Shown here: piece by piece, positions 1 through 53,315 of the stretch
How the letters are laid out: every line of letters begins with the position of its first letter
Position numbering within the stretch: position 1 is the stretch's first letter
Source of the DNA: a virus
Lineage: Duplodnaviria > Caudoviricetes
Virus record (IMG/VR): IMGVR_UViG_3300032087_005336
Location: 1 to 53,315 of that record
Reading direction: 5' to 3' (one strand)
Length of the DNA: 53,315 bases
The notes under the pieces: model-generated
Database searches by the model: none
What the model was told of the DNA's origin: nothing
What the model saw: the letters and a program-made list of their open reading frames with translations, nothing else
Translations under genes and position numbers: made by a program

Positions 1-519
1 CCAATTGTCTCTAGTGACTCTGGTTTCTGTAACAATACCTGTTGTATTACTACGAATTACATAAGAATAAGTTCCACCATCATCCTCAAAGTAAACACCA
101 TTATTTTCATCAAATAATCCAAACCTTCTACGAATACCGACCTGTGGAGTATCAAGACGAATTGCAAAGGCAAGAGTAGCAGATCTGCCAGGAATGTATC
201 TCATTACATTCCTGGTTTGTCGAATTACTTTACTTCCAGCTGCAGAACCAACCTGCATTATTACATTACTGGAATTTGCATTATAAGTAGCAGTTGCACC
301 GACTCCTACTACTTGCTCATCCCAGACATCAGTTTCCTTGCCATATTGGAAAGTGTTGAAGAACACTGTCTGATATGGAGCAACCTTTAATCTGTTATTA
401 TTAGAAAACTGAGGTCTCCAATCTGTTTGGTTCCCCCAATGATCTGCAATATTATATACCTCAAATAGGGATCTTTCTTGGTTTAGAAAGTCCTGAGTTT
501 GTTTATTCCACTGAGCCAT
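1..519 (-). CDS. Hypothetical/putative virion structural protein, truncated by window edge
   Basis: Not in ORF track; read by hand from ATG at 517-519 (MAQWNKQTQDFLNQERSLFEV...RYIPGRS...RRRFGLFDENNGVYFE), open to position 1; starts 2 nt after the 522 stop. Confidence 0.75.
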   Translation of the reverse strand, partial: MAQWNKQTQDFLNQERSLFEVYNIADHWGNQTDWRPQFSNNNRLKVAPYQTVFFNTFQYGKETDVWDEQVVGVGATATYNANSSNVIMQVGSAAGSKVIRQTRNVMRYIPGRSATLAFAIRLDTPQVGIRRRFGLFDENNGVYFEDDGGTYSYVIRSNTTGIVTETRVTRDNW

Positions 520-521
520 AA

Positions 522-842
522 TCAGTCAATCCACTCTAGTTTTGAAGGATGATATCTCCTTGCGTTTTTAATGTTGAAATTCTTTTCTTCTGCTGGATAA
601 ATGTTTTGAACCATTGCTCCAGGATAATCTTTCTGCAGTTGTTCTCCAAGTTCTTGTTTGGTTGGAATACCATTCTTGGACACCATCTCAAGACGATAGA
701 TGCTACCCATCCAAGTAACATCTGCAACATAATTCTCACCAACCTGTTGTGGTTCTTCAGGTTGAGAGTTCATGTATAAGTTTCCGTTGAAATCTCCAGA
801 GATATTGATTGACTCTGAAATGAATTGTTTATAGGATTTCAT
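522..842 (-). CDS. Small putative internal head protein with capsid-targeting-like N-terminus
   Basis: Preferred start MKSYKQFISE (ATG 840-842, TGATG overlap with upstream stop) resembles the T4 internal-protein targeting sequence MKTYQEFIAE; C-terminal domain resembles a module of 1299..2882. Confidence 0.65.
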   Translation of the reverse strand: MKSYKQFISESINISGDFNGNLYMNSQPEEPQQVGENYVADVTWMGSIYRLEMVSKNGIPTKQELGEQLQKDYPGAMVQNIYPAEEKNFNIKNARRYHPSKLEWID

Positions 843-1264
843 CAGCAGTTCCACTTTGTAAGATACTGGTATAGTTTATAGGCATATTCACTACTATCAT
901 TCATATTTCCTAGAGCAAGATTACATTTAGAACATAGTAGTTGCCTAACTTCTCCAGTAGAATGATTGTGATCTACTACTGGCCTCTCATTATATTTATC
1001 AGAACCATCAACTAAAGATAAATTACAAATAGCACATTTAGATAATTGCTCTGCTAAAAGACTATCGTATTTTTCAATAGTAATATTGTATTTGGCAGGA
1101 AGATTATATTTCCTAATATGCTTTTTAGAGCATTCTCTACAAGCATAGTGAAGACCACTTTTCTGCTTTTTGTTTTTATTGTAAGAAGTGGGAGGTTTCC
1201 ATTCCTTACAAGTAGCACATTGCCATTCACCTTTTTGATTGGGTTTCTTAATCGCAGCAGGCAT
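842..1264 (-). CDS. Endonuclease VII-like HNH (putative free-standing homing) endonuclease
   Basis: CAIC...VDHNHSTGEVRQLLCSKCNLALG is the EndoVII/HNH motif; N-terminal CxxC...CxxC zinc finger; own late promoter. Confidence 0.85.
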   Translation of the reverse strand: MPAAIKKPNQKGEWQCATCKEWKPPTSYNKNKKQKSGLHYACRECSKKHIRKYNLPAKYNITIEKYDSLLAEQLSKCAICNLSLVDGSDKYNERPVVDHNHSTGEVRQLLCSKCNLALGNMNDSSEYAYKLYQYLTKWNC

Positions 1265-1286
1265 TTATTAGCAATTCAACTGCAAT

Positions 1287-1294
1287 TATTTATA
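1287..1294 (-). promoter_or_regulatory. T4-type late promoter (TATAAATA) for the HNH gene
   Basis: Perfect TATAAATA on minus strand about 22 nt upstream of ATG 1264. Confidence 0.8.
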
Positions 1295-1298
1295 AAAC

Positions 1299-2882
1299 CT
1301 AACAATTCCAGGCCCTCAAACTTTTATTGATTCTGCTATCGGGATCGTTAGCAGTCTTGGCAGAAGTGAGTTTTTTCTTCATACCTTTCATCCTTGCACA
1401 GAATGATGCTCTTCTCTTATTACCAACCTTTTTAGAAGGTGCTTTTAGATCAGAACCTGGGTTTTCTCTTTCGTAGGACTTACGTCCTTTTTCGTTAAGA
1501 CCACCAGATTCAGACTTACCTGCTTTCTTAGTCCAAGCAGCACCCTCAGTAACCTGCAGGAATTGCTCACCTGGTTTTAGTTGAACCACTTCCATCCAAC
1601 GAACCTTAGCACCTGGATAAACCTTTTCAATTTCTGCTTGAACTTCAGATCTTGTAGGTCTCTTTGCTTGTGGGAAGAAAATCTTGAGACTATAGTTCTT
1701 ACCTCTCCAAGTTGACATTACATACATGAGATTGCCAGTCTTTGCTTGAATCCTTGTTGCCTCACTGATCTCATTACCCTCACACTCGCAAGGATCACAT
1801 CCACAATAAGGACAAACTTCACCATCTTCATCTGGATCTACAGATTCAAAAGTAGTCTTCAGACTTGATGGTAGAGAGAATGTATCCCAATATCTAGGAC
1901 CATATCTACACTCTTCTCTAGTCTCATCCTTTTCGCACTTTGGACAATATCTGACTTGTGCAGTTTCTTCACTTACAGATTTCCATCCACCACCTGCTTT
2001 CTTATATTCTTTTGCAGCCCATCCATTAGCATAAGCAGAAGGATATACATCAAACTTTGCTTTTGCCTTTGACTTCATCTTAGACCAGAGTGAAGGATTA
2101 GTAGGAACATTCTTTTCATTAAGAACTTCTGCCTCCATCTCAAGTAGGATTTTATCTACCAACTTAAGATCTTCACCAAACATCTTAGGACCTTTGGTCT
2201 TCTTCTCTGCTGCTGCTCTTTCACCCTCAGTAGAACCCTTTTGTGCAAGAGTTCTGATCTTAGCAGCACGTTGTTGCTCTCTATGCTTCTTAGGATCAAT
2301 TGCTGCTGGCATTGCAGATTCGGGAACACAATTGGGAACTTCCTTCCCGTTCTTAATCTTAGTTCCTTTTGCCACTTTACCTGGCCAGCATTTAGCAGCA
2401 CCAACGTTTTTACGTGCTTGCTTTAGACCTTCATCAATGTTATTAGAAACCATTTTGGGTTTTCCTCCTTTACCTGGACGATCTGCTACAGGATCTTTTT
2501 TTCTCTTTCTTTTTACAGCAGCAGCAATTTCATCTTTAGTCATCTTTGCTGCCTTTTCTTTTGAAAGGCACTTTGGTTTTGGTTCACCTGGTTCACGGGC
2601 ACATTTACCTTCACGTTCACCTTTGGTATTATAACGATCCCATCCACCACCACCGACTCCACCTTTTTTGCCAGTGCCAAACCACTTACGAAGATCTTCA
2701 GTTACCGCACCACCACTCTCACCATTACCTTCGGAGGACTCACCATTTTCATTATTTTTCTTAGTCTCCTCATCATCTTTTTCAATCATTCCACCACGAC
2801 CTACATGCCAACCTACAGGAATTTTTTTACATTTCTTGTCGGTATAGCACCAGTAATATCCTAGTTTGCAGGTCTTTGCCAT
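1299..2882 (-). CDS. Modular Lys-rich hypothetical protein, probable head-associated polyprotein
   Basis: 527-aa ORF of short basic/Cys modules (YPSAYANGW, CWPG...VPNCVPE, RRASFCARM) separated by hydrophobic-X-E linkers; late-promoter-like CTAAATA at 2905-2911. Confidence 0.7.
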   Translation of the reverse strand: MAKTCKLGYYWCYTDKKCKKIPVGWHVGRGGMIEKDDEETKKNNENGESSEGNGESGGAVTEDLRKWFGTGKKGGVGGGGWDRYNTKGEREGKCAREPGEPKPKCLSKEKAAKMTKDEIAAAVKRKRKKDPVADRPGKGGKPKMVSNNIDEGLKQARKNVGAAKCWPGKVAKGTKIKNGKEVPNCVPESAMPAAIDPKKHREQQRAAKIRTLAQKGSTEGERAAAEKKTKGPKMFGEDLKLVDKILLEMEAEVLNEKNVPTNPSLWSKMKSKAKAKFDVYPSAYANGWAAKEYKKAGGGWKSVSEETAQVRYCPKCEKDETREECRYGPRYWDTFSLPSSLKTTFESVDPDEDGEVCPYCGCDPCECEGNEISEATRIQAKTGNLMYVMSTWRGKNYSLKIFFPQAKRPTRSEVQAEIEKVYPGAKVRWMEVVQLKPGEQFLQVTEGAAWTKKAGKSESGGLNEKGRKSYERENPGSDLKAPSKKVGNKRRASFCARMKGMKKKLTSAKTANDPDSRINKSLRAWNC

Positions 2883-2907
2883 GACAATTATGGATTAATA
2901 AAATTAT

Positions 2908-5046
2908 TTAGCCCAGTTGTCTCTTAAGTTCATCGATCTGTCTTTGCTGATCTTTCACTGCTTCAATGAGAAGTGCGACAATATTTTGATAAGCAACTGA
3001 CTTAACACCTTGTGCATCTTCATACACAACTTGAGGAATGACTTGCTCAACCTCTTGTGCAATTAGACCTAAACAATGATCACCAGTATTCTTATGATCA
3101 TACTCTACACCACGAAGACTTTTTACTTTATGAAGTGCATCAGTGATAGTTTCAATATTCTTCTTAAGTCTTTCGTCAGAGTTTGCAGTAACTGTTCCTG
3201 CACAAGTTAGATTAGTTCCGTTAAATTGTAAGTTAGCAGAAGTAGTTGCAGTATTGGTATTATCTTTATAGAGAACTTGGTTTGCACTACCAATCTCATC
3301 AATATCTCTACCACCTTCAACAGTAATAGTACCAATACCAGTGCCAATATCAACTGTTACAACACCCATACCAGGACCTCTAAAGTCCAAAGTGGTTGCA
3401 CCACTACCAACATAACCACCTTCAGTTGCAAGACCAACACCAGTAATAATGTTACTTAATTTTGATCCATCACCAATAAATTCATTAGCAGTAACAATTC
3501 CGAGGAAATTGGCATTAGTCATTGATAGAATGTCACCATTACTATCAATATCAGTACCTTTAATTACATTACAAGTAAGAATACCATTTCCATTATCTAA
3601 TGGCATGTTAATGTTTGCAACATTAAGATAAGATGCTGCACTCATAATGCCAGAAACATTATTAATATGGAATGCTAATGGATCAAGTCTTACAACACCA
3701 TGATCATCATATGATGCATATTGATGCTTATCACTTGTGATTCCAGTTACTCTACCATAACCATCAGTTTGAACTGTGGTTACAAAATACTTTTCAGTTG
3801 TAGAATCTGTAAAGGTATTTGAAGTAGATACTACAGCAAGATCAATATCATCCGCATTGACACGAATACGATCAGAACTTGCAGTACCAACATTAACAAC
3901 AGAACCAACTTTGTATAGACCATCACCCGCTTCTACCTGACCAGCAGCAGAGAACTGAGTAAATGCAATTGTAGAGAAACCGATATAACCAGATCCATCT
4001 GGTGGAAATTTTGGATTAATCTCAATAAGCACGAAACCGTTTGCTTGGTTCACTTCACCATTCGTAACGAATGTAAACGCACCCGCAACGATCTCATCTG
4101 GTTGGTCGAAGTCTTGTACTCTTTCTAGAATCCATGGAGCAGAAACACTTCCAGTGTCTTTAACAACATAGAATCCATTTTCATACTCTATAGTCTGATC
4201 CTTAATTAGAACACGATCATCAATTACTGGATTAAATCCATCAATTGTAAGTACTCCATTAGAATTGGCATGTAGAGATGCGCCAATACCTAGTTCACTG
4301 TTACCAATACCTGCTGTTGGACCATTAACATAAGTTGAAGGAATATTTACTGTTGATGCTACAGAAACTGCCTCTTGAATAACAAGTGCTGCAGTTGCGA
4401 AGAGGTCAACATATTCTTTACTGGCAAGTTCATTTGCCTGAGTAGGTGATTTATCTGTAACAAATACTTTTTCTACATTTAATTCACTACTGATACCAAC
4501 ATTACCTGTTACATATAATGTTTCAGATCCAAAAACAGTATCACCAATTGCAACTTTCTTTAGAGTACCGTTATATACTAATCCTTCGGCACCACCAAAT
4601 TGACCATTATCATTAAACTGTACATAAGTATTTTCTCCTGCAGGATCAAATGGATCAACTGTAATTGTTGCAATACCCAGAAAAGCATCTGCAGTAACAC
4701 TATCACCAATAAAGTTTAATGTCTGAACACTACCAGCAGTACCTACTGTTACACCTTCTTCTTGAACGGTAATGCCACCAAAAGTAATTTCTGGTGTCCC
4801 CCAAACGACAGAAGAACCAGTAGAAATTAGAGTTAAACCCTGCTCTCCAGGTTGATTTTTATAATCATATAGTGCATTATGTAACTGCATATCACCATTA
4901 ACGGTAAGTTGATATGCAGCCTGAGTTGTTCCGAAACCAACTCGTCCTTCAGTTACTTCAAGGACTGTTCTAGATCCTGAAAAATTGGAAATACCAATTT
5001 TTAATTCAGATTCTCTACCAGATTGAAATGTTCTTCTTGATGGCAT
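2908..5046 (-). CDS. Tail fibre-like protein with C-terminal intramolecular chaperone (peptidase S74)
   Basis: C-terminal SDERLKKNI...GLIAQEVE...LLIEAVKDQQRQIDELK autocleavage-chaperone signature; DRVLIKDQT..ENGFY fibre motif; Gly/Thr/Val-rich. Confidence 0.85.
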   Translation of the reverse strand: MPSRRTFQSGRESELKIGISNFSGSRTVLEVTEGRVGFGTTQAAYQLTVNGDMQLHNALYDYKNQPGEQGLTLISTGSSVVWGTPEITFGGITVQEEGVTVGTAGSVQTLNFIGDSVTADAFLGIATITVDPFDPAGENTYVQFNDNGQFGGAEGLVYNGTLKKVAIGDTVFGSETLYVTGNVGISSELNVEKVFVTDKSPTQANELASKEYVDLFATAALVIQEAVSVASTVNIPSTYVNGPTAGIGNSELGIGASLHANSNGVLTIDGFNPVIDDRVLIKDQTIEYENGFYVVKDTGSVSAPWILERVQDFDQPDEIVAGAFTFVTNGEVNQANGFVLIEINPKFPPDGSGYIGFSTIAFTQFSAAGQVEAGDGLYKVGSVVNVGTASSDRIRVNADDIDLAVVSTSNTFTDSTTEKYFVTTVQTDGYGRVTGITSDKHQYASYDDHGVVRLDPLAFHINNVSGIMSAASYLNVANINMPLDNGNGILTCNVIKGTDIDSNGDILSMTNANFLGIVTANEFIGDGSKLSNIITGVGLATEGGYVGSGATTLDFRGPGMGVVTVDIGTGIGTITVEGGRDIDEIGSANQVLYKDNTNTATTSANLQFNGTNLTCAGTVTANSDERLKKNIETITDALHKVKSLRGVEYDHKNTGDHCLGLIAQEVEQVIPQVVYEDAQGVKSVAYQNIVALLIEAVKDQQRQIDELKRQLG

Positions 5047-5067
5047 GATACTTTTACCTTTATCTTA

Positions 5068-5406
5068 TTAGAAGTTGGAAGTTTCAAGAACTGATGCAAC
5101 GAGTTTCAATACCCCATTTGCACTTCCATTAATAGCAATTTTGTCACCTGTTTGTAATACAAGTTTTCCTGGTAATAGGTCAATACTGTCTTTAGCAACA
5201 ATCGGAGAATCCAATTGAAGTGCTGTGTCAGTACTGTCTCTTCTATGATAGAAACTTAAAGTTTGTGTAACACTATCTACATTTGTTACACTAATTAGTA
5301 GGAAAACTGATGTATAACCAGTTGGAGCAGTGTAGATTACTGTAGGTGCTCCTGTGGTAACTGAATGAGTTACCGTCCTAAAATTATTAACTGCAACTGC
5401 TGCCAT
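5068..5406 (-). CDS. Small putative virion structural protein
   Basis: 112-aa beta-rich ORF (IYTAP...KLVLQTGDKI) between two fibre-like genes. Confidence 0.65.
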   Translation of the reverse strand: MAAVAVNNFRTVTHSVTTGAPTVIYTAPTGYTSVFLLISVTNVDSVTQTLSFYHRRDSTDTALQLDSPIVAKDSIDLLPGKLVLQTGDKIAINGSANGVLKLVASVLETSNF

Positions 5407-5409
5407 GAT

Positions 5410-8400
5410 TTAACCTCCGAGTGCTAGAATAAATGGTGTGACGCTGTTGAACAATGATTTAATATATACACGACCTGAAATCGTTCCAGTTGCCTGGTCA
5501 ATTTGAATACCATCACCAATTCTGAAGTTACCTGCCTGGTCCGTACTTGTATAAACTACGAGACCACCATCTTCTTGAACAACTTCATTATCTTGAATGA
5601 TGATACCTCCAACTGAAGGTCTTGCGGTGAGGATTGTATTACCTGCACCAACATATTCAAATGAGTGGGATGAAGTAATCTGCAAACTCTGACGAGTAAT
5701 GTAAGCAACTTCACCACCTGCTAAATCATTATTTAGTCCCTGACTCATTGTGATAGTTGAAATTCCATTATGTGGAAGTGTTGCAGAAGCCACTTTGAAA
5801 TAAAGTGGTTGCATTCTTACAACTTCCGCAGTTGCTTGTGTTCCACCCTCATTAGGTGGTCCAATAGTAATTGCTGGGAAGGCATTAAATTGATATTGAG
5901 TTCCAGAGTTAGCAACTAGGAAGTCGGTAACTACACCATCTTCAATAATAGGAATACCCTGTGCAGTAATTCCATCTGGACCTGTTGGATCAGTAAATGT
6001 AACTGATGGAACAGCACCTTCATAACCAGATCCCCCATTTGTAACTTTAACTTTTTCTACAGAGTAGTAAAGTTCATCAAAGAATAATGTTTGACCATCA
6101 TAAGGTCTTTGAGTTCCAACACCAGTTAGAGTAACTTTTCTATCACCAATATCATAAACACCCTGTTCAATTGTTCTTCCAGGATCACCTGGTTTTACAA
6201 CTTCAGCAGTTTGTCTGTAGTTGGAACTGGAGTTTTCATCACCAACACCCTTAGAAACTAGACCAAACTCACCAAAGGAGGAGTTGGAGTTTGTAAGGTC
6301 ACACTGACCACCTGTAAGGGTTACAATTGCTTCGTTACAGCAAATAGTAAAGATAGACACCAACTGAGCATATGCACCGTTTGTAATCGATACACCGATA
6401 CCACCCTGGTTATATTGAGTGAATGAGTCAACACTCATTGAACCCTGAACACCCAGTTCATCCTTATCACCAGGATCAGCATCAAAACCATCGATTCTCA
6501 TACCGATGCTATTTTCAATAAAGTTGGTACAGTTTCTTACATATGGACCCTTAAGAACAGGACCATCCGTACCAGGAGAGAATGATGGATCATTTTCAAA
6601 GTTAGAACCTGCTCCACCATTTCCTGGGAATCTTGTAGAAATACCAGCACCACCGTAGTTGATAGCAGAGGTTGCTGCAGAAACAAATGTATGGACATAA
6701 CCTGCACCAAAAGCAGGAATTGAACCAGCATTTATTGTAAATGTATTTGTAGTTGTTGCAGAAATACCTACAAACTTATCATAAATTGGGCTAGTTTTAT
6801 CTGGATAACCAATTGTAGTGATGTTTCCGTCAGAATTACAAGTAAAGTTAATAGAATTTGGAGCAAGTTTTACCTTATCAGTAGTTGTTAAACCATGATC
6901 TGCTACAGTTACTGTTAGAGCACCACCAACTGGGTCATAAGTTGCATTTGTTGGAGTTAAATATAGAGGATCTTGAAGTGCTCTGAAACCATCTTCAATG
7001 ATGGCAGTACAAATACCAACTGCAGTATTCATTGCAGCAATAACATTCTTGCAATTGCCAACAGTATTATTATTGCCTGTATCAGAATCAATCTGAATGC
7101 TTACGTCCCTAATCTGGCCAATATCTGGTCTGAAGGTCCTTGTCTTTTGAATAGTGCCACCACTTTCATAAACATGGAGGAATGTTGATATGCCAACATT
7201 AATTTTAACTTGAGTGTCAGATACATAATCCTGAACTTCAAAACAATCACCAAATACTCCACCATTAGGGAAGATTGTTGTAGTGACACCAATTCTTACT
7301 TCACCACCAGAAGCATAAGTATGCTCAATTGTAGAAATACCTACATTAGTGTAGATGACTGTTCCTGCGGTTCCTACATAAGCATCAAAGACATAATCAT
7401 TGCTTTGAACGTCTGGGAATACTGTAGTTGTAACACCTGCTTGTACAGTACCACCAGTATCATATGTGTGTGCAATTGTTGAAGGTCCAACATTGACTTG
7501 GAATTCTGTTGCACTATTTACTGCAAGGACTGTAAATACATCATATCCATATCCATCAATATTATTCTGACTTGAACCATCTGGGAAAATAGTTGTCGTA
7601 ACACCAGCATGTTCTGCAGCACAAGTAAACGCAATATTTTTAAGTTGTACTGGTTCCCCCGCAAAAACACCAGATGCTGATGAAGTCGTAACAGTAATAA
7701 TGCCTACGTTCTCATCATAGACTACGTTACTAACGTTTACTACTGGTCCAAGACCAGAATCACCACAACTAAATGTGAGGTTGCGTAGCTCAAACTCATC
7801 TCCAGAACTCAGTCCATGATCATTATCTAGAATGACAGTGCTGAATCCAGACTGTCTATCATACTGGAAGTCGTAAACACCAATGCTATTATTGTGAGTA
7901 GCACAACTAAATGCAAGACCAGAAAGTTTAACGGTATCTTTTGCTGTTAAACCATGTCCAACGTTAGTAGTAACAGTAAGAATACCTGCTGTTGGAGAAT
8001 AATTTGCTCCACTAATACTAAATGCGGTTCCAATGGTATAAGAACCATCTCTTACGTTATTGACAATTCTTCTTGCAATATCCTTAGAATATTCTAACGC
8101 AACTACAGACTGTTCATATTCATCTGGATCAACAAGAATATCAGTTAGTTTGTTTCCATTAGCATCATAATAAGACTTAGCAGCACCAACAACTTTAGTG
8201 TTACCACCACGGGTAATGTCATAACATACAGATTTCCAAATTTTTGCAACGTCACGACGACACTTATTCATATCAAGTCTCATACCAGTTGTAATTCCTG
8301 GAAGACTATCAGTATTACCTGCACCAATTGCACTAGTTACAATTCCAACCAATTCGGTAATATCATTATTGACGTTGAGGCAAATTCCATTTCCTACAAC

Positions 8401-9855
8401 GTTTTCTCCACGAAGTGGAGTTCCTGCAGCAGCACCAGTATCAAACTGTTGTTCAAATGTACTGTATTGATAAACAGTATAAGCAATACCAGATGATGGT
8501 GTATATGTGTGACCAATTGTAGAGATACCTACATTAATAACAAATTGATTGCTATTAAATAATGCATCAGCATCAATCTTGAAGATATGTCCAGAAGGGC
8601 TACTTCCGTCAGGGAAGATAGTAGTTGTTACACCAGAATGCTCAGTTGAACAGGTAAATGCAAGTCCACTGAGGTTAACATGGTCTGTACTGGTTAATCC
8701 ATGACCTATTAGAGTGGTTACAGTAGCAACACCAGTTACTGGTGTATACTCAAATGCAGTAATAGTTACACCAGAACCAACATTTTCAAATCCGTAAGGT
8801 TTGTTATTAATAACAAATGTTGCAATACCAGCAGCACGATCCATTGCTGCGATTGTTGCTTCAGAAACACCAGCACCTAAGATATGAGATAATGCTCCAC
8901 CAACAAAGTAAGATTGTGCAGCACCTACCGATCTGCTGTTTGCTTGAGTACCGTCCCTATATCCTGCTCTTAGATCGTGAGCAACTGCTTCTAGTACATC
9001 ATGAATGTCATCTTGGCAATTTCTTGCTGTACCAAAAGACATTGTAAATGCACCACCAGCATAGTTGACACTGGTAATAAATCCTACTGCTTCTGCTGCA
9101 ATATATTCTGCGTTTAAATCAATAAGTCTTGCAGCATCTTGTGCTCTATGTGATCCTGCAAGTCCACTAAATCCACTGGTTAAGAAACCAACTGCTTCAC
9201 CAGCAATATAATCTGCATTCTGACGAATCAATCTTGCACCATCAAAATATCTGTCTCCAGCAACACCTAGTAATGGAACGAAAGCAATAACTGCATTTCC
9301 ATACTCCATCGGTTCACCAAGGAACCCTGGAGCAGATCCCCCTTCAGGAACACCTTTAGAACCACCACCAATATCAGCACCTTTACCGACGAATGCTAAG
9401 TCAGTTAGATGACATGCATTATTAATATGGAATAAATCTCTATTTGGATTATTTGGTGCAACGAAACAGTTTCTTAGTTCAAATCCTTCAACAGATACGT
9501 TATCTCTAAGAACAATTGGATTATTTTCTACATAATATCCAGCACTAACTTTAATAGTATCACCAGGTTGTGCATATTCTGATGCTTTCTTAATAGATGC
9601 TAAAGCATCCTGTTGAGTAAGTCCACTGTTTAAGTCATTACCCTCTACAGTAACAAACCAAGTATTACCAATACTTCTACCAGCACCAACGGTAATTACC
9701 CTGGTTGCAATACCAACCCCTTCGGTATCTTGACGAACAAATACAGTACCGTCATAATGGTTAATAGCTAACTCACCAAAAGTGAGTTGTTCTAATGCAG
9801 GTTGAGCCCCTGGTGTAAAGGACCTTTTTAACCTAATTTTTGGACTAGTATTCAT
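5410..9855 (-). CDS. Large virion structural/fibre protein with internal repeats
   Basis: N-terminal IRLKRS...GELAIN fibre-attachment motif; beta-helix-like segments; repeated LAFTC...GVTTTIFP modules; late-promoter-like AATAAATA at 9896-9903. Confidence 0.75.
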   Translation of the reverse strand: MNTSPKIRLKRSFTPGAQPALEQLTFGELAINHYDGTVFVRQDTEGVGIATRVITVGAGRSIGNTWFVTVEGNDLNSGLTQQDALASIKKASEYAQPGDTIKVSAGYYVENNPIVLRDNVSVEGFELRNCFVAPNNPNRDLFHINNACHLTDLAFVGKGADIGGGSKGVPEGGSAPGFLGEPMEYGNAVIAFVPLLGVAGDRYFDGARLIRQNADYIAGEAVGFLTSGFSGLAGSHRAQDAARLIDLNAEYIAAEAVGFITSVNYAGGAFTMSFGTARNCQDDIHDVLEAVAHDLRAGYRDGTQANSRSVGAAQSYFVGGALSHILGAGVSEATIAAMDRAAGIATFVINNKPYGFENVGSGVTITAFEYTPVTGVATVTTLIGHGLTSTDHVNLSGLAFTCSTEHSGVTTTIFPDGSSPSGHIFKIDADALFNSNQFVINVGISTIGHTYTPSSGIAYTVYQYSTFEQQFDTGAAAGTPLRGENVVGNGICLNVNNDITELVGIVTSAIGAGNTDSLPGITTGMRLDMNKCRRDVAKIWKSVCYDITRGGNTKVVGAAKSYYDANGNKLTDILVDPDEYEQSVVALEYSKDIARRIVNNVRDGSYTIGTAFSISGANYSPTAGILTVTTNVGHGLTAKDTVKLSGLAFSCATHNNSIGVYDFQYDRQSGFSTVILDNDHGLSSGDEFELRNLTFSCGDSGLGPVVNVSNVVYDENVGIITVTTSSASGVFAGEPVQLKNIAFTCAAEHAGVTTTIFPDGSSQNNIDGYGYDVFTVLAVNSATEFQVNVGPSTIAHTYDTGGTVQAGVTTTVFPDVQSNDYVFDAYVGTAGTVIYTNVGISTIEHTYASGGEVRIGVTTTIFPNGGVFGDCFEVQDYVSDTQVKINVGISTFLHVYESGGTIQKTRTFRPDIGQIRDVSIQIDSDTGNNNTVGNCKNVIAAMNTAVGICTAIIEDGFRALQDPLYLTPTNATYDPVGGALTVTVADHGLTTTDKVKLAPNSINFTCNSDGNITTIGYPDKTSPIYDKFVGISATTTNTFTINAGSIPAFGAGYVHTFVSAATSAINYGGAGISTRFPGNGGAGSNFENDPSFSPGTDGPVLKGPYVRNCTNFIENSIGMRIDGFDADPGDKDELGVQGSMSVDSFTQYNQGGIGVSITNGAYAQLVSIFTICCNEAIVTLTGGQCDLTNSNSSFGEFGLVSKGVGDENSSSNYRQTAEVVKPGDPGRTIEQGVYDIGDRKVTLTGVGTQRPYDGQTLFFDELYYSVEKVKVTNGGSGYEGAVPSVTFTDPTGPDGITAQGIPIIEDGVVTDFLVANSGTQYQFNAFPAITIGPPNEGGTQATAEVVRMQPLYFKVASATLPHNGISTITMSQGLNNDLAGGEVAYITRQSLQITSSHSFEYVGAGNTILTARPSVGGIIIQDNEVVQEDGGLVVYTSTDQAGNFRIGDGIQIDQATGTISGRVYIKSLFNSVTPFILALGG

Positions 9856-9894
9856 TGCGACTCCCTATAACGTTAGCCAAAAAACCTTCTTGAT

Positions 9895-10350
9895 CTATTT
9901 ATTCAAGGTCTCATTTTGCATATTTTCAAATGACTTGCTATTTAGTAACTTGGATAATTCTGCTGTAGATCCGACAAAAAGTGCATTATTAACAGTTGTT
10001 GGACCCTGCTTTTTCGTATCCTGCTCCAAGTCATGCATTTTTTTCTGCAAATCAATTAACTTGTCAGTAGCATCAGAAACGTTCTTAATTAATTGACCAG
10101 CAACTTCATATGCTCTTGGCATTTCCGTTTCTTGTGCCAACTCAAGAATTCCATTAATTGCTTCTTGACCTTTTTCTATAATAGAATATAAATTTCCTCT
10201 AGTATATTCATAGTCATTTGTTATATCATCTTTTTTGATGGGTTTTTCTTTTTTAGATTCCTCAACAATTTCAGAAGATGCCTCTACTTCAACAATAGGT
10301 GCTTCTTCTTCAATATTGAAAGTTTCATTTAGATCTTCAAATTTTCCCAT
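9895..10350 (-). CDS. gp16: Terminase small subunit
   Basis: DYEYTRGNLY...PRAYEVAGQLIK...NNALFVGSTAEL motifs; directly follows gp15. Confidence 0.93.
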   Translation of the reverse strand: MGKFEDLNETFNIEEEAPIVEVEASSEIVEESKKEKPIKKDDITNDYEYTRGNLYSIIEKGQEAINGILELAQETEMPRAYEVAGQLIKNVSDATDKLIDLQKKMHDLEQDTKKQGPTTVNNALFVGSTAELSKLLNSKSFENMQNETLNK

Positions 10351-11363
10351 TAGATAAATCCTCCATCAAATCCAAAGTCATCTCCCAATTCAACTAGATT
10401 ATCATCAGCAGATGTAATTACAGTGACATTAGTTCCAGAAACATGGGCAGTTGCTGTAGTATTATTTTGTGCTCTTCTAACCAGAATCTTATTATCGGAA
10501 TCGGATTTCTGCTTGACATACATTACTTCACTATTGATGGAGATATAAGTATCTTCTTCAACACCACCAATGGTTTGTAGTTCAACAATTTCATCGGTTT
10601 TAGTAATGTCTGCTGCCGTTCTGGATAGAACTCCATCATCATATTCTTTAATTGCCTTAGGTTCTACAGAATATGTAACGTCTCTCTGATTCTTTTCTGC
10701 AGCACCTGTAGTTGCAAAGTAACCAACCTCTGCTTTCTTGATAATTTTCGCACTGACATCCCTTGTAACAGGACCAAATAGATATGTCTTTGCACTAAAT
10801 CTTAGTGTATAAATGAGCGCCCTTCTAGTATCAAAATTTCCTTCATATTGATCATCCATCGAGATTCCTTCCAATACAATAGGAACGTCTCGTTTTTCAT
10901 TAATTTCATCAATTAACTCAATTGTTAAGTTGTAAGATGGTTGAAAATATGGTAAAATCTGCTCTACAATTTGAAGTGCATCATCATTTAATTTGGTGTA
11001 AATATTTAACTCAAAGTCCATATTATATGGAACTGGCATATATGCTTTTTTTATTTTTCCATCACCAGTTGTTGAGGGTACTAAAAACTTTTGAGTTGTA
11101 GTTACTTTTCTTGAAGAATCATATTGAAGACCAACAAACTCAAATGACATTCTTGGCAAAGTAATTTGAGTTGCTTTGTTTAGATCTTCAACTTGCTCCA
11201 ATCTTGCAAGAAATTTTTGCTGAGGTGCATATGCAAGAGGAACCTTTACAGTGCTTACTGTATTATTTGAAGAATCTGTAGTCTTTATTGAAATCCCATT
11301 AAAAAGAGTACCAAAACCGATGACGGTTTTGCGTAAGATTTCGTGGTAAAAATATTCAAACAT
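10350..11363 (-). CDS. gp15: Tail sheath stabiliser / tail terminator
   Basis: YFYHEILRK...FGTLFN...VPLAY...LPRMSFE...PVPYN...QIVEQILPYFQP; synteny. Confidence 0.93.
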   Translation of the reverse strand: MFEYFYHEILRKTVIGFGTLFNGISIKTTDSSNNTVSTVKVPLAYAPQQKFLARLEQVEDLNKATQITLPRMSFEFVGLQYDSSRKVTTTQKFLVPSTTGDGKIKKAYMPVPYNMDFELNIYTKLNDDALQIVEQILPYFQPSYNLTIELIDEINEKRDVPIVLEGISMDDQYEGNFDTRRALIYTLRFSAKTYLFGPVTRDVSAKIIKKAEVGYFATTGAAEKNQRDVTYSVEPKAIKEYDDGVLSRTAADITKTDEIVELQTIGGVEEDTYISINSEVMYVKQKSDSDNKILVRRAQNNTTATAHVSGTNVTVITSADDNLVELGDDFGFDGGFI

Positions 11364-11372
11364 GGTATTAGA

Positions 11373-12812
11373 TTAAACTCTTCCAAATGGGTTTCTTTCT
11401 GTAAAGTCAAGAATGTCATCAGCTTCTGACTGAATAACATCATTTTCATCATATGCTTCCACTAAATTAAATTCATCATCAGATTGATCATTCTCACTAC
11501 TGTCATCAATAAGTGGATTTGTAGTAATAGTATTTAGGATTACAATTTTATGTTGTGCTCCAGAAGTTTCACCAGTAACTATTTCATTATGTAAAAATTC
11601 TCCACTAATATTAGATAATTGAAGTTCTTTATCACTTGCATTCCAATCTTTAACCCTTGCCTTAGAACCAGAAGAACTTCCAGTAACGATTTCATTAAAT
11701 ACAAAGTTTCCAGAACCAATCTGATTTGGTAGTGAGAATGTGATATTTGGAGCAATAGTATAACCTGATCCAGGATTAGTAATTCTTACAGCAGAGATCG
11801 TATTATCATTTGCAAGAATTGCTCTACCAGTTGCTGTAGTACCTCCAGACACTGGACTTGAAAATGTTACAGTTGGTTCTTCTATGTAATTTGACCCAAC
11901 AGAAGTAACCGTAATTACTCCTACAGCACCTGTAGTTACAATACCAACAGTTGCTTCTGCTCCAACACCAGTTGTTTTGCCACTAAATGTTACTAGTGGA
12001 GCAACTGTATATCCAGCACCTGGATTGGTAAGTTCTATACCCTGAATTGTTAGATATTGATCACCACCAGATCCTATTGTCGTTCTTCCCGTTACAATAC
12101 CTACAGCATCAATCCCACCAGAGGGTGCTGTAGATATTCCTAAAGTTATTGGTGCATTATATCCGTAACCAGTTGCTGATATTGTGAAGAGACCTAAAGC
12201 ACCATTAACAATACCAGTATATGCAGATGCAGTTTCACCAATACCAGAAACTGTATATGTTCTAATATAACCAATTTCTTGAACTTGAGTATCAATCTCA
12301 TCTACACCAGTATCAAGAACTTCAGAACCATATCTGAAGAGTTCACATCTCAATTCATAGACATAGTTTTTCTGTAATTGGTAAAACGGTTGCTCATGTT
12401 CAACAAACTTAATTTCAAATAACCTCTGACCTAATGGGAAATAAATTAAATCTCCTTCTTTTGGTCTAGTTGATAATTCAATATTGGGTAAGTCTTTTAT
12501 CAAGGGTGTGATATAATTTTCATATCTATCTTTTGAAATAATAAGAGTCAAATCATCGACATCCTGGATACCAAATTTAGATAGTAAGGTTCCTTGACCA
12601 TCATATCCATCAAAGTTATTAACATATGCTTCGATTGGATATGCATTATTAAATTCTGATTGAATAACCTCTTCAATAACAGTATTTTTTGTAAGATATC
12701 TTCTTGGAATATAATAAACCTCAACCCCATACATTCTCAACTGCTCGTTGATTAAATCTTGTACGAGATTTTGTTCACTTCGTGAACCTTGTTGGAAAAA
12801 TGGATTTAACAT
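11373..12812 (-). CDS. gp14: Neck protein, extended with GxGYT-P repeat insert
   Basis: EQNLVQDLINEQLRMYG...RPKEGDLIYFP...FEIKFVEHEQPFYQL; C-terminal DFTERNPFG. Confidence 0.92.
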   Translation of the reverse strand: MLNPFFQQGSRSEQNLVQDLINEQLRMYGVEVYYIPRRYLTKNTVIEEVIQSEFNNAYPIEAYVNNFDGYDGQGTLLSKFGIQDVDDLTLIISKDRYENYITPLIKDLPNIELSTRPKEGDLIYFPLGQRLFEIKFVEHEQPFYQLQKNYVYELRCELFRYGSEVLDTGVDEIDTQVQEIGYIRTYTVSGIGETASAYTGIVNGALGLFTISATGYGYNAPITLGISTAPSGGIDAVGIVTGRTTIGSGGDQYLTIQGIELTNPGAGYTVAPLVTFSGKTTGVGAEATVGIVTTGAVGVITVTSVGSNYIEEPTVTFSSPVSGGTTATGRAILANDNTISAVRITNPGSGYTIAPNITFSLPNQIGSGNFVFNEIVTGSSSGSKARVKDWNASDKELQLSNISGEFLHNEIVTGETSGAQHKIVILNTITTNPLIDDSSENDQSDDEFNLVEAYDENDVIQSEADDILDFTERNPFGRV

Positions 12813-12816
12813 AGTA

Positions 12817-13659
12817 TCAACCGATCATGTCTAGTGGTGGAAGTTCATAAGTAGATGACATTCTCTCCCTAATTCTTTCTAACTCTCTTTCCGCATCATC
12901 AAACATTTGACGACCATTAAGTTCTACACCACCAGGAAGTTTTACTCCTTGGAACTTCATGAGGTTCTGACCCCATTGCCTCTTTACAAGGGCAGTCAGA
13001 TACATCTTAAGGAACGAATCGTTCCATACCTGAGTATATGTGCTTGGATCCAAAAGTCTCCAGCAATCTATAATTAAGTAGTCATTTTCAATAACTTGAC
13101 CCCAATCCATATCAACATATAATCTATCTTGCCTCTGATTGAATCTAAAATGCTTAAGTGGATTTAGAAGATGATCAATATCTGACAGTTTTGTTTGAAC
13201 CATAGAATATTGTAGAAGATCAATAGAATCCCAATAATATAAGTCATTCAAGAAAAGTTGATACTTCACACTAAACATGGATCCACTTGTAGCGGATGAA
13301 GATGCCATTCTAAAAATCTTATTTACACCTGTAACAGAACTAGGAACAGGTAAATAATTTGAATTTTCTTCAAAAGAAAATGATGATGTAGAACCAACTG
13401 TTTGTGTTACAGTTTCTGTAGTAATTCCTGATATTGTGCTACTTCCTCTAGATCTTCCCCTATCAATATCATCTTGGGTTATCTTATACTTTAAATATGT
13501 TCTAACTACACCATCAAAGTGTCTCTCATGAAAATATTGCAATGCATCATCAACTAGATCATCAATCTGCTCATCAGCAACATTGATTTCTAGAACAGGA
13601 GCACCTAATTGTCTCTTAACATAATTAATTAGATCTTGTCTAGATGATGGTTGTGCCAT
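12817..13659 (-). CDS. gp13: Neck protein
   Basis: LGAPVLEINV..EQIDD; KRQWGQNL.KF.GVKLPGGVELNG; late-promoter-like CTAAATA at 13679-13685. Confidence 0.93.
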   Translation of the reverse strand: MAQPSSRQDLINYVKRQLGAPVLEINVADEQIDDLVDDALQYFHERHFDGVVRTYLKYKITQDDIDRGRSRGSSTISGITTETVTQTVGSTSSFSFEENSNYLPVPSSVTGVNKIFRMASSSATSGSMFSVKYQLFLNDLYYWDSIDLLQYSMVQTKLSDIDHLLNPLKHFRFNQRQDRLYVDMDWGQVIENDYLIIDCWRLLDPSTYTQVWNDSFLKMYLTALVKRQWGQNLMKFQGVKLPGGVELNGRQMFDDAERELERIRERMSSTYELPPLDMIG

Positions 13660-13681
13660 TTTATTACAGCTTTAAAATTAT

Positions 13682-14068
13682 TTAGGGAGCAGAAGAAATA
13701 CCACTTGTAACAAGTAAGTTTCCATCTGCGATTTTATATACTGTTGTCCCAGAACTAACTAAAACATCATAATAATATCTCCCTTGAGTAAGTGATCTAG
13801 TATCAGTTGCACCCATTGCAATTTTAAATTGACCGTTTGATGCACTTACAAAACTAAAGTCAAATGTTCCGTGGGCATACATTGAAGACCCAATAGAAAC
13901 ACTTTTTGTCATTTGTGATGAACCAGACCAATCACTAAAATCAAATGCAGAACCATATTGATCTACAGTTGTGAAATTAACTTCAAAATCAGATCCAGCA
14001 AAAAGACTCAAGTTTACACCATAGGGAACACCTGAACTTGGATTGAAAGTTATTCTTTGATTAGACAT
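13682..14068 (-). CDS. Small putative virion structural protein
   Basis: 128 aa, GRYYYDVLV motif, position upstream of gp13 typical of cyanomyoviruses. Confidence 0.7.
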   Translation of the reverse strand: MSNQRITFNPSSGVPYGVNLSLFAGSDFEVNFTTVDQYGSAFDFSDWSGSSQMTKSVSIGSSMYAHGTFDFSFVSASNGQFKIAMGATDTRSLTQGRYYYDVLVSSGTTVYKIADGNLLVTSGISSAP

Positions 14069-14268
14069 TTGAGCAGATCCTTAATTTCTTGGAGATCATC
14101 TTTTAGTGATTTAACATCTTCTTCAATTTTTGTCACCCTTTCAGTATCTTTTTTACGATACTTTAAGGAGTTCATGTAATTTTTATATTCTGTCATATTG
14201 GTATTCACAATTGCATTTGTTTCAGAATCTCTGAATAAATTTGAATGATTTTCTACTTTAATTTTCAT
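14050..14268 (-). CDS. Small coiled-coil hypothetical protein
   Basis: Likely start MKIKVENH (ATG 14266-14268) just after the VrlC stop; LFRD..TNAIVN motif and heptad C-terminus. Confidence 0.7.
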   Translation of the reverse strand: MKIKVENHSNLFRDSETNAIVNTNMTEYKNYMNSLKYRKKDTERVTKIEEDVKSLKDDLQEIKDLLKCLIKE

Positions 14269-14269
14269 A

Positions 14270-17200
14270 TCAAGCAAATGCGATGGTTCTCAAATCACGG
14301 ATTCTTGGTGGATAGCACTGATTTGTGGAGGTTGCCACCAATTTAATGCTAAAGTATTTAAATGATGGTAGATCTTCAATAGTAAACTCATAATCTTTAA
14401 ATGTTAATGCTGTAGATTCAAATCCTTTGTTATCTGTTGGTGATACGAAAGAATCAGATCTTCCATCATTATCATTAGGATCAATAATTTGCCCATCTTC
14501 CTGTAGATTATTATATCCAGGGAATGGATAGTAAATCAGTTCTTCTGATGGTTCATTAGTAATTGCATAGAATGCACGAATGTCAGCAAAATTATTAATA
14601 TATGCTGCCAGAACAACTCGTAGGTTATTTGCTGGAATTTCTAATCCAATTGGTTTAGTTGCATATATGAATGCTGAAGGATCATTCTTCAGTGTTGAGG
14701 TTCTTTGATCATTTGCATAATCTGAAATTACACTGTTGACTCTATTTGAAACAAAGATAATGCCAGTTCTATCTAAGTCAATAACAGGAGATACTCTTGG
14801 ATCATAGGATCTCATGTTAATTTCAATCTCAAGTGATTTATTACCTGGAAGATTGGTCAATAAATTGTCAGAATTGACCTTAGATGCAATCAATCTTGGA
14901 GTATCAAAATAATTGTCACTATCAAGACTAATGCTGCTATAACCTGCGTCTTCAAAAGAAACTTCGTTTCCATTTACACTTGTTGCAGTTAGAGTTCTTG
15001 CTCTTGCATCAATTCCAGTTTTCTGTAAAATCATATGTTGAATCATTGGCTTCATGATTTCATATTGAATATTCTGAGTAGCAGTAATATTTGATCCACC
15101 AGTGGATTTGGTTTGATTTAGATATAATGTTGGTAATGAGGATGAATTAGACCTATCAACACCATCTGAAGAATTATCAATCTTAATGGTGTAATGATCT
15201 AAACCAATTGCGTCACTGACAGTAGCATCCTGAAGTTGATGTTCCTTATTGATTCTTCTGAGAGAAACTCCAGAATTTTCATACTTATAAACAAGATTGT
15301 CAGTCTCATAAGATCCAACAAAAGTAGAATCAATTCCTCTAGTAATATCTGTTAATGTATTTCCAACAACTCCTTCATAGGAAATGATTTCATCTCCCAA
15401 TTGGATATAACCTGGATTAGTAGTTCCAACTCCAACACCTTCAAAAGTTGCAAATATCGATGAATCAGAAATAACAATATCTTCAGTTGAGGTTCTGCTA
15501 TAGTCACTTGAGAGTTTAACAGGTTGTAAATCAGATACTACATCACCAACAATTACATTATTTGTCAATGCGTGCATACCATGATTTAAATGATTGACTT
15601 TAATATGTAAACCATCAGTGATTACTCTTGGTGAAGAATCTAGTGTGACGGATGCATTATTACTAAATTCTGAAGTAATACCTGAAGAATTAATATATCT
15701 CAGTGTTTTTCCAGACCCAACATTAAAGTCACCCTGAACTTGATCAAGAATCAATTCATTAATACCAAAGATTTCAGATACTGATAGTTGTAGATTTCTA
15801 CCTATGCCATCACCTACTGATGCTGTAACAATATCACCAACCTTGAATCCATTTCCACCTGATAGAATTGTTGCTCCAATTGCAACTCCATTTTCAACAA
15901 AGATATTTGCAGTGGCATTCTCCCCTCTTCCAGTTAAACTTTCTAAGGTGACACCATCATATTGATAAGTTCCTGCTGAAGGAGTTAATCCTAAACCAGC
16001 ATTAACAATTGACATTGTACCAGTAGCAATACCAAGACCCATTACATAGTTACCAGTAGCATTTGAATCATCTTGAGTTACTGTATTTCCTGGAACAATC
16101 TCAGTTCCCCATCCAACAGCAGTTGTTCCAAGTCCAACAATAATTCTTCTTGACCCAACATCTAGAGAATCTTTCTTTAGAACTGGAATATGTGAATTAC
16201 CATTATTAAGGTCTGGATTAAAGAAGCTAATTGTTCCTTCTTCAACAAAGTTTGCTCTATAAAGGTCAAACTTCAAATCTTCATACTGACTTGGTGTCCA
16301 AGTTGAACTATTTTGTGATTTGAATAGTGAACCAAGATCTGATTGCTTTGTAATAGGAACTTGCTCAGATTCTGGAAGTGCTAGATTAGCAACGTCAACT
16401 TCACCAAGACGTGAAATCCATAGATTAAATCCAGTAGTATTAGATCCTATAACAATACAGTGTTCTTTATTTCCCTCAAGGTATACAGGTGCTGGGAAAG
16501 TTACATTAGTAGCAACACTAGCATCATCAGATACTTTTACATCAGTATCTTTTAGAACAACATGAGAAAGTGGATAAATCTCAGTCGAAGAAGGAAGACC
16601 ATTTACCATTGGTCTCAATTCAACGAAACAAGTTTCATCTACACCAGCACTTTGGAAGTACAGATCTACACCAGTAATAAATGCTCCAGTGCTATCTTCT
16701 GCACTACCGACGAAGAAAGACTGTGCAAGAGGATCATCATCTCTTCTTCGTGGTGTTACATTAGTAATACGATTAGTTACATTTCTTACATTTGTAACAT
16801 TGGTAACTCTGGTTACATTAGTAACATTTTGTGTTACATTTGTAACATTAGTGATGTTAGTGACACGTCTTGCATTTTGAATGGCAACTCTCTGACGATT
16901 AAGTTCGTTTTGAATTGCACGGTCTCTCCTTGCAAGAGCATCAATTCTATTACCTTGCTCATCAAGTCTATTGCCTAAATCATCAACAGCATCTTCAAGA
17001 TTATCTACTCTTCCTGGAAGTTCTAGAAGTTCTTCGGGTAAAGTAATGTCAGGTACTGTTAAATCAACATTTGTATTCAGATCAATAACACTTTCAGAGG
17101 TTTCTGAAATGTTTCTAGACTGAGATGTAAATGCATTTGTTACTTCTACATTACGTGTAGAAATTACAGTCCCTTGAACCTGAGCAATATTGCCAGAGGA

Positions 17201-20200
17201 GAAGAATGTCTTTTCGGCACCAGTAGTTTGAATCCCATCTGGAAGATTCAAACTGGAAGTATCAATAAGTTTGAATGTTGACTCACCACTTCTGAACTTA
17301 GGAGTGGTTGGTGCATTTGGATTTGGAATATAGAAAGAAGCAACTAGAGAACCAGTCTCATCAGAAATCAATCTGAGATTTTTAACTCTTGCTCTTGCTC
17401 CACTAGTTCTACCTTCAAGAATCATTCCTGTTTCAATATAACCATAATATTGACCTTGAGTCTGGATACTTAATGATGAAGTATCAACATTAAGTATTGT
17501 AGATGAAGTAGAATAGCTTGTTGCCATTTCTTCACTTGTATATGGATTGGTCTTGTAAGTATCAGTAGGATTCTTAAATGGACCAGTTCTATGATTAATT
17601 TGTGCAGATCTGAATCTAATGTATGGTGCATCACCATTAATTGACGGTTTGATAGTTCCACCACCAATTAATTCACCCTCACTAAAGGTTCCTGAAATCA
17701 TTTCGATTTCAATAAGTTTTGGAACACAGTACTTAGTTACTGGAACAGAATCAAAGAATGCATACAATTGAGTATTTGGTTTTAGTTCCTTAGAAGAAAC
17801 CTCAAGGTTTCTTGATCTCATGAATGAGGTTACATTCAATGATGCAATTTTATCACCTAAACTAATTCTATTACCTGGAACTGTTTGAACCCTTGAAGAT
17901 AGACCAGCTTGAGTTGCTGTTCCAGATCTAGTTGTTTCTCTAACAGTGATGCTAGTATCAACTGTAGCACTACCTCTAGTTCTTAAGTTGGTTGCAGGGG
18001 AAGATGATGTGTCACTAGATTGAAGAGTTCTATCTCTAATAGTTCTTCCAGTCCATTCTTCATTCCAACCACCCCAGAGAATTGGAGACCATCCTGCCTG
18101 AGGATCTAAATCATCTGGTGTTGCTTCTACATTAGTTACATTATATCCACCAATCAATCCTTCAACTGTTTGAGTTTCAATTCTGGATTGTTCAATCCAC
18201 ACATCAGATGATGGATTGAGTGTGATTACACCAGTGTAGAAAGTTACAAAATATGGTGCAGCATTTGCAATTCTAGTAGCATTTTGCTGAGAAGTTAGAA
18301 GGGTCTCAGTATAATCAAGAGTTAGTAGACCCATTCCTTGATTATCATCAGATCCATAAAGATTTAAAGTTGATCTTCTAACATTATTACCAATAAGATC
18401 ATTAACATATACTGGATCAGCATCAGCATCAAAAGGACCTTGTACACCAGTCAAAGCGGTTGAACCAAGGAGCATATCTAACTCTGTTGTGTAAGATGAT
18501 GCTCTCATCTCATTATTATTTGGATCAATACTATTTTTTGGTCCGACTTTGATTTGATTATTTGTAGTTGTAAAGTTATCTACAAAGAAACCAGACTTAA
18601 ATCTGTCATTTCCTTGAGAATCTTTAATCTCTAAATTAGCAGTGTTAGTTTCAAGTAAAGATAGTGAAGTATAATATTCTAGATTCTTAATTCTATCTTC
18701 TAGTTTAGCAATATCTCTCATCTGATATCTCTTGTGAGATATTAGATTGATTTTTGCATCAGAAGTGGATCTTAAGTATGCAGGTAAACTGACTACACCA
18801 ATTTCTAAAGCATCATTTATTGGTAGTGGTGGTTCTGGATTTTCTGCGGAAACGCCATTTAAAATTTGAACGGTCTTCTGCTTGGTTAAGTAAATTCTAT
18901 CAATTCTTGGTAGATAGATTGAATAATCTAATTTTATATCTTCATCACTTGCTAAAATATCAATATTATTATTTTGAGTCGTCTCAAAACTTCTTCCTAG
19001 GAATTCAAATGGAGATCTAGATCCTTCTGCTACAGCATAAGGTTTTACTCTTGGTCTAATATCAATCAGATCTGAATGTCTATAACCATTTGTAGAAGAA
19101 ATATCATTATAATCAAACTTTTGATAAGAACTTACATCTAACAAACTTCCAGTATCTGTTGAATCAATAGATGCTTGTTCGTAGACAACTAGAATACGTT
19201 TTGTTGGAGATTCTGTATTTGGTTTTCTAGAAATTCTAGAATAATCATAAATTGTATTGCGTAAACCTTTGTTTAATGTATATCTACCAATAATATTATT
19301 ATCTCCCTCAGTAAGTGAATCTGCAGTTGCAGTAATTCCAGATTCTTTAAATGTTAAGGTTTCTCCAGATACGAATTTTTTATCATTAAGTGGAACAATT
19401 TCTGCCACTGTTGAAGATACTTTTGTAACTAAGATGCCAATTGCATTGCTAGTTTCACCAAAAATTTCTTCACCATCTAAAGCATCATTAACACTAGAAT
19501 TTAAGCTACTGATATTTGATACAACTAGTCTTGGAAGAGAAGGATCACCAATTGTAGATGACTCATATACGGCATATAATTTTGTTACATCGGGATCTAA
19601 TAGACAAATGTCATCATCTTGAATTCTAGTTCCATATGGATAATTTCCATAAGATAATCCATCATTTAATGTTGTTGCACCAATACCAGATCCTTCAAGA
19701 TTTGACTTGTTTACAATAACAGTCTTAACTTTATTTTTAGTCTTAGTTATAGACTTGATTGATGCTTTTTTGAGTGTTGCAACTAAAGTAGCACTTCCAG
19801 TTGTTGAAAGACCTTTAATAATAAGTTCTCTACCACCACTAGTAATAGTAAACTTATCGGATGTTAATATTTCGGTGCCACCATCTTTGTTTGTTACGAT
19901 ATATCTTTCTTCATCAAAGGGTAAGAAAGTTTCACCAGTATTTAAATCTTGAGGTAAGATTGTAATTCTTCCTCCTGTTGGATCACTAGTAATTGTTGTA
20001 TTAAATGATCTTCTAATGGTAATGCTAGAATCTAACAGTTTTACATCAGAAATGTTTGTTTTTGGTAGTGGTGTATATAAAGTATTATCTTCAGATGCTT
20101 GAAGTACTGTAGATACTTTATTTACATCAATCAAGTCAATTTGACTGGATGGTAATGCACCAACACAAATACCACTAACTGGCTGAACTGCTTCTAATCC

Positions 20201-22042
20201 AATAGAAGTTGAAGCTACAGAAACAACTCTAGAAATATTGGGTAGTGATTGTGATGCTTGATTATATCTAACAAGATCACCTACTTTAAAGTTTTTAGTA
20301 AAATCACGATCTGCTTGAGTTACAAAACCAAATGAATCAATAGTACAAGGACCAAGTTCTAAAATAGTTGATTGCTTAACATCTCCAGAGAAAGTTGTAA
20401 CACCAATTTCTCCAAAAATAGATTTGACATTGGAAATGCCATAACTTGTTACTGATGTCGCAATTCTATCACTATCATTACCATCAAAAACAAGTTCTTC
20501 ACCCTTGATAAAGTTTCCTCTAACGTTATATGCTGTTAGAATCCCAGAATTAGAAACATCATATCTTAAGAATCCAACAGCACCACTTGATTTTCCTTTA
20601 ATAAATGTTGGAGTCTGTACAGATTGAATATCCTCATTAACAATAATGTCAGTAAAAGGTTGAACATCAAATAGTGATAGATCCCAAGTGTTTAAATTTG
20701 AATTTGATGCATCATAAGATCCACTTTCAAGAGCAAAATCATATACACGTGCCAGTCCGATCTCTTTACCTGATGCAACTGTAGATGATGCTCCTACTCT
20801 CTCATCTCTAAGTGAAACGGTATATGAAGTTGAAAAACCAATCTTTGGTGCTCCATAAACACGATTAAGTGACAAAGTTGATCCAGTTAAATAACTGATT
20901 GCTTGGGATTTAAACTCTTTTGTCTCTCTTGGTTTTTTAAAATCTATAAACAGATTGGAAGGAATATCTACTTCGTATCCTCTAACATATGCCTTACCAG
21001 ATGATAACTTATATACACCCAAATCATCACTTGGAGAATTACCAGATGATGTTAGTTCATTACTTTCATAAACACCATTATTCCCCTTATAATCATTTAA
21101 GGAATTTTTTAGTTCTAATGAAAATGGTTTAACATAATAATCACCACTTTCGTCAAAAGTTCTTCTTGCAAATTCATCCGCAAGAACATTATATTCTGGA
21201 TTATCAATCTTTGAAGATTCTATGATGCCATTTTTAATCTTTGCTAATTCTACAAAGTCTTGTGGAGTTTCCTCACCAGTTCCTACATGAATCAAAGATG
21301 CCTCAATTTTTAATCTATCAGCTCCAGTAGCTGCATAGTTTACAAATCCCTGAGAGTTATCATATAGAGAAACATCATCATATGCATCTACAAATGTTTC
21401 TGTAACTTGGAATCCCAGATTAAATGTGGGATTTGAATCTTCTGTACTTATAACTAGAGTTTGATCACTTACATTTACAAAAAATCCTCTTAAATAGAAG
21501 ACACCTTCTGATAATTTTGCAAGACACCCATTACTATTTTGCCTTACAGTAGCAATAGTATCACCCGCATTAAATGTAGTGATTTGTGCATCAGTTAAGT
21601 TTAATGCTTCTTCAATTGCTAAATCTTCACCAGCATTGAAAAGTTTAGTCTGATTATCATTTCCTGATGATACTACATTTACGAAAATATTATAACCACT
21701 TACTACTTCTACTTTAGCTCTAATGCCAGTATCTTGTCCTACAATAATTTTACCGACAAGAGAATTTAAATATTGAGAGACATCTATTCCATTATAATTT
21801 TCTTCAAGTTGTAAATTATATGCCTGGTCAATAACCTTGAGTGTTCCAGGAATTACAACCGAACCTTCTTTAAAAGTATGATTACCAAATTCTTCAATTT
21901 GATTTTGAAGAATAGATTGTATTGTAGTTAATTCTCTAGCCTGGACTGGTTGACCTGGCTTGAATAATACTTTGTAAAAAGATTTTGAACGATCAAAATC
22001 GTCAAAATATGGGAAAGTATTGAGATTAGTTATCTGTGGCAT
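14270..22042 (-). CDS. VrlC-like (DUF4815-type) large virion/baseplate protein
   Basis: PYFDDF...KVLFKPG.PVQARELT..QSILQNQ N-terminus; RRTFDESGDY; LEYYTSLSLLE; DPLAQSF; follows gp8. Confidence 0.85.
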   Translation of the reverse strand: MPQITNLNTFPYFDDFDRSKSFYKVLFKPGQPVQARELTTIQSILQNQIEEFGNHTFKEGSVVIPGTLKVIDQAYNLQLEENYNGIDVSQYLNSLVGKIIVGQDTGIRAKVEVVSGYNIFVNVVSSGNDNQTKLFNAGEDLAIEEALNLTDAQITTFNAGDTIATVRQNSNGCLAKLSEGVFYLRGFFVNVSDQTLVISTEDSNPTFNLGFQVTETFVDAYDDVSLYDNSQGFVNYAATGADRLKIEASLIHVGTGEETPQDFVELAKIKNGIIESSKIDNPEYNVLADEFARRTFDESGDYYVKPFSLELKNSLNDYKGNNGVYESNELTSSGNSPSDDLGVYKLSSGKAYVRGYEVDIPSNLFIDFKKPRETKEFKSQAISYLTGSTLSLNRVYGAPKIGFSTSYTVSLRDERVGASSTVASGKEIGLARVYDFALESGSYDASNSNLNTWDLSLFDVQPFTDIIVNEDIQSVQTPTFIKGKSSGAVGFLRYDVSNSGILTAYNVRGNFIKGEELVFDGNDSDRIATSVTSYGISNVKSIFGEIGVTTFSGDVKQSTILELGPCTIDSFGFVTQADRDFTKNFKVGDLVRYNQASQSLPNISRVVSVASTSIGLEAVQPVSGICVGALPSSQIDLIDVNKVSTVLQASEDNTLYTPLPKTNISDVKLLDSSITIRRSFNTTITSDPTGGRITILPQDLNTGETFLPFDEERYIVTNKDGGTEILTSDKFTITSGGRELIIKGLSTTGSATLVATLKKASIKSITKTKNKVKTVIVNKSNLEGSGIGATTLNDGLSYGNYPYGTRIQDDDICLLDPDVTKLYAVYESSTIGDPSLPRLVVSNISSLNSSVNDALDGEEIFGETSNAIGILVTKVSSTVAEIVPLNDKKFVSGETLTFKESGITATADSLTEGDNNIIGRYTLNKGLRNTIYDYSRISRKPNTESPTKRILVVYEQASIDSTDTGSLLDVSSYQKFDYNDISSTNGYRHSDLIDIRPRVKPYAVAEGSRSPFEFLGRSFETTQNNNIDILASDEDIKLDYSIYLPRIDRIYLTKQKTVQILNGVSAENPEPPLPINDALEIGVVSLPAYLRSTSDAKINLISHKRYQMRDIAKLEDRIKNLEYYTSLSLLETNTANLEIKDSQGNDRFKSGFFVDNFTTTNNQIKVGPKNSIDPNNNEMRASSYTTELDMLLGSTALTGVQGPFDADADPVYVNDLIGNNVRRSTLNLYGSDDNQGMGLLTLDYTETLLTSQQNATRIANAAPYFVTFYTGVITLNPSSDVWIEQSRIETQTVEGLIGGYNVTNVEATPDDLDPQAGWSPILWGGWNEEWTGRTIRDRTLQSSDTSSSPATNLRTRGSATVDTSITVRETTRSGTATQAGLSSRVQTVPGNRISLGDKIASLNVTSFMRSRNLEVSSKELKPNTQLYAFFDSVPVTKYCVPKLIEIEMISGTFSEGELIGGGTIKPSINGDAPYIRFRSAQINHRTGPFKNPTDTYKTNPYTSEEMATSYSTSSTILNVDTSSLSIQTQGQYYGYIETGMILEGRTSGARARVKNLRLISDETGSLVASFYIPNPNAPTTPKFRSGESTFKLIDTSSLNLPDGIQTTGAEKTFFSSGNIAQVQGTVISTRNVEVTNAFTSQSRNISETSESVIDLNTNVDLTVPDITLPEELLELPGRVDNLEDAVDDLGNRLDEQGNRIDALARRDRAIQNELNRQRVAIQNARRVTNITNVTNVTQNVTNVTRVTNVTNVRNVTNRITNVTPRRRDDDPLAQSFFVGSAEDSTGAFITGVDLYFQSAGVDETCFVELRPMVNGLPSSTEIYPLSHVVLKDTDVKVSDDASVATNVTFPAPVYLEGNKEHCIVIGSNTTGFNLWISRLGEVDVANLALPESEQVPITKQSDLGSLFKSQNSSTWTPSQYEDLKFDLYRANFVEEGTISFFNPDLNNGNSHIPVLKKDSLDVGSRRIIVGLGTTAVGWGTEIVPGNTVTQDDSNATGNYVMGLGIATGTMSIVNAGLGLTPSAGTYQYDGVTLESLTGRGENATANIFVENGVAIGATILSGGNGFKVGDIVTASVGDGIGRNLQLSVSEIFGINELILDQVQGDFNVGSGKTLRYINSSGITSEFSNNASVTLDSSPRVITDGLHIKVNHLNHGMHALTNNVIVGDVVSDLQPVKLSSDYSRTSTEDIVISDSSIFATFEGVGVGTTNPGYIQLGDEIISYEGVVGNTLTDITRGIDSTFVGSYETDNLVYKYENSGVSLRRINKEHQLQDATVSDAIGLDHYTIKIDNSSDGVDRSNSSSLPTLYLNQTKSTGGSNITATQNIQYEIMKPMIQHMILQKTGIDARARTLTATSVNGNEVSFEDAGYSSISLDSDNYFDTPRLIASKVNSDNLLTNLPGNKSLEIEINMRSYDPRVSPVIDLDRTGIIFVSNRVNSVISDYANDQRTSTLKNDPSAFIYATKPIGLEIPANNLRVVLAAYINNFADIRAFYAITNEPSEELIYYPFPGYNNLQEDGQIIDPNDNDGRSDSFVSPTDNKGFESTALTFKDYEFTIEDLPSFKYFSIKLVATSTNQCYPPRIRDLRTIAFA
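16750..16865 (-). repeat. Degenerate 9-bp tandem repeat encoding (V/I)TN units
   Basis: Translates VTNITNVTNVTQNVTNVTRVTNVTNVRNVTNRITNVT. Confidence 0.85.
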
Positions 22043-22047
22043 AATTC

Positions 22048-23613
22048 TTAGAACTGCAATACAATTTTGATGTCTTCTCTTTGATTCTGAGACCTAGTGA
22101 TTGAAGGTCTGTTATCAACATAAACTAAATCTCCAGAGTACTTTTGAACTTCTGGTTCAGATACACCATCATTGAACGTTTGTCCAAGATAGTAGTTTAG
22201 ATTATTTATCTCTAATACATCACCGTCAAAAGTATTATCAATTTTTAACGTTTGGTTTGAACCAGTAATATTTAATGATCCACCAGATCCAATATCTGAA
22301 GTAAACTCTATAAGTTTGTTACCATAAGTTCCTTCAATATCTTGTTCCAAATCATAGTTAAATCCAAATAAAGTTCTATCTTGCCAATACTTTAGAACTC
22401 CAGTATTTTTATTGTAGGAAACAACTCTTCCAATCGCAGTAGTACCTGTCGATACTGTTTGCGTAATAGTTGCATTAGGTGAAAAAATTGCATTCCTATA
22501 ATCATTGGGGGTATTGACACCTGTTAGTTTAAGTGCATATAATGCACTTACTTGATTTGTCTGCAATAATTCATTTGAATCAAATGCCAAAGGATTTCCA
22601 ATGATTCCGATTCTTGAAATTTTGTTCCCAACAATGAAATCTGGATTTGTTGCATCTGTTTTAATTTGAGAAAATACTAATACTTTAGTACAACCCAACT
22701 CTCTATAAATGTTATAACCATGGCCATCTTTTGGTGGAATTATAACTTTAAATTGTGGAACTGTAGTATAATCCTGGGGGAAGTTTCCAGTTGTTATATC
22801 AATATGTCCATAAGTATATCCAGAACCACCATTTGAAATAACTACAGAATCTACTTTTGATTGGTTGTCTACAACAATAGTTGCTTTTCCTCCAGTTCCA
22901 TCACCAATAATGTCGCAAGTATATACTTGGTTTGGTGGTCCGACATCTACACCTCTTGCGACTATATTTGCAATTTTCAATTGACCACTGTTTTTTGCAT
23001 TTAACCTAACCGATTGATAAGACTCTTCAGTCTCCCAGTCAGTAGGAACAGTAATATAATTTAAAGTATCAAACTTTACAATATCGTTTGGATTAATAGT
23101 AAATAGATATTTCCAAATATATCCGTCACCACTTGTTCCAGCACTTCTTGGTTCTAGGTCAATAAATCTAGGTTCATCCAGAGATGGTCTTCCATTAGGG
23201 TTTTCTGGATCAGTACCGTTTTGTAAGCAAATATAAACTCTAAAATCTCTATTAACAATATAATAATTTGAAGAGTATAATGATGTTGCTAGAGATGGTT
23301 GTGAAACACTATCTCTATTAATGTCATGTCTATACATATCATATGTTAGACCAGATGACCATGTATTCTTTTTGATTGCAAATCTAACGTCATCTGTAGA
23401 AACTTTTTTTAGTCCAACTACAGTATCCCAGTTGTGCATCTCCTCAGAAAAACTATCTTTAGGTGATGGTGGTGATTCATCCCAGGTTGAACTATAGTCT
23501 TCTGAATTTGTTAAACCGACAAAACTATAGTAAGAATTGCTACTAGAAGTAATTTCATTTACGAAATTTCTAGCATTTAATATTCTAAGTTGATCCGTTA
23601 CAATTGCAGACAT
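22048..23613 (-). CDS. gp8: Baseplate wedge subunit
   Basis: MSAIVTDQLRI; VYICLQNG...DGYIWKYLFTI; C-terminal YVDNRPSITRS..QREDIKIVLQF; late-promoter-like AATAAATA 23627-23634. Confidence 0.9.
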   Translation of the reverse strand: MSAIVTDQLRILNARNFVNEITSSSNSYYSFVGLTNSEDYSSTWDESPPSPKDSFSEEMHNWDTVVGLKKVSTDDVRFAIKKNTWSSGLTYDMYRHDINRDSVSQPSLATSLYSSNYYIVNRDFRVYICLQNGTDPENPNGRPSLDEPRFIDLEPRSAGTSGDGYIWKYLFTINPNDIVKFDTLNYITVPTDWETEESYQSVRLNAKNSGQLKIANIVARGVDVGPPNQVYTCDIIGDGTGGKATIVVDNQSKVDSVVISNGGSGYTYGHIDITTGNFPQDYTTVPQFKVIIPPKDGHGYNIYRELGCTKVLVFSQIKTDATNPDFIVGNKISRIGIIGNPLAFDSNELLQTNQVSALYALKLTGVNTPNDYRNAIFSPNATITQTVSTGTTAIGRVVSYNKNTGVLKYWQDRTLFGFNYDLEQDIEGTYGNKLIEFTSDIGSGGSLNITGSNQTLKIDNTFDGDVLEINNLNYYLGQTFNDGVSEPEVQKYSGDLVYVDNRPSITRSQNQREDIKIVLQF

Positions 23614-23649
23614 GACTTTTTTTATCTATTTATTAGGATATTAAATGAG

Positions 23650-25359
23650 TTAAGAAACTCTGTGAACCGTGGAAACATTAATGGTAACTGCATTACCTAA
23701 TTCTGTTCCAGTAATAGCAATTTGAGACTGATCTCCTTGGTAACGCATCTCAATAGTCGTAGCAGCACTAGGAACAAGACCAAATGATCCAGCATTGATG
23801 CCTGTTGCAATTCCAACTGCACCAGTGAATGCTACGTTTGCAATTGCACCTCCAGTTTTTGAAGTATATGGAAGACCTCCAACAATCACACCACTTCCAT
23901 TTGCGGTTCCACCATTAACGGTTAAAATGATGTGAGCAAACATCAAATCACCAATTCTTGTATAATAACCATTCTGTGCAGAATATGTTGGGCTAGTAAT
24001 TCCTTGCGTAATTATGGGAGTGAATGTTCCCTCTTCGTAATTATCAAGAAGTTCAGAAGTTGCAGTTCCAGTACCGTCTGAAGTTGCAGAAAAATCAATA
24101 CCGTTACCTGCTGTTGCAATAACTACATCACCAGATGTAATAGTTGCATTACCAGTAACTCCTACACTATCAAGTTCTGTTGTACCCTCAACATCAAGAT
24201 TTTGACCAACCCAAAGATTCTTCTCAATACCAACACCACCAGCAACCTTTAAGGCACCATTGGTCGGACTTGTTGACTGTGTAGTGTCTTCAATGTCAAC
24301 ATCTCCACTAATATCAACTGCATCATTAATATCGACTATGCCACCAGTAGAATCGAGTATAAGGTTGCCTGATGTAGTATCAACGGTATTAGTATCAATT
24401 CTTACATTATCAATGGTCGCACTACCAGTAACAGTAACAACACCAACTGCTTGTAGATTATCTACTTCAGTGTGCCCATCAACATCTAAATCTACCCCAA
24501 CAGAAAGAGTTGATCCATTAAATGTTAAATTGGCATCATCTTCAAGTGATCCTGCACTACCAGCAATAACAACACGATTATCTGTTAAGTCTGCAACTGT
24601 TGCAGATGAAAGATTAATTTCACCACCACTAAGGTCTGCTCCACCATTAACATCAAGTGCTCCAGCAATTGTTGCACCAGCTGACACATTAACAAAATCT
24701 AATTCTGTGTGTCCATCAACATCCAAATCACCGTTTGCATCTATATTTGCATTAACAGTAAGGAGTTCATCAATTGTAGTCGTATCTAAAGTTGTAGCAC
24801 CATCAACATCCAAAGCTCCATTAAAGTCAACTGCACCAGTAACAGTCAATGCTGCTGAGACATTTACATCATCGAGATCGGATAATCCGTCTACTGTTAG
24901 ATCTGTAGAAATATCAACAGATGCATTAATATCAACATTATTACTAAATGTAGATAATCCTGCAACTTGAAGACGTGAATCTAAGAATGTGGCATCATAA
25001 AATGTTGAAACACCCGTTACAGTAATACCAGATCCTAAAACTACAACACCATCTCTGGCAGTAACAACACCAATTGAATCGACATTAGTTACATCTTCAT
25101 AAGTAAGAACTCCAGTGACAGTTAAATCACCACCAACATCTAAATTTCCACTAATATCTCCATTACCGTTAATATCCAATCCAGTAGAAGTAATAATACC
25201 TACAGTTAAATTTGGATTTCCTGATAATAATGTTGTTCCATCACCTAATGCATTATAAACCTCTAGGAAATTTTCATTAACTTTAATGGCACCAGCAAGA
25301 AGTGAATCTCCAGTGCCATCATTTGGTATAGTTCCAGTTGATATCCCTTGTAGTGCCAT
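23650..25359 (-). CDS. Fibre-like protein with gp9/gp10-type N-terminal baseplate-binding motif
   Basis: I..G..PNDGTGDSL...KVNENF.EVY N-terminus; LDVDG beta repeats; LDNYEEGTFTP C-terminal fibre-head motif. Confidence 0.8.
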   Translation of the reverse strand: MALQGISTGTIPNDGTGDSLLAGAIKVNENFLEVYNALGDGTTLLSGNPNLTVGIITSTGLDINGNGDISGNLDVGGDLTVTGVLTYEDVTNVDSIGVVTARDGVVVLGSGITVTGVSTFYDATFLDSRLQVAGLSTFSNNVDINASVDISTDLTVDGLSDLDDVNVSAALTVTGAVDFNGALDVDGATTLDTTTIDELLTVNANIDANGDLDVDGHTELDFVNVSAGATIAGALDVNGGADLSGGEINLSSATVADLTDNRVVIAGSAGSLEDDANLTFNGSTLSVGVDLDVDGHTEVDNLQAVGVVTVTGSATIDNVRIDTNTVDTTSGNLILDSTGGIVDINDAVDISGDVDIEDTTQSTSPTNGALKVAGGVGIEKNLWVGQNLDVEGTTELDSVGVTGNATITSGDVVIATAGNGIDFSATSDGTGTATSELLDNYEEGTFTPIITQGITSPTYSAQNGYYTRIGDLMFAHIILTVNGGTANGSGVIVGGLPYTSKTGGAIANVAFTGAVGIATGINAGSFGLVPSAATTIEMRYQGDQSQIAITGTELGNAVTINVSTVHRVS

Positions 25360-25382
25360 TATAATAGACGAGCTTTATGACT

Positions 25383-25390
25383 TATTTATA
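25383..25390 (-). promoter_or_regulatory. T4-type late promoter (TATAAATA)
   Basis: Perfect consensus about 23 nt upstream of ATG 25359. Confidence 0.8.
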
Positions 25391-25393
25391 AGA

Positions 25394-28300
25394 TCACTCA
25401 GAATACTGAGTATATAACTTAGATCTTAGATGGAATACTCTCTTAACAATTGATGATGTAGAAAGACCTGCATAACCATCTTGAGGATATGCCTCAAAAG
25501 ATCTTGGTTGCTTTCTACTCTTATTTGGATCCCAATCAAGTCTTCCCCAAGAGAAGTTGCCAAAGAAACCAAAGTCTCTTGAATTCACAGTACCATCTCC
25601 ATCAAAAGTTGGAGATAAATCAGAATCAAAAGTTGCTTCAGTTGAACTAAAGATTTCATTATTAGCTGCCATTTCAAATACATCTTTAATAAGAGTAGTA
25701 ACTTCTAAAATATCAGTTGTTCCTACTCCAGGTACAGCAGCTGTTGTTCTATTAATATCATATGCCTGGAAGACATTTCCTCCTCTTTGAGTTACAATTC
25801 CAAGAACACTTCCATCATTATAGAGTGATGTTACACCTTTACCGACAGTTACCTCTGAAGTTGTGAAGTAATAATCTGTTAAAATGCCACTAACACCTGT
25901 AGTTACGAATCCACTATTATTAATAGCATCATTTCTTAAAGGTGAATAATGTGGAACATATAGTCCCAATTTCAATGCAGTTGTCGCAATACCAACGACT
26001 GAAGTGTTTGCAATAGAAATGATAGATCCAAAATCTCCATCATAAGTAACTTGCTTAACAAGTTCAGTTTTTGCTAATGGTGGTTCAATTAGTACATATG
26101 GTTTTTGTGTAGAAATATATCCACTTCCACCATCAGTGACATTAATTGATGTGATAGAACCATTAGTAACAACACAAGTTGCAATTGCAGTAGTTCCACC
26201 AGCACCAGGTGTGCCAATAGAAATTTCTGGATTAAATGTATATCCAGCACCTGCATTTGTAATAGAAACTGAAGTAATTGACCCACCAGCAGAAACAGTT
26301 ACAGTTCCTAAACCAGATTCTTGATAGTCTTGAGAAATAAATTCAACTTGACCTAGTTTAACACCAGCTAGATTTTCATTTCTATTATCAAAGAATGTAG
26401 TAACATTTTCAACCCAAGCAATTGTTGTATTAATTCCAAGAGGTTGGATTAAATTAGTAACTGGTGAAATATATGGTTCATAAAGATTTCTATCTTTTCC
26501 AATTGGTTCACCGTTGATGAAAACATCATCCTCCTGCTTACATGCCATAATTGGCCTTTCAAAACTTTCATCATCTACTCTTCCAATACCACTGTATGGG
26601 TTTGTAAGAATAATGTCAGATGTAAGAACATCTTCTACTGATCTATGATCTTCAGTCAAACCTGGAGAATCAGATTGTAGTTGAACAGTGTCTCCAACTT
26701 CAATTGGTTCGACAATATCAACTTCAACAACATCAACATCTCTTGTTCCTCTATAGAAAATAATTCTAGAAGTATATTCTTTAGGAATTGGTTCAGAGAA
26801 GATGAGCAAACTACCACCCTTAAAGGTATATGATTGATTTGGAACTTGTAGAATATCGTTAATGAATACCAAAACAGTTGCAGATACATCAATATTACTT
26901 CCAGGTCTTGCTCTAATTGAAAGTCTTTCACCTTGGAATGAAATTGGGAATACTCTTCGTACACCATCAAATCTATCATCTAGACTATCTAATTGTTGCA
27001 ATTGTCCAAGTGACCAGGCACTAAATTCATCACTATGAGTTTCACTAACAGTTACCTGGAATTCGTCAAATACTTTACTAGTATCTGTTGGAATACCAGT
27101 GCTTCCACCAATTGCAACAGTTAGAATTTCACCCTGACCATAAGCATAACCATTATTATTAAATTTAAATTCACCGATCGTAGTATCTCTACTTACAAAT
27201 ATATCAAGTGATGCTTTTGTTCCAATTCCTTGAACAGAATCGTTAGAGTAGATAAGTGGGATATTTGTATAACTTAGTGGAGAATCAAATCTTATTCTTG
27301 GTGGATTTGTGCTAGTATATGCAGTTCCTGGATTTGTAATAGCAACTCCAGTAATATGTCCATTCAATGCAGTCGCATAACCAATTATTGATAGATCAGA
27401 TGGAGTTTCGGCAAATACATTAATATGTGTCTGTATACCAGGTCTATAACCAGATCCACTGTTACCAATGCTGATAGCAGTGATAGATCCAAATCCAGAG
27501 ATCGTTGCAGTACCACCAGCAGCAACTAGTGGTTGATATCCAAGACCAGTTGTAGATCCAATATTTACAATTACACCACCAACAGGAACATTAGAACTAT
27601 TAACATCTTCACCTGGTGTCTGTGTAGTAGGTTCAAATAGAATATTTGTATATGCACCAGGCTCAGTTAATTCATAATTACCAACAATTGAGGAAACACC
27701 TAGTCTCTTCGGTTGTTGGAAGATATCTTTGATTAAAATAATTGCATTATCAGTGGAAACACCAGTAACATTTGATCCTTCATCAGTTGTTAGAGTAAAT
27801 GCAGTTCTAATACCAGTAAATTGGGAAGAAATATCATCAAAGATGTAGTTTTTAGTATAAGTTTCAAAAGTTTCATCCTCGATTCCAGATCTCATGAAGG
27901 TTCTTCCATGGAAATATGAATTTGTAGTAATTCCAGTGTAATCTCTATCTGATGGATCAACAAATGGAACACCAAACTGGTTTAGATCTGGAGTAACTGG
28001 TACTTTTCCATATGGTGGTGCAGCAAAGTTAATCGTTGATCCAACAATAGTATAATTACCAGTTAGTTTTTCAACTAAATCTCCAGCAGTATGGATACCT
28101 AGTTCTGTACCCATCCAAGGTCTTCTAACTCTAATTTTTTCATCAGAACCAACACCAACTGTATCAATTCTCATAATCTCATCATTAATCTTAATAATAT
28201 CTTGTGAGAAGAATGAAGTAATTCCAGTTGTATTGATTAAAGTATCCGTTAATGCAATATCCTCAGATAGTGTTGTCTTGATTCCCACTTTTACTAGTGG

Positions 28301-31300
28301 TGACTGCATCATGTTATCAATAGTAAATATTCCTTTAGTATCTTTATTTGTAGCAGTAATTTTATGCTGCGTTCCAATTCCAGCAGATGCTAGAATCAAT
28401 GGCTCTGAATTAAATTTCAGTGCCTTTTCTGCAGTATCTGTAAGTTTGATCTTACTATCATTAACTTTGATTACATAAAGATTTGTTGGAAGTTTATCAG
28501 TAGTTCCAATTCCAGCAACAGAGGCAGTTTCAATACCAATTGCAGTATCTTCTTCTGGATCATAAGTATACTTAACTAATTCTCCTGTTACAAAGAAATG
28601 ATTAGGAAGAATTAGAACATTTTCGTCTGTAGAAACAGATGTATTTAAAGCCGAAGCATCAAATGTTCTTTCAAAAATTAAATCACCCTGATGTCTTAAT
28701 TCAAAACTTCTCTTAACATCATTTTCTGTTCCAGTATAATCTCCATAAAGAGTACTAAATTCTCCACTTACATATTGAAGTCTATTAGTAGAAATACCCA
28801 GATCAACTGGACCCAATGAATTGATTAATAGTCTAACTTCAATTTCTCTATCTGCTCCTGTAGAAGCTAAGGGGTGGAAAGATATTGTAGTTTCTTTTGT
28901 AGATGAATCTACAGAAGCACTAAAGGTTCCAATACCAGTTTCTTCATAATCTTCGTCATTTACAGTCACACCAAATTCTGAAACATAAGCATTTGTACCA
29001 TTGTGTACTACTATTATCTCAGAGAATTGCTTGACATCATAAGCAATATCCTCAATACTAGCATAAACGTTAAATCCTTGATACTTAGACTCAAGTGTTG
29101 CAATTTCTATTGGATTTGGAGTAGAATCAACAGTAGTGCTGCCAAATCCTACTGTAGTTAATGTATTATTATAAGTACTTGTACCACTAGAAACTCTAGA
29201 AGTATCTGAGATAGAAACTACTGTAGAGAATACTTTATAATTTGTAGAAAGACCCACACTTGGTGCTAAAGTCATCTCAATTTCATTTCCATTATATCTA
29301 AACCCATAAGTTCCAATACCAAGTGAAACATCTTGGTCAGAAAAATTATCTGTTGCTAATGTTGAAAATTCAGTTTCATAGATTTCAGTTCCATCATGAA
29401 CGATATTAAATTCATCATATTGGAAGTATTGTAAATCAGTTGCCTCAAGAGTAACAATAACCTTTGAAGATGTATATGAAGAATCGATACCTACAATTTT
29501 AGTTGCAGTACTTGTTCCTTGTGGAATTGTTACTGTTTGAACTCCTACATTTGCAATATCACCAATATATTGAGTTGAAATTCCTGCAATAGACTCAGCA
29601 GCAGCATAAGAGTGACCACTTACATTATAATCAGTAAATCTAAATTCAACAGGATAGAATAATAATAGACCATTTCTTTCAAAAACCCCAATATCAAAAT
29701 ATCCTTGAACTGTATTTGTTTCGACTAGACCATATTGAGTTAAGAATCCATATGTACCATTATGAATAACATTCACAATGATCATCTGCCTTTCACCTGG
29801 GAACTTTTTGTTATTGGTGAATAGAATGTATTTTTTAGATCTATACTTATCTAAACTAAATGTATCTACGGTAACGAAAGCAGTTGGTCTTGGATTGCTA
29901 TTAAATTCATCACTAATATCATCAACAATTAGAACTCTATTACCAATAGATTCAAAATAGTCAACAAGTGCTAATGAATTGAATCTAATTTCATCAGATG
30001 TTTTATTGAGAATATTATTTTCTGTAGCAATATCAATATCATGAACACAGTTTAAGTTATAATAAGAATCGATATCAGCAATTCCAGTAAACCCACTTCC
30101 AGTCTGAATACCAACCATTTCAGAATCATCATCAGAAACAGATATTACCTGCAAATCACTAAACTTCTTCATTCCAGATGGATGAATTAGAGATTCTACG
30201 GGATCAGACCATGACCCAATTCCTACTTCGGACTTGATTGAATATGAGAAGTATTGATAATAATCACTATCATGAATTCTTTGAGTTTCTTCATTTAAGA
30301 AACCTTTCTTATCATAAAATCTATTTCTCTTTGCATTAGATGCATCTAATTCATATGTTAGTGTAGTGATGCCGATAACTTCAGTTAGAGTACCACTGGA
30401 TTTTGAAGTTTTACCTACAATAAAATCACCAATCTTATAAAGTTCTGGAGTACTTGTAAAGACTTTTAAGATTTCATTTTTGATTTCCCAAGAAACTACA
30501 ATATCTTCAGTAGTACCATTTGTTATAAGTTCATCAACAAAGAATTTATTTGGTTCTCTATTGACAGTAAATCTTGGGAAATATGATTGTGGAATTACTC
30601 TAGCAGAAGTAAATAGAAGGTTAAAAACACCAGGATTATTTTTAACAACAAAATCACTCATATTGAATGTGAATGATGGAAGTTGACCTCCAATATTAGG
30701 ATCTGCAGTTTTTACGGTAAACAATGCCTTGTAATCATAATCAGATGTGTTGTATCCCTCGTCAGTTTCGGGATTTATTGTTACAACACCCTCAATCATA
30801 AATTGGGATCCAACAGGGAATGGCCAAGCACTTAAGGTACTAAAACCAACAACATCCAAAGTGATTGTTGCATCTTTAGATCCACTATCATATGTTAGAT
30901 TTAGAATTTTATATCCATTACTATTATTAATTGGGATTAATCTTGGTTCTACGTCATAAAGATTTTTAGTATTTTTAATAATTTTAACTTCAAAATCTTC
31001 GTTTTCAACATAATCCAGTACAAGATCGTCTACAACTTTATTTGTATAACCATCAAGCATTACTAAATCTGGAAGAACAGTATAATTTTTTCCAGGATAT
31101 TCAATTTCAATTGACTCAACGGAAGTTAGAGGGTCAATTTTAAATACTGATGGTGAGAAAGCTCTTGGTCTAAGTGTAGTATCTGATGGGAAATCAAATC
31201 CAATATCGGAAATATCAATATCTTTTACTTTACCAATAGTTGTTGATCTTGCAAAAAGAATTTCATCGATTCCATTTTCAGTTATAACTTCTTTAATTCT

Positions 31301-34300
31301 TGGAAGTTTAATAAGACCAAAACCAGAAGAAACAAAATCAACCTCATTTATTGGACCAGAAGCAGTAGTTGAAATTGCAGAATATGATAGAGAGTCAATT
31401 TCCTTTACATAAGATGAAGAATCTGGTTTTTGGTTTAGTTTATATCTAAAAGTTTTATCAGTAACAGTATTAATTACATAATCACCATTTATAGGACTTT
31501 CTACTATAGAAATAGAATTTTCATAATCAGAATCAAGAAGTAGCTGAGTAAATGTAAATGGAGTTACATTATCTTTAATAGGATCTAATTTGTAGTATAG
31601 TTTAGATGGGAAGTTATCATCACAAACTAATTTTACATTTGCATCAACATCAATACCAATCCTGCCAGACTTTCTTACACTCAATGCATTTGATAGTTTT
31701 GAAGAAATAAACTCATGCCTTAAATTCTCATCATAGAAGAATTTGAGGGTAAATGCTGGATATCTAATATTACTTCTTACATAAGAAAGACTAGGATCCG
31801 ATAAATCAAATTTTAAAGTTTTATTTTTTTCTAAAGTCAACGGGGGATTTACTACAATCAGACGACCAAATGATTGGGTGGATATATTTTTTGTAGTTTC
31901 ACCATCAATAGACAATTTGATCTCATTCTGAGAATGTACAAGAACATAATACACACCATTATTAACCAAACCACCTGGAGCAGAGTCTGATTCTAGAATA
32001 ACTTTTTGCCCTGTCCTTAAACCATGATTATTAATAGTGATGATATTAGTCTGAGTATCTACATCAGAAGAAATAAATGCAAACAGTCCCGTACCAAACT
32101 TTTTATTTTGCTGATTATACGCAATTTTAATAGTTTTTTCGGCACTTGATTTACACTCAAAAGTTATTAGATCATTTGCACTCAAGTTATGATCTGTAGT
32201 TGTTTCTACAGTTGCCTCATAAGTTGATACAATTAATTTTGTAAGATTGTCATAATCAGTTTTAAAACTGTGATTATCACCTACACCAAAACTAGTAAAT
32301 GTTAAGAGTTCAGTTTCACTACCAATTCCAACAATTCCAGTAGATCCGAATCCAACGGGTCTACTGGAAATACCAATTAGACCATTTTGAAATGGAACTG
32401 CATAATATGGTTTATTTTTAACAAGATTAAAGTCATCACCAAAAGACTCTACTCTAATAGGATTGCTATCGTAATCATAGTAAATTACGTCATTAATTTC
32501 TAAGGTATTTCCTGCAAGATATATTCTATTTCCCGCAATGAATCTCTGAGTAGAACCTGCCCCAGGATTAGATACACTAATTGTAGTTCCAATTCCAACA
32601 CCAACAGATTGTTGTGGATTAAAGTAGAATTGAGAATTAAACTTACCAATTTTTGTATTCTGGAAATCATTATTTTGAATAATAAATTTCCTTGGAAGTT
32701 CATCTAACTTGGTTCCTGCCGAATAACTTGTCCCAATAGTTCCATTAATTTCTCTTTGAACTCTAAGTCTTGAATTAAAAGAATCTATATTGAGGATCTT
32801 TATTTCTTCATAGAAATTACCACGTTTAATTTTAAATACATCATTTGAAAGGATTGGAATTTCATTTTTGCTAGATTTTAATCCATAAATTCCAAAATAG
32901 GTAACAATTCCAGTTTGAGATGGTTGTCCAATGTCACCACTTAAAACAAGTTGCTTTTGACGGACTTCTAAATTCACATCATAAGTAGTATTCTCTTCAG
33001 TATTAAGAATATTTGCTAATCCAGATGACAGATTGTGCTGTGATGTGTAAATACCAAGAGCTTGTCCAAAGGAAGTATTAATTACTTCTACATCATAAAT
33101 GCTAGAAGATGCGATAGAAACAGAAGAAACTTCAGTTCCACCAATACTAACAACTTTTGCTAGTGGTCTTCTATTTGCTAATGTTGGATCATACTCAAAA
33201 GTAATCTTATCACCAACTTTAAAATCTCTACCACCTTCAAAAATATTAATATCAGTAACAGTACCAGAACTTACTTTTTTGATTTTAGAAATAAAATCTG
33301 TGTTATCTGATGGGTTAAATAAGTATTCATATTTTCCATATGGAGATGAAATATTATATGGTTGAATATTTCTAAGTAGATCATAATTTTTATAATCTTC
33401 TTTAATATCCCCATAGATAAAATCAGACTGTGTTACAGTAGAATCATAGTTAAAATCAATTACTTTGGATTTAAAGGTATTTCCAATAAAATATGGGAAT
33501 GCTGGTAATTTATAGTTTTTAAATCCAGCATCATTAGTTCCTAAGGTTGAAAAATATGCATATATTCCTTTTGGATATTCTGGTGTTACGCAAAATCTTC
33601 CATTATGAATATCCAAATCTCCTGTTGCAAGCCATTCGTAGTCATTTACAAAAAACCCTAAGGGGAAATCTGTTATTGATGGTCTGTTTGCAGTATTTCT
33701 CTTAGAATAACCACTTACCATTCTCTTGATTCCACCCGTTCCATCTGGATTTGCGTATCCAAATGGTCCATAAATTGGATTACCATCATATGCCCATCCT
33801 ATAATTGGAGAGTGGTAATCCGAATCAGTTTCTCTGCCCAAATTATCTAGAATTAAATCTGAACTAAAAATAGTTCTTCCATCAACTACTTTTTTGTTAT
33901 ATAAAGAACTTCTTAATTTTCTTGGAACGTAGCAATGACCATATTGCAAAATTCCATACTCTTCAGCATCGTCAAGAGTCGTTGTAGAATCTTGATAGAT
34001 GAAACCATCATCATCATAAATTTGATTTGAATTTAGATTTCTTTCAACTTCATTGATATTCCATTTTGTTATTTTGCCTTGGAACTTCGCACCAGATCCA
34101 GCAGATACAATTTCTATCTCTGTAGAATCATTATAATTATATCCACCATTCTTTACTATAACATCAGATAAAACACCGTTTGATATGACTGGAATTAATT
34201 CTGCACCATATCCATTTCCATCGGTATAAATTTCAATACTTGGATTTGATGAATAATTCTGACCAACATTTTGAATAATTACTTCTTCTATAACTCCATT

Positions 34301-37300
34301 TACGATAAATGGTTTTACAGATGCTAGTTTTCCAGGTTCTGCAGTTATTCTTGGTTGCCTATTATAGTTAATAATGTTTGTACAACCATATCCAACACCC
34401 TTGTTTTCTAAAAATACATTTGTAATAGTACCTCTAGCAACTGGTTCAACCTGCGGAGATACTGCGTAAATACTCTTCTTAGATGGTGTTACTTCTACAG
34501 TAATTTCTGGATATTTAAAATATTGTCTTCCAACACCAAAAGTTGTTAAGTCTTTATAGATGTTATTATCGTAATAATATGTACTTAATGTGTTTCCAAT
34601 TCCAATATCAGATAATTTAAATCTATTATCATCAACTTTAGTGACATAGTAACTTGAAGAACTTGTTAAACCTGAAATAGGTGTTGTTGTCGCATCATAA
34701 ACGATAATCTCACCATTACTAAATCCATGATTTGGAATGATAATATTGTTTGAATAAAAATCGATTGGAACAGATGATATATTTGGATCGTATGATACTC
34801 TCCTATAAGTGAAATCTTCTGATGAATTTGTAACTCTAATTTCGGAAAGTTTTTTCTTTTTCTGTAAGGCAACTAGCTTATGATCACCTACTCCAAATGC
34901 AGTCAGATCAATCCTGTTTTCTAAATTCTCAGCATCTCTTTCATTATTATGTAAAGTAAATGATGTATTATCAATTACACCAACATAATAGATTGATTTG
35001 TTTTTAAGACCTCCAATTTCATCTCTTCCAAAAGTATCATAAAGAACTTTTTCTCCTGGATAGAAATAATGATTTGATAAAGTTATGATGGTATCAGTTG
35101 TAATACCAACACCAAATTGAGTTGATGCATCAAATTTTACTTCATGAGTATAAGTTTCCATAACTGGAATTGCATCACAATTTGATCCATTAGCTCCACT
35201 AATTTTTACAGTTGGTGCATCAATATAATTAAATCCACCATTAATAACATTTGTTCCTACAATAGATCCTTTTATTACAAAATCTCCAGATGCATTAATA
35301 CCGCCATTTGCAACACCATCTGCATTTTCACCATCAAAAATTTCCAATGCTGGTGGACTAGTGATATCATAACCTTCACCACCAGACAATACAAAGACAT
35401 CCTCCAATTCACCATAAAAAATATTATTTTTTGATTTATAATTTAATATTTCAACACCATTTCTCAAAATTCCAATCTTTCCCGTTTTAGTTTCTTCAGG
35501 AACAATTTGATCAACTGGTGGAATAATTCGTTTTACAATTCTCTTTGACTTTAAAGTGAAAGGATCTTCAAGATTTAAAACTCTTTCAATATCGGAATAG
35601 TCTGAATAGTAGAAAGTATTATTGGTTACACTTCCCTCTACTGTAATATATTCCTTAGAATATACTCTGTTCAAACTTGTTGATAACTTAATTGTTTTAT
35701 TATCAACTACTGTTACATAATATCTGCCATTTGGTATACTTAGTTTATTAGTGTTTGGATCTCCAAAATCATCTTCTTCTGGTTCACTATAAATGATAGA
35801 ATCTCCAGTATAAAATGAATGAGTTTTTTCTGGAACCGTTGGTGTAGCATCGGCACCAATTTTTATATTTTTATTGTTTTGATTTGATGGTAAAGAAACT
35901 GAAAAAGTAATTCTTCTGTCATTTGTTGTCAGTTGTTCATTAGAATAATTAGGGATAGAAGAAGATGTTACAAATAATTCATCTCTTAAATCTTTAGGTC
36001 TATAAATGTTCTGGACATCGGAAGCATACTCATTTGCTTCAGGAAAAAATCTAAAATTGGCTTTATTGAGTTTTCTCTCTAAAGTAAATGTTTTTAATGT
36101 AGAATCAAAGTCTGTGATGCGAGAAGATGATATGATAACATAAGTAGATAGATCATTTCTAGAAACAACCTGAACATCATAACTTTCACCCGTTGAAGAC
36201 TTTAGAAAAAATCTATCATTTAATGTAATATCAAAACCATCTTGAAGAGTAATAAAATACTTTCTTTCAATTTCACTTACTAGTGAAATAGTATCAATGT
36301 TATATGTTGTTGCTACATTATAGGTCCAATCATTATATTTCTTACTTTGATCTTTTAGTCCTAAAGTATTAAACTTTACTGGATCATTGTCAAAGAAATA
36401 TGAATTATCATCAGGAATTAAGTCACTAAGTACACTTGTGATTCTAAAATATGCAGTGCTTTCATCATCTAAAGTTACATATCCATATCTCTTAGAGGAG
36501 ATTAAAGCTCCTCGGGGAATATCATTATTAGAATCTACTCTATAAAATTCGTTAACAGAATTATCACCAACTGAAATTGATCTTACAGTGCCATCTTCAT
36601 AATATACATTCAAATTTCTAGATGCGTCAAATCCTATACATGAATCTACATGTAAAACGGATGGTCTATTACCCTCAGCATCTTCTTCATAATCTTCTGT
36701 TACTCTTGTGGATGCAGTAACTTCAAACTTTCCAAAAACTGTTCCAGCTACTGAAATGTCTTTATCATAATCATTATCTAAGCTAGCAATATAATAAGTT
36801 TTTGTACCTCTTTGTATTCTTTCTACATTTGTAATAGTACCATAAGCAGTAATTGGCTCTTCTAGATCTTGGCTATTGGTTTCTCTCTGATAAATTGTTC
36901 TATTTAAGATTAAATCGGTATAATCAACATCATTATCAAGTGCTTCTAAGACTAAATCTCGTACTCTTCTATTTGATGAAGCAGAAGCTTCAAAAACACT
37001 ATCACTTGGACGAATAATTTCTACTTTTTTGTTGTATAAAGCATTAAATAGAATCTTAAATCCTTCTTCGGTTCCTTTTGAAGAATAAAAGTCACTTATT
37101 TGCTTATAAAATAGTCTAGAATTTAAATCTTCGGATAATTCTCTGCTCTCAAACCCTGGAGATACTTGCTTCTTTAATTTTGATAAGAATACATTTAAAA
37201 ATAATGCACTAAGATTTTCTACAGTAGAAAAAGAATAATGATAATCAGTTACTGACTCTGAAAAAATAATTTCATCACCATATTCACTAATTCCACTAAA

Positions 37301-37657
37301 ACCTCTTACACACCCCTCAAATGTTGTAGAAGTTTTTGATGTATATGTAATAATTTCGTCATCGATTTTTAAAAGACCATACGAAGATGGAAATCCCTCA
37401 GTACTTACGACTTCAATAGAATCAGTATAACGATCTGCCTCATTAGTAAGAGTTGTTGACTGTGGAGTCAACAAAAGTACATCCAAGTTGATATAATTAT
37501 CAATATTTTGTAGAATATCCTGAGGTGCTCCAGGATATTCTAAAGATTCTTGATATTGACGTAAAAAATCCTTAAAGAGTGGAAAATCATCATTAACAAA
37601 ATCTGGAACTTGGTTTTGAAGAACCTGAGCAAGACGGATTTTATTCTTATCTACCAT
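25394..37657 (-). CDS. gp7: Baseplate wedge initiator, very large (4087 aa)
   Basis: QVPDFV..DFPLF..FL..Y N-terminus; FYSSKGT..GFKILF; RIHDSDYYQYFSYSIKS...HPSGMKKF; lies between gp6 and gp8. Confidence 0.85.
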   Translation of the reverse strand: MVDKNKIRLAQVLQNQVPDFVNDDFPLFKDFLRQYQESLEYPGAPQDILQNIDNYINLDVLLLTPQSTTLTNEADRYTDSIEVVSTEGFPSSYGLLKIDDEIITYTSKTSTTFEGCVRGFSGISEYGDEIIFSESVTDYHYSFSTVENLSALFLNVFLSKLKKQVSPGFESRELSEDLNSRLFYKQISDFYSSKGTEEGFKILFNALYNKKVEIIRPSDSVFEASASSNRRVRDLVLEALDNDVDYTDLILNRTIYQRETNSQDLEEPITAYGTITNVERIQRGTKTYYIASLDNDYDKDISVAGTVFGKFEVTASTRVTEDYEEDAEGNRPSVLHVDSCIGFDASRNLNVYYEDGTVRSISVGDNSVNEFYRVDSNNDIPRGALISSKRYGYVTLDDESTAYFRITSVLSDLIPDDNSYFFDNDPVKFNTLGLKDQSKKYNDWTYNVATTYNIDTISLVSEIERKYFITLQDGFDITLNDRFFLKSSTGESYDVQVVSRNDLSTYVIISSSRITDFDSTLKTFTLERKLNKANFRFFPEANEYASDVQNIYRPKDLRDELFVTSSSIPNYSNEQLTTNDRRITFSVSLPSNQNNKNIKIGADATPTVPEKTHSFYTGDSIIYSEPEEDDFGDPNTNKLSIPNGRYYVTVVDNKTIKLSTSLNRVYSKEYITVEGSVTNNTFYYSDYSDIERVLNLEDPFTLKSKRIVKRIIPPVDQIVPEETKTGKIGILRNGVEILNYKSKNNIFYGELEDVFVLSGGEGYDITSPPALEIFDGENADGVANGGINASGDFVIKGSIVGTNVINGGFNYIDAPTVKISGANGSNCDAIPVMETYTHEVKFDASTQFGVGITTDTIITLSNHYFYPGEKVLYDTFGRDEIGGLKNKSIYYVGVIDNTSFTLHNNERDAENLENRIDLTAFGVGDHKLVALQKKKKLSEIRVTNSSEDFTYRRVSYDPNISSVPIDFYSNNIIIPNHGFSNGEIIVYDATTTPISGLTSSSSYYVTKVDDNRFKLSDIGIGNTLSTYYYDNNIYKDLTTFGVGRQYFKYPEITVEVTPSKKSIYAVSPQVEPVARGTITNVFLENKGVGYGCTNIINYNRQPRITAEPGKLASVKPFIVNGVIEEVIIQNVGQNYSSNPSIEIYTDGNGYGAELIPVISNGVLSDVIVKNGGYNYNDSTEIEIVSAGSGAKFQGKITKWNINEVERNLNSNQIYDDDGFIYQDSTTTLDDAEEYGILQYGHCYVPRKLRSSLYNKKVVDGRTIFSSDLILDNLGRETDSDYHSPIIGWAYDGNPIYGPFGYANPDGTGGIKRMVSGYSKRNTANRPSITDFPLGFFVNDYEWLATGDLDIHNGRFCVTPEYPKGIYAYFSTLGTNDAGFKNYKLPAFPYFIGNTFKSKVIDFNYDSTVTQSDFIYGDIKEDYKNYDLLRNIQPYNISSPYGKYEYLFNPSDNTDFISKIKKVSSGTVTDINIFEGGRDFKVGDKITFEYDPTLANRRPLAKVVSIGGTEVSSVSIASSSIYDVEVINTSFGQALGIYTSQHNLSSGLANILNTEENTTYDVNLEVRQKQLVLSGDIGQPSQTGIVTYFGIYGLKSSKNEIPILSNDVFKIKRGNFYEEIKILNIDSFNSRLRVQREINGTIGTSYSAGTKLDELPRKFIIQNNDFQNTKIGKFNSQFYFNPQQSVGVGIGTTISVSNPGAGSTQRFIAGNRIYLAGNTLEINDVIYYDYDSNPIRVESFGDDFNLVKNKPYYAVPFQNGLIGISSRPVGFGSTGIVGIGSETELLTFTSFGVGDNHSFKTDYDNLTKLIVSTYEATVETTTDHNLSANDLITFECKSSAEKTIKIAYNQQNKKFGTGLFAFISSDVDTQTNIITINNHGLRTGQKVILESDSAPGGLVNNGVYYVLVHSQNEIKLSIDGETTKNISTQSFGRLIVVNPPLTLEKNKTLKFDLSDPSLSYVRSNIRYPAFTLKFFYDENLRHEFISSKLSNALSVRKSGRIGIDVDANVKLVCDDNFPSKLYYKLDPIKDNVTPFTFTQLLLDSDYENSISIVESPINGDYVINTVTDKTFRYKLNQKPDSSSYVKEIDSLSYSAISTTASGPINEVDFVSSGFGLIKLPRIKEVITENGIDEILFARSTTIGKVKDIDISDIGFDFPSDTTLRPRAFSPSVFKIDPLTSVESIEIEYPGKNYTVLPDLVMLDGYTNKVVDDLVLDYVENEDFEVKIIKNTKNLYDVEPRLIPINNSNGYKILNLTYDSGSKDATITLDVVGFSTLSAWPFPVGSQFMIEGVVTINPETDEGYNTSDYDYKALFTVKTADPNIGGQLPSFTFNMSDFVVKNNPGVFNLLFTSARVIPQSYFPRFTVNREPNKFFVDELITNGTTEDIVVSWEIKNEILKVFTSTPELYKIGDFIVGKTSKSSGTLTEVIGITTLTYELDASNAKRNRFYDKKGFLNEETQRIHDSDYYQYFSYSIKSEVGIGSWSDPVESLIHPSGMKKFSDLQVISVSDDDSEMVGIQTGSGFTGIADIDSYYNLNCVHDIDIATENNILNKTSDEIRFNSLALVDYFESIGNRVLIVDDISDEFNSNPRPTAFVTVDTFSLDKYRSKKYILFTNNKKFPGERQMIIVNVIHNGTYGFLTQYGLVETNTVQGYFDIGVFERNGLLLFYPVEFRFTDYNVSGHSYAAAESIAGISTQYIGDIANVGVQTVTIPQGTSTATKIVGIDSSYTSSKVIVTLEATDLQYFQYDEFNIVHDGTEIYETEFSTLATDNFSDQDVSLGIGTYGFRYNGNEIEMTLAPSVGLSTNYKVFSTVVSISDTSRVSSGTSTYNNTLTTVGFGSTTVDSTPNPIEIATLESKYQGFNVYASIEDIAYDVKQFSEIIVVHNGTNAYVSEFGVTVNDEDYEETGIGTFSASVDSSTKETTISFHPLASTGADREIEVRLLINSLGPVDLGISTNRLQYVSGEFSTLYGDYTGTENDVKRSFELRHQGDLIFERTFDASALNTSVSTDENVLILPNHFFVTGELVKYTYDPEEDTAIGIETASVAGIGTTDKLPTNLYVIKVNDSKIKLTDTAEKALKFNSEPLILASAGIGTQHKITATNKDTKGIFTIDNMMQSPLVKVGIKTTLSEDIALTDTLINTTGITSFFSQDIIKINDEIMRIDTVGVGSDEKIRVRRPWMGTELGIHTAGDLVEKLTGNYTIVGSTINFAAPPYGKVPVTPDLNQFGVPFVDPSDRDYTGITTNSYFHGRTFMRSGIEDETFETYTKNYIFDDISSQFTGIRTAFTLTTDEGSNVTGVSTDNAIILIKDIFQQPKRLGVSSIVGNYELTEPGAYTNILFEPTTQTPGEDVNSSNVPVGGVIVNIGSTTGLGYQPLVAAGGTATISGFGSITAISIGNSGSGYRPGIQTHINVFAETPSDLSIIGYATALNGHITGVAITNPGTAYTSTNPPRIRFDSPLSYTNIPLIYSNDSVQGIGTKASLDIFVSRDTTIGEFKFNNNGYAYGQGEILTVAIGGSTGIPTDTSKVFDEFQVTVSETHSDEFSAWSLGQLQQLDSLDDRFDGVRRVFPISFQGERLSIRARPGSNIDVSATVLVFINDILQVPNQSYTFKGGSLLIFSEPIPKEYTSRIIFYRGTRDVDVVEVDIVEPIEVGDTVQLQSDSPGLTEDHRSVEDVLTSDIILTNPYSGIGRVDDESFERPIMACKQEDDVFINGEPIGKDRNLYEPYISPVTNLIQPLGINTTIAWVENVTTFFDNRNENLAGVKLGQVEFISQDYQESGLGTVTVSAGGSITSVSITNAGAGYTFNPEISIGTPGAGGTTAIATCVVTNGSITSINVTDGGSGYISTQKPYVLIEPPLAKTELVKQVTYDGDFGSIISIANTSVVGIATTALKLGLYVPHYSPLRNDAINNSGFVTTGVSGILTDYYFTTSEVTVGKGVTSLYNDGSVLGIVTQRGGNVFQAYDINRTTAAVPGVGTTDILEVTTLIKDVFEMAANNEIFSSTEATFDSDLSPTFDGDGTVNSRDFGFFGNFSWGRLDWDPNKSRKQPRSFEAYPQDGYAGLSTSSIVKRVFHLRSKLYTQYSE

Positions 37658-37664
37658 TTTTTTA

Positions 37665-39623
37665 TTAAGAGAGGGTATTTTCTACTAGACGAATGACGTT
37701 TCGGTCAGAGTAACTTGGAGTTGAAATGTATCTAGACCCTGTTGGATCTGCACCAGAAGAAATATTATCAATAATAGTATTGACAGAACTATAATTTACA
37801 TCAAACTGTAAAAATAGATCATGAAGTCCTATCACATCATTAGAGTTTGGACTTGCAGATATTTGAATAATTGAATTTTGTTCAACTTCTGTAGATACTA
37901 TATTTATTGCATTTAATTTGATTTCACCTTTGATATAATCAATAGTTCCGACCCTTCTTCTAACTATACTTGCCGAAGGACTATCGACAATATATTGGGA
38001 ATTGCCAACATTTGGTGGAATATCCTGAATCGTTATTAATACGACTTCTCCAGTCTCACCATCTGCAGCAGGTATGTCGGAAAGATATACTTGCTTAGAT
38101 ATACCACTTACTCTAAATCCAGAGGACTTAATATTGTAACCTTTTTGATTTAAAATTTTGAATTGATTGCCAAAGCAAATTTCATATTCGGCTCTCCTAT
38201 TCAAAACTGCTCTTAAATCTCTACGAATTCTAATTTCAGTAATATTAGAAGTTATAGATTCATCTGATTTATCAATCAGTGAAGTAAACTTTGTATATTT
38301 AAATCTAGATCCATACATATTCATTTCATCACTGTCAGCAAAATTATTCAGTGTTCTGATGACCTTTTGTCTCACCGTATTTGCACTACTAACAAGATTT
38401 GAATTGTAATAAACAGAAGTATCACATTCAACAAAAAGATATTTTGTATCTAGAATTTCTGGAACAATTCCTGCTACAGAATACTTCCTCAATTCTCTTT
38501 TTATACTATCTTTTAGACTGTTTGAAATATAATTTCCACTTTGAGGTTTGATTGTGATGAAAACTCTTCCAAATTTTGGAGGACTTAACTCTTCACCACC
38601 AAAAGCATTAATAGATTCAACTTCTGGGTATATTTTTCTCACAATAGCTTCATAATCGTTAGTGGTTACTGCACGATTTTGTGATGCGTAAATTCTTCCT
38701 GCATAATTTTTAATTGATTTTACAGATTCAATATCTAATCCACCAGATGCAGAATTTGTTGTTTGAATTATAGAAATATCTCTATCAATAACATTATTGT
38801 TATTGTCTACAATATTTCCAACAAAACGGAAAAGATCTGCACCATTACCCTCCTCACCATTACTAACAATATATGAAACTTCTATAATATTTCCATTTTC
38901 TAATTTTTTACCAAATATATTGTCCCCAAAGATAAGTTCATATCTTTCGTCTGGAATTTCTTGTAAGAAATAAACTTTAGAATCACCCTCAATTTCTCTA
39001 ATGGAAGTGGCAAGATCATATACTACTTTATCATCTGTAAAAGCATCTCCATAGACACTTACTCTTAAAGTTGTGTAATCAATACCAACGTTATCTAAAA
39101 TAAATCTTTGATTGACATCAAATTCACTAACTTCAAACCTTTGTTGAACTAATGCACCCTCATACACCTTGATATCAAATTCTGCCTGATCATCCTTAAC
39201 AATAGATGTAATATCTTCTGGTATACAAAAAGTTAGGTTCTTATTAGTAAACTGATCTGCATTAACAGCAACAATACCCTTTTTTAATGTCAAAGAACGT
39301 GGTAATACTGGGAATTCTGCAGTATCGACATTGAAATATACTTCAGCAACAGATGCTTTACGAGGTCTGGGCAAATATCCAATATTTCTTGCAAGAGAAA
39401 CTACATTTTCTCTAAGAGTAGCACCATCTAAAAACACCTCATTACTCAGCATATTAGCATTATATGCTGAAATGTAGGTATTATATGCAAGCATATCGAT
39501 GATCAGGGATAATGTAGATCCCTCGTAATCATAATCAGTAAACTTACTATCAGAACGAATATATCGTTTGATAGTGTCTTTAATATCTTCAAAATCTAGG
39601 CTTGTGAAGTTTGTGATAGCCAT
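37665..39623 (-). CDS. gp6: Baseplate wedge subunit
   Basis: LDFEDIK...FTDYDYEGS.LS..ID.LAYNT; QNRAVT..DYE; follows gp25. Confidence 0.93.
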   Translation of the reverse strand: MAITNFTSLDFEDIKDTIKRYIRSDSKFTDYDYEGSTLSLIIDMLAYNTYISAYNANMLSNEVFLDGATLRENVVSLARNIGYLPRPRKASVAEVYFNVDTAEFPVLPRSLTLKKGIVAVNADQFTNKNLTFCIPEDITSIVKDDQAEFDIKVYEGALVQQRFEVSEFDVNQRFILDNVGIDYTTLRVSVYGDAFTDDKVVYDLATSIREIEGDSKVYFLQEIPDERYELIFGDNIFGKKLENGNIIEVSYIVSNGEEGNGADLFRFVGNIVDNNNNVIDRDISIIQTTNSASGGLDIESVKSIKNYAGRIYASQNRAVTTNDYEAIVRKIYPEVESINAFGGEELSPPKFGRVFITIKPQSGNYISNSLKDSIKRELRKYSVAGIVPEILDTKYLFVECDTSVYYNSNLVSSANTVRQKVIRTLNNFADSDEMNMYGSRFKYTKFTSLIDKSDESITSNITEIRIRRDLRAVLNRRAEYEICFGNQFKILNQKGYNIKSSGFRVSGISKQVYLSDIPAADGETGEVVLITIQDIPPNVGNSQYIVDSPSASIVRRRVGTIDYIKGEIKLNAINIVSTEVEQNSIIQISASPNSNDVIGLHDLFLQFDVNYSSVNTIIDNISSGADPTGSRYISTPSYSDRNVIRLVENTLS

Positions 39624-40034
39624 TTACTTTACTGATTTTAGGACGAATGAAATTTCTTGAGAGTCAGGTGCAATACCAACTATATTGTACCTAATGGTGA
39701 CATCATACTGATTATTATCAAAATTTGGCACAACCTCTATGTCAGTATCATTAACAATTTCTACTCTTGGTTCATAATTTCTTATTGCTGATATAATTTC
39801 ATCCCTAATAGAGTCTGCAGCAAAAGGACCAATATTCTCAAATAAAAGATTTGATACATTTGTTCCAAAATTTAGGTCAAAAAACCTTTCACCTTTCTTC
39901 GTAAGGATCAAATTTCTCACAGCACGAGAAATAGCAGTCTCATTTGTGACTGATAGCATGTCTTTATTCAAAGGATTTCGTTTAAATGTTAAACTAACAT
40001 CTTTAAATCCTTTACTAGTCCTCTCTACAGGCAT
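39624..40034 (-). CDS. gp25: Baseplate wedge subunit / sheath initiator
   Basis: VRNLILT.KGERFF...FG...LLFE...NYEPRV gp25-family motif. Confidence 0.92.
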   Translation of the reverse strand: MPVERTSKGFKDVSLTFKRNPLNKDMLSVTNETAISRAVRNLILTKKGERFFDLNFGTNVSNLLFENIGPFAADSIRDEIISAIRNYEPRVEIVNDTDIEVVPNFDNNQYDVTIRYNIVGIAPDSQEISFVLKSVK

Positions 40035-40061
40035 CAGAACATAGAATAGGTATTATCATTT

Positions 40062-40069
40062 TATTTATT
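40062..40069 (-). promoter_or_regulatory. Late promoter (AATAAATA) opening the baseplate operon
   Basis: One mismatch to TATAAATA, about 27 nt upstream of gp25 ATG, just past a terminator hairpin. Confidence 0.7.
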
Positions 40070-40071
40070 AC

Positions 40072-40110
40072 ACAAAAATAAACTCCCAGATGCATTGCAC
40101 CTGAGAGTTT
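40072..40110 (-). terminator. Intrinsic terminator
   Basis: Minus strand AAACUCUCAGGUGC-AAU-GCAUCUGGGAGUUU (14-bp stem with two G.U pairs) followed by UAUUUUU. Confidence 0.75.
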
Positions 40111-40134
40111 TTACGAGAGAAACGGGGGTAGATC

Positions 40135-40809
40135 CTATTTTTCCTCAGATTTTGGCATATTTTCACGTTCTTGAGCAGTTTTCCAGAAATATTCGTCCTC
40201 TCTACCCATTCCAAGACGTTCAAATCCGTTTTCAACCTGATAATATTGCGTTGAAACCTTAAAATCAGGCATTTTTGGGTCAACAGGAGTCAAACTGTTG
40301 TCAAAAATACGCATTCTGTTGTTTGGATACAGTGCATATTGCCCATTTTCCAGTTCAATGAGGTTATAAGACTTGTGTTCTGCAGGATTTTCTGCTGTAT
40401 AGCAATCAATAGTATCCATATCTTGATGATAATTGTCCAAAGTGCAGATATAAGTGCCTTTTTGAATACCAAAGTCTCTTGTATACAGTTCATAGTCCAT
40501 AGAACCAATGAATTGCTTATGAATTGACACTACTCCATAGTCCATACAGTTCCAAAACTGTAAGTTTGGTAAATCCATATCTGGATCAGGTATTACTGGT
40601 TCTGAAAGGAATGCACTAATTGGCAATTTATCATACATTGCCGCATATTCGGGCAAGTATGTCTCAAAATAAAAAGTGCGTCCAGGCATCGACTTTGCCG
40701 ATACCCAAACGCCTTTGACAAACTCACCATGACCAGACTGATGATCTGTGAGATATTCTTTACGAACCCATACTTCTACTGATGGAAGATTGCAGATAAG
40801 TGCAGACAT
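40135..40809 (-). CDS. Conserved hypothetical phage protein
   Basis: 224-aa ORF (VWVRKEYL.DH..GHGEF...PNNR); late-promoter-like TTAAATA at 40833-40839. Confidence 0.8.
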   Translation of the reverse strand: MSALICNLPSVEVWVRKEYLTDHQSGHGEFVKGVWVSAKSMPGRTFYFETYLPEYAAMYDKLPISAFLSEPVIPDPDMDLPNLQFWNCMDYGVVSIHKQFIGSMDYELYTRDFGIQKGTYICTLDNYHQDMDTIDCYTAENPAEHKSYNLIELENGQYALYPNNRMRIFDNSLTPVDPKMPDFKVSTQYYQVENGFERLGMGREDEYFWKTAQERENMPKSEEK

Positions 40810-40835
40810 TAAAAATAGAACACAACTTGCTCTAT

Positions 40836-40985
40836 TTAACGTCCTTGACCACGATAACGCTTCTTACGACCATTACGTGAGGTTGCAGAAAGCTTAGTAT
40901 TCTCTGAAGAACCTTGACGGGACTTCTTAGGTTTGCCAGGCATAAAGTTGGCACCTGAAAGACCGATCTTAGAACGTACTGCCAT
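40836..40985 (-). CDS. 49-aa highly basic peptide
   Basis: Read by hand: MAVRSKIGLSGANFMPGKPKKSRQGSSENTKLSATSRNGRKKRYRGQGR; AAGGAG SD at 40990-40995; own sigma70 promoter. Confidence 0.8.
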   Translation of the reverse strand: MAVRSKIGLSGANFMPGKPKKSRQGSSENTKLSATSRNGRKKRYRGQGR

Positions 40986-41010
40986 GTAACTCCTTTGTGT
41001 TTACCTGTAT

Positions 41011-41039
41011 ATTATACATCATCATCGTCAGTATGTAAA
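41011..41039 (-). promoter_or_regulatory. sigma70-type promoter
   Basis: TTTACA-N17-TATAAT on minus strand, overlapping the halogenase 3' end. Confidence 0.75.
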
Positions 41040-42205
41040 GGGTCCAGAGGGTACTTAAACACGTCTTCTAGGAGGTCCTGGATGGGTCTCTGAAGCATTC
41101 CGCAATGAACGTCCTTAAAGTCATGATATCCAAAACAACCAATCTTTAAATATTCTGGCTCTTCTTTAGTAGTATAACGATCTGCATAATATGCTTCTAG
41201 AAGAGATTCATAACGATGTGTGAACATTTGAGTATTGAAATATACATTTGCTCTTGCTGATGTTGTCTTCCAAAAAGGTGTATCATATACAGATCCATAT
41301 GAATAATACCAAGACAATGATTTACTATAAGAAGTCATTGATTCAAGATAGTTACGATTCACTTCTTGATATGCATCAATAGAACGATCACTCTTTAAGA
41401 ACTCACAAATCTCTGATGCAAAATCATGATAATACATTAATGATAATGCTTCTAATGGTTCAAAGAAAAATAAACGATTACCATTAAATGCTACAAAACG
41501 ATTCTGTACTAACTTCTTTGCAAATCGTGGAGTCCAAGAAATTCTCTTTCCCTCAATCTGTGGATCTGAAAGTTTATTATGATACAAATACCCACATTTT
41601 GTAATACCACGATCAGGAAATGGTAATCCAAATTCCCATCCATCTGGTGTTGCTGTATGTAATGTATATGTTACATCATCAATACTCTCTTTTGTATAAA
41701 GAATTGCTGAATTAACTGTTTCAAAGACGGGTTTATAATATTCTGATGAATCATCCCATCCTGCACAATTCACTACAAAGTCATAATCACGACCATTGAC
41801 ATTAACTGATTCTTCACTAATCTCATATCCTTCAACACGTTCTCCATGATATTCAATACCTAATTCATTCTCTAGATGATTATGAATAAACGGATTTAAA
41901 ATTCCACTCTCAAAATGAAATGCAACCTCACCACCATGGAAATGATGTCTAAATGGTTCTCCTTTTCCCCATCCACGATACTTAATACCATTCTTATAAG
42001 ATACAATACCTGCATCAGCAAGATCTCCAATACTAATATCAAGAGCACTTAATATTAATGATTGAATATGTGGTGTCGTTGATTCTCCAACACTTAAAGG
42101 TTTTGTATCTGGATCATAAAAAAACTCTACATCATGATCATCTTGGATCAGACGTAGAGCAGTAATGATCGCAGAAGTACCTTTACCGATAATTGCGATT
42201 TTCAT
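41012..42205 (-). CDS. Tryptophan-halogenase-like flavin-dependent enzyme
   Basis: KIAIIGKGTSA Rossmann start, VGESTTP, SYKNGIKY (Lys at the catalytic position), GWEFGLP, FFEPLEA. Confidence 0.8.
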   Translation of the reverse strand: MKIAIIGKGTSAIITALRLIQDDHDVEFFYDPDTKPLSVGESTTPHIQSLILSALDISIGDLADAGIVSYKNGIKYRGWGKGEPFRHHFHGGEVAFHFESGILNPFIHNHLENELGIEYHGERVEGYEISEESVNVNGRDYDFVVNCAGWDDSSEYYKPVFETVNSAILYTKESIDDVTYTLHTATPDGWEFGLPFPDRGITKCGYLYHNKLSDPQIEGKRISWTPRFAKKLVQNRFVAFNGNRLFFFEPLEALSLMYYHDFASEICEFLKSDRSIDAYQEVNRNYLESMTSYSKSLSWYYSYGSVYDTPFWKTTSARANVYFNTQMFTHRYESLLEAYYADRYTTKEEPEYLKIGCFGYHDFKDVHCGMLQRPIQDLLEDVFKYPLDPLHTDDDDV

Positions 42206-42357
42206 TCTTCTATAATTGTTTCAATGTCTAATTGATCTAAGTCAATGTCTTTCTTTTCTTCGTATTTTTCTAAGGCTAACTCATGAAGAATATCTGCTGC
42301 TTCTTCATGAGTGATATTACTATAGAGCTTTCGGCCCTGGTAGTAAATATTAACCAT
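42202..42357 (-). CDS. 51-aa acidic hypothetical protein
   Basis: Read by hand: MVNIYYQGRKLYSNITHEEAADILHEL...IETIIEE; ATGA overlap with halogenase start. Confidence 0.7.
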   Translation of the reverse strand: MVNIYYQGRKLYSNITHEEAADILHELALEKYEEKKDIDLDQLDIETIIEE

Positions 42358-42358
42358 A

Positions 42359-43135
42359 TCAAATCACCCGAGTCTTCTCATGTCCTACACGAATGCGTGG
42401 ATCACACCAGATGTCAAATCCTTTCTCCTTTGCATCAAGACAGAATGATACATCCTCACCACACATATCCTGTACAGCGCCCGACTCAAATACTTGCATC
42501 TTCGGAGCAAACCAAGGATACTCAAGATTCTCAAAGACTCCATTCTTAATCAATACCCATCCGAAACCAGTGTAGTCAACTGTGAATGGCTTCCTGCGAT
42601 TTGGTAGAGTCTCGATCGTTTCATGGTTCATTACCCCACCATTACTACGGAAGTCCTCCTCCTCTAGCCAATGGGCAACAGATGAAGTCTTCCCATCTTC
42701 TGTGAGATACCAACCAGCAACAACTTCTTTCTCACTACCATCAGCAGCAAGTGCATTATCACAGAGTTGCCAAAACTTATCAGTGTTGAATACAATGTCA
42801 CTATCAATCCAAAGTTGATAGTCATACTCTAACTTACCATCCCAAGGTTTCTGATTGGGACCTCGTAATACATTTGCTCCAAGTACCTTACAACGTGCAA
42901 AGTTCACCATGGATGAGTAATCTTGACTGATCTGAATACTCATTCCATTCTGTACTAGATCAAAGCACAGTTGTACAAAGTTCTTTAGAAATGTAAATGA
43001 ACAACCTCGTCCAGGTAGACAGAAGACAATCTTCTTGCCCCTCATCCGTTCTTTGATTGCCTCATAGTCAAATTCAGCACCAGTAGTAGTCTTCTTCTTT
43101 GGTGCGTTTGCTTTTACAGTAAATCCTTTTGCCAT
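42359..43135 (-). CDS. Glycosyltransferase family 2-like (GT-A fold) protein
   Basis: LWIDSD (DxD), TGFGWVLIK..VFE, GEDVSFC, DPRIRVGH motifs. Confidence 0.75.
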   Translation of the reverse strand: MAKGFTVKANAPKKKTTTGAEFDYEAIKERMRGKKIVFCLPGRGCSFTFLKNFVQLCFDLVQNGMSIQISQDYSSMVNFARCKVLGANVLRGPNQKPWDGKLEYDYQLWIDSDIVFNTDKFWQLCDNALAADGSEKEVVAGWYLTEDGKTSSVAHWLEEEDFRSNGGVMNHETIETLPNRRKPFTVDYTGFGWVLIKNGVFENLEYPWFAPKMQVFESGAVQDMCGEDVSFCLDAKEKGFDIWCDPRIRVGHEKTRVI

Positions 43136-43158
43136 AGTTTTGAATAACCTTCAGATCA

Positions 43159-43187
43159 ATTCTATCAGTGTATGTGTTGATTGTCAA
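43159..43187 (-). promoter_or_regulatory. sigma70-type promoter
   Basis: TTGACA-N17-TAGAAT upstream of ATG 43135. Confidence 0.8.
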
Positions 43188-43375
43188 TATGAAGCTTCTT
43201 GCATCATCTGACGATTAATAGTGACCATCTCATATGAGAGATCGTCTATGGTATAGTCAGTCTGCATCAGACCAACCATACCCCTTACAGTATTCCAAGT
43301 AACAGTAAAATCCTCCTCCTTGATATTCGGAAAGAGACATTTATTACCTGCGTAGATATGATATAGTTTTTCCAT
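43184..43375 (-). CDS. Hypothetical protein
   Basis: 63-aa ORF on the coding strand. Confidence 0.7.
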   Translation of the reverse strand: MEKLYHIYAGNKCLFPNIKEEDFTVTWNTVRGMVGLMQTDYTIDDLSYEMVTINRQMMQEASY

Positions 43376-43471
43376 ATAGGACCAAATTTTTCTGCGAAAA
43401 TTTTTGACGGATCATGAAACCCATCGATGAATTATATATGCGACCTCCAAGGGTCGGTTTTTACTCTCGGA

Positions 43472-43588
43472 TTATTTTTTCTTGCGACGTTTCCTAGCAG
43501 CATTTTTTTGCGCCATGGTCCTTCCTTGTCCCTTTGATTTATTTCTATTAGGACGACTTTTGCCGTTTTTGTGAATCCATCCAAACAT
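43472..43588 (-). CDS. 38-aa highly basic peptide
   Basis: Read by hand: MFGWIHKNGKSRPNRNKSKGQGRTMAQKNAARKRRKKK; GAGGT SD-like sequence upstream. Confidence 0.6.
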   Translation of the reverse strand: MFGWIHKNGKSRPNRNKSKGQGRTMAQKNAARKRRKKK

Positions 43589-43725
43589 AAAAAATTACCT
43601 CGGAAAATTTTTTTGATCCTTATATCTATCGATCGTTTTGTCACCTCTGTAGGTTAGGTTCCCATTGGTTTTTTATAACGACCCCCCATAATAACAACAA
43701 CTGCCTAACACGAACGAATAAGGAT

Positions 43726-43756
43726 TGTGCCCTCTACGAATAACTTAGAGGGCACA
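43726..43756. terminator. Perfect 11-bp hairpin after the last early-region gene
   Basis: TGTGCCCTCTA-N9-TAGAGGGCACA; no strong U-tract, so terminator role is uncertain. Confidence 0.55.
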
Positions 43757-43773
43757 CTGTTCGTAACACTTAG

Positions 43774-44010
43774 TCAGTCGATGATGTACTCCATGGTGTT
43801 ACGATTGTCTGCAGATTCCCATGCACCGAAGAAAGAATCCCATGCCTGCTCATTATCAACGAAGGAGTCAATGTTGAGCATCTCACATACCCAATCGTAT
43901 GCCATATCTACGTCTGCATTTGTATCATTCACAAACGCAATCATCTGCCCCATGATGTCATCCCAGGTGGATTGCATTTCGGGGGAGAGAGGGAAGACTT
44001 GAGTTGCCAT
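43774..44010 (-). CDS. Acidic hypothetical protein (78 aa)
   Basis: Start reassigned to MATQVF (ATG 44008-44010), which follows a degenerate copy of the early promoter/leader element. Confidence 0.7.
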   Translation of the reverse strand: MATQVFPLSPEMQSTWDDIMGQMIAFVNDTNADVDMAYDWVCEMLNIDSFVDNEQAWDSFFGAWESADNRNTMEYIID

Positions 44011-44102
44011 GTGTCGGTTGCTGTTGACTCTGTAATTGTAGGGAACGAATGGGTGGTTCAGAGTGTCACGAAGGGTTTCTGTAACACTCTGAAATAATAA
44101 CA

Positions 44103-44444
44103 TCAAACCCCCACAACCATGCCAGACTGGAAAGGAACAACCTCCCAATCTTTCTTCAGGTTGTTGTACTGTTTGACGAACCAATCACCTGCCTTCTGAA
44201 ATACTTTCTCACCATCAATTGCGTGCTCTTGGAGAATAGCATTGAGACGAGACTTTGTGGTCATTGTTTGATGATCACCATCGAAGATTTCAATGTCATT
44301 CTCATAAACAATTGCGATGAGATTGCCGTGCAGATACACAGTGCTGCTGTTGTATTCTGCAGAATAATGCACAGAAGTGTTTGCAGATTTCCAGGTCTCG
44401 TTGTTAGAGATTGCCTGATTCATCTGCTGTTCGATCTTACGCAT
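44103..44444 (-). CDS. Hypothetical protein (TTKSRLNA motif)
   Basis: 113-aa ORF directly behind an early element. Confidence 0.8.
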   Translation of the reverse strand: MRKIEQQMNQAISNNETWKSANTSVHYSAEYNSSTVYLHGNLIAIVYENDIEIFDGDHQTMTTKSRLNAILQEHAIDGEKVFQKAGDWFVKQYNNLKKDWEVVPFQSGMVVGV

Positions 44445-44527
44445 CGGAGGTGTGTTCCTTTGACTCTTATAGATTACACCATTTTGGATGCTGTGCCGTG
44501 TGCTTGTGCCAGTTCTATAAGTGGTTT
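44445..44527 (-). promoter_or_regulatory. Repeated early promoter/operator/leader element, copy A
   Basis: Minus strand: imperfect palindrome, about 28 nt, TAATCT, ATAAGAGTCAAAGGAACACAC, ATG; homologous to copies at 48365, 49697, 50491, 53237. Confidence 0.8.
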
Positions 44528-44551
44528 TTTCTCTATACTTTCCTCACATAA

Positions 44552-44719
44552 TCACCAGAGTGAATCATACTTTGTGGAGAGATCTTCAATGTAAGTTTCA
44601 CACTTCTCATCCCCTTGCAGTTCAAATAACTTTTCCCAGTCAATCTGGTGGGGATTAAAGTCATCCATTGCTTCAATCTCAAGAGTGATGCGATACTTGG
44701 ACTTCTGTGCGTAAGGCAT
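44552..44719 (-). CDS. 55-aa acidic hypothetical protein
   Basis: Read by hand: MPYAQKSKYRITLEIEAMDDFNPHQIDWEKLFEL...DSLW; preceded by a sigma70 promoter. Confidence 0.7.
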   Translation of the reverse strand: MPYAQKSKYRITLEIEAMDDFNPHQIDWEKLFELQGDEKCETYIEDLSTKYDSLW

Positions 44720-44748
44720 TGTTCTTCTGGTGATTTGACTGCTCAGTT

Positions 44749-44777
44749 ATCATAAACCATTCTGAGTTGATTGTCAA
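44749..44777 (-). promoter_or_regulatory. sigma70-type promoter
   Basis: TTGACA-N17-TATGAT; shares TTGACAATCAAC with the 43187 promoter. Confidence 0.75.
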
Positions 44778-44871
44778 GAATACCACGAAGTGTTGCGATA
44801 TTCTTATGTATAAAATTTAGAATGATTTTGGATATTTATGTCAGGGTTCTGAGATTTTTCTGATCTGGGTG

Positions 44872-44900
44872 TTGACTTTTTTGCGATCTGTCGGTATAAT
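44872..44900 (+). promoter_or_regulatory. Plus-strand sigma70-type promoter with no downstream ORF
   Basis: TTGACT-N17-TATAAT. Confidence 0.7.
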
Positions 44901-45003
44901 GCACGCCAAGATCACAATAAGTAGAAGGATTTAGAAGACATTTAAAGAAGCATAAAATCACTGCAAAGATACTCTCAAGACCCTGCACAGTTACTGTCAA
45001 GAG

Positions 45004-45024
45004 TATTCCACAGGTTTTTCCACA
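45004..45024 (+). promoter_or_regulatory. Tandem DnaA-box-like 9-mers
   Basis: TATTCCACA (45004-45012) and TTTTCCACA (45016-45024, fits TTWTNCACA), followed by an AT-rich tract at about 45050-45077. Confidence 0.45.
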
Positions 45025-45074
45025 ACTTGTTAGAAAACACTCATATACGTTTTTAAATACATTTTTAATTGATT

Positions 45075-45239
45075 TTAACCCAATAATGGTACAATTTCAA
45101 CGTTTTTACACCCTAATTCTTTGACATGACGTTCCCAAAGCATAGCATCACGAACATCAAAGAATACTGCTTCTTGCTTACTCCAATACCCTGATTTGTT
45201 CTTGGGTTGTTGATACACTACACTGAACTTGTTGATCAT
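45075..45239 (-). CDS. 54-aa hypothetical protein
   Basis: Read by hand: MINKFSVVYQQPKNKSGYWSKQEAVFFDVRDAMLWERHVKELGCKNVEIVPLLG; overlaps the tail of 45178..45408. Confidence 0.6.
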   Translation of the reverse strand: MINKFSVVYQQPKNKSGYWSKQEAVFFDVRDAMLWERHVKELGCKNVEIVPLLG

Positions 45240-45408
45240 AGTTGACATCATTCCAATGACGAATTGCGTTTGCTACGATAGCAATGTTGGTAATAAGATA
45301 AGAGAGAAAGATTAACGAACGAATGATTGCAATCTTATCTGATTCTTTATCATCTGGTGTTGCTTTCTCTCCTAATGCTTTACACCATAATCTCCACACC
45401 TTTTTCAT
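45178..45408 (-). CDS. Small single-pass membrane protein
   Basis: WRLWCKALGEKA...hydrophobic helix...IRHW. Confidence 0.7.
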   Translation of the reverse strand: MKKVWRLWCKALGEKATPDDKESDKIAIIRSLIFLSYLITNIAIVANAIRHWNDVNYDQQVQCSVSTTQEQIRVLE

Positions 45409-45933
45409 TTACGCATACACTATATTCAGAACTAATCTTAAATCTTCATCAGTACAATTTGTCCCTGTATGTTCATACGTATTAGGAAAGAATAATGCTC
45501 GATTTGCTTTACTTTTAAATTTACGAATCATTCCATTTTCATCTTTGATCTGTGTGTAACCATTGTTAGTGTTAATCATTAAAATACAGATCTTTAATGG
45601 AGCAGGGAATGATTGACCAGGAATTGAATCATCATCTGTTACATCAATATGATAAGGTTTCAAATACAACTTTTCTCCTTTGGGTGTTGCATTGACCTTA
45701 ATACGATAGATGCAATAGAGATCATTGATTTCATTGACGATGTTTAACATATCATCGGCAAAGTCTCCTTCTGGTTTATTCTCATCATAGAAACAATGAA
45801 CGAATTGTGGATAACCATCTCCATCATATACCGAACCATTGTTGTAATGCCATGGCACTTCATATGGTACGATTTCCGAAAGTTCAGAGAACACTTCTTC
45901 TGGGAGAAAGTTATCAACAACTTGAATGTTCAT
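45409..45933 (-). CDS. 2OG-Fe(II) oxygenase
   Basis: IQVVDNFLP start, HxD (HID), NTNNGYT, NRALFFP...HTG...R facial-triad pattern. Confidence 0.85.
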   Translation of the reverse strand: MNIQVVDNFLPEEVFSELSEIVPYEVPWHYNNGSVYDGDGYPQFVHCFYDENKPEGDFADDMLNIVNEINDLYCIYRIKVNATPKGEKLYLKPYHIDVTDDDSIPGQSFPAPLKICILMINTNNGYTQIKDENGMIRKFKSKANRALFFPNTYEHTGTNCTDEDLRLVLNIVYA

Positions 45934-46142
45934 TGTGGATCAGAATAACGATGTTCTTGACTATGGTAACAATCATCTTCCAACAGAATAATTTCCGAGA
46001 AAGAGTGATTATAAACAACCATATTCACCTCTCTCAGTCTATCAGAAGATTGACCAATTGTAAAGGTGAGTGCGATTGAACACGAAAACTTTACAACCCC
46101 TTCGTGTCCTCGATAACTGATTTTTGTTCCTTCTGTATACAT
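45930..46142 (-). CDS. Hypothetical protein
   Basis: 70-aa ORF, ATGA-coupled to the oxygenase. Confidence 0.65.
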   Translation of the reverse strand: MYTEGTKISYRGHEGVVKFSCSIALTFTIGQSSDRLREVNMVVYNHSFSEIILLEDDCYHSQEHRYSDPQ

Positions 46143-46232
46143 TGGCGATAGTGCAATTCGTTTTCTATTGTAATCAATCCATGAATAATTTCAGGATCCC
46201 AATTCACACATTCACACAAAGAATAAAGATGA

Positions 46233-46541
46233 TCAAGTGCTTCCGAATAACGCATGTTCCAATGGATTTGAGAAGTTTAATGGCATCGATGTGTAAGGTG
46301 TTGTATCTCTTACATCAACGATCTTTCCGACTTTCTTACTATCGATTGGGGCATAGTATTCTCGGGATTTGGGTTTGTAATATCCCCAGATTGTCCGCAC
46401 AGATTTATCACTCCCATGAAAAATATACCGACGAGAATGTAATAACCAAATCGAAACAGTGCTAGCATTGTGTTTCTCTACCTCGTAAGAATAACCATTG
46501 GGTGCATCATGTGGAAAATCAATTGGTAACTCATTTGTCAT
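46233..46541 (-). CDS. Hypothetical protein
   Basis: 102-aa ORF (RTIWGYY...TTPYTSMP), ATGA-coupled to upstream gene. Confidence 0.75.
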   Translation of the reverse strand: MTNELPIDFPHDAPNGYSYEVEKHNASTVSIWLLHSRRYIFHGSDKSVRTIWGYYKPKSREYYAPIDSKKVGKIVDVRDTTPYTSMPLNFSNPLEHALFGST

Positions 46542-46741
46542 GGATTGAAATCAGATGGTAATAAATTTCCAATCAATAAATCATGAATTTCTGATGTCTT
46601 CTCGTAATGATCTAATGCTCGATCTTTACAAATTTTTGACTCAGATAATAACATCTCATAAACATGAATTGGTTCAAGTCCTCTTTCTAAACATGTGCTG
46701 AACCATACACGAAGTTCTTGCCTTAATTCTTCATTGTTCAT
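46538..46741 (-). CDS. Hypothetical protein
   Basis: 67-aa ORF, ATGA-coupled on both sides. Confidence 0.65.
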   Translation of the reverse strand: MNNEELRQELRVWFSTCLERGLEPIHVYEMLLSESKICKDRALDHYEKTSEIHDLLIGNLLPSDFNP

Positions 46742-46860
46742 AGAAACTCCATGATGTAGTATTCACAAGTGATCTCTAATCGTTCTGCTTCTTGTTCAGC
46801 ATGTTCAATCAATTTCTCAAGTTCGGGAACTTCCAATTCGTAAAGTTTCTCGGTTTTCAT
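46738..46860 (-). CDS. 40-aa acidic hypothetical protein
   Basis: Read by hand: MKTEKLYELEVPELEKLIEHAEQEAERLEITCEYYIMEFL; ATGA overlaps on both sides. Confidence 0.65.
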   Translation of the reverse strand: MKTEKLYELEVPELEKLIEHAEQEAERLEITCEYYIMEFL

Positions 46861-46997
46861 AGTTTGGCAGTGACTGAAATTACTTTGGCATTTGGATTGC
46901 GAGCAAGAGCAACTTGTCTTGCTTCTGCATAGTCACGGGCAATGACTTCTTCCGAAAATACAGTGCCCGCAACATAAAGTTTAACCTCGCACCTCAT
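46857..46997 (-). CDS. 46-aa hypothetical protein
   Basis: Read by hand: MRCEVKLYVAGTVFSEEVIARDYAEARQVALARNPNAKVISVTAKL. Confidence 0.7.
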   Translation of the reverse strand: MRCEVKLYVAGTVFSEEVIARDYAEARQVALARNPNAKVISVTAKL

Positions 46998-47113
46998 AAC
47001 TTGAAAGGAGTTTGTTAAACAATGCTGGTGTCCTTACAGCAAATTGATCCTCACAATCCCTTTGCTCCTCTAATGTCATTAACTGAAGTGCAGTCATCAG
47101 AACATTTAACTCA

Positions 47114-47305
47114 TCAGATGTGAGTTTGACTTTTGTGAATGAAACGGTCGAACTTTTCAAGACGATAACCCTCTTTGATTGCTTGATTGATTATATTGGA
47201 ATAAGAATGTGATGTCAATGGGATATACCGATGAACGAGGTAATCCTCACAATCCTCTGATAATGCTTCCAGTTGTTCATGCGTGAGATGGTCGAAGTTC
47301 ATCAT
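47114..47305 (-). CDS. Hypothetical protein
   Basis: 63-aa ORF on the coding strand. Confidence 0.6.
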   Translation of the reverse strand: MMNFDHLTHEQLEALSEDCEDYLVHRYIPLTSHSYSNIINQAIKEGYRLEKFDRFIHKSQTHI

Positions 47306-47338
47306 AGGTGAAAGTGCTACCTGTTCTAATTATATCAC

Positions 47339-47587
47339 CTATTCAACACTCTCTAGCAGATCGTTAAGCATTTCTTCATCATACAAATCCTTAATCTCTT
47401 CCGTAATATCTGCCTGATCCCACATCTCCATATTTTGCATGATACTATCAACAGCAAAAGTAACGAGAGTATCCATATCCATGCCATCCACAATCATGCT
47501 GGCATAGTTTTCTTTCAGTTTGTCAAGTTGATCTTCAGTCAGTTTTTTCATGGTGTTAGGATCAGTGGGAAAAGACACAAAGGACAT
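47339..47587 (-). CDS. Acidic hypothetical protein
   Basis: ORF track; start uncertain (47587 or MKKLTED at 47551). Confidence 0.65.
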   Translation of the reverse strand: MSFVSFPTDPNTMKKLTEDQLDKLKENYASMIVDGMDMDTLVTFAVDSIMQNMEMWDQADITEEIKDLYDEEMLNDLLESVE

Positions 47588-47718
47588 CAATAATCATAAT
47601 CAGAAGAAAGGTAATCGTTCATGTTGAAATCTTCGACATCCTCAATTTCTGGGACATCGTAAATCTCACCTGGCACATCATAAATCAAATGATGCAGAAA
47701 CTGTTCGTCATTGTTCAT
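47587..47718 (-). CDS. 43-aa acidic hypothetical protein
   Basis: Read by hand: MNNDEQFLHHLIYDVPGEIYDVPEIEDVEDFNMNDYLSSDYDY; ATGA overlap with upstream stop. Confidence 0.55.
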   Translation of the reverse strand: MNNDEQFLHHLIYDVPGEIYDVPEIEDVEDFNMNDYLSSDYDY

Positions 47719-47900
47719 AGTTCAACCTCCCAATCTTTGTCGTTAGTGAGTGATACCCAGAAGTGGTTTTTACCATTGGCGGATGTTAGAAACACCCGAT
47801 TACCTTTGTCTTGTTCAATGATACATTCGGGATCATTGTTCATCAGGTTGGAAAACCTGTTCTTTGCTTTCTTAGATTTGGGTGTTACAAATGCCGTCAT
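47715..47900 (-). CDS. Hypothetical protein
   Basis: 61-aa ORF (VTPKSKKAKNRF.NLM). Confidence 0.7.
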   Translation of the reverse strand: MTAFVTPKSKKAKNRFSNLMNNDPECIIEQDKGNRVFLTSANGKNHFWVSLTNDKDWEVEL

Positions 47901-48033
47901 GATTCACAATGCAGTTGGTTTCAATAATTGTTGTGATTGTTTGATCGTCGTTGATAAAATCATACTGCACCTTGTCTGGTGCAATTTGTGCTTTACCAAC
48001 AAGAATTGCAGTTGCAAGCATAAACTCAATCAT
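47872..48033 (-). CDS. Small hypothetical protein with hydrophobic N-terminus
   Basis: Start reassigned to MIEFMLATAILVG to avoid overlap with 48056..48364. Confidence 0.5.
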   Translation of the reverse strand: MIEFMLATAILVGKAQIAPDKVQYDFINDDQTITTIIETNCIVNHDGICNTQI

Positions 48034-48055
48034 TGTGGAGTTGTTGTTAATTAGA

Positions 48056-48364
48056 TCAGAAAACAAGAGACAACATTGATGCTCGCATGTTGCTGGAGAG
48101 GAACAGTGAACCCCAAGAATCGAAATTGAACCATCCTTTGAGATTGAAAGTTCCAGGAACTTCTTTACACTCAGACAGTGCTTTCTTGGGGAACCAGATA
48201 GTGTGACGTGGAACAATAATTGAACCGAATTGAATTGCTTTTTCGGTTTCCTTGATCTTCACAACTGGCAGTAAGTTGAAGTGATGCTTTCTGCCGAGGT
48301 TGATGATGCAAACGTCATCCTGATCGATGCAGGTGTGGACTTCGTTGATGCTTGCGGTTTTCAT
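48056..48364 (-). CDS. Hypothetical protein
   Basis: 102-aa ORF (ETEKAI...WFPKK) directly behind early element B. Confidence 0.75.
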   Translation of the reverse strand: MKTASINEVHTCIDQDDVCIINLGRKHHFNLLPVVKIKETEKAIQFGSIIVPRHTIWFPKKALSECKEVPGTFNLKGWFNFDSWGSLFLSSNMRASMLSLVF

Positions 48365-48447
48365 GAGGTGTGTTCCTCTCGACTTCTATAGAATACACGA
48401 TCCTGGGTGCTGTGCCCATATGCTGTGCCACCTTGCCAACTGGTCCC
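48365..48447 (-). promoter_or_regulatory. Repeated early promoter/operator/leader element, copy B
   Basis: Imperfect palindrome 48424-48447, TATTCT -10, leader AGTCGAGAGGAACACAC, ATG 48364. Confidence 0.8.
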
Positions 48448-48479
48448 TGGGTTTCAAATAATCCATAATTTCATGCGAC

Positions 48480-48511
48480 AAAGGGAGCACTAGGTCATCC
48501 CTAGCACTCCC
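48480..48511 (-). terminator. Hairpin, probable terminator
   Basis: GGGAGUGCUAGG-GAUGA-CCUAGUGCUCCC-UUU: 12-bp stem that pairs fully (tandem G.U) only on the minus strand. Confidence 0.65.
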
Positions 48512-48530
48512 AATGCACAAAAATTAGTTT

Positions 48531-48761
48531 TTAACTATGATTGTGCATAAATTCGTCAAGTGTGTAACTTTCATTATCAGTGTCAGTTTCTTTAACTAAC
48601 TCTTCAATGGTAAGAGTATCTAACCACTCAAGATGTTCTTCCATTGTCATATCAACATCTGGGTCAAAATCATCATGACACAGATATTCATATTCATTCT
48701 GAAGTGCATCAATTAGTTGTGCTCTAGTGTACTTCATACTTTCGCATCCTGATAATACCAA
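48531..48761 (-). CDS. Acidic hypothetical protein
   Basis: ORF track; probable start MKYTRAQ near 48737 (ATGA overlap). Confidence 0.65.
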   Translation of the reverse strand: MVLSGCESMKYTRAQLIDALQNEYEYLCHDDFDPDVDMTMEEHLEWLDTLTIEELVKETDTDNESYTLDEFMHNHS

Positions 48762-48958
48762 CCCAGTGCTTTGTAAGTTGTAATTAAATCTTGATGAATT
48801 GCATTGACTTCTGGATCAACATAATCCTCCACAATATCCCAATCATTAGTATTCACTTTCCCATCAAGATATAAAGGAGTTGAAAACAATGTACCCTCAG
48901 AATCGATGGAATACGCGTTACCTAGTTGTTCTGAGACGATGATGATTAGATCGGACAT
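48734..48958 (-). CDS. Hypothetical protein
   Basis: 74-aa ORF. Confidence 0.65.
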   Translation of the reverse strand: MSDLIIIVSEQLGNAYSIDSEGTLFSTPLYLDGKVNTNDWDIVEDYVDPEVNAIHQDLITTYKALGWYYQDAKV

Positions 48959-49018
48959 TAGTCGGAAAGAATAGAAGAACGTTTGTGAGTTGCTTTGGTC
49001 ATTATTGTATGGTTGTTG

Positions 49019-49177
49019 TTAGTTAGTGGGAAAGTTTTTGCAGACTGCATCACACAAGATCCTCACAAGTTCTTCATCATAATTGACATCATACTCTGCA
49101 AAGTATTCGGTGATGATACAATCAATGTCCTCCATGAGTTGTTCACGTTGAGTCAACATTTCAAGTTTGTCAGTCAT
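49019..49177 (-). CDS. 52-aa acidic hypothetical protein
   Basis: Read by hand: MTDKLEMLTQREQLMEDIDC...LCDAVCKNFPTN; TGATG overlap with upstream stop. Confidence 0.65.
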   Translation of the reverse strand: MTDKLEMLTQREQLMEDIDCIITEYFAEYDVNYDEELVRILCDAVCKNFPTN

Positions 49178-49458
49178 CAAACTGCCTCCTGTTGTTGTTG
49201 CATAAGTTGCTCTTCAGTTACTTCATCTACACATTCTTGAATGACTTGGTAGATGTAATCAATGTTGCCAACATCATCAAAGATACGTTCAAGAACCTCA
49301 GGATCTTCTACAACATTATCATAATCAATCTCACCATCTTCATCCTTCAAATGACAATCTTCCTTGGTGTAAATCCATGCGGCACAGTATGCAGTTTCCC
49401 CTTGTTCTTCGATGAGAGTGTTAACGCGATCTTTCAGTTGTTGGAGAGTGTAGTTCAT
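49177..49458 (-). CDS. Acidic hypothetical protein
   Basis: 93-aa ORF (EQGE.AYCAAWIYTKED). Confidence 0.7.
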   Translation of the reverse strand: MNYTLQQLKDRVNTLIEEQGETAYCAAWIYTKEDCHLKDEDGEIDYDNVVEDPEVLERIFDDVGNIDYIYQVIQECVDEVTEEQLMQQQQEAV

Positions 49459-49498
49459 GATCAGTTTGAGTGCTTGAAGATGGAAAAAGAAGTTTTTG

Positions 49499-49696
49499 TT
49501 AGATTGTCTGCCATTCTTGTGCCTCCTTGATGTCAGAATCCCAATACTTTCTCATGATGCTGTTAATAACTGGATACCAGGGTTCGTTAGCACTAGGATA
49601 CCCACATTCTTGTGCTTGACGAAGAAACTTTAGGATGCAAGTCTCTTCATCTTGAGTGAAATTAACTCGATTGAGAGTGTAACCAGTGTCAGTCAT
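49499..49696 (-). CDS. Hypothetical protein
   Basis: 65-aa ORF directly behind early element C. Confidence 0.7.
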   Translation of the reverse strand: MTDTGYTLNRVNFTQDEETCILKFLRQAQECGYPSANEPWYPVINSIMRKYWDSDIKEAQEWQTI

Positions 49697-49779
49697 GAGT
49701 TGTGTTCCTTTGACTCTTATAGAATACAGGAGAATGGGGTCGTTTCAACCGATGGTGGACACTTCTCTCAACTGTCCAC
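49697..49779 (-). promoter_or_regulatory. Repeated early promoter/operator/leader element, copy C
   Basis: Perfect palindromic arms GTGGACA-N11-TGTCCAC (49755-49779), TATTCT -10, leader GAGTCAAAGGAACACA. Confidence 0.8.
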
Positions 49780-49968
49780 CTCCTCTCGCATTTGTTTAAC
49801 AATAGCAGACAAACTATCTGCTACATCAGACATCGCAGACCGCGAATATCCTGTTGCATAAGCATAACCTTGATCAGTACGATCTGGTGCTTCATGGCAA
49901 ACATTGACCGCATTATTCAGTCGGTCAATTAACATCACCAGTTGATCATCAATAGGAAAAATGTTCAT
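49768..49968 (-). CDS. Hypothetical protein
   Basis: 66-aa ORF (GYAYATGYSRSAM). Confidence 0.7.
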   Translation of the reverse strand: MNIFPIDDQLVMLIDRLNNAVNVCHEAPDRTDQGYAYATGYSRSAMSDVADSLSAIVKQMREEVDS

Positions 49969-50156
49969 CAGTCGAGGAGAGAAATGTCGTAGGAAGTAAA
50001 GTTAGGGTATTGTTTTTCTACCCATTTTGATAACTTTGTGTTCTGTGATTTAACTCCTTTGTGTGTTTTTGGTTTGGTGGGCATCACTTTGAGGAATGAC
50101 AATGATCCCTCGTCCGTTGTTACTTGGATCTGATAAGTTGCAGTGGTTGTTTTCAT
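49968..50156 (-). CDS. Hypothetical protein
   Basis: 62-aa ORF, TGATG-coupled to the next gene. Confidence 0.65.
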   Translation of the reverse strand: MKTTTATYQIQVTTDEGSLSFLKVMPTKPKTHKGVKSQNTKLSKWVEKQYPNFTSYDISLLD

Positions 50157-50320
50157 CGAGGTTGAACAACTTCGGCAGCATTGTAGAGACCATCAGCAAT
50201 AAATTGACGTGCTGTGGTGTTAGTCCAAAGAAGAACACCAACTCCACAAATTAACAAGAACTTCATGTGAATTTGCCTCAATTCAGAATAAGAACGTTGT
50301 TTGGAAAATGTTTTGATCAT
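50153..50320 (-). CDS. Small protein with hydrophobic segment
   Basis: Read by hand: ...MKFLLICGVGVLLWTNTTARQFIADGLYNAAEVVQPR; coupled to neighbours at both ends; alternative start 50266. Confidence 0.55.
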   Translation of the reverse strand: MIKTFSKQRSYSELRQIHMKFLLICGVGVLLWTNTTARQFIADGLYNAAEVVQPR

Positions 50321-50490
50321 CAGAGATCACCATACTCCATGAAAGTGTGACCCAACCAATCCTCAACATAAGCATAGGAATCAGATTCACAGTGCATAGA
50401 ATAGCACACATCTGCTGCTCTCTCGGCACCATAAACGATTTCACGTTCACCGAGAGCAGGGCAGGCAACGAGGTAGGTTCCAGTGGTCAT
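50320..50490 (-). CDS. Hypothetical protein
   Basis: Start reassigned to MTTGTYL (ATG 50488-50490) behind early element D. Confidence 0.7.
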   Translation of the reverse strand: MTTGTYLVACPALGEREIVYGAERAADVCYSMHCESDSYAYVEDWLGHTFMEYGDL

Positions 50491-50572
50491 GAGTGGTGTT
50501 CCTTTGACTCTTCTAAGATACACGATCTAGAGTGCCGTGCATATTTCGTGTGACACTCTGTCATCTGTCCCG
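50491..50572 (-). promoter_or_regulatory. Repeated early promoter/operator/leader element, copy D
   Basis: Imperfect palindrome 50549-50571, TATCTT -10, leader GAGTCAAAGGAACACC. Confidence 0.78.
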
Positions 50573-50881
50573 CCAGTGTTGAGTTTTGTCTAAAATCCAT
50601 CCTAGAGCACCAATTGCAAGGAGAGGTACAACAATCCACCAGTATTCTACTGCTAACCATATCATAAACAGAACGGCACAAAGTATTAACAATCCATTAG
50701 TATCTCCCATGGTAGATGAACCCCATCCATCCACTTCATGTAAATCTTGGACTTCACCTTCACTTACACAATATATGTCACAAATTTTTACTCTTGCAGT
50801 GTTCCAAGTTGGTGCTTGAACTTCTACTTCATAGATTCCAACATTATGCTCTTTGATTGTTGCTTTCCAAGTTGACATCAA
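50561..50881 (-). CDS. Small membrane protein
   Basis: Soluble N-terminus plus two C-terminal hydrophobic helices. Confidence 0.7.
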   Translation of the reverse strand: MMSTWKATIKEHNVGIYEVEVQAPTWNTARVKICDIYCVSEGEVQDLHEVDGWGSSTMGDTNGLLILCAVLFMIWLAVEYWWIVVPLLAIGALGWILDKTQHWRDR

Positions 50882-50915
50882 TCAGTCCTCCCAATGTTCG
50901 GAATTGTAGCACAGT

Positions 50916-51482
50916 TCAGGTGGCAAGTCTATACCCATAAGCAGTTTTTTGTTTCCCATTTAACATCATTGTGAAGTTTCCTCGGTTGATGTTCCTCTCT
51001 CTACAGAACTGTGATATATTCGTGCCTTCAATAATTTCTCCAGTTTCTATATCAATCACCTTAAAAGTTTTAGAGCAGGATATTGCTGATGCGGCAGAAC
51101 CTTTTAATCTGTGATCTTTCATCACATCTTCAGTTAATGAGTGAAACCCAAGTTTTCTTTTAACACATTCTTTGCCCCAAGATTTCAATATATTTCTTGT
51201 ATCTTCACTTGCAATTCTACCACTTACTCCATCACCACCATCAGTTCTGTTTCTTAAAATGCCCGTGTTATTGTCCTTTCTTCCATATAGGGCAATCATA
51301 TACATTTCGTGCTTCTTTGCATCATCATCCGAAAGATTTGTCTTTAGATATATTATTCTTGTTCTATCTTTTGGGGGTTTTACATCCCATCTGCCCCTAT
51401 TTGTAACTCGTTTTCCTTTACCCTTACCAATGTAGTAGGGCGTTCCATCTTCACGCAAATATGCGTAAGTGTAGTATTCCAT
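50916..51482 (-). CDS. GIY-YIG-like free-standing homing endonuclease
   Basis: YYTYAYL...PYYIGKG..KR, conserved E, LRNRTDGGDG; C-terminal HTH/NUMOD-like tail (ISQFCRE...KTAYGY). Confidence 0.8.
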   Translation of the reverse strand: MEYYTYAYLREDGTPYYIGKGKGKRVTNRGRWDVKPPKDRTRIIYLKTNLSDDDAKKHEMYMIALYGRKDNNTGILRNRTDGGDGVSGRIASEDTRNILKSWGKECVKRKLGFHSLTEDVMKDHRLKGSAASAISCSKTFKVIDIETGEIIEGTNISQFCRERNINRGNFTMMLNGKQKTAYGYRLAT

Positions 51483-51504
51483 CTGCTTTAATCGTGGTTA
51501 TTAG

Positions 51505-51512
51505 TATTTATT
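51505..51512 (-). promoter_or_regulatory. Late promoter (AATAAATA) for the endonuclease
   Basis: 22 nt upstream of ATG 51482, immediately after a terminator. Confidence 0.7.
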
Positions 51513-51536
51513 AAAAAAGGGATCTTACGACCCCTT
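51513..51536 (-). terminator. Intrinsic terminator with GNRA tetraloop
   Basis: AAGGGGUC-GUAA-GAUCCCUU followed by UUUU. Confidence 0.8.
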
Positions 51537-51564
51537 CGTTTGCTTAAACAACCACGATTAAGCA
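51513..51564 (-). ncRNA. Candidate ~50-nt small RNA complementary to the endonuclease leader
   Basis: Bounded by late-promoter-like CTAAATA (51569-51575) and the terminator; 5' GCUUAAUCGUGGUU is the reverse complement of 51485-51499 leader with one bulge; expression not shown. Confidence 0.45.
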
Positions 51565-51571
51565 TCAGTAT

Positions 51572-51961
51572 TTAGTCCCAACGTTCATAACTCCATTTGT
51601 TATTTGTCACGGAGTAATATACATCTTTAATGCCACAATCTCTCAGGTATGCTTCACATACTGGACACGGGCGAGCAATCCTTAATTCATCCTGATTGTG
51701 TCCACCCAAACGTGCAACAATGATCTTATCACCTTCCTCCCTTGCTTTCACTAATGCAGACAATTCTGCATGAAGAAAGATCTTTTGTGGTCGTCCTACT
51801 TTTTGTGCCCAATGTGCTTGAAGTGGATGAGATTTCTTCTCATTGTTAGTAGCACAGACAATTACTCGATTCTTTTTGAGTAGAATAGCACCAACTTTCT
51901 TCTTGGAAGGTGATGATGCTGCGATCTCAGTTGCAAGTTTGAAGAGGTTTTCCATCAACAT
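51572..51961 (-). CDS. Zn-dependent cytidine/dCMP deaminase-like protein
   Basis: VGAIL, HAE and PCPVC motifs. Confidence 0.85.
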   Translation of the reverse strand: MLMENLFKLATEIAASSPSKKKVGAILLKKNRVIVCATNNEKKSHPLQAHWAQKVGRPQKIFLHAELSALVKAREEGDKIIVARLGGHNQDELRIARPCPVCEAYLRDCGIKDVYYSVTNNKWSYERWD

Positions 51962-52362
51962 TCATCCGATTTGATACACGACGATTGTGCATAGGGATCT
52001 TCATCATTACACCAGAAATCTTCCCAATCAGAATTACTTGCTACCCCAACATTCTTCTCTTCGTAGTCATTTACGATTTTTCGATACATTTGCTGGGTCC
52101 AACCATCGTTGTAGGGTGAGTTCGCGTGAATCAATGCCTCATGGTATTCTTCTTCACTAATCAGGGAACGTGGAGGCAAACCATTCAACAAATCAAGAAG
52201 ATTCTGACACTTGTTTGAATACTTCTGGAAATATGCAAGAGAACTTTCTACTTCATTCTTGATGTCACGATACAACTCATCGGGTGTAGTATCTTCATCA
52301 CCAATGTAATCAAAGATTGCATCATTCAGACGTTCACGTCGTTGCTCTGAATACTCTTTCAT
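51955..52362 (-). CDS. Acidic hypothetical protein
   Basis: Start reassigned to MKEYSEQRRE (ATGA overlap with upstream stop). Confidence 0.7.
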   Translation of the reverse strand: MKEYSEQRRERLNDAIFDYIGDEDTTPDELYRDIKNEVESSLAYFQKYSNKCQNLLDLLNGLPPRSLISEEEYHEALIHANSPYNDGWTQQMYRKIVNDYEEKNVGVASNSDWEDFWCNDEDPYAQSSCIKSDEC

Positions 52363-52579
52363 TGAAAAACTCCGAATAGTTTGGTTGAAGAAATTGCAAG
52401 TAGAAATGTTAGCATAATGACAACATCCCAAGATTTAGTTCTGATGAAGAATGGAATAGAGATTGCATCAGCAATAAAGTGCATTACAACCCCTATTGTA
52501 ACATTAACATGAAGAACAACAAAATAGGCAAGGATAACCAGGATTGACCCGATTATCCTGCCCACAGTATCAACAGGCA
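52359..52579 (-). CDS. Small multi-pass membrane protein
   Basis: Three hydrophobic helices; start uncertain (TTG near 52579 avoids the long overlap). Confidence 0.55.
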
Positions 52580-53004
52580 AGGGCACCTTCAGGAATAGTT
52601 TCTTGCTTTCCATAGTTGTCATCCCAACTGCGAGTATTGTAGCAGATCCAACTGCCATTGCGGAAAATGTATCCGTATTCTTCACCATCTTCGATGAATT
52701 GCTTCAGGTTTTTATCAACCCGAGGAGGGCAATCCTCACCACGTCCGCTGTAGTATTGTGGACCGTATTCTTCAGATTCTTTATTCTCCATCACATATGG
52801 AGCAAGTTGCTTACCAGTCCAACGATCTTTTGTCCAGATAGATGAACAATCACCACCATCAATCAGTTCAGAAACTTTCTCTTTTGTTGTGTAATGTGTG
52901 TTCAGGATGCGACCAGTCCACTCAGGATAACCATCCCAGTGCTGGTAAATGCTGAGAATAGATTTGTCAGCAAGTTCAATACCAATGCGAGAACGAGTGC
53001 CCAT
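52570..53004 (-). CDS. Conserved phage hypothetical protein (YxHWDGYP motif)
   Basis: MGTRSRIG...IYQHWDGYPEW.G..L...EEYGYIF. Confidence 0.8.
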   Translation of the reverse strand: MGTRSRIGIELADKSILSIYQHWDGYPEWTGRILNTHYTTKEKVSELIDGGDCSSIWTKDRWTGKQLAPYVMENKESEEYGPQYYSGRGEDCPPRVDKNLKQFIEDGEEYGYIFRNGSWICYNTRSWDDNYGKQETIPEGALAC

Positions 53005-53044
53005 AATGAAGAAGAATTAGGTGAAAAGATGAACGAGGTTGTTG

Positions 53045-53236
53045 TCAGTCCCAGTCAAAAGTTGGGATCTTTGCAAGTGCTTCCTGTGCCCATTTTTCAG
53101 AATGAACACCAGCAATCCACGAAGTTTCAATCTGAGTTGGTTGATCACCACAACCAAATTGTGGACCGAGATCAGTCTTACGACCGACCCACATACGTTG
53201 ACCAGTAGTGAGGCAGGATGCTTGGGAAAAGATCAT
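53045..53236 (-). CDS. Hypothetical protein
   Basis: Start reassigned to MIFSQ (ATG 53234-53236) behind early element E. Confidence 0.7.
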   Translation of the reverse strand: MIFSQASCLTTGQRMWVGRKTDLGPQFGCGDQPTQIETSWIAGVHSEKWAQEALAKIPTFDWD

Positions 53237-53315
53237 TGGTGTGTCCCTTTGACTTCTATAGAATACATCACTGAGAGGCACCTACAAGGGTCTGTGTGCC
53301 ACTTGTTTCACCGTC
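53237..53315 (-). promoter_or_regulatory. Repeated early promoter/operator/leader element, copy E (cut by window edge)
   Basis: TGTGCCACTT... arm, TATTCT -10, leader AAGTCAAAGGGACACACC. Confidence 0.75.

What the first reader, a model, noticed from the sequence alone, without database searches (positions are those of the whole stretch)
51483..51575. Candidate sRNA-nuclease pair: a terminated ~50-nt RNA complementary to the 5' leader of a homing endonuclease mRNA
Seen on the minus strand, in order: CTAAATA-ctgat, then GCTTAATCGTGGTTGTTTAAGC, then terminator AAGGGGTC-GTAA-GATCCCTTTTTT, then AATAAATA-ctaat, then AACCACGATTAAAGCAG-ATG. Both late-promoter-like motifs sit 5 nt before a repeat arm, so the predicted RNAs would begin at the arms. 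The arms are complementary over 12 bp perfectly, about 15 with one bulge, covering nearly the whole 17-nt leader. The upstream arm also folds its own hairpin (GCUUAA/UUAAGC) that exposes UCGUGGUU in the loop, like an antisense seed. Established: T4-family endonucleases such as I-TevI are silenced by cis hairpins that hide the ribosome-binding site on read-through transcripts. Inference: here a terminator and a separate promoter would make the silencing arm an independent RNA acting in trans, a type-I-antitoxin-like brake that travels with a selfish nuclease, while also working in cis on read-through.
Basis: partly seen in the sequence, partly recalled or inferred. Interest (0 to 1): 0.82.

Follow-up and report, generated by a model that had tools for sequence, protein, structure and literature searches.

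The report
Two-promoter RNA mask on cyanophage nuclease
The 96 bases in front of this cyanophage's selfish DNA-cutting gene are one copy of a widespread, movable RNA control module that hides the gene's translation start by base pairing, as phage T4 does, and that also looks like a gene for a small antisense-like RNA that nobody has yet observed.

Summary
On the minus strand lie CTAAATA (51575-51569), a 5' hairpin and anti-leader arm (51563-51542), a terminator hairpin with T-tract (51536-51513), ATAAATA (51511-51505), the 17-nt leader (51499-51483) and the ATG of a GIY-YIG-like nuclease gene.

It is not a one-off. The same module precedes GIY-YIG, HNH, NUMOD-only and TnpB genes in over 100 viral contigs and in cultured cyanophages S-SRM01, B23 and S-N03. 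Three helices covary strongly: long-range arm1:arm2, the local 5' hairpin, and the terminator. Both TAAATA motifs are invariant.

An empty site in phage S-SCSM1 shows the 676-nt insert begins exactly at CTAAATA.

The cis part is a known kind: a terminator plus a mask over the translation start, bypassed by an inner late promoter (T4 I-TevI, Aeh1 mobE; marine hairpins in Dassa 2009). I did not find the outer promoter, 5' hairpin and terminator described in print. Together they predict a separate ~51-nt RNA.

No transcript evidence could be obtained; one metatranscriptome contig merely spans the module.

This scan has reported the same module on at least nine other genomes, likewise without RNA evidence.

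Verdict: real, conserved, a new variant of a known kind. The trans-acting sRNA is plausible (~50%) but unproven.

The parts
51572..51961 (-). dCMP/cytidine deaminase gene (129 aa). Its last codons and its stop are supplied by the insert junction.
   Evidence: ORF. Pfam PF00383, E 1e-11. 86% DNA identity to the dCMP deaminase of Synechococcus phage S-SCSM1.
51576..51586 (-). Left copy of an 11-nt direct repeat (GAACGTTGGGA) that flanks the insert.
   Evidence: Three-way alignment with the S-SCSM1 empty site.
50900..51575 (-). Whole inserted cassette (676 nt): control module plus nuclease gene. It is absent from the homologous site of S-SCSM1.
   Evidence: In S-SCSM1 the deaminase is followed after 3 nt by the homologue of the 106-aa ORF. 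Junctions are defined.
51569..51575 (-). Outer (distal) late-promoter-like motif CTAAATA. It is the first bases of the insert and overlaps the deaminase stop.
   Evidence: The motif is invariant as [A/C]TAAATA in all aligned modules. CTAAATA also sits 26 and 29 nt before the ATG of a virion gene and of a gene in the tail-fibre region of this window.
51513..51563 (-). Predicted ~51-nt RNA: from the predicted +1 (G, the 6th base after the motif) to the end of the T-tract. It consists of the 5' hairpin plus the terminator hairpin.
   Evidence: Fold of -19.3 kcal/mol. The transcript itself was NOT observed.
51542..51563 (-). Local 5' hairpin P1: stem GCUUAA/UUAAGC with loop UCGUGGUUGU.
   Evidence: The hairpin starts at the predicted +1 in 79 of 83 distinct modules. 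It is 97.7% paired, and 4 of 5 pairs have changes on both sides across 96 sequences.
51547..51564 (-). Arm 1 (anti-leader). It pairs with arm 2 on read-through RNA. Its core is complementary to the first 15 nt of the late mRNA.
51513..51536 (-). Intrinsic-terminator-like hairpin (8-9 bp, GUAA loop) followed by a T-tract.
   Evidence: Helix 96.8% paired, 6 of 7 pairs with changes on both sides. At least 5 T in the next 8 nt in 85 of 96 modules. Not listed by the simple scan.
51505..51511 (-). Inner (proximal) late-promoter-like motif ATAAATA, 29 nt (motif start to ATG) upstream of the nuclease start codon.
   Evidence: the same spacing as before the large ORFs (presumed virion genes) of this window. 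Invariant in 44 of 44 distinct modules.
51483..51499 (-). Arm 2, the 17-nt leader of the late nuclease mRNA. It is predicted to be single-stranded when arm 1 is absent.
50916..51482 (-). Free-standing GIY-YIG-like homing endonuclease gene (188 aa) with an I-HmuI/NUMOD-like C-terminal DNA-binding part.
50889..50899 (-). Right copy of the 11-nt repeat (GAACATTGGGA). With the next 7 bases it is the displaced original end of the deaminase gene (codons E H W E D stop).
50561..50881 (-). Downstream 106-aa predicted membrane ORF. In the empty site it is the native neighbour of the deaminase.
   Evidence: 40% identity to S-SCSM1 gene 262, E 5e-20.

Best explanation
The region is one copy of a portable ~100-nt RNA control module. 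The module travels at the 5' end of selfish nuclease genes (GIY-YIG, HNH, NUMOD-only, TnpB) in T4-like cyanophages.

**Proposed working**
1. The terminator stops transcription coming from the upstream early gene. (Inferred from sequence and covariation.)
2. RNA that reads through folds arm 1 onto arm 2. This buries the whole 17-nt leader to within 2 nt of the AUG, so the nuclease is not translated. (Inferred; analogous to T4 I-TevI.)
3. The inner late promoter starts the mRNA at the first base of arm 2. Late mRNA therefore lacks arm 1 and is translatable. (Inferred.)
4. The outer late promoter starts an RNA at the first base of arm 1, and that RNA ends at the terminator. The result is a ~51-nt RNA with a 5' hairpin whose loop and 5' strand are complementary to the first 15 nt of the late mRNA. 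It most likely pairs with that mRNA in trans and caps the nuclease dose late in infection. (Inferred; no transcript seen.)

**My odds**
- Steps 1-3: about 0.8.
- The short RNA is made: about 0.7.
- It represses in trans: about 0.5. The confidence given is for the whole dual-mode statement.
For: **Fold of the window copy**
- The window copy folds far better than shuffles (z = -4.4).

**Conservation of the architecture**
- Of the 80 best loci encoding relatives of the nuclease, 61 carry the same architecture. The covariance model finds it in 64 places of 81 sources.
- Both TAAATA motifs, and the TG before arm 1, are invariant among 42 aligned sequences. The spacers beside them vary.

**Covariation**

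| Helices | Sequences | Cells paired | Shuffled | Slid | Pairs changed on both sides | Shuffles reaching it |
|---|---|---|---|---|---|---|
| Long-range helix plus terminator | 44 distinct | 92.5% | 79.9% | at most 59% | 21 of 27 | 0 of 500 |
| 5' hairpin | 96 | 97.7% | n/a | n/a | 4 of 5 | n/a |
| Terminator | 96 | 96.8% | n/a | n/a | 6 of 7 | n/a |

- For one search, 0 of 500 shuffles reach the observed score for the whole structure.
- In the 5' hairpin the closing pair is G-U in 27 of 96 sequences and G-C in 61. This fits RNA on this strand.
- Cognate arms pair at -20.6 kcal/mol on average, against -9.8 for non-cognate arms, over 34 arm haplotypes.

**The predicted RNAs begin at the arms**
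- The 5' hairpin starts at the sixth base after the outer motif in 79 of 83 distinct modules.

**The outer motif is not an artefact of how modules were found**
- A scan that did not require it gave 68 new loci. Only one (L255) held a real module, and that module has CTAAATA one base closer.
- A separate TnpB protein-based sample gave 12 distinct module-bearing loci, all with the motif.
- Nine modules in cultured phages all have it.

**The outer motif belongs to the mobile insert**
- The S-SCSM1 empty site has no TAAATA, and the insert starts at the C of CTAAATA.

**CTAAATA and ATAAATA behave as late promoters in this window**
- They are found on the coding strand only.
- They lie 20-34 nt before the start codons of large ORFs; one tested downstream gene (12817-13659) is a virion gene (phrog_211).
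- NATAAATA is the published cyanophage late-promoter consensus (PMC2984593, passages).

**The late leader is free and can pair**
- The late leader is predicted to be unpaired. The two-RNA fold gives a net -13.1 kcal/mol.
Against: - No RNA 5' or 3' end was seen. The one metatranscriptome contig (244 nt, window 51415-51658) runs straight through the module. It fits read-through RNA or DNA carry-over as well.
- The leader has no recognisable Shine-Dalgarno sequence, so 'RBS occlusion' is really occlusion of an unstructured leader.
- Net two-RNA binding is only moderately better than with shuffled arms (shuffled mean -7.3, sd 3.2, best -17.1), because the 5' hairpin must open.
- Both promoters are of the same late class. 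The logic of making repressor and target together is unexplained; a pulse or dose cap is my inference.
- The simple terminator scan did not call the terminator.
- RNAalifold on the plain MAFFT alignment gave no structure. The covariation counts rest on alignments fitted to the models.
- None of five cyanophages I recalled as having published expression studies (Syn9, S-PM2, P-HM2, P-SSM2, S-RSM4) carries the module. No published start-site map can therefore be consulted.
Confidence: 0.5

Rival explanations
1. Cis-only mask. The module works exactly like T4 I-TevI or Aeh1 mobE. The terminator and the arm1:arm2 hairpin silence read-through RNA, and the inner late promoter bypasses them. The outer TAAATA is either not an active promoter or makes a short by-product RNA with no function. 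It would be kept because it marks the cassette's 5' edge and often supplies the stop codon of the interrupted upstream gene.
For: - The mechanism is established for T-even and Aeh1 homing endonuclease genes (PMC2988022, passages).
- It was proposed for marine metagenomic endonuclease genes: hairpins in 15 of 16 leaders, 10 of them with a late-promoter motif (PMC2677866, section 14).
- Of 77 distinct upstream flanks with a long upstream frame, 28 stop at the motif's own TAA. A further 15 stop 4 nt later, and 11 stop at a TGA overlapping its first base.
- A metatranscriptome contig crosses the terminator.
Against: - The motif is intact in every one of the roughly 20 flanks where the upstream stop lies before it. 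The stops fall in different frames, so a stop-codon role cannot explain six invariant bases.
- The 5' hairpin is maintained by compensatory changes and begins at the predicted +1. A cis-only mask has no need for a structure that competes with the mask.
- Neighbouring spacer bases vary freely while the motif never does.
Confidence: 0.38
2. DNA-level element. The inverted repeat and the two TAAATA direct repeats would be recombination or insertion signals. They could be a cruciform, a protein-binding site or a PeSL-like shuffling hotspot, rather than an RNA structure.
For: - The module sits at the exact 5' boundary of the insert.
- It recombines freely with unrelated downstream genes.
- PeSL terminator-promoter composites are proposed to mediate modular shuffling in T4-like phages (PMC4122927, passages).
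Against: - G-U pairs are frequent and substitute for A-U and G-C in all three helices. They would be mismatches in DNA and on the other strand.
- The terminator is followed by a T-tract on this strand only.
- Flanking direct repeats are not a general feature: 5 of 63 loci have one of 10 nt or more, no better than shuffles.
Confidence: 0.05
3. A small peptide is encoded from the conserved ATG/GTG/TTG that overlaps the start of arm 1.
For: 41 of 44 distinct modules have ATG, GTG or TTG at that place.
Against: - The frame closes after 2 to 32 codons, at unrelated places.
- Module lengths are spread evenly over the three residues modulo 3 (13, 14 and 17 of 44).
- The peptides share nothing beyond what the helix sequence dictates.
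- The invariant TG is part of the long-range helix.
Confidence: 0.02

Closest known systems
Translational masks with a nested late promoter on T-even and Aeh1 homing endonuclease genes (I-TevI, I-TevII, I-TevIII, segB; mobE of phage Aeh1). Source: PMC2988022, passages read.
   Same: - A hairpin hides the translation start on long transcripts.
- A late promoter inside the hairpin gives late mRNA that lacks the 5' arm.
- Terminators limit read-through.
- The regulated gene is a selfish nuclease.
   Different: - Here a second late-promoter motif sits exactly at the 5' foot of the mask.
- A covarying local hairpin starts at its predicted +1.
- A terminator lies between the arms, so the masking arm could be made as a separate RNA.
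- The leader has no Shine-Dalgarno sequence.
- The module is shared by unrelated nuclease families.
Conserved leader hairpins of free-standing endonuclease genes in marine 'fractured gene' loci. Source: Dassa et al. 2009, PMC2677866; passages and the whole of section 14 read. Figures and supplement not seen.
   Same: - Marine phage-like metagenomic loci.
- Hairpins before GIY-YIG and other endonuclease genes.
- A late-promoter motif inside the hairpin.
- Two conserved motifs that complement each other.

This is very probably the same module family.
   Different: The text I read mentions no terminator, no second promoter, no local 5' hairpin and no separate RNA. Its Supplementary Figure S4 and Figure 4A, which I could not see, may show more.
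CfrI antisense RNA of cyanophage S-PM2, linking psbA and the homing endonuclease gene F-CphI. Known to me through a review (PMC12197685, passages); the original paper was not read.
   Same: A non-coding RNA of a T4-like cyanophage associated with a homing endonuclease gene.
   Different: - CfrI is a ~225-nt true antisense transcript from the opposite strand.
- S-PM2 has no copy of the present module.
PeSL composite terminator/early-promoter cassettes of T4-like phages. Sources: PMC4122927, passages read; PMC2839356, search listing only.
   Same: Short, conserved, mobile terminator-plus-promoter units at gene boundaries. They shuffle between loci.
   Different: - PeSLs carry early sigma-70-type promoters.
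- They have no arms complementary to the downstream leader.
- They are not tied to nuclease genes.
- The paper does not mention cyanophages (0 occurrences).
Short terminated RNAs from phage late promoters and layered control of selfish elements. Examples: StxS from PR' of Stx phages (PMC7547250, abstract start only); IS200 with its terminator, RBS hairpin and art200 sRNA (recalled, not looked up).
   Same: - A promoter followed at once by a terminator yields a regulatory small RNA.
- In IS200 as I recall it, a selfish gene is damped by a terminator, an RBS hairpin and an sRNA together.
   Different: - These are different organisms and unrelated sequences.
- StxS acts on host targets.
- art200 is a true antisense RNA.

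Membership tests
Late-promoter-in-hairpin translational mask (T4 I-TevI type) | A stable helix includes the translation initiation region on transcripts that start upstream. | tested here: met
   An 18-bp helix covers leader positions -17 to -2. It is predicted in 42 of 42 aligned modules and covaries. This is computational only.
Late-promoter-in-hairpin translational mask (T4 I-TevI type) | A late promoter lies inside the hairpin, so late mRNA lacks the 5' arm. | tested here: met
   ATAAATA at 51511-51505 lies between the arms. The predicted +1 is the first base of arm 2. The motif is invariant in 44 of 44 distinct modules.
Late-promoter-in-hairpin translational mask (T4 I-TevI type) | A Shine-Dalgarno sequence is sequestered. 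| tested here: not met
   The leader AACCACGAUUAAAGCAG has no GGAG-like element. What is hidden is an unstructured leader.
Late-promoter-in-hairpin translational mask (T4 I-TevI type) | Translation is delayed to late infection, shown by experiment. | not testable with these tools
   Needs infection time courses.
Trans-acting base-pairing sRNA / type I antitoxin-like RNA | Own promoter and own terminator that define a short transcript. | tested here: met
   The sequence marks are present and conserved: the outer motif in all modules and a covarying terminator. Function as a promoter was not shown.
Trans-acting base-pairing sRNA / type I antitoxin-like RNA | The RNA is detected as a discrete species. 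| tested here: inconclusive
   Only assembled contigs of RNA libraries were available. One spans the module, and no ends are visible.
Trans-acting base-pairing sRNA / type I antitoxin-like RNA | Complementarity to the target's translation start, kept by compensatory change. | tested here: met
Trans-acting base-pairing sRNA / type I antitoxin-like RNA | For type I antitoxins: transcribed antisense to, and overlapping, a small toxin gene. | tested here: not met
   It lies on the same strand, upstream and without overlap. The target is a 188-aa nuclease.
GIY-YIG homing endonuclease | GIY and YIG motifs with conserved Arg, Glu and Asn. | tested here: met
   Across 31 relatives, Y4, Y6, Y17, G19, E59 and N78 are invariant and R25 nearly so. 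Assigning them to the catalytic residues of I-TevI is from recall.
GIY-YIG homing endonuclease | Match to the curated family model or to solved structures. | tested here: inconclusive
   - No Pfam GIY-YIG hit.
- PDB by sequence: 'GIY-YIG domain-containing protein' at E 0.27 (single sequence) and 0.046 (profile).
- Foldseek: UvrC GIY-YIG domain at probability 0.96-0.99 but E 0.1, and I-HmuI at E 0.025.
- tblastn hits are annotated Seg-like, intron endonuclease.
GIY-YIG homing endonuclease | Presence/absence polymorphism at a conserved site. | tested here: met
   Empty site in S-SCSM1. This is one comparison only; none was found for B23.
PeSL mobile regulatory cassette | Stem-loop terminator joined to an early sigma-70 promoter. 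| tested here: not met
   Both promoter motifs are of the late TAAATA type. No sigma-70-like site was called inside the module.
Any Rfam family | Covariance-model match. | tested here: not met
   0 matches at E up to 10 in 50800-52000.

The most novel reading that the evidence does not exclude
Each cassette encodes its own cognate anti-leader small RNA, made from the outer late promoter. If so, T4-like cyanophages carry a family of dozens of mutually orthogonal sRNA-mRNA pairs that ride with selfish nucleases: GIY-YIG, HNH and even the RNA-guided nuclease TnpB.

Made at the same time as its target but more stable, the sRNA would turn nuclease expression into a brief pulse at the onset of late transcription. 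This would be the first class of trans-acting regulatory sRNAs in T4-like phages, and a portable, self-contained dose limiter for mobile nucleases.
Probability: 0.4. Interest if true: 0.8.

Novelty: new variant of a known kind. Interest (0 to 1): 0.62.

Why it matters
Homing endonucleases and TnpB nucleases are selfish genes that must stay harmless to the phage that carries them. How they are kept in check outside phage T4 is little known.

**What is shown here**
- In aquatic cyanophages they share one movable control unit.
- The unit's RNA structure is kept by selection.

**If the outer promoter really makes a free RNA**
- The unit would be a compact, self-contained sRNA-target pair that moves between genes and genomes.
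- It would come with many naturally orthogonal arm pairs.
- That matters for phage gene regulation and for the biology of TnpB.
- It could also serve as a source of orthogonal riboregulators.

**How to settle it**
The question can be tested directly in cultured phages that carry the module (S-SRM01, B23, S-N03).

Tried and rejected
**Rfam.** No match at E up to 10.

**RNAalifold on the plain MAFFT alignment A1.** It gave no structure at all. The cause is register shifts between arm types, so I moved to covariance-model alignments.

**RNA evidence**
- One search for runs and one laying were allowed.
- Four RNA-labelled runs, all held as assembled contigs, gave 4, 2, 1 and 1 pieces.
- Run X1 has a 244-nt piece over 51415-51658 with no differences.
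- X2's piece over 51416-51476 runs on into unlike sequence on both sides, so it comes from a relative.
- No starts, ends or strands can be read from contigs, and DNA carry-over is possible. There is therefore no verdict on the sRNA.

**Published start-site maps**
- The module is absent from Syn9, S-PM2, P-HM2, P-SSM2 and S-RSM4 (0 of 5).
- The same procedure found it in 3 of 5 other named phages.
- Phage ACG-2014f's related nuclease has only a single promoter motif and no arms.

**A second empty site.** A distant blastn search of the B23 locus found none.

**Target-site duplications as a general feature.** Rejected.

**Small ORF.** Rejected.

**An 'orphan' outer-promoter-plus-hairpin unit (L155:11248-11308).** No complementary leader occurs elsewhere in its 13-kb locus. 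It is probably a remnant.

**Simple terminator scan.** It did not list the module's terminator.

**Literature.** Searches for a description of the two-promoter or sRNA reading found none. Supplements were closed. Supplementary Figure S4 of PMC2677866 may bear on this.
Full report
**What is there**

The window is a 53-kb fragment of a T4-like cyanophage. It is a viral contig with an estimated completeness of 23%. Its nearest named relative is Synechococcus phage S-SCSM1.

All ORFs I relied on in the regions examined, and all 16 [A/C]TAAATA motifs, lie on the minus strand. Read on that strand, the finding's region runs as follows:
- the end of a dCMP-deaminase gene (Pfam PF00383);
- CTAAATA overlapping its stop, then 5 nt;
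- GCTTAATCGTGGTTGTTTAAGC;
- a GC-rich hairpin with six T;
- ATAAATA, then 5 nt;
- AACCACGATTAAAGCAG and the ATG of a 188-aa ORF.

Every coordinate in the finding is right. The 12-nt core of the arms occurs only at these two places in the window. The stretch folds 4.4 sd better than shuffles.

**The gene**

The ORF has no Pfam hit at E 0.001. Its relatives nevertheless keep invariant Y, Y, Y-x-G, E and N residues and a nearly invariant R.

Other evidence on its identity:
- A profile of 31 relatives touches a solved 'GIY-YIG domain-containing protein' at E 0.046.
- Its AlphaFold model has mean pLDDT 79. It resembles the UvrC GIY-YIG domain (probability up to 0.99, E 0.1) and I-HmuI (E 0.025).
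- tblastn hits in other phages are annotated as Seg-like or intron endonucleases.

I read it as a free-standing GIY-YIG homing endonuclease. The family assignment is only moderately tested.

**It is an insert, and the insert starts at the outer motif**

In S-SCSM1 the deaminase gene is followed after 3 nt by the homologue of the window's 106-aa ORF.

A three-way alignment shows four things:
- The window has 676 extra bases (51575-50900).
- The insert begins with the C of CTAAATA.
- It is flanked by an 11-nt repeat.
- The displaced original end of the deaminase gene survives after the nuclease gene.

The whole control region therefore came in with the nuclease. Such flanking repeats are not general in other loci.

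**It is a family**

A protein-based scan of viral contigs found 249 relatives of the nuclease; the best 80 loci were kept.
- 61 of the 80 carry the same layout in front of the gene, as 41 distinct sequences.
- 19 carry only one TAAATA and no arms.

A covariance model of the module finds 64 copies in these 81 sources and only one in the window.

Of the 80 loci returned, 63 modules were distinct. They stand in front of several kinds of gene:
- several GIY-YIG subfamilies;
- an HNH-motif (by eye; no Pfam hit) 363-aa ORF;
- NUMOD3-only proteins;
- five ~398-aa proteins. One was scanned and matches OrfB_IS605, the Cas12f1-like TNB domain and HTH_OrfB_IS605, so it is TnpB.

Cultured phages also carry the module: S-SRM01 has six copies, B23 two and S-N03 one.

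**Three helices are under selection**

The counts below were made on model-fitted alignments.

| Helix | Cells paired | Pairs changed on both sides | Sequences |
|---|---|---|---|
| Long-range helix plus terminator | 92.5% (shuffled 79.9%; slid at most 59%) | 21 of 27 | 44 distinct |
| Local 5' hairpin | 97.7% | 4 of 5 | 96 |
| Terminator | 96.8% | 6 of 7 | 96 |

- No shuffle of 500 reached the observed covariation score in either count.
- G-U pairs replace G-C and A-U. For example, the closing pair of the 5' hairpin is G-U in 27 of 96 sequences. That points to RNA on this strand.
- An alignment-free check agrees. Own arms pair at -20.6 kcal/mol on average and foreign arms at -9.8, over 34 arm haplotypes.
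- Caveat: these alignments lean towards the structure, and RNAalifold on the raw MAFFT alignment saw nothing.

**The outer motif**

The motif is [A/C]TAAATA in every module I saw:

| Sample | Modules with the motif |
|---|---|
| Protein-based sample, distinct modules | 44 of 44 |
| Independent TnpB protein-based sample | 12 of 12 |
| Named phages | 9 of 9 |
| Further full modules found by the second model | 6 of 6 |

- A scan that did not ask for the motif returned 68 new loci. Only one held a real module, and that module has the motif one base closer.
- The spacer bases next to the motif vary.
- The motif is not kept merely as a stop codon. Upstream genes end at several offsets and frames around it, some up to 24 nt before it.
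- The 5' hairpin begins at the sixth base after the motif in 79 of 83 distinct modules. That is where, from recall, a T4-type late transcript would start.
- In the window, the same motifs lie only on the coding strand, 20-34 nt before the starts of large ORFs; one tested downstream gene is a virion gene.
- NATAAATA is the published cyanophage late-promoter consensus (PMC2984593).

**Mechanism**

Three steps follow the established T4 scheme (PMC2988022): the terminator, the mask on read-through RNA, and the bypass by the inner late promoter. I hold these at about 0.8. They rest on sequence and covariation, not on experiment.

The outer promoter, 5' hairpin and terminator together predict a ~51-nt RNA.
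- Its loop and 5' strand match the first 15 nt of the late mRNA.
- That leader is predicted to be free, and the two-RNA fold gains -13.1 kcal/mol.
- I put the RNA's existence at about 0.7 and trans repression at about 0.5.

The cis-only rival (0.38) explains everything except the invariant outer motif and the 5' hairpin.

**What is known**

Dassa et al. 2009 described hairpins with a late-promoter motif and two complementary conserved motifs before GIY-YIG and Vsr-like endonuclease genes in marine metagenomic loci (PMC2677866). This is very likely the same family. The text I could read mentions no terminator, second promoter or separate RNA.

Four literature searches found no such description. 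Rfam has no such family.

Earlier reports of this scan describe the same module on at least nine other genomes, with the same open question. None has RNA evidence.

**Verdict**

The feature is real and conserved. It is a new variant of a known kind of control. Its most interesting reading, a cassette-borne trans-acting small RNA, remains untested.

RNA evidence was sought and not obtained. One metatranscriptome contig spans the module without showing ends. None of five cyanophages I recalled as having published expression studies carries the module.

Noticed in passing
L098:135-1441, L105, L114, L137, L162; L318-L345: TnpB genes (Pfam OrfB_IS605, Cas12f1-like TNB, HTH_OrfB_IS605) in large cyanophage-like contigs carry the same two-promoter module. 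One 243-kb contig holds at least five TnpB copies. In these loci a further conserved stretch (AAAACTTCA-like) precedes the outer motif. TnpB relatives at 35-56% identity lack the module.
   Followed up: partly
L155:11248-11308 (minus strand): An incomplete unit: outer CTAAATA, a 5' hairpin and a weak terminator-like stretch, with no inner promoter and no arm 2. It lies in front of an unrelated 278-aa ORF. No complementary leader occurs elsewhere in the 13-kb locus. It is probably a remnant after loss of the nuclease gene.
   Followed up: partly
window 50883-50899 (minus strand): The original last codons and stop of the deaminase gene (E H W E D stop, as in S-SCSM1) survive as a relic downstream of the nuclease gene. 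The living gene now ends in codons supplied at the insert junction.
   Followed up: yes
L019:292-476: A second module in this locus begins 3 nt after a tRNA-Leu gene, which is itself preceded by a tRNA-Ile gene. It drives a different GIY-YIG subfamily. From recall, this resembles T4 segB in the tRNA region. The near-identical module in L075 precedes an HNH-like gene instead.
   Followed up: partly
window 50500-50525 (minus strand); L001:3290-3315: The leader AGTCAAAGGAAC... lies before the ATG of the ORF downstream of the 106-aa gene and is conserved in S-SCSM1. An earlier first-reader note (e1-6300597) describes it as part of a dispersed ~80-bp early-promoter element with about six copies between 44011 and 53315. 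If so, the cassette sits in an early transcription unit.
   Followed up: no
window, whole: ATAAATA (10) and CTAAATA (6) occur only on the minus strand, and CTAAATA is rarer than in shuffles (6 against 14). These words seem to be avoided except where they are used.
   Followed up: partly
window about 25400-37660 and 14270-22040 (minus strand): Two very long open frames (4087 and 2590 codons from the first ATG) lie among the virion genes. I did not examine them.
   Followed up: no
MN695335.1 41542-42165; MN695334.1; PV340852.1 156271-156693: Relatives of this nuclease are annotated 'translation initiation factor 2' in phages B23, B3 and Sf-CH5. This looks like a misannotation.
   Followed up: no
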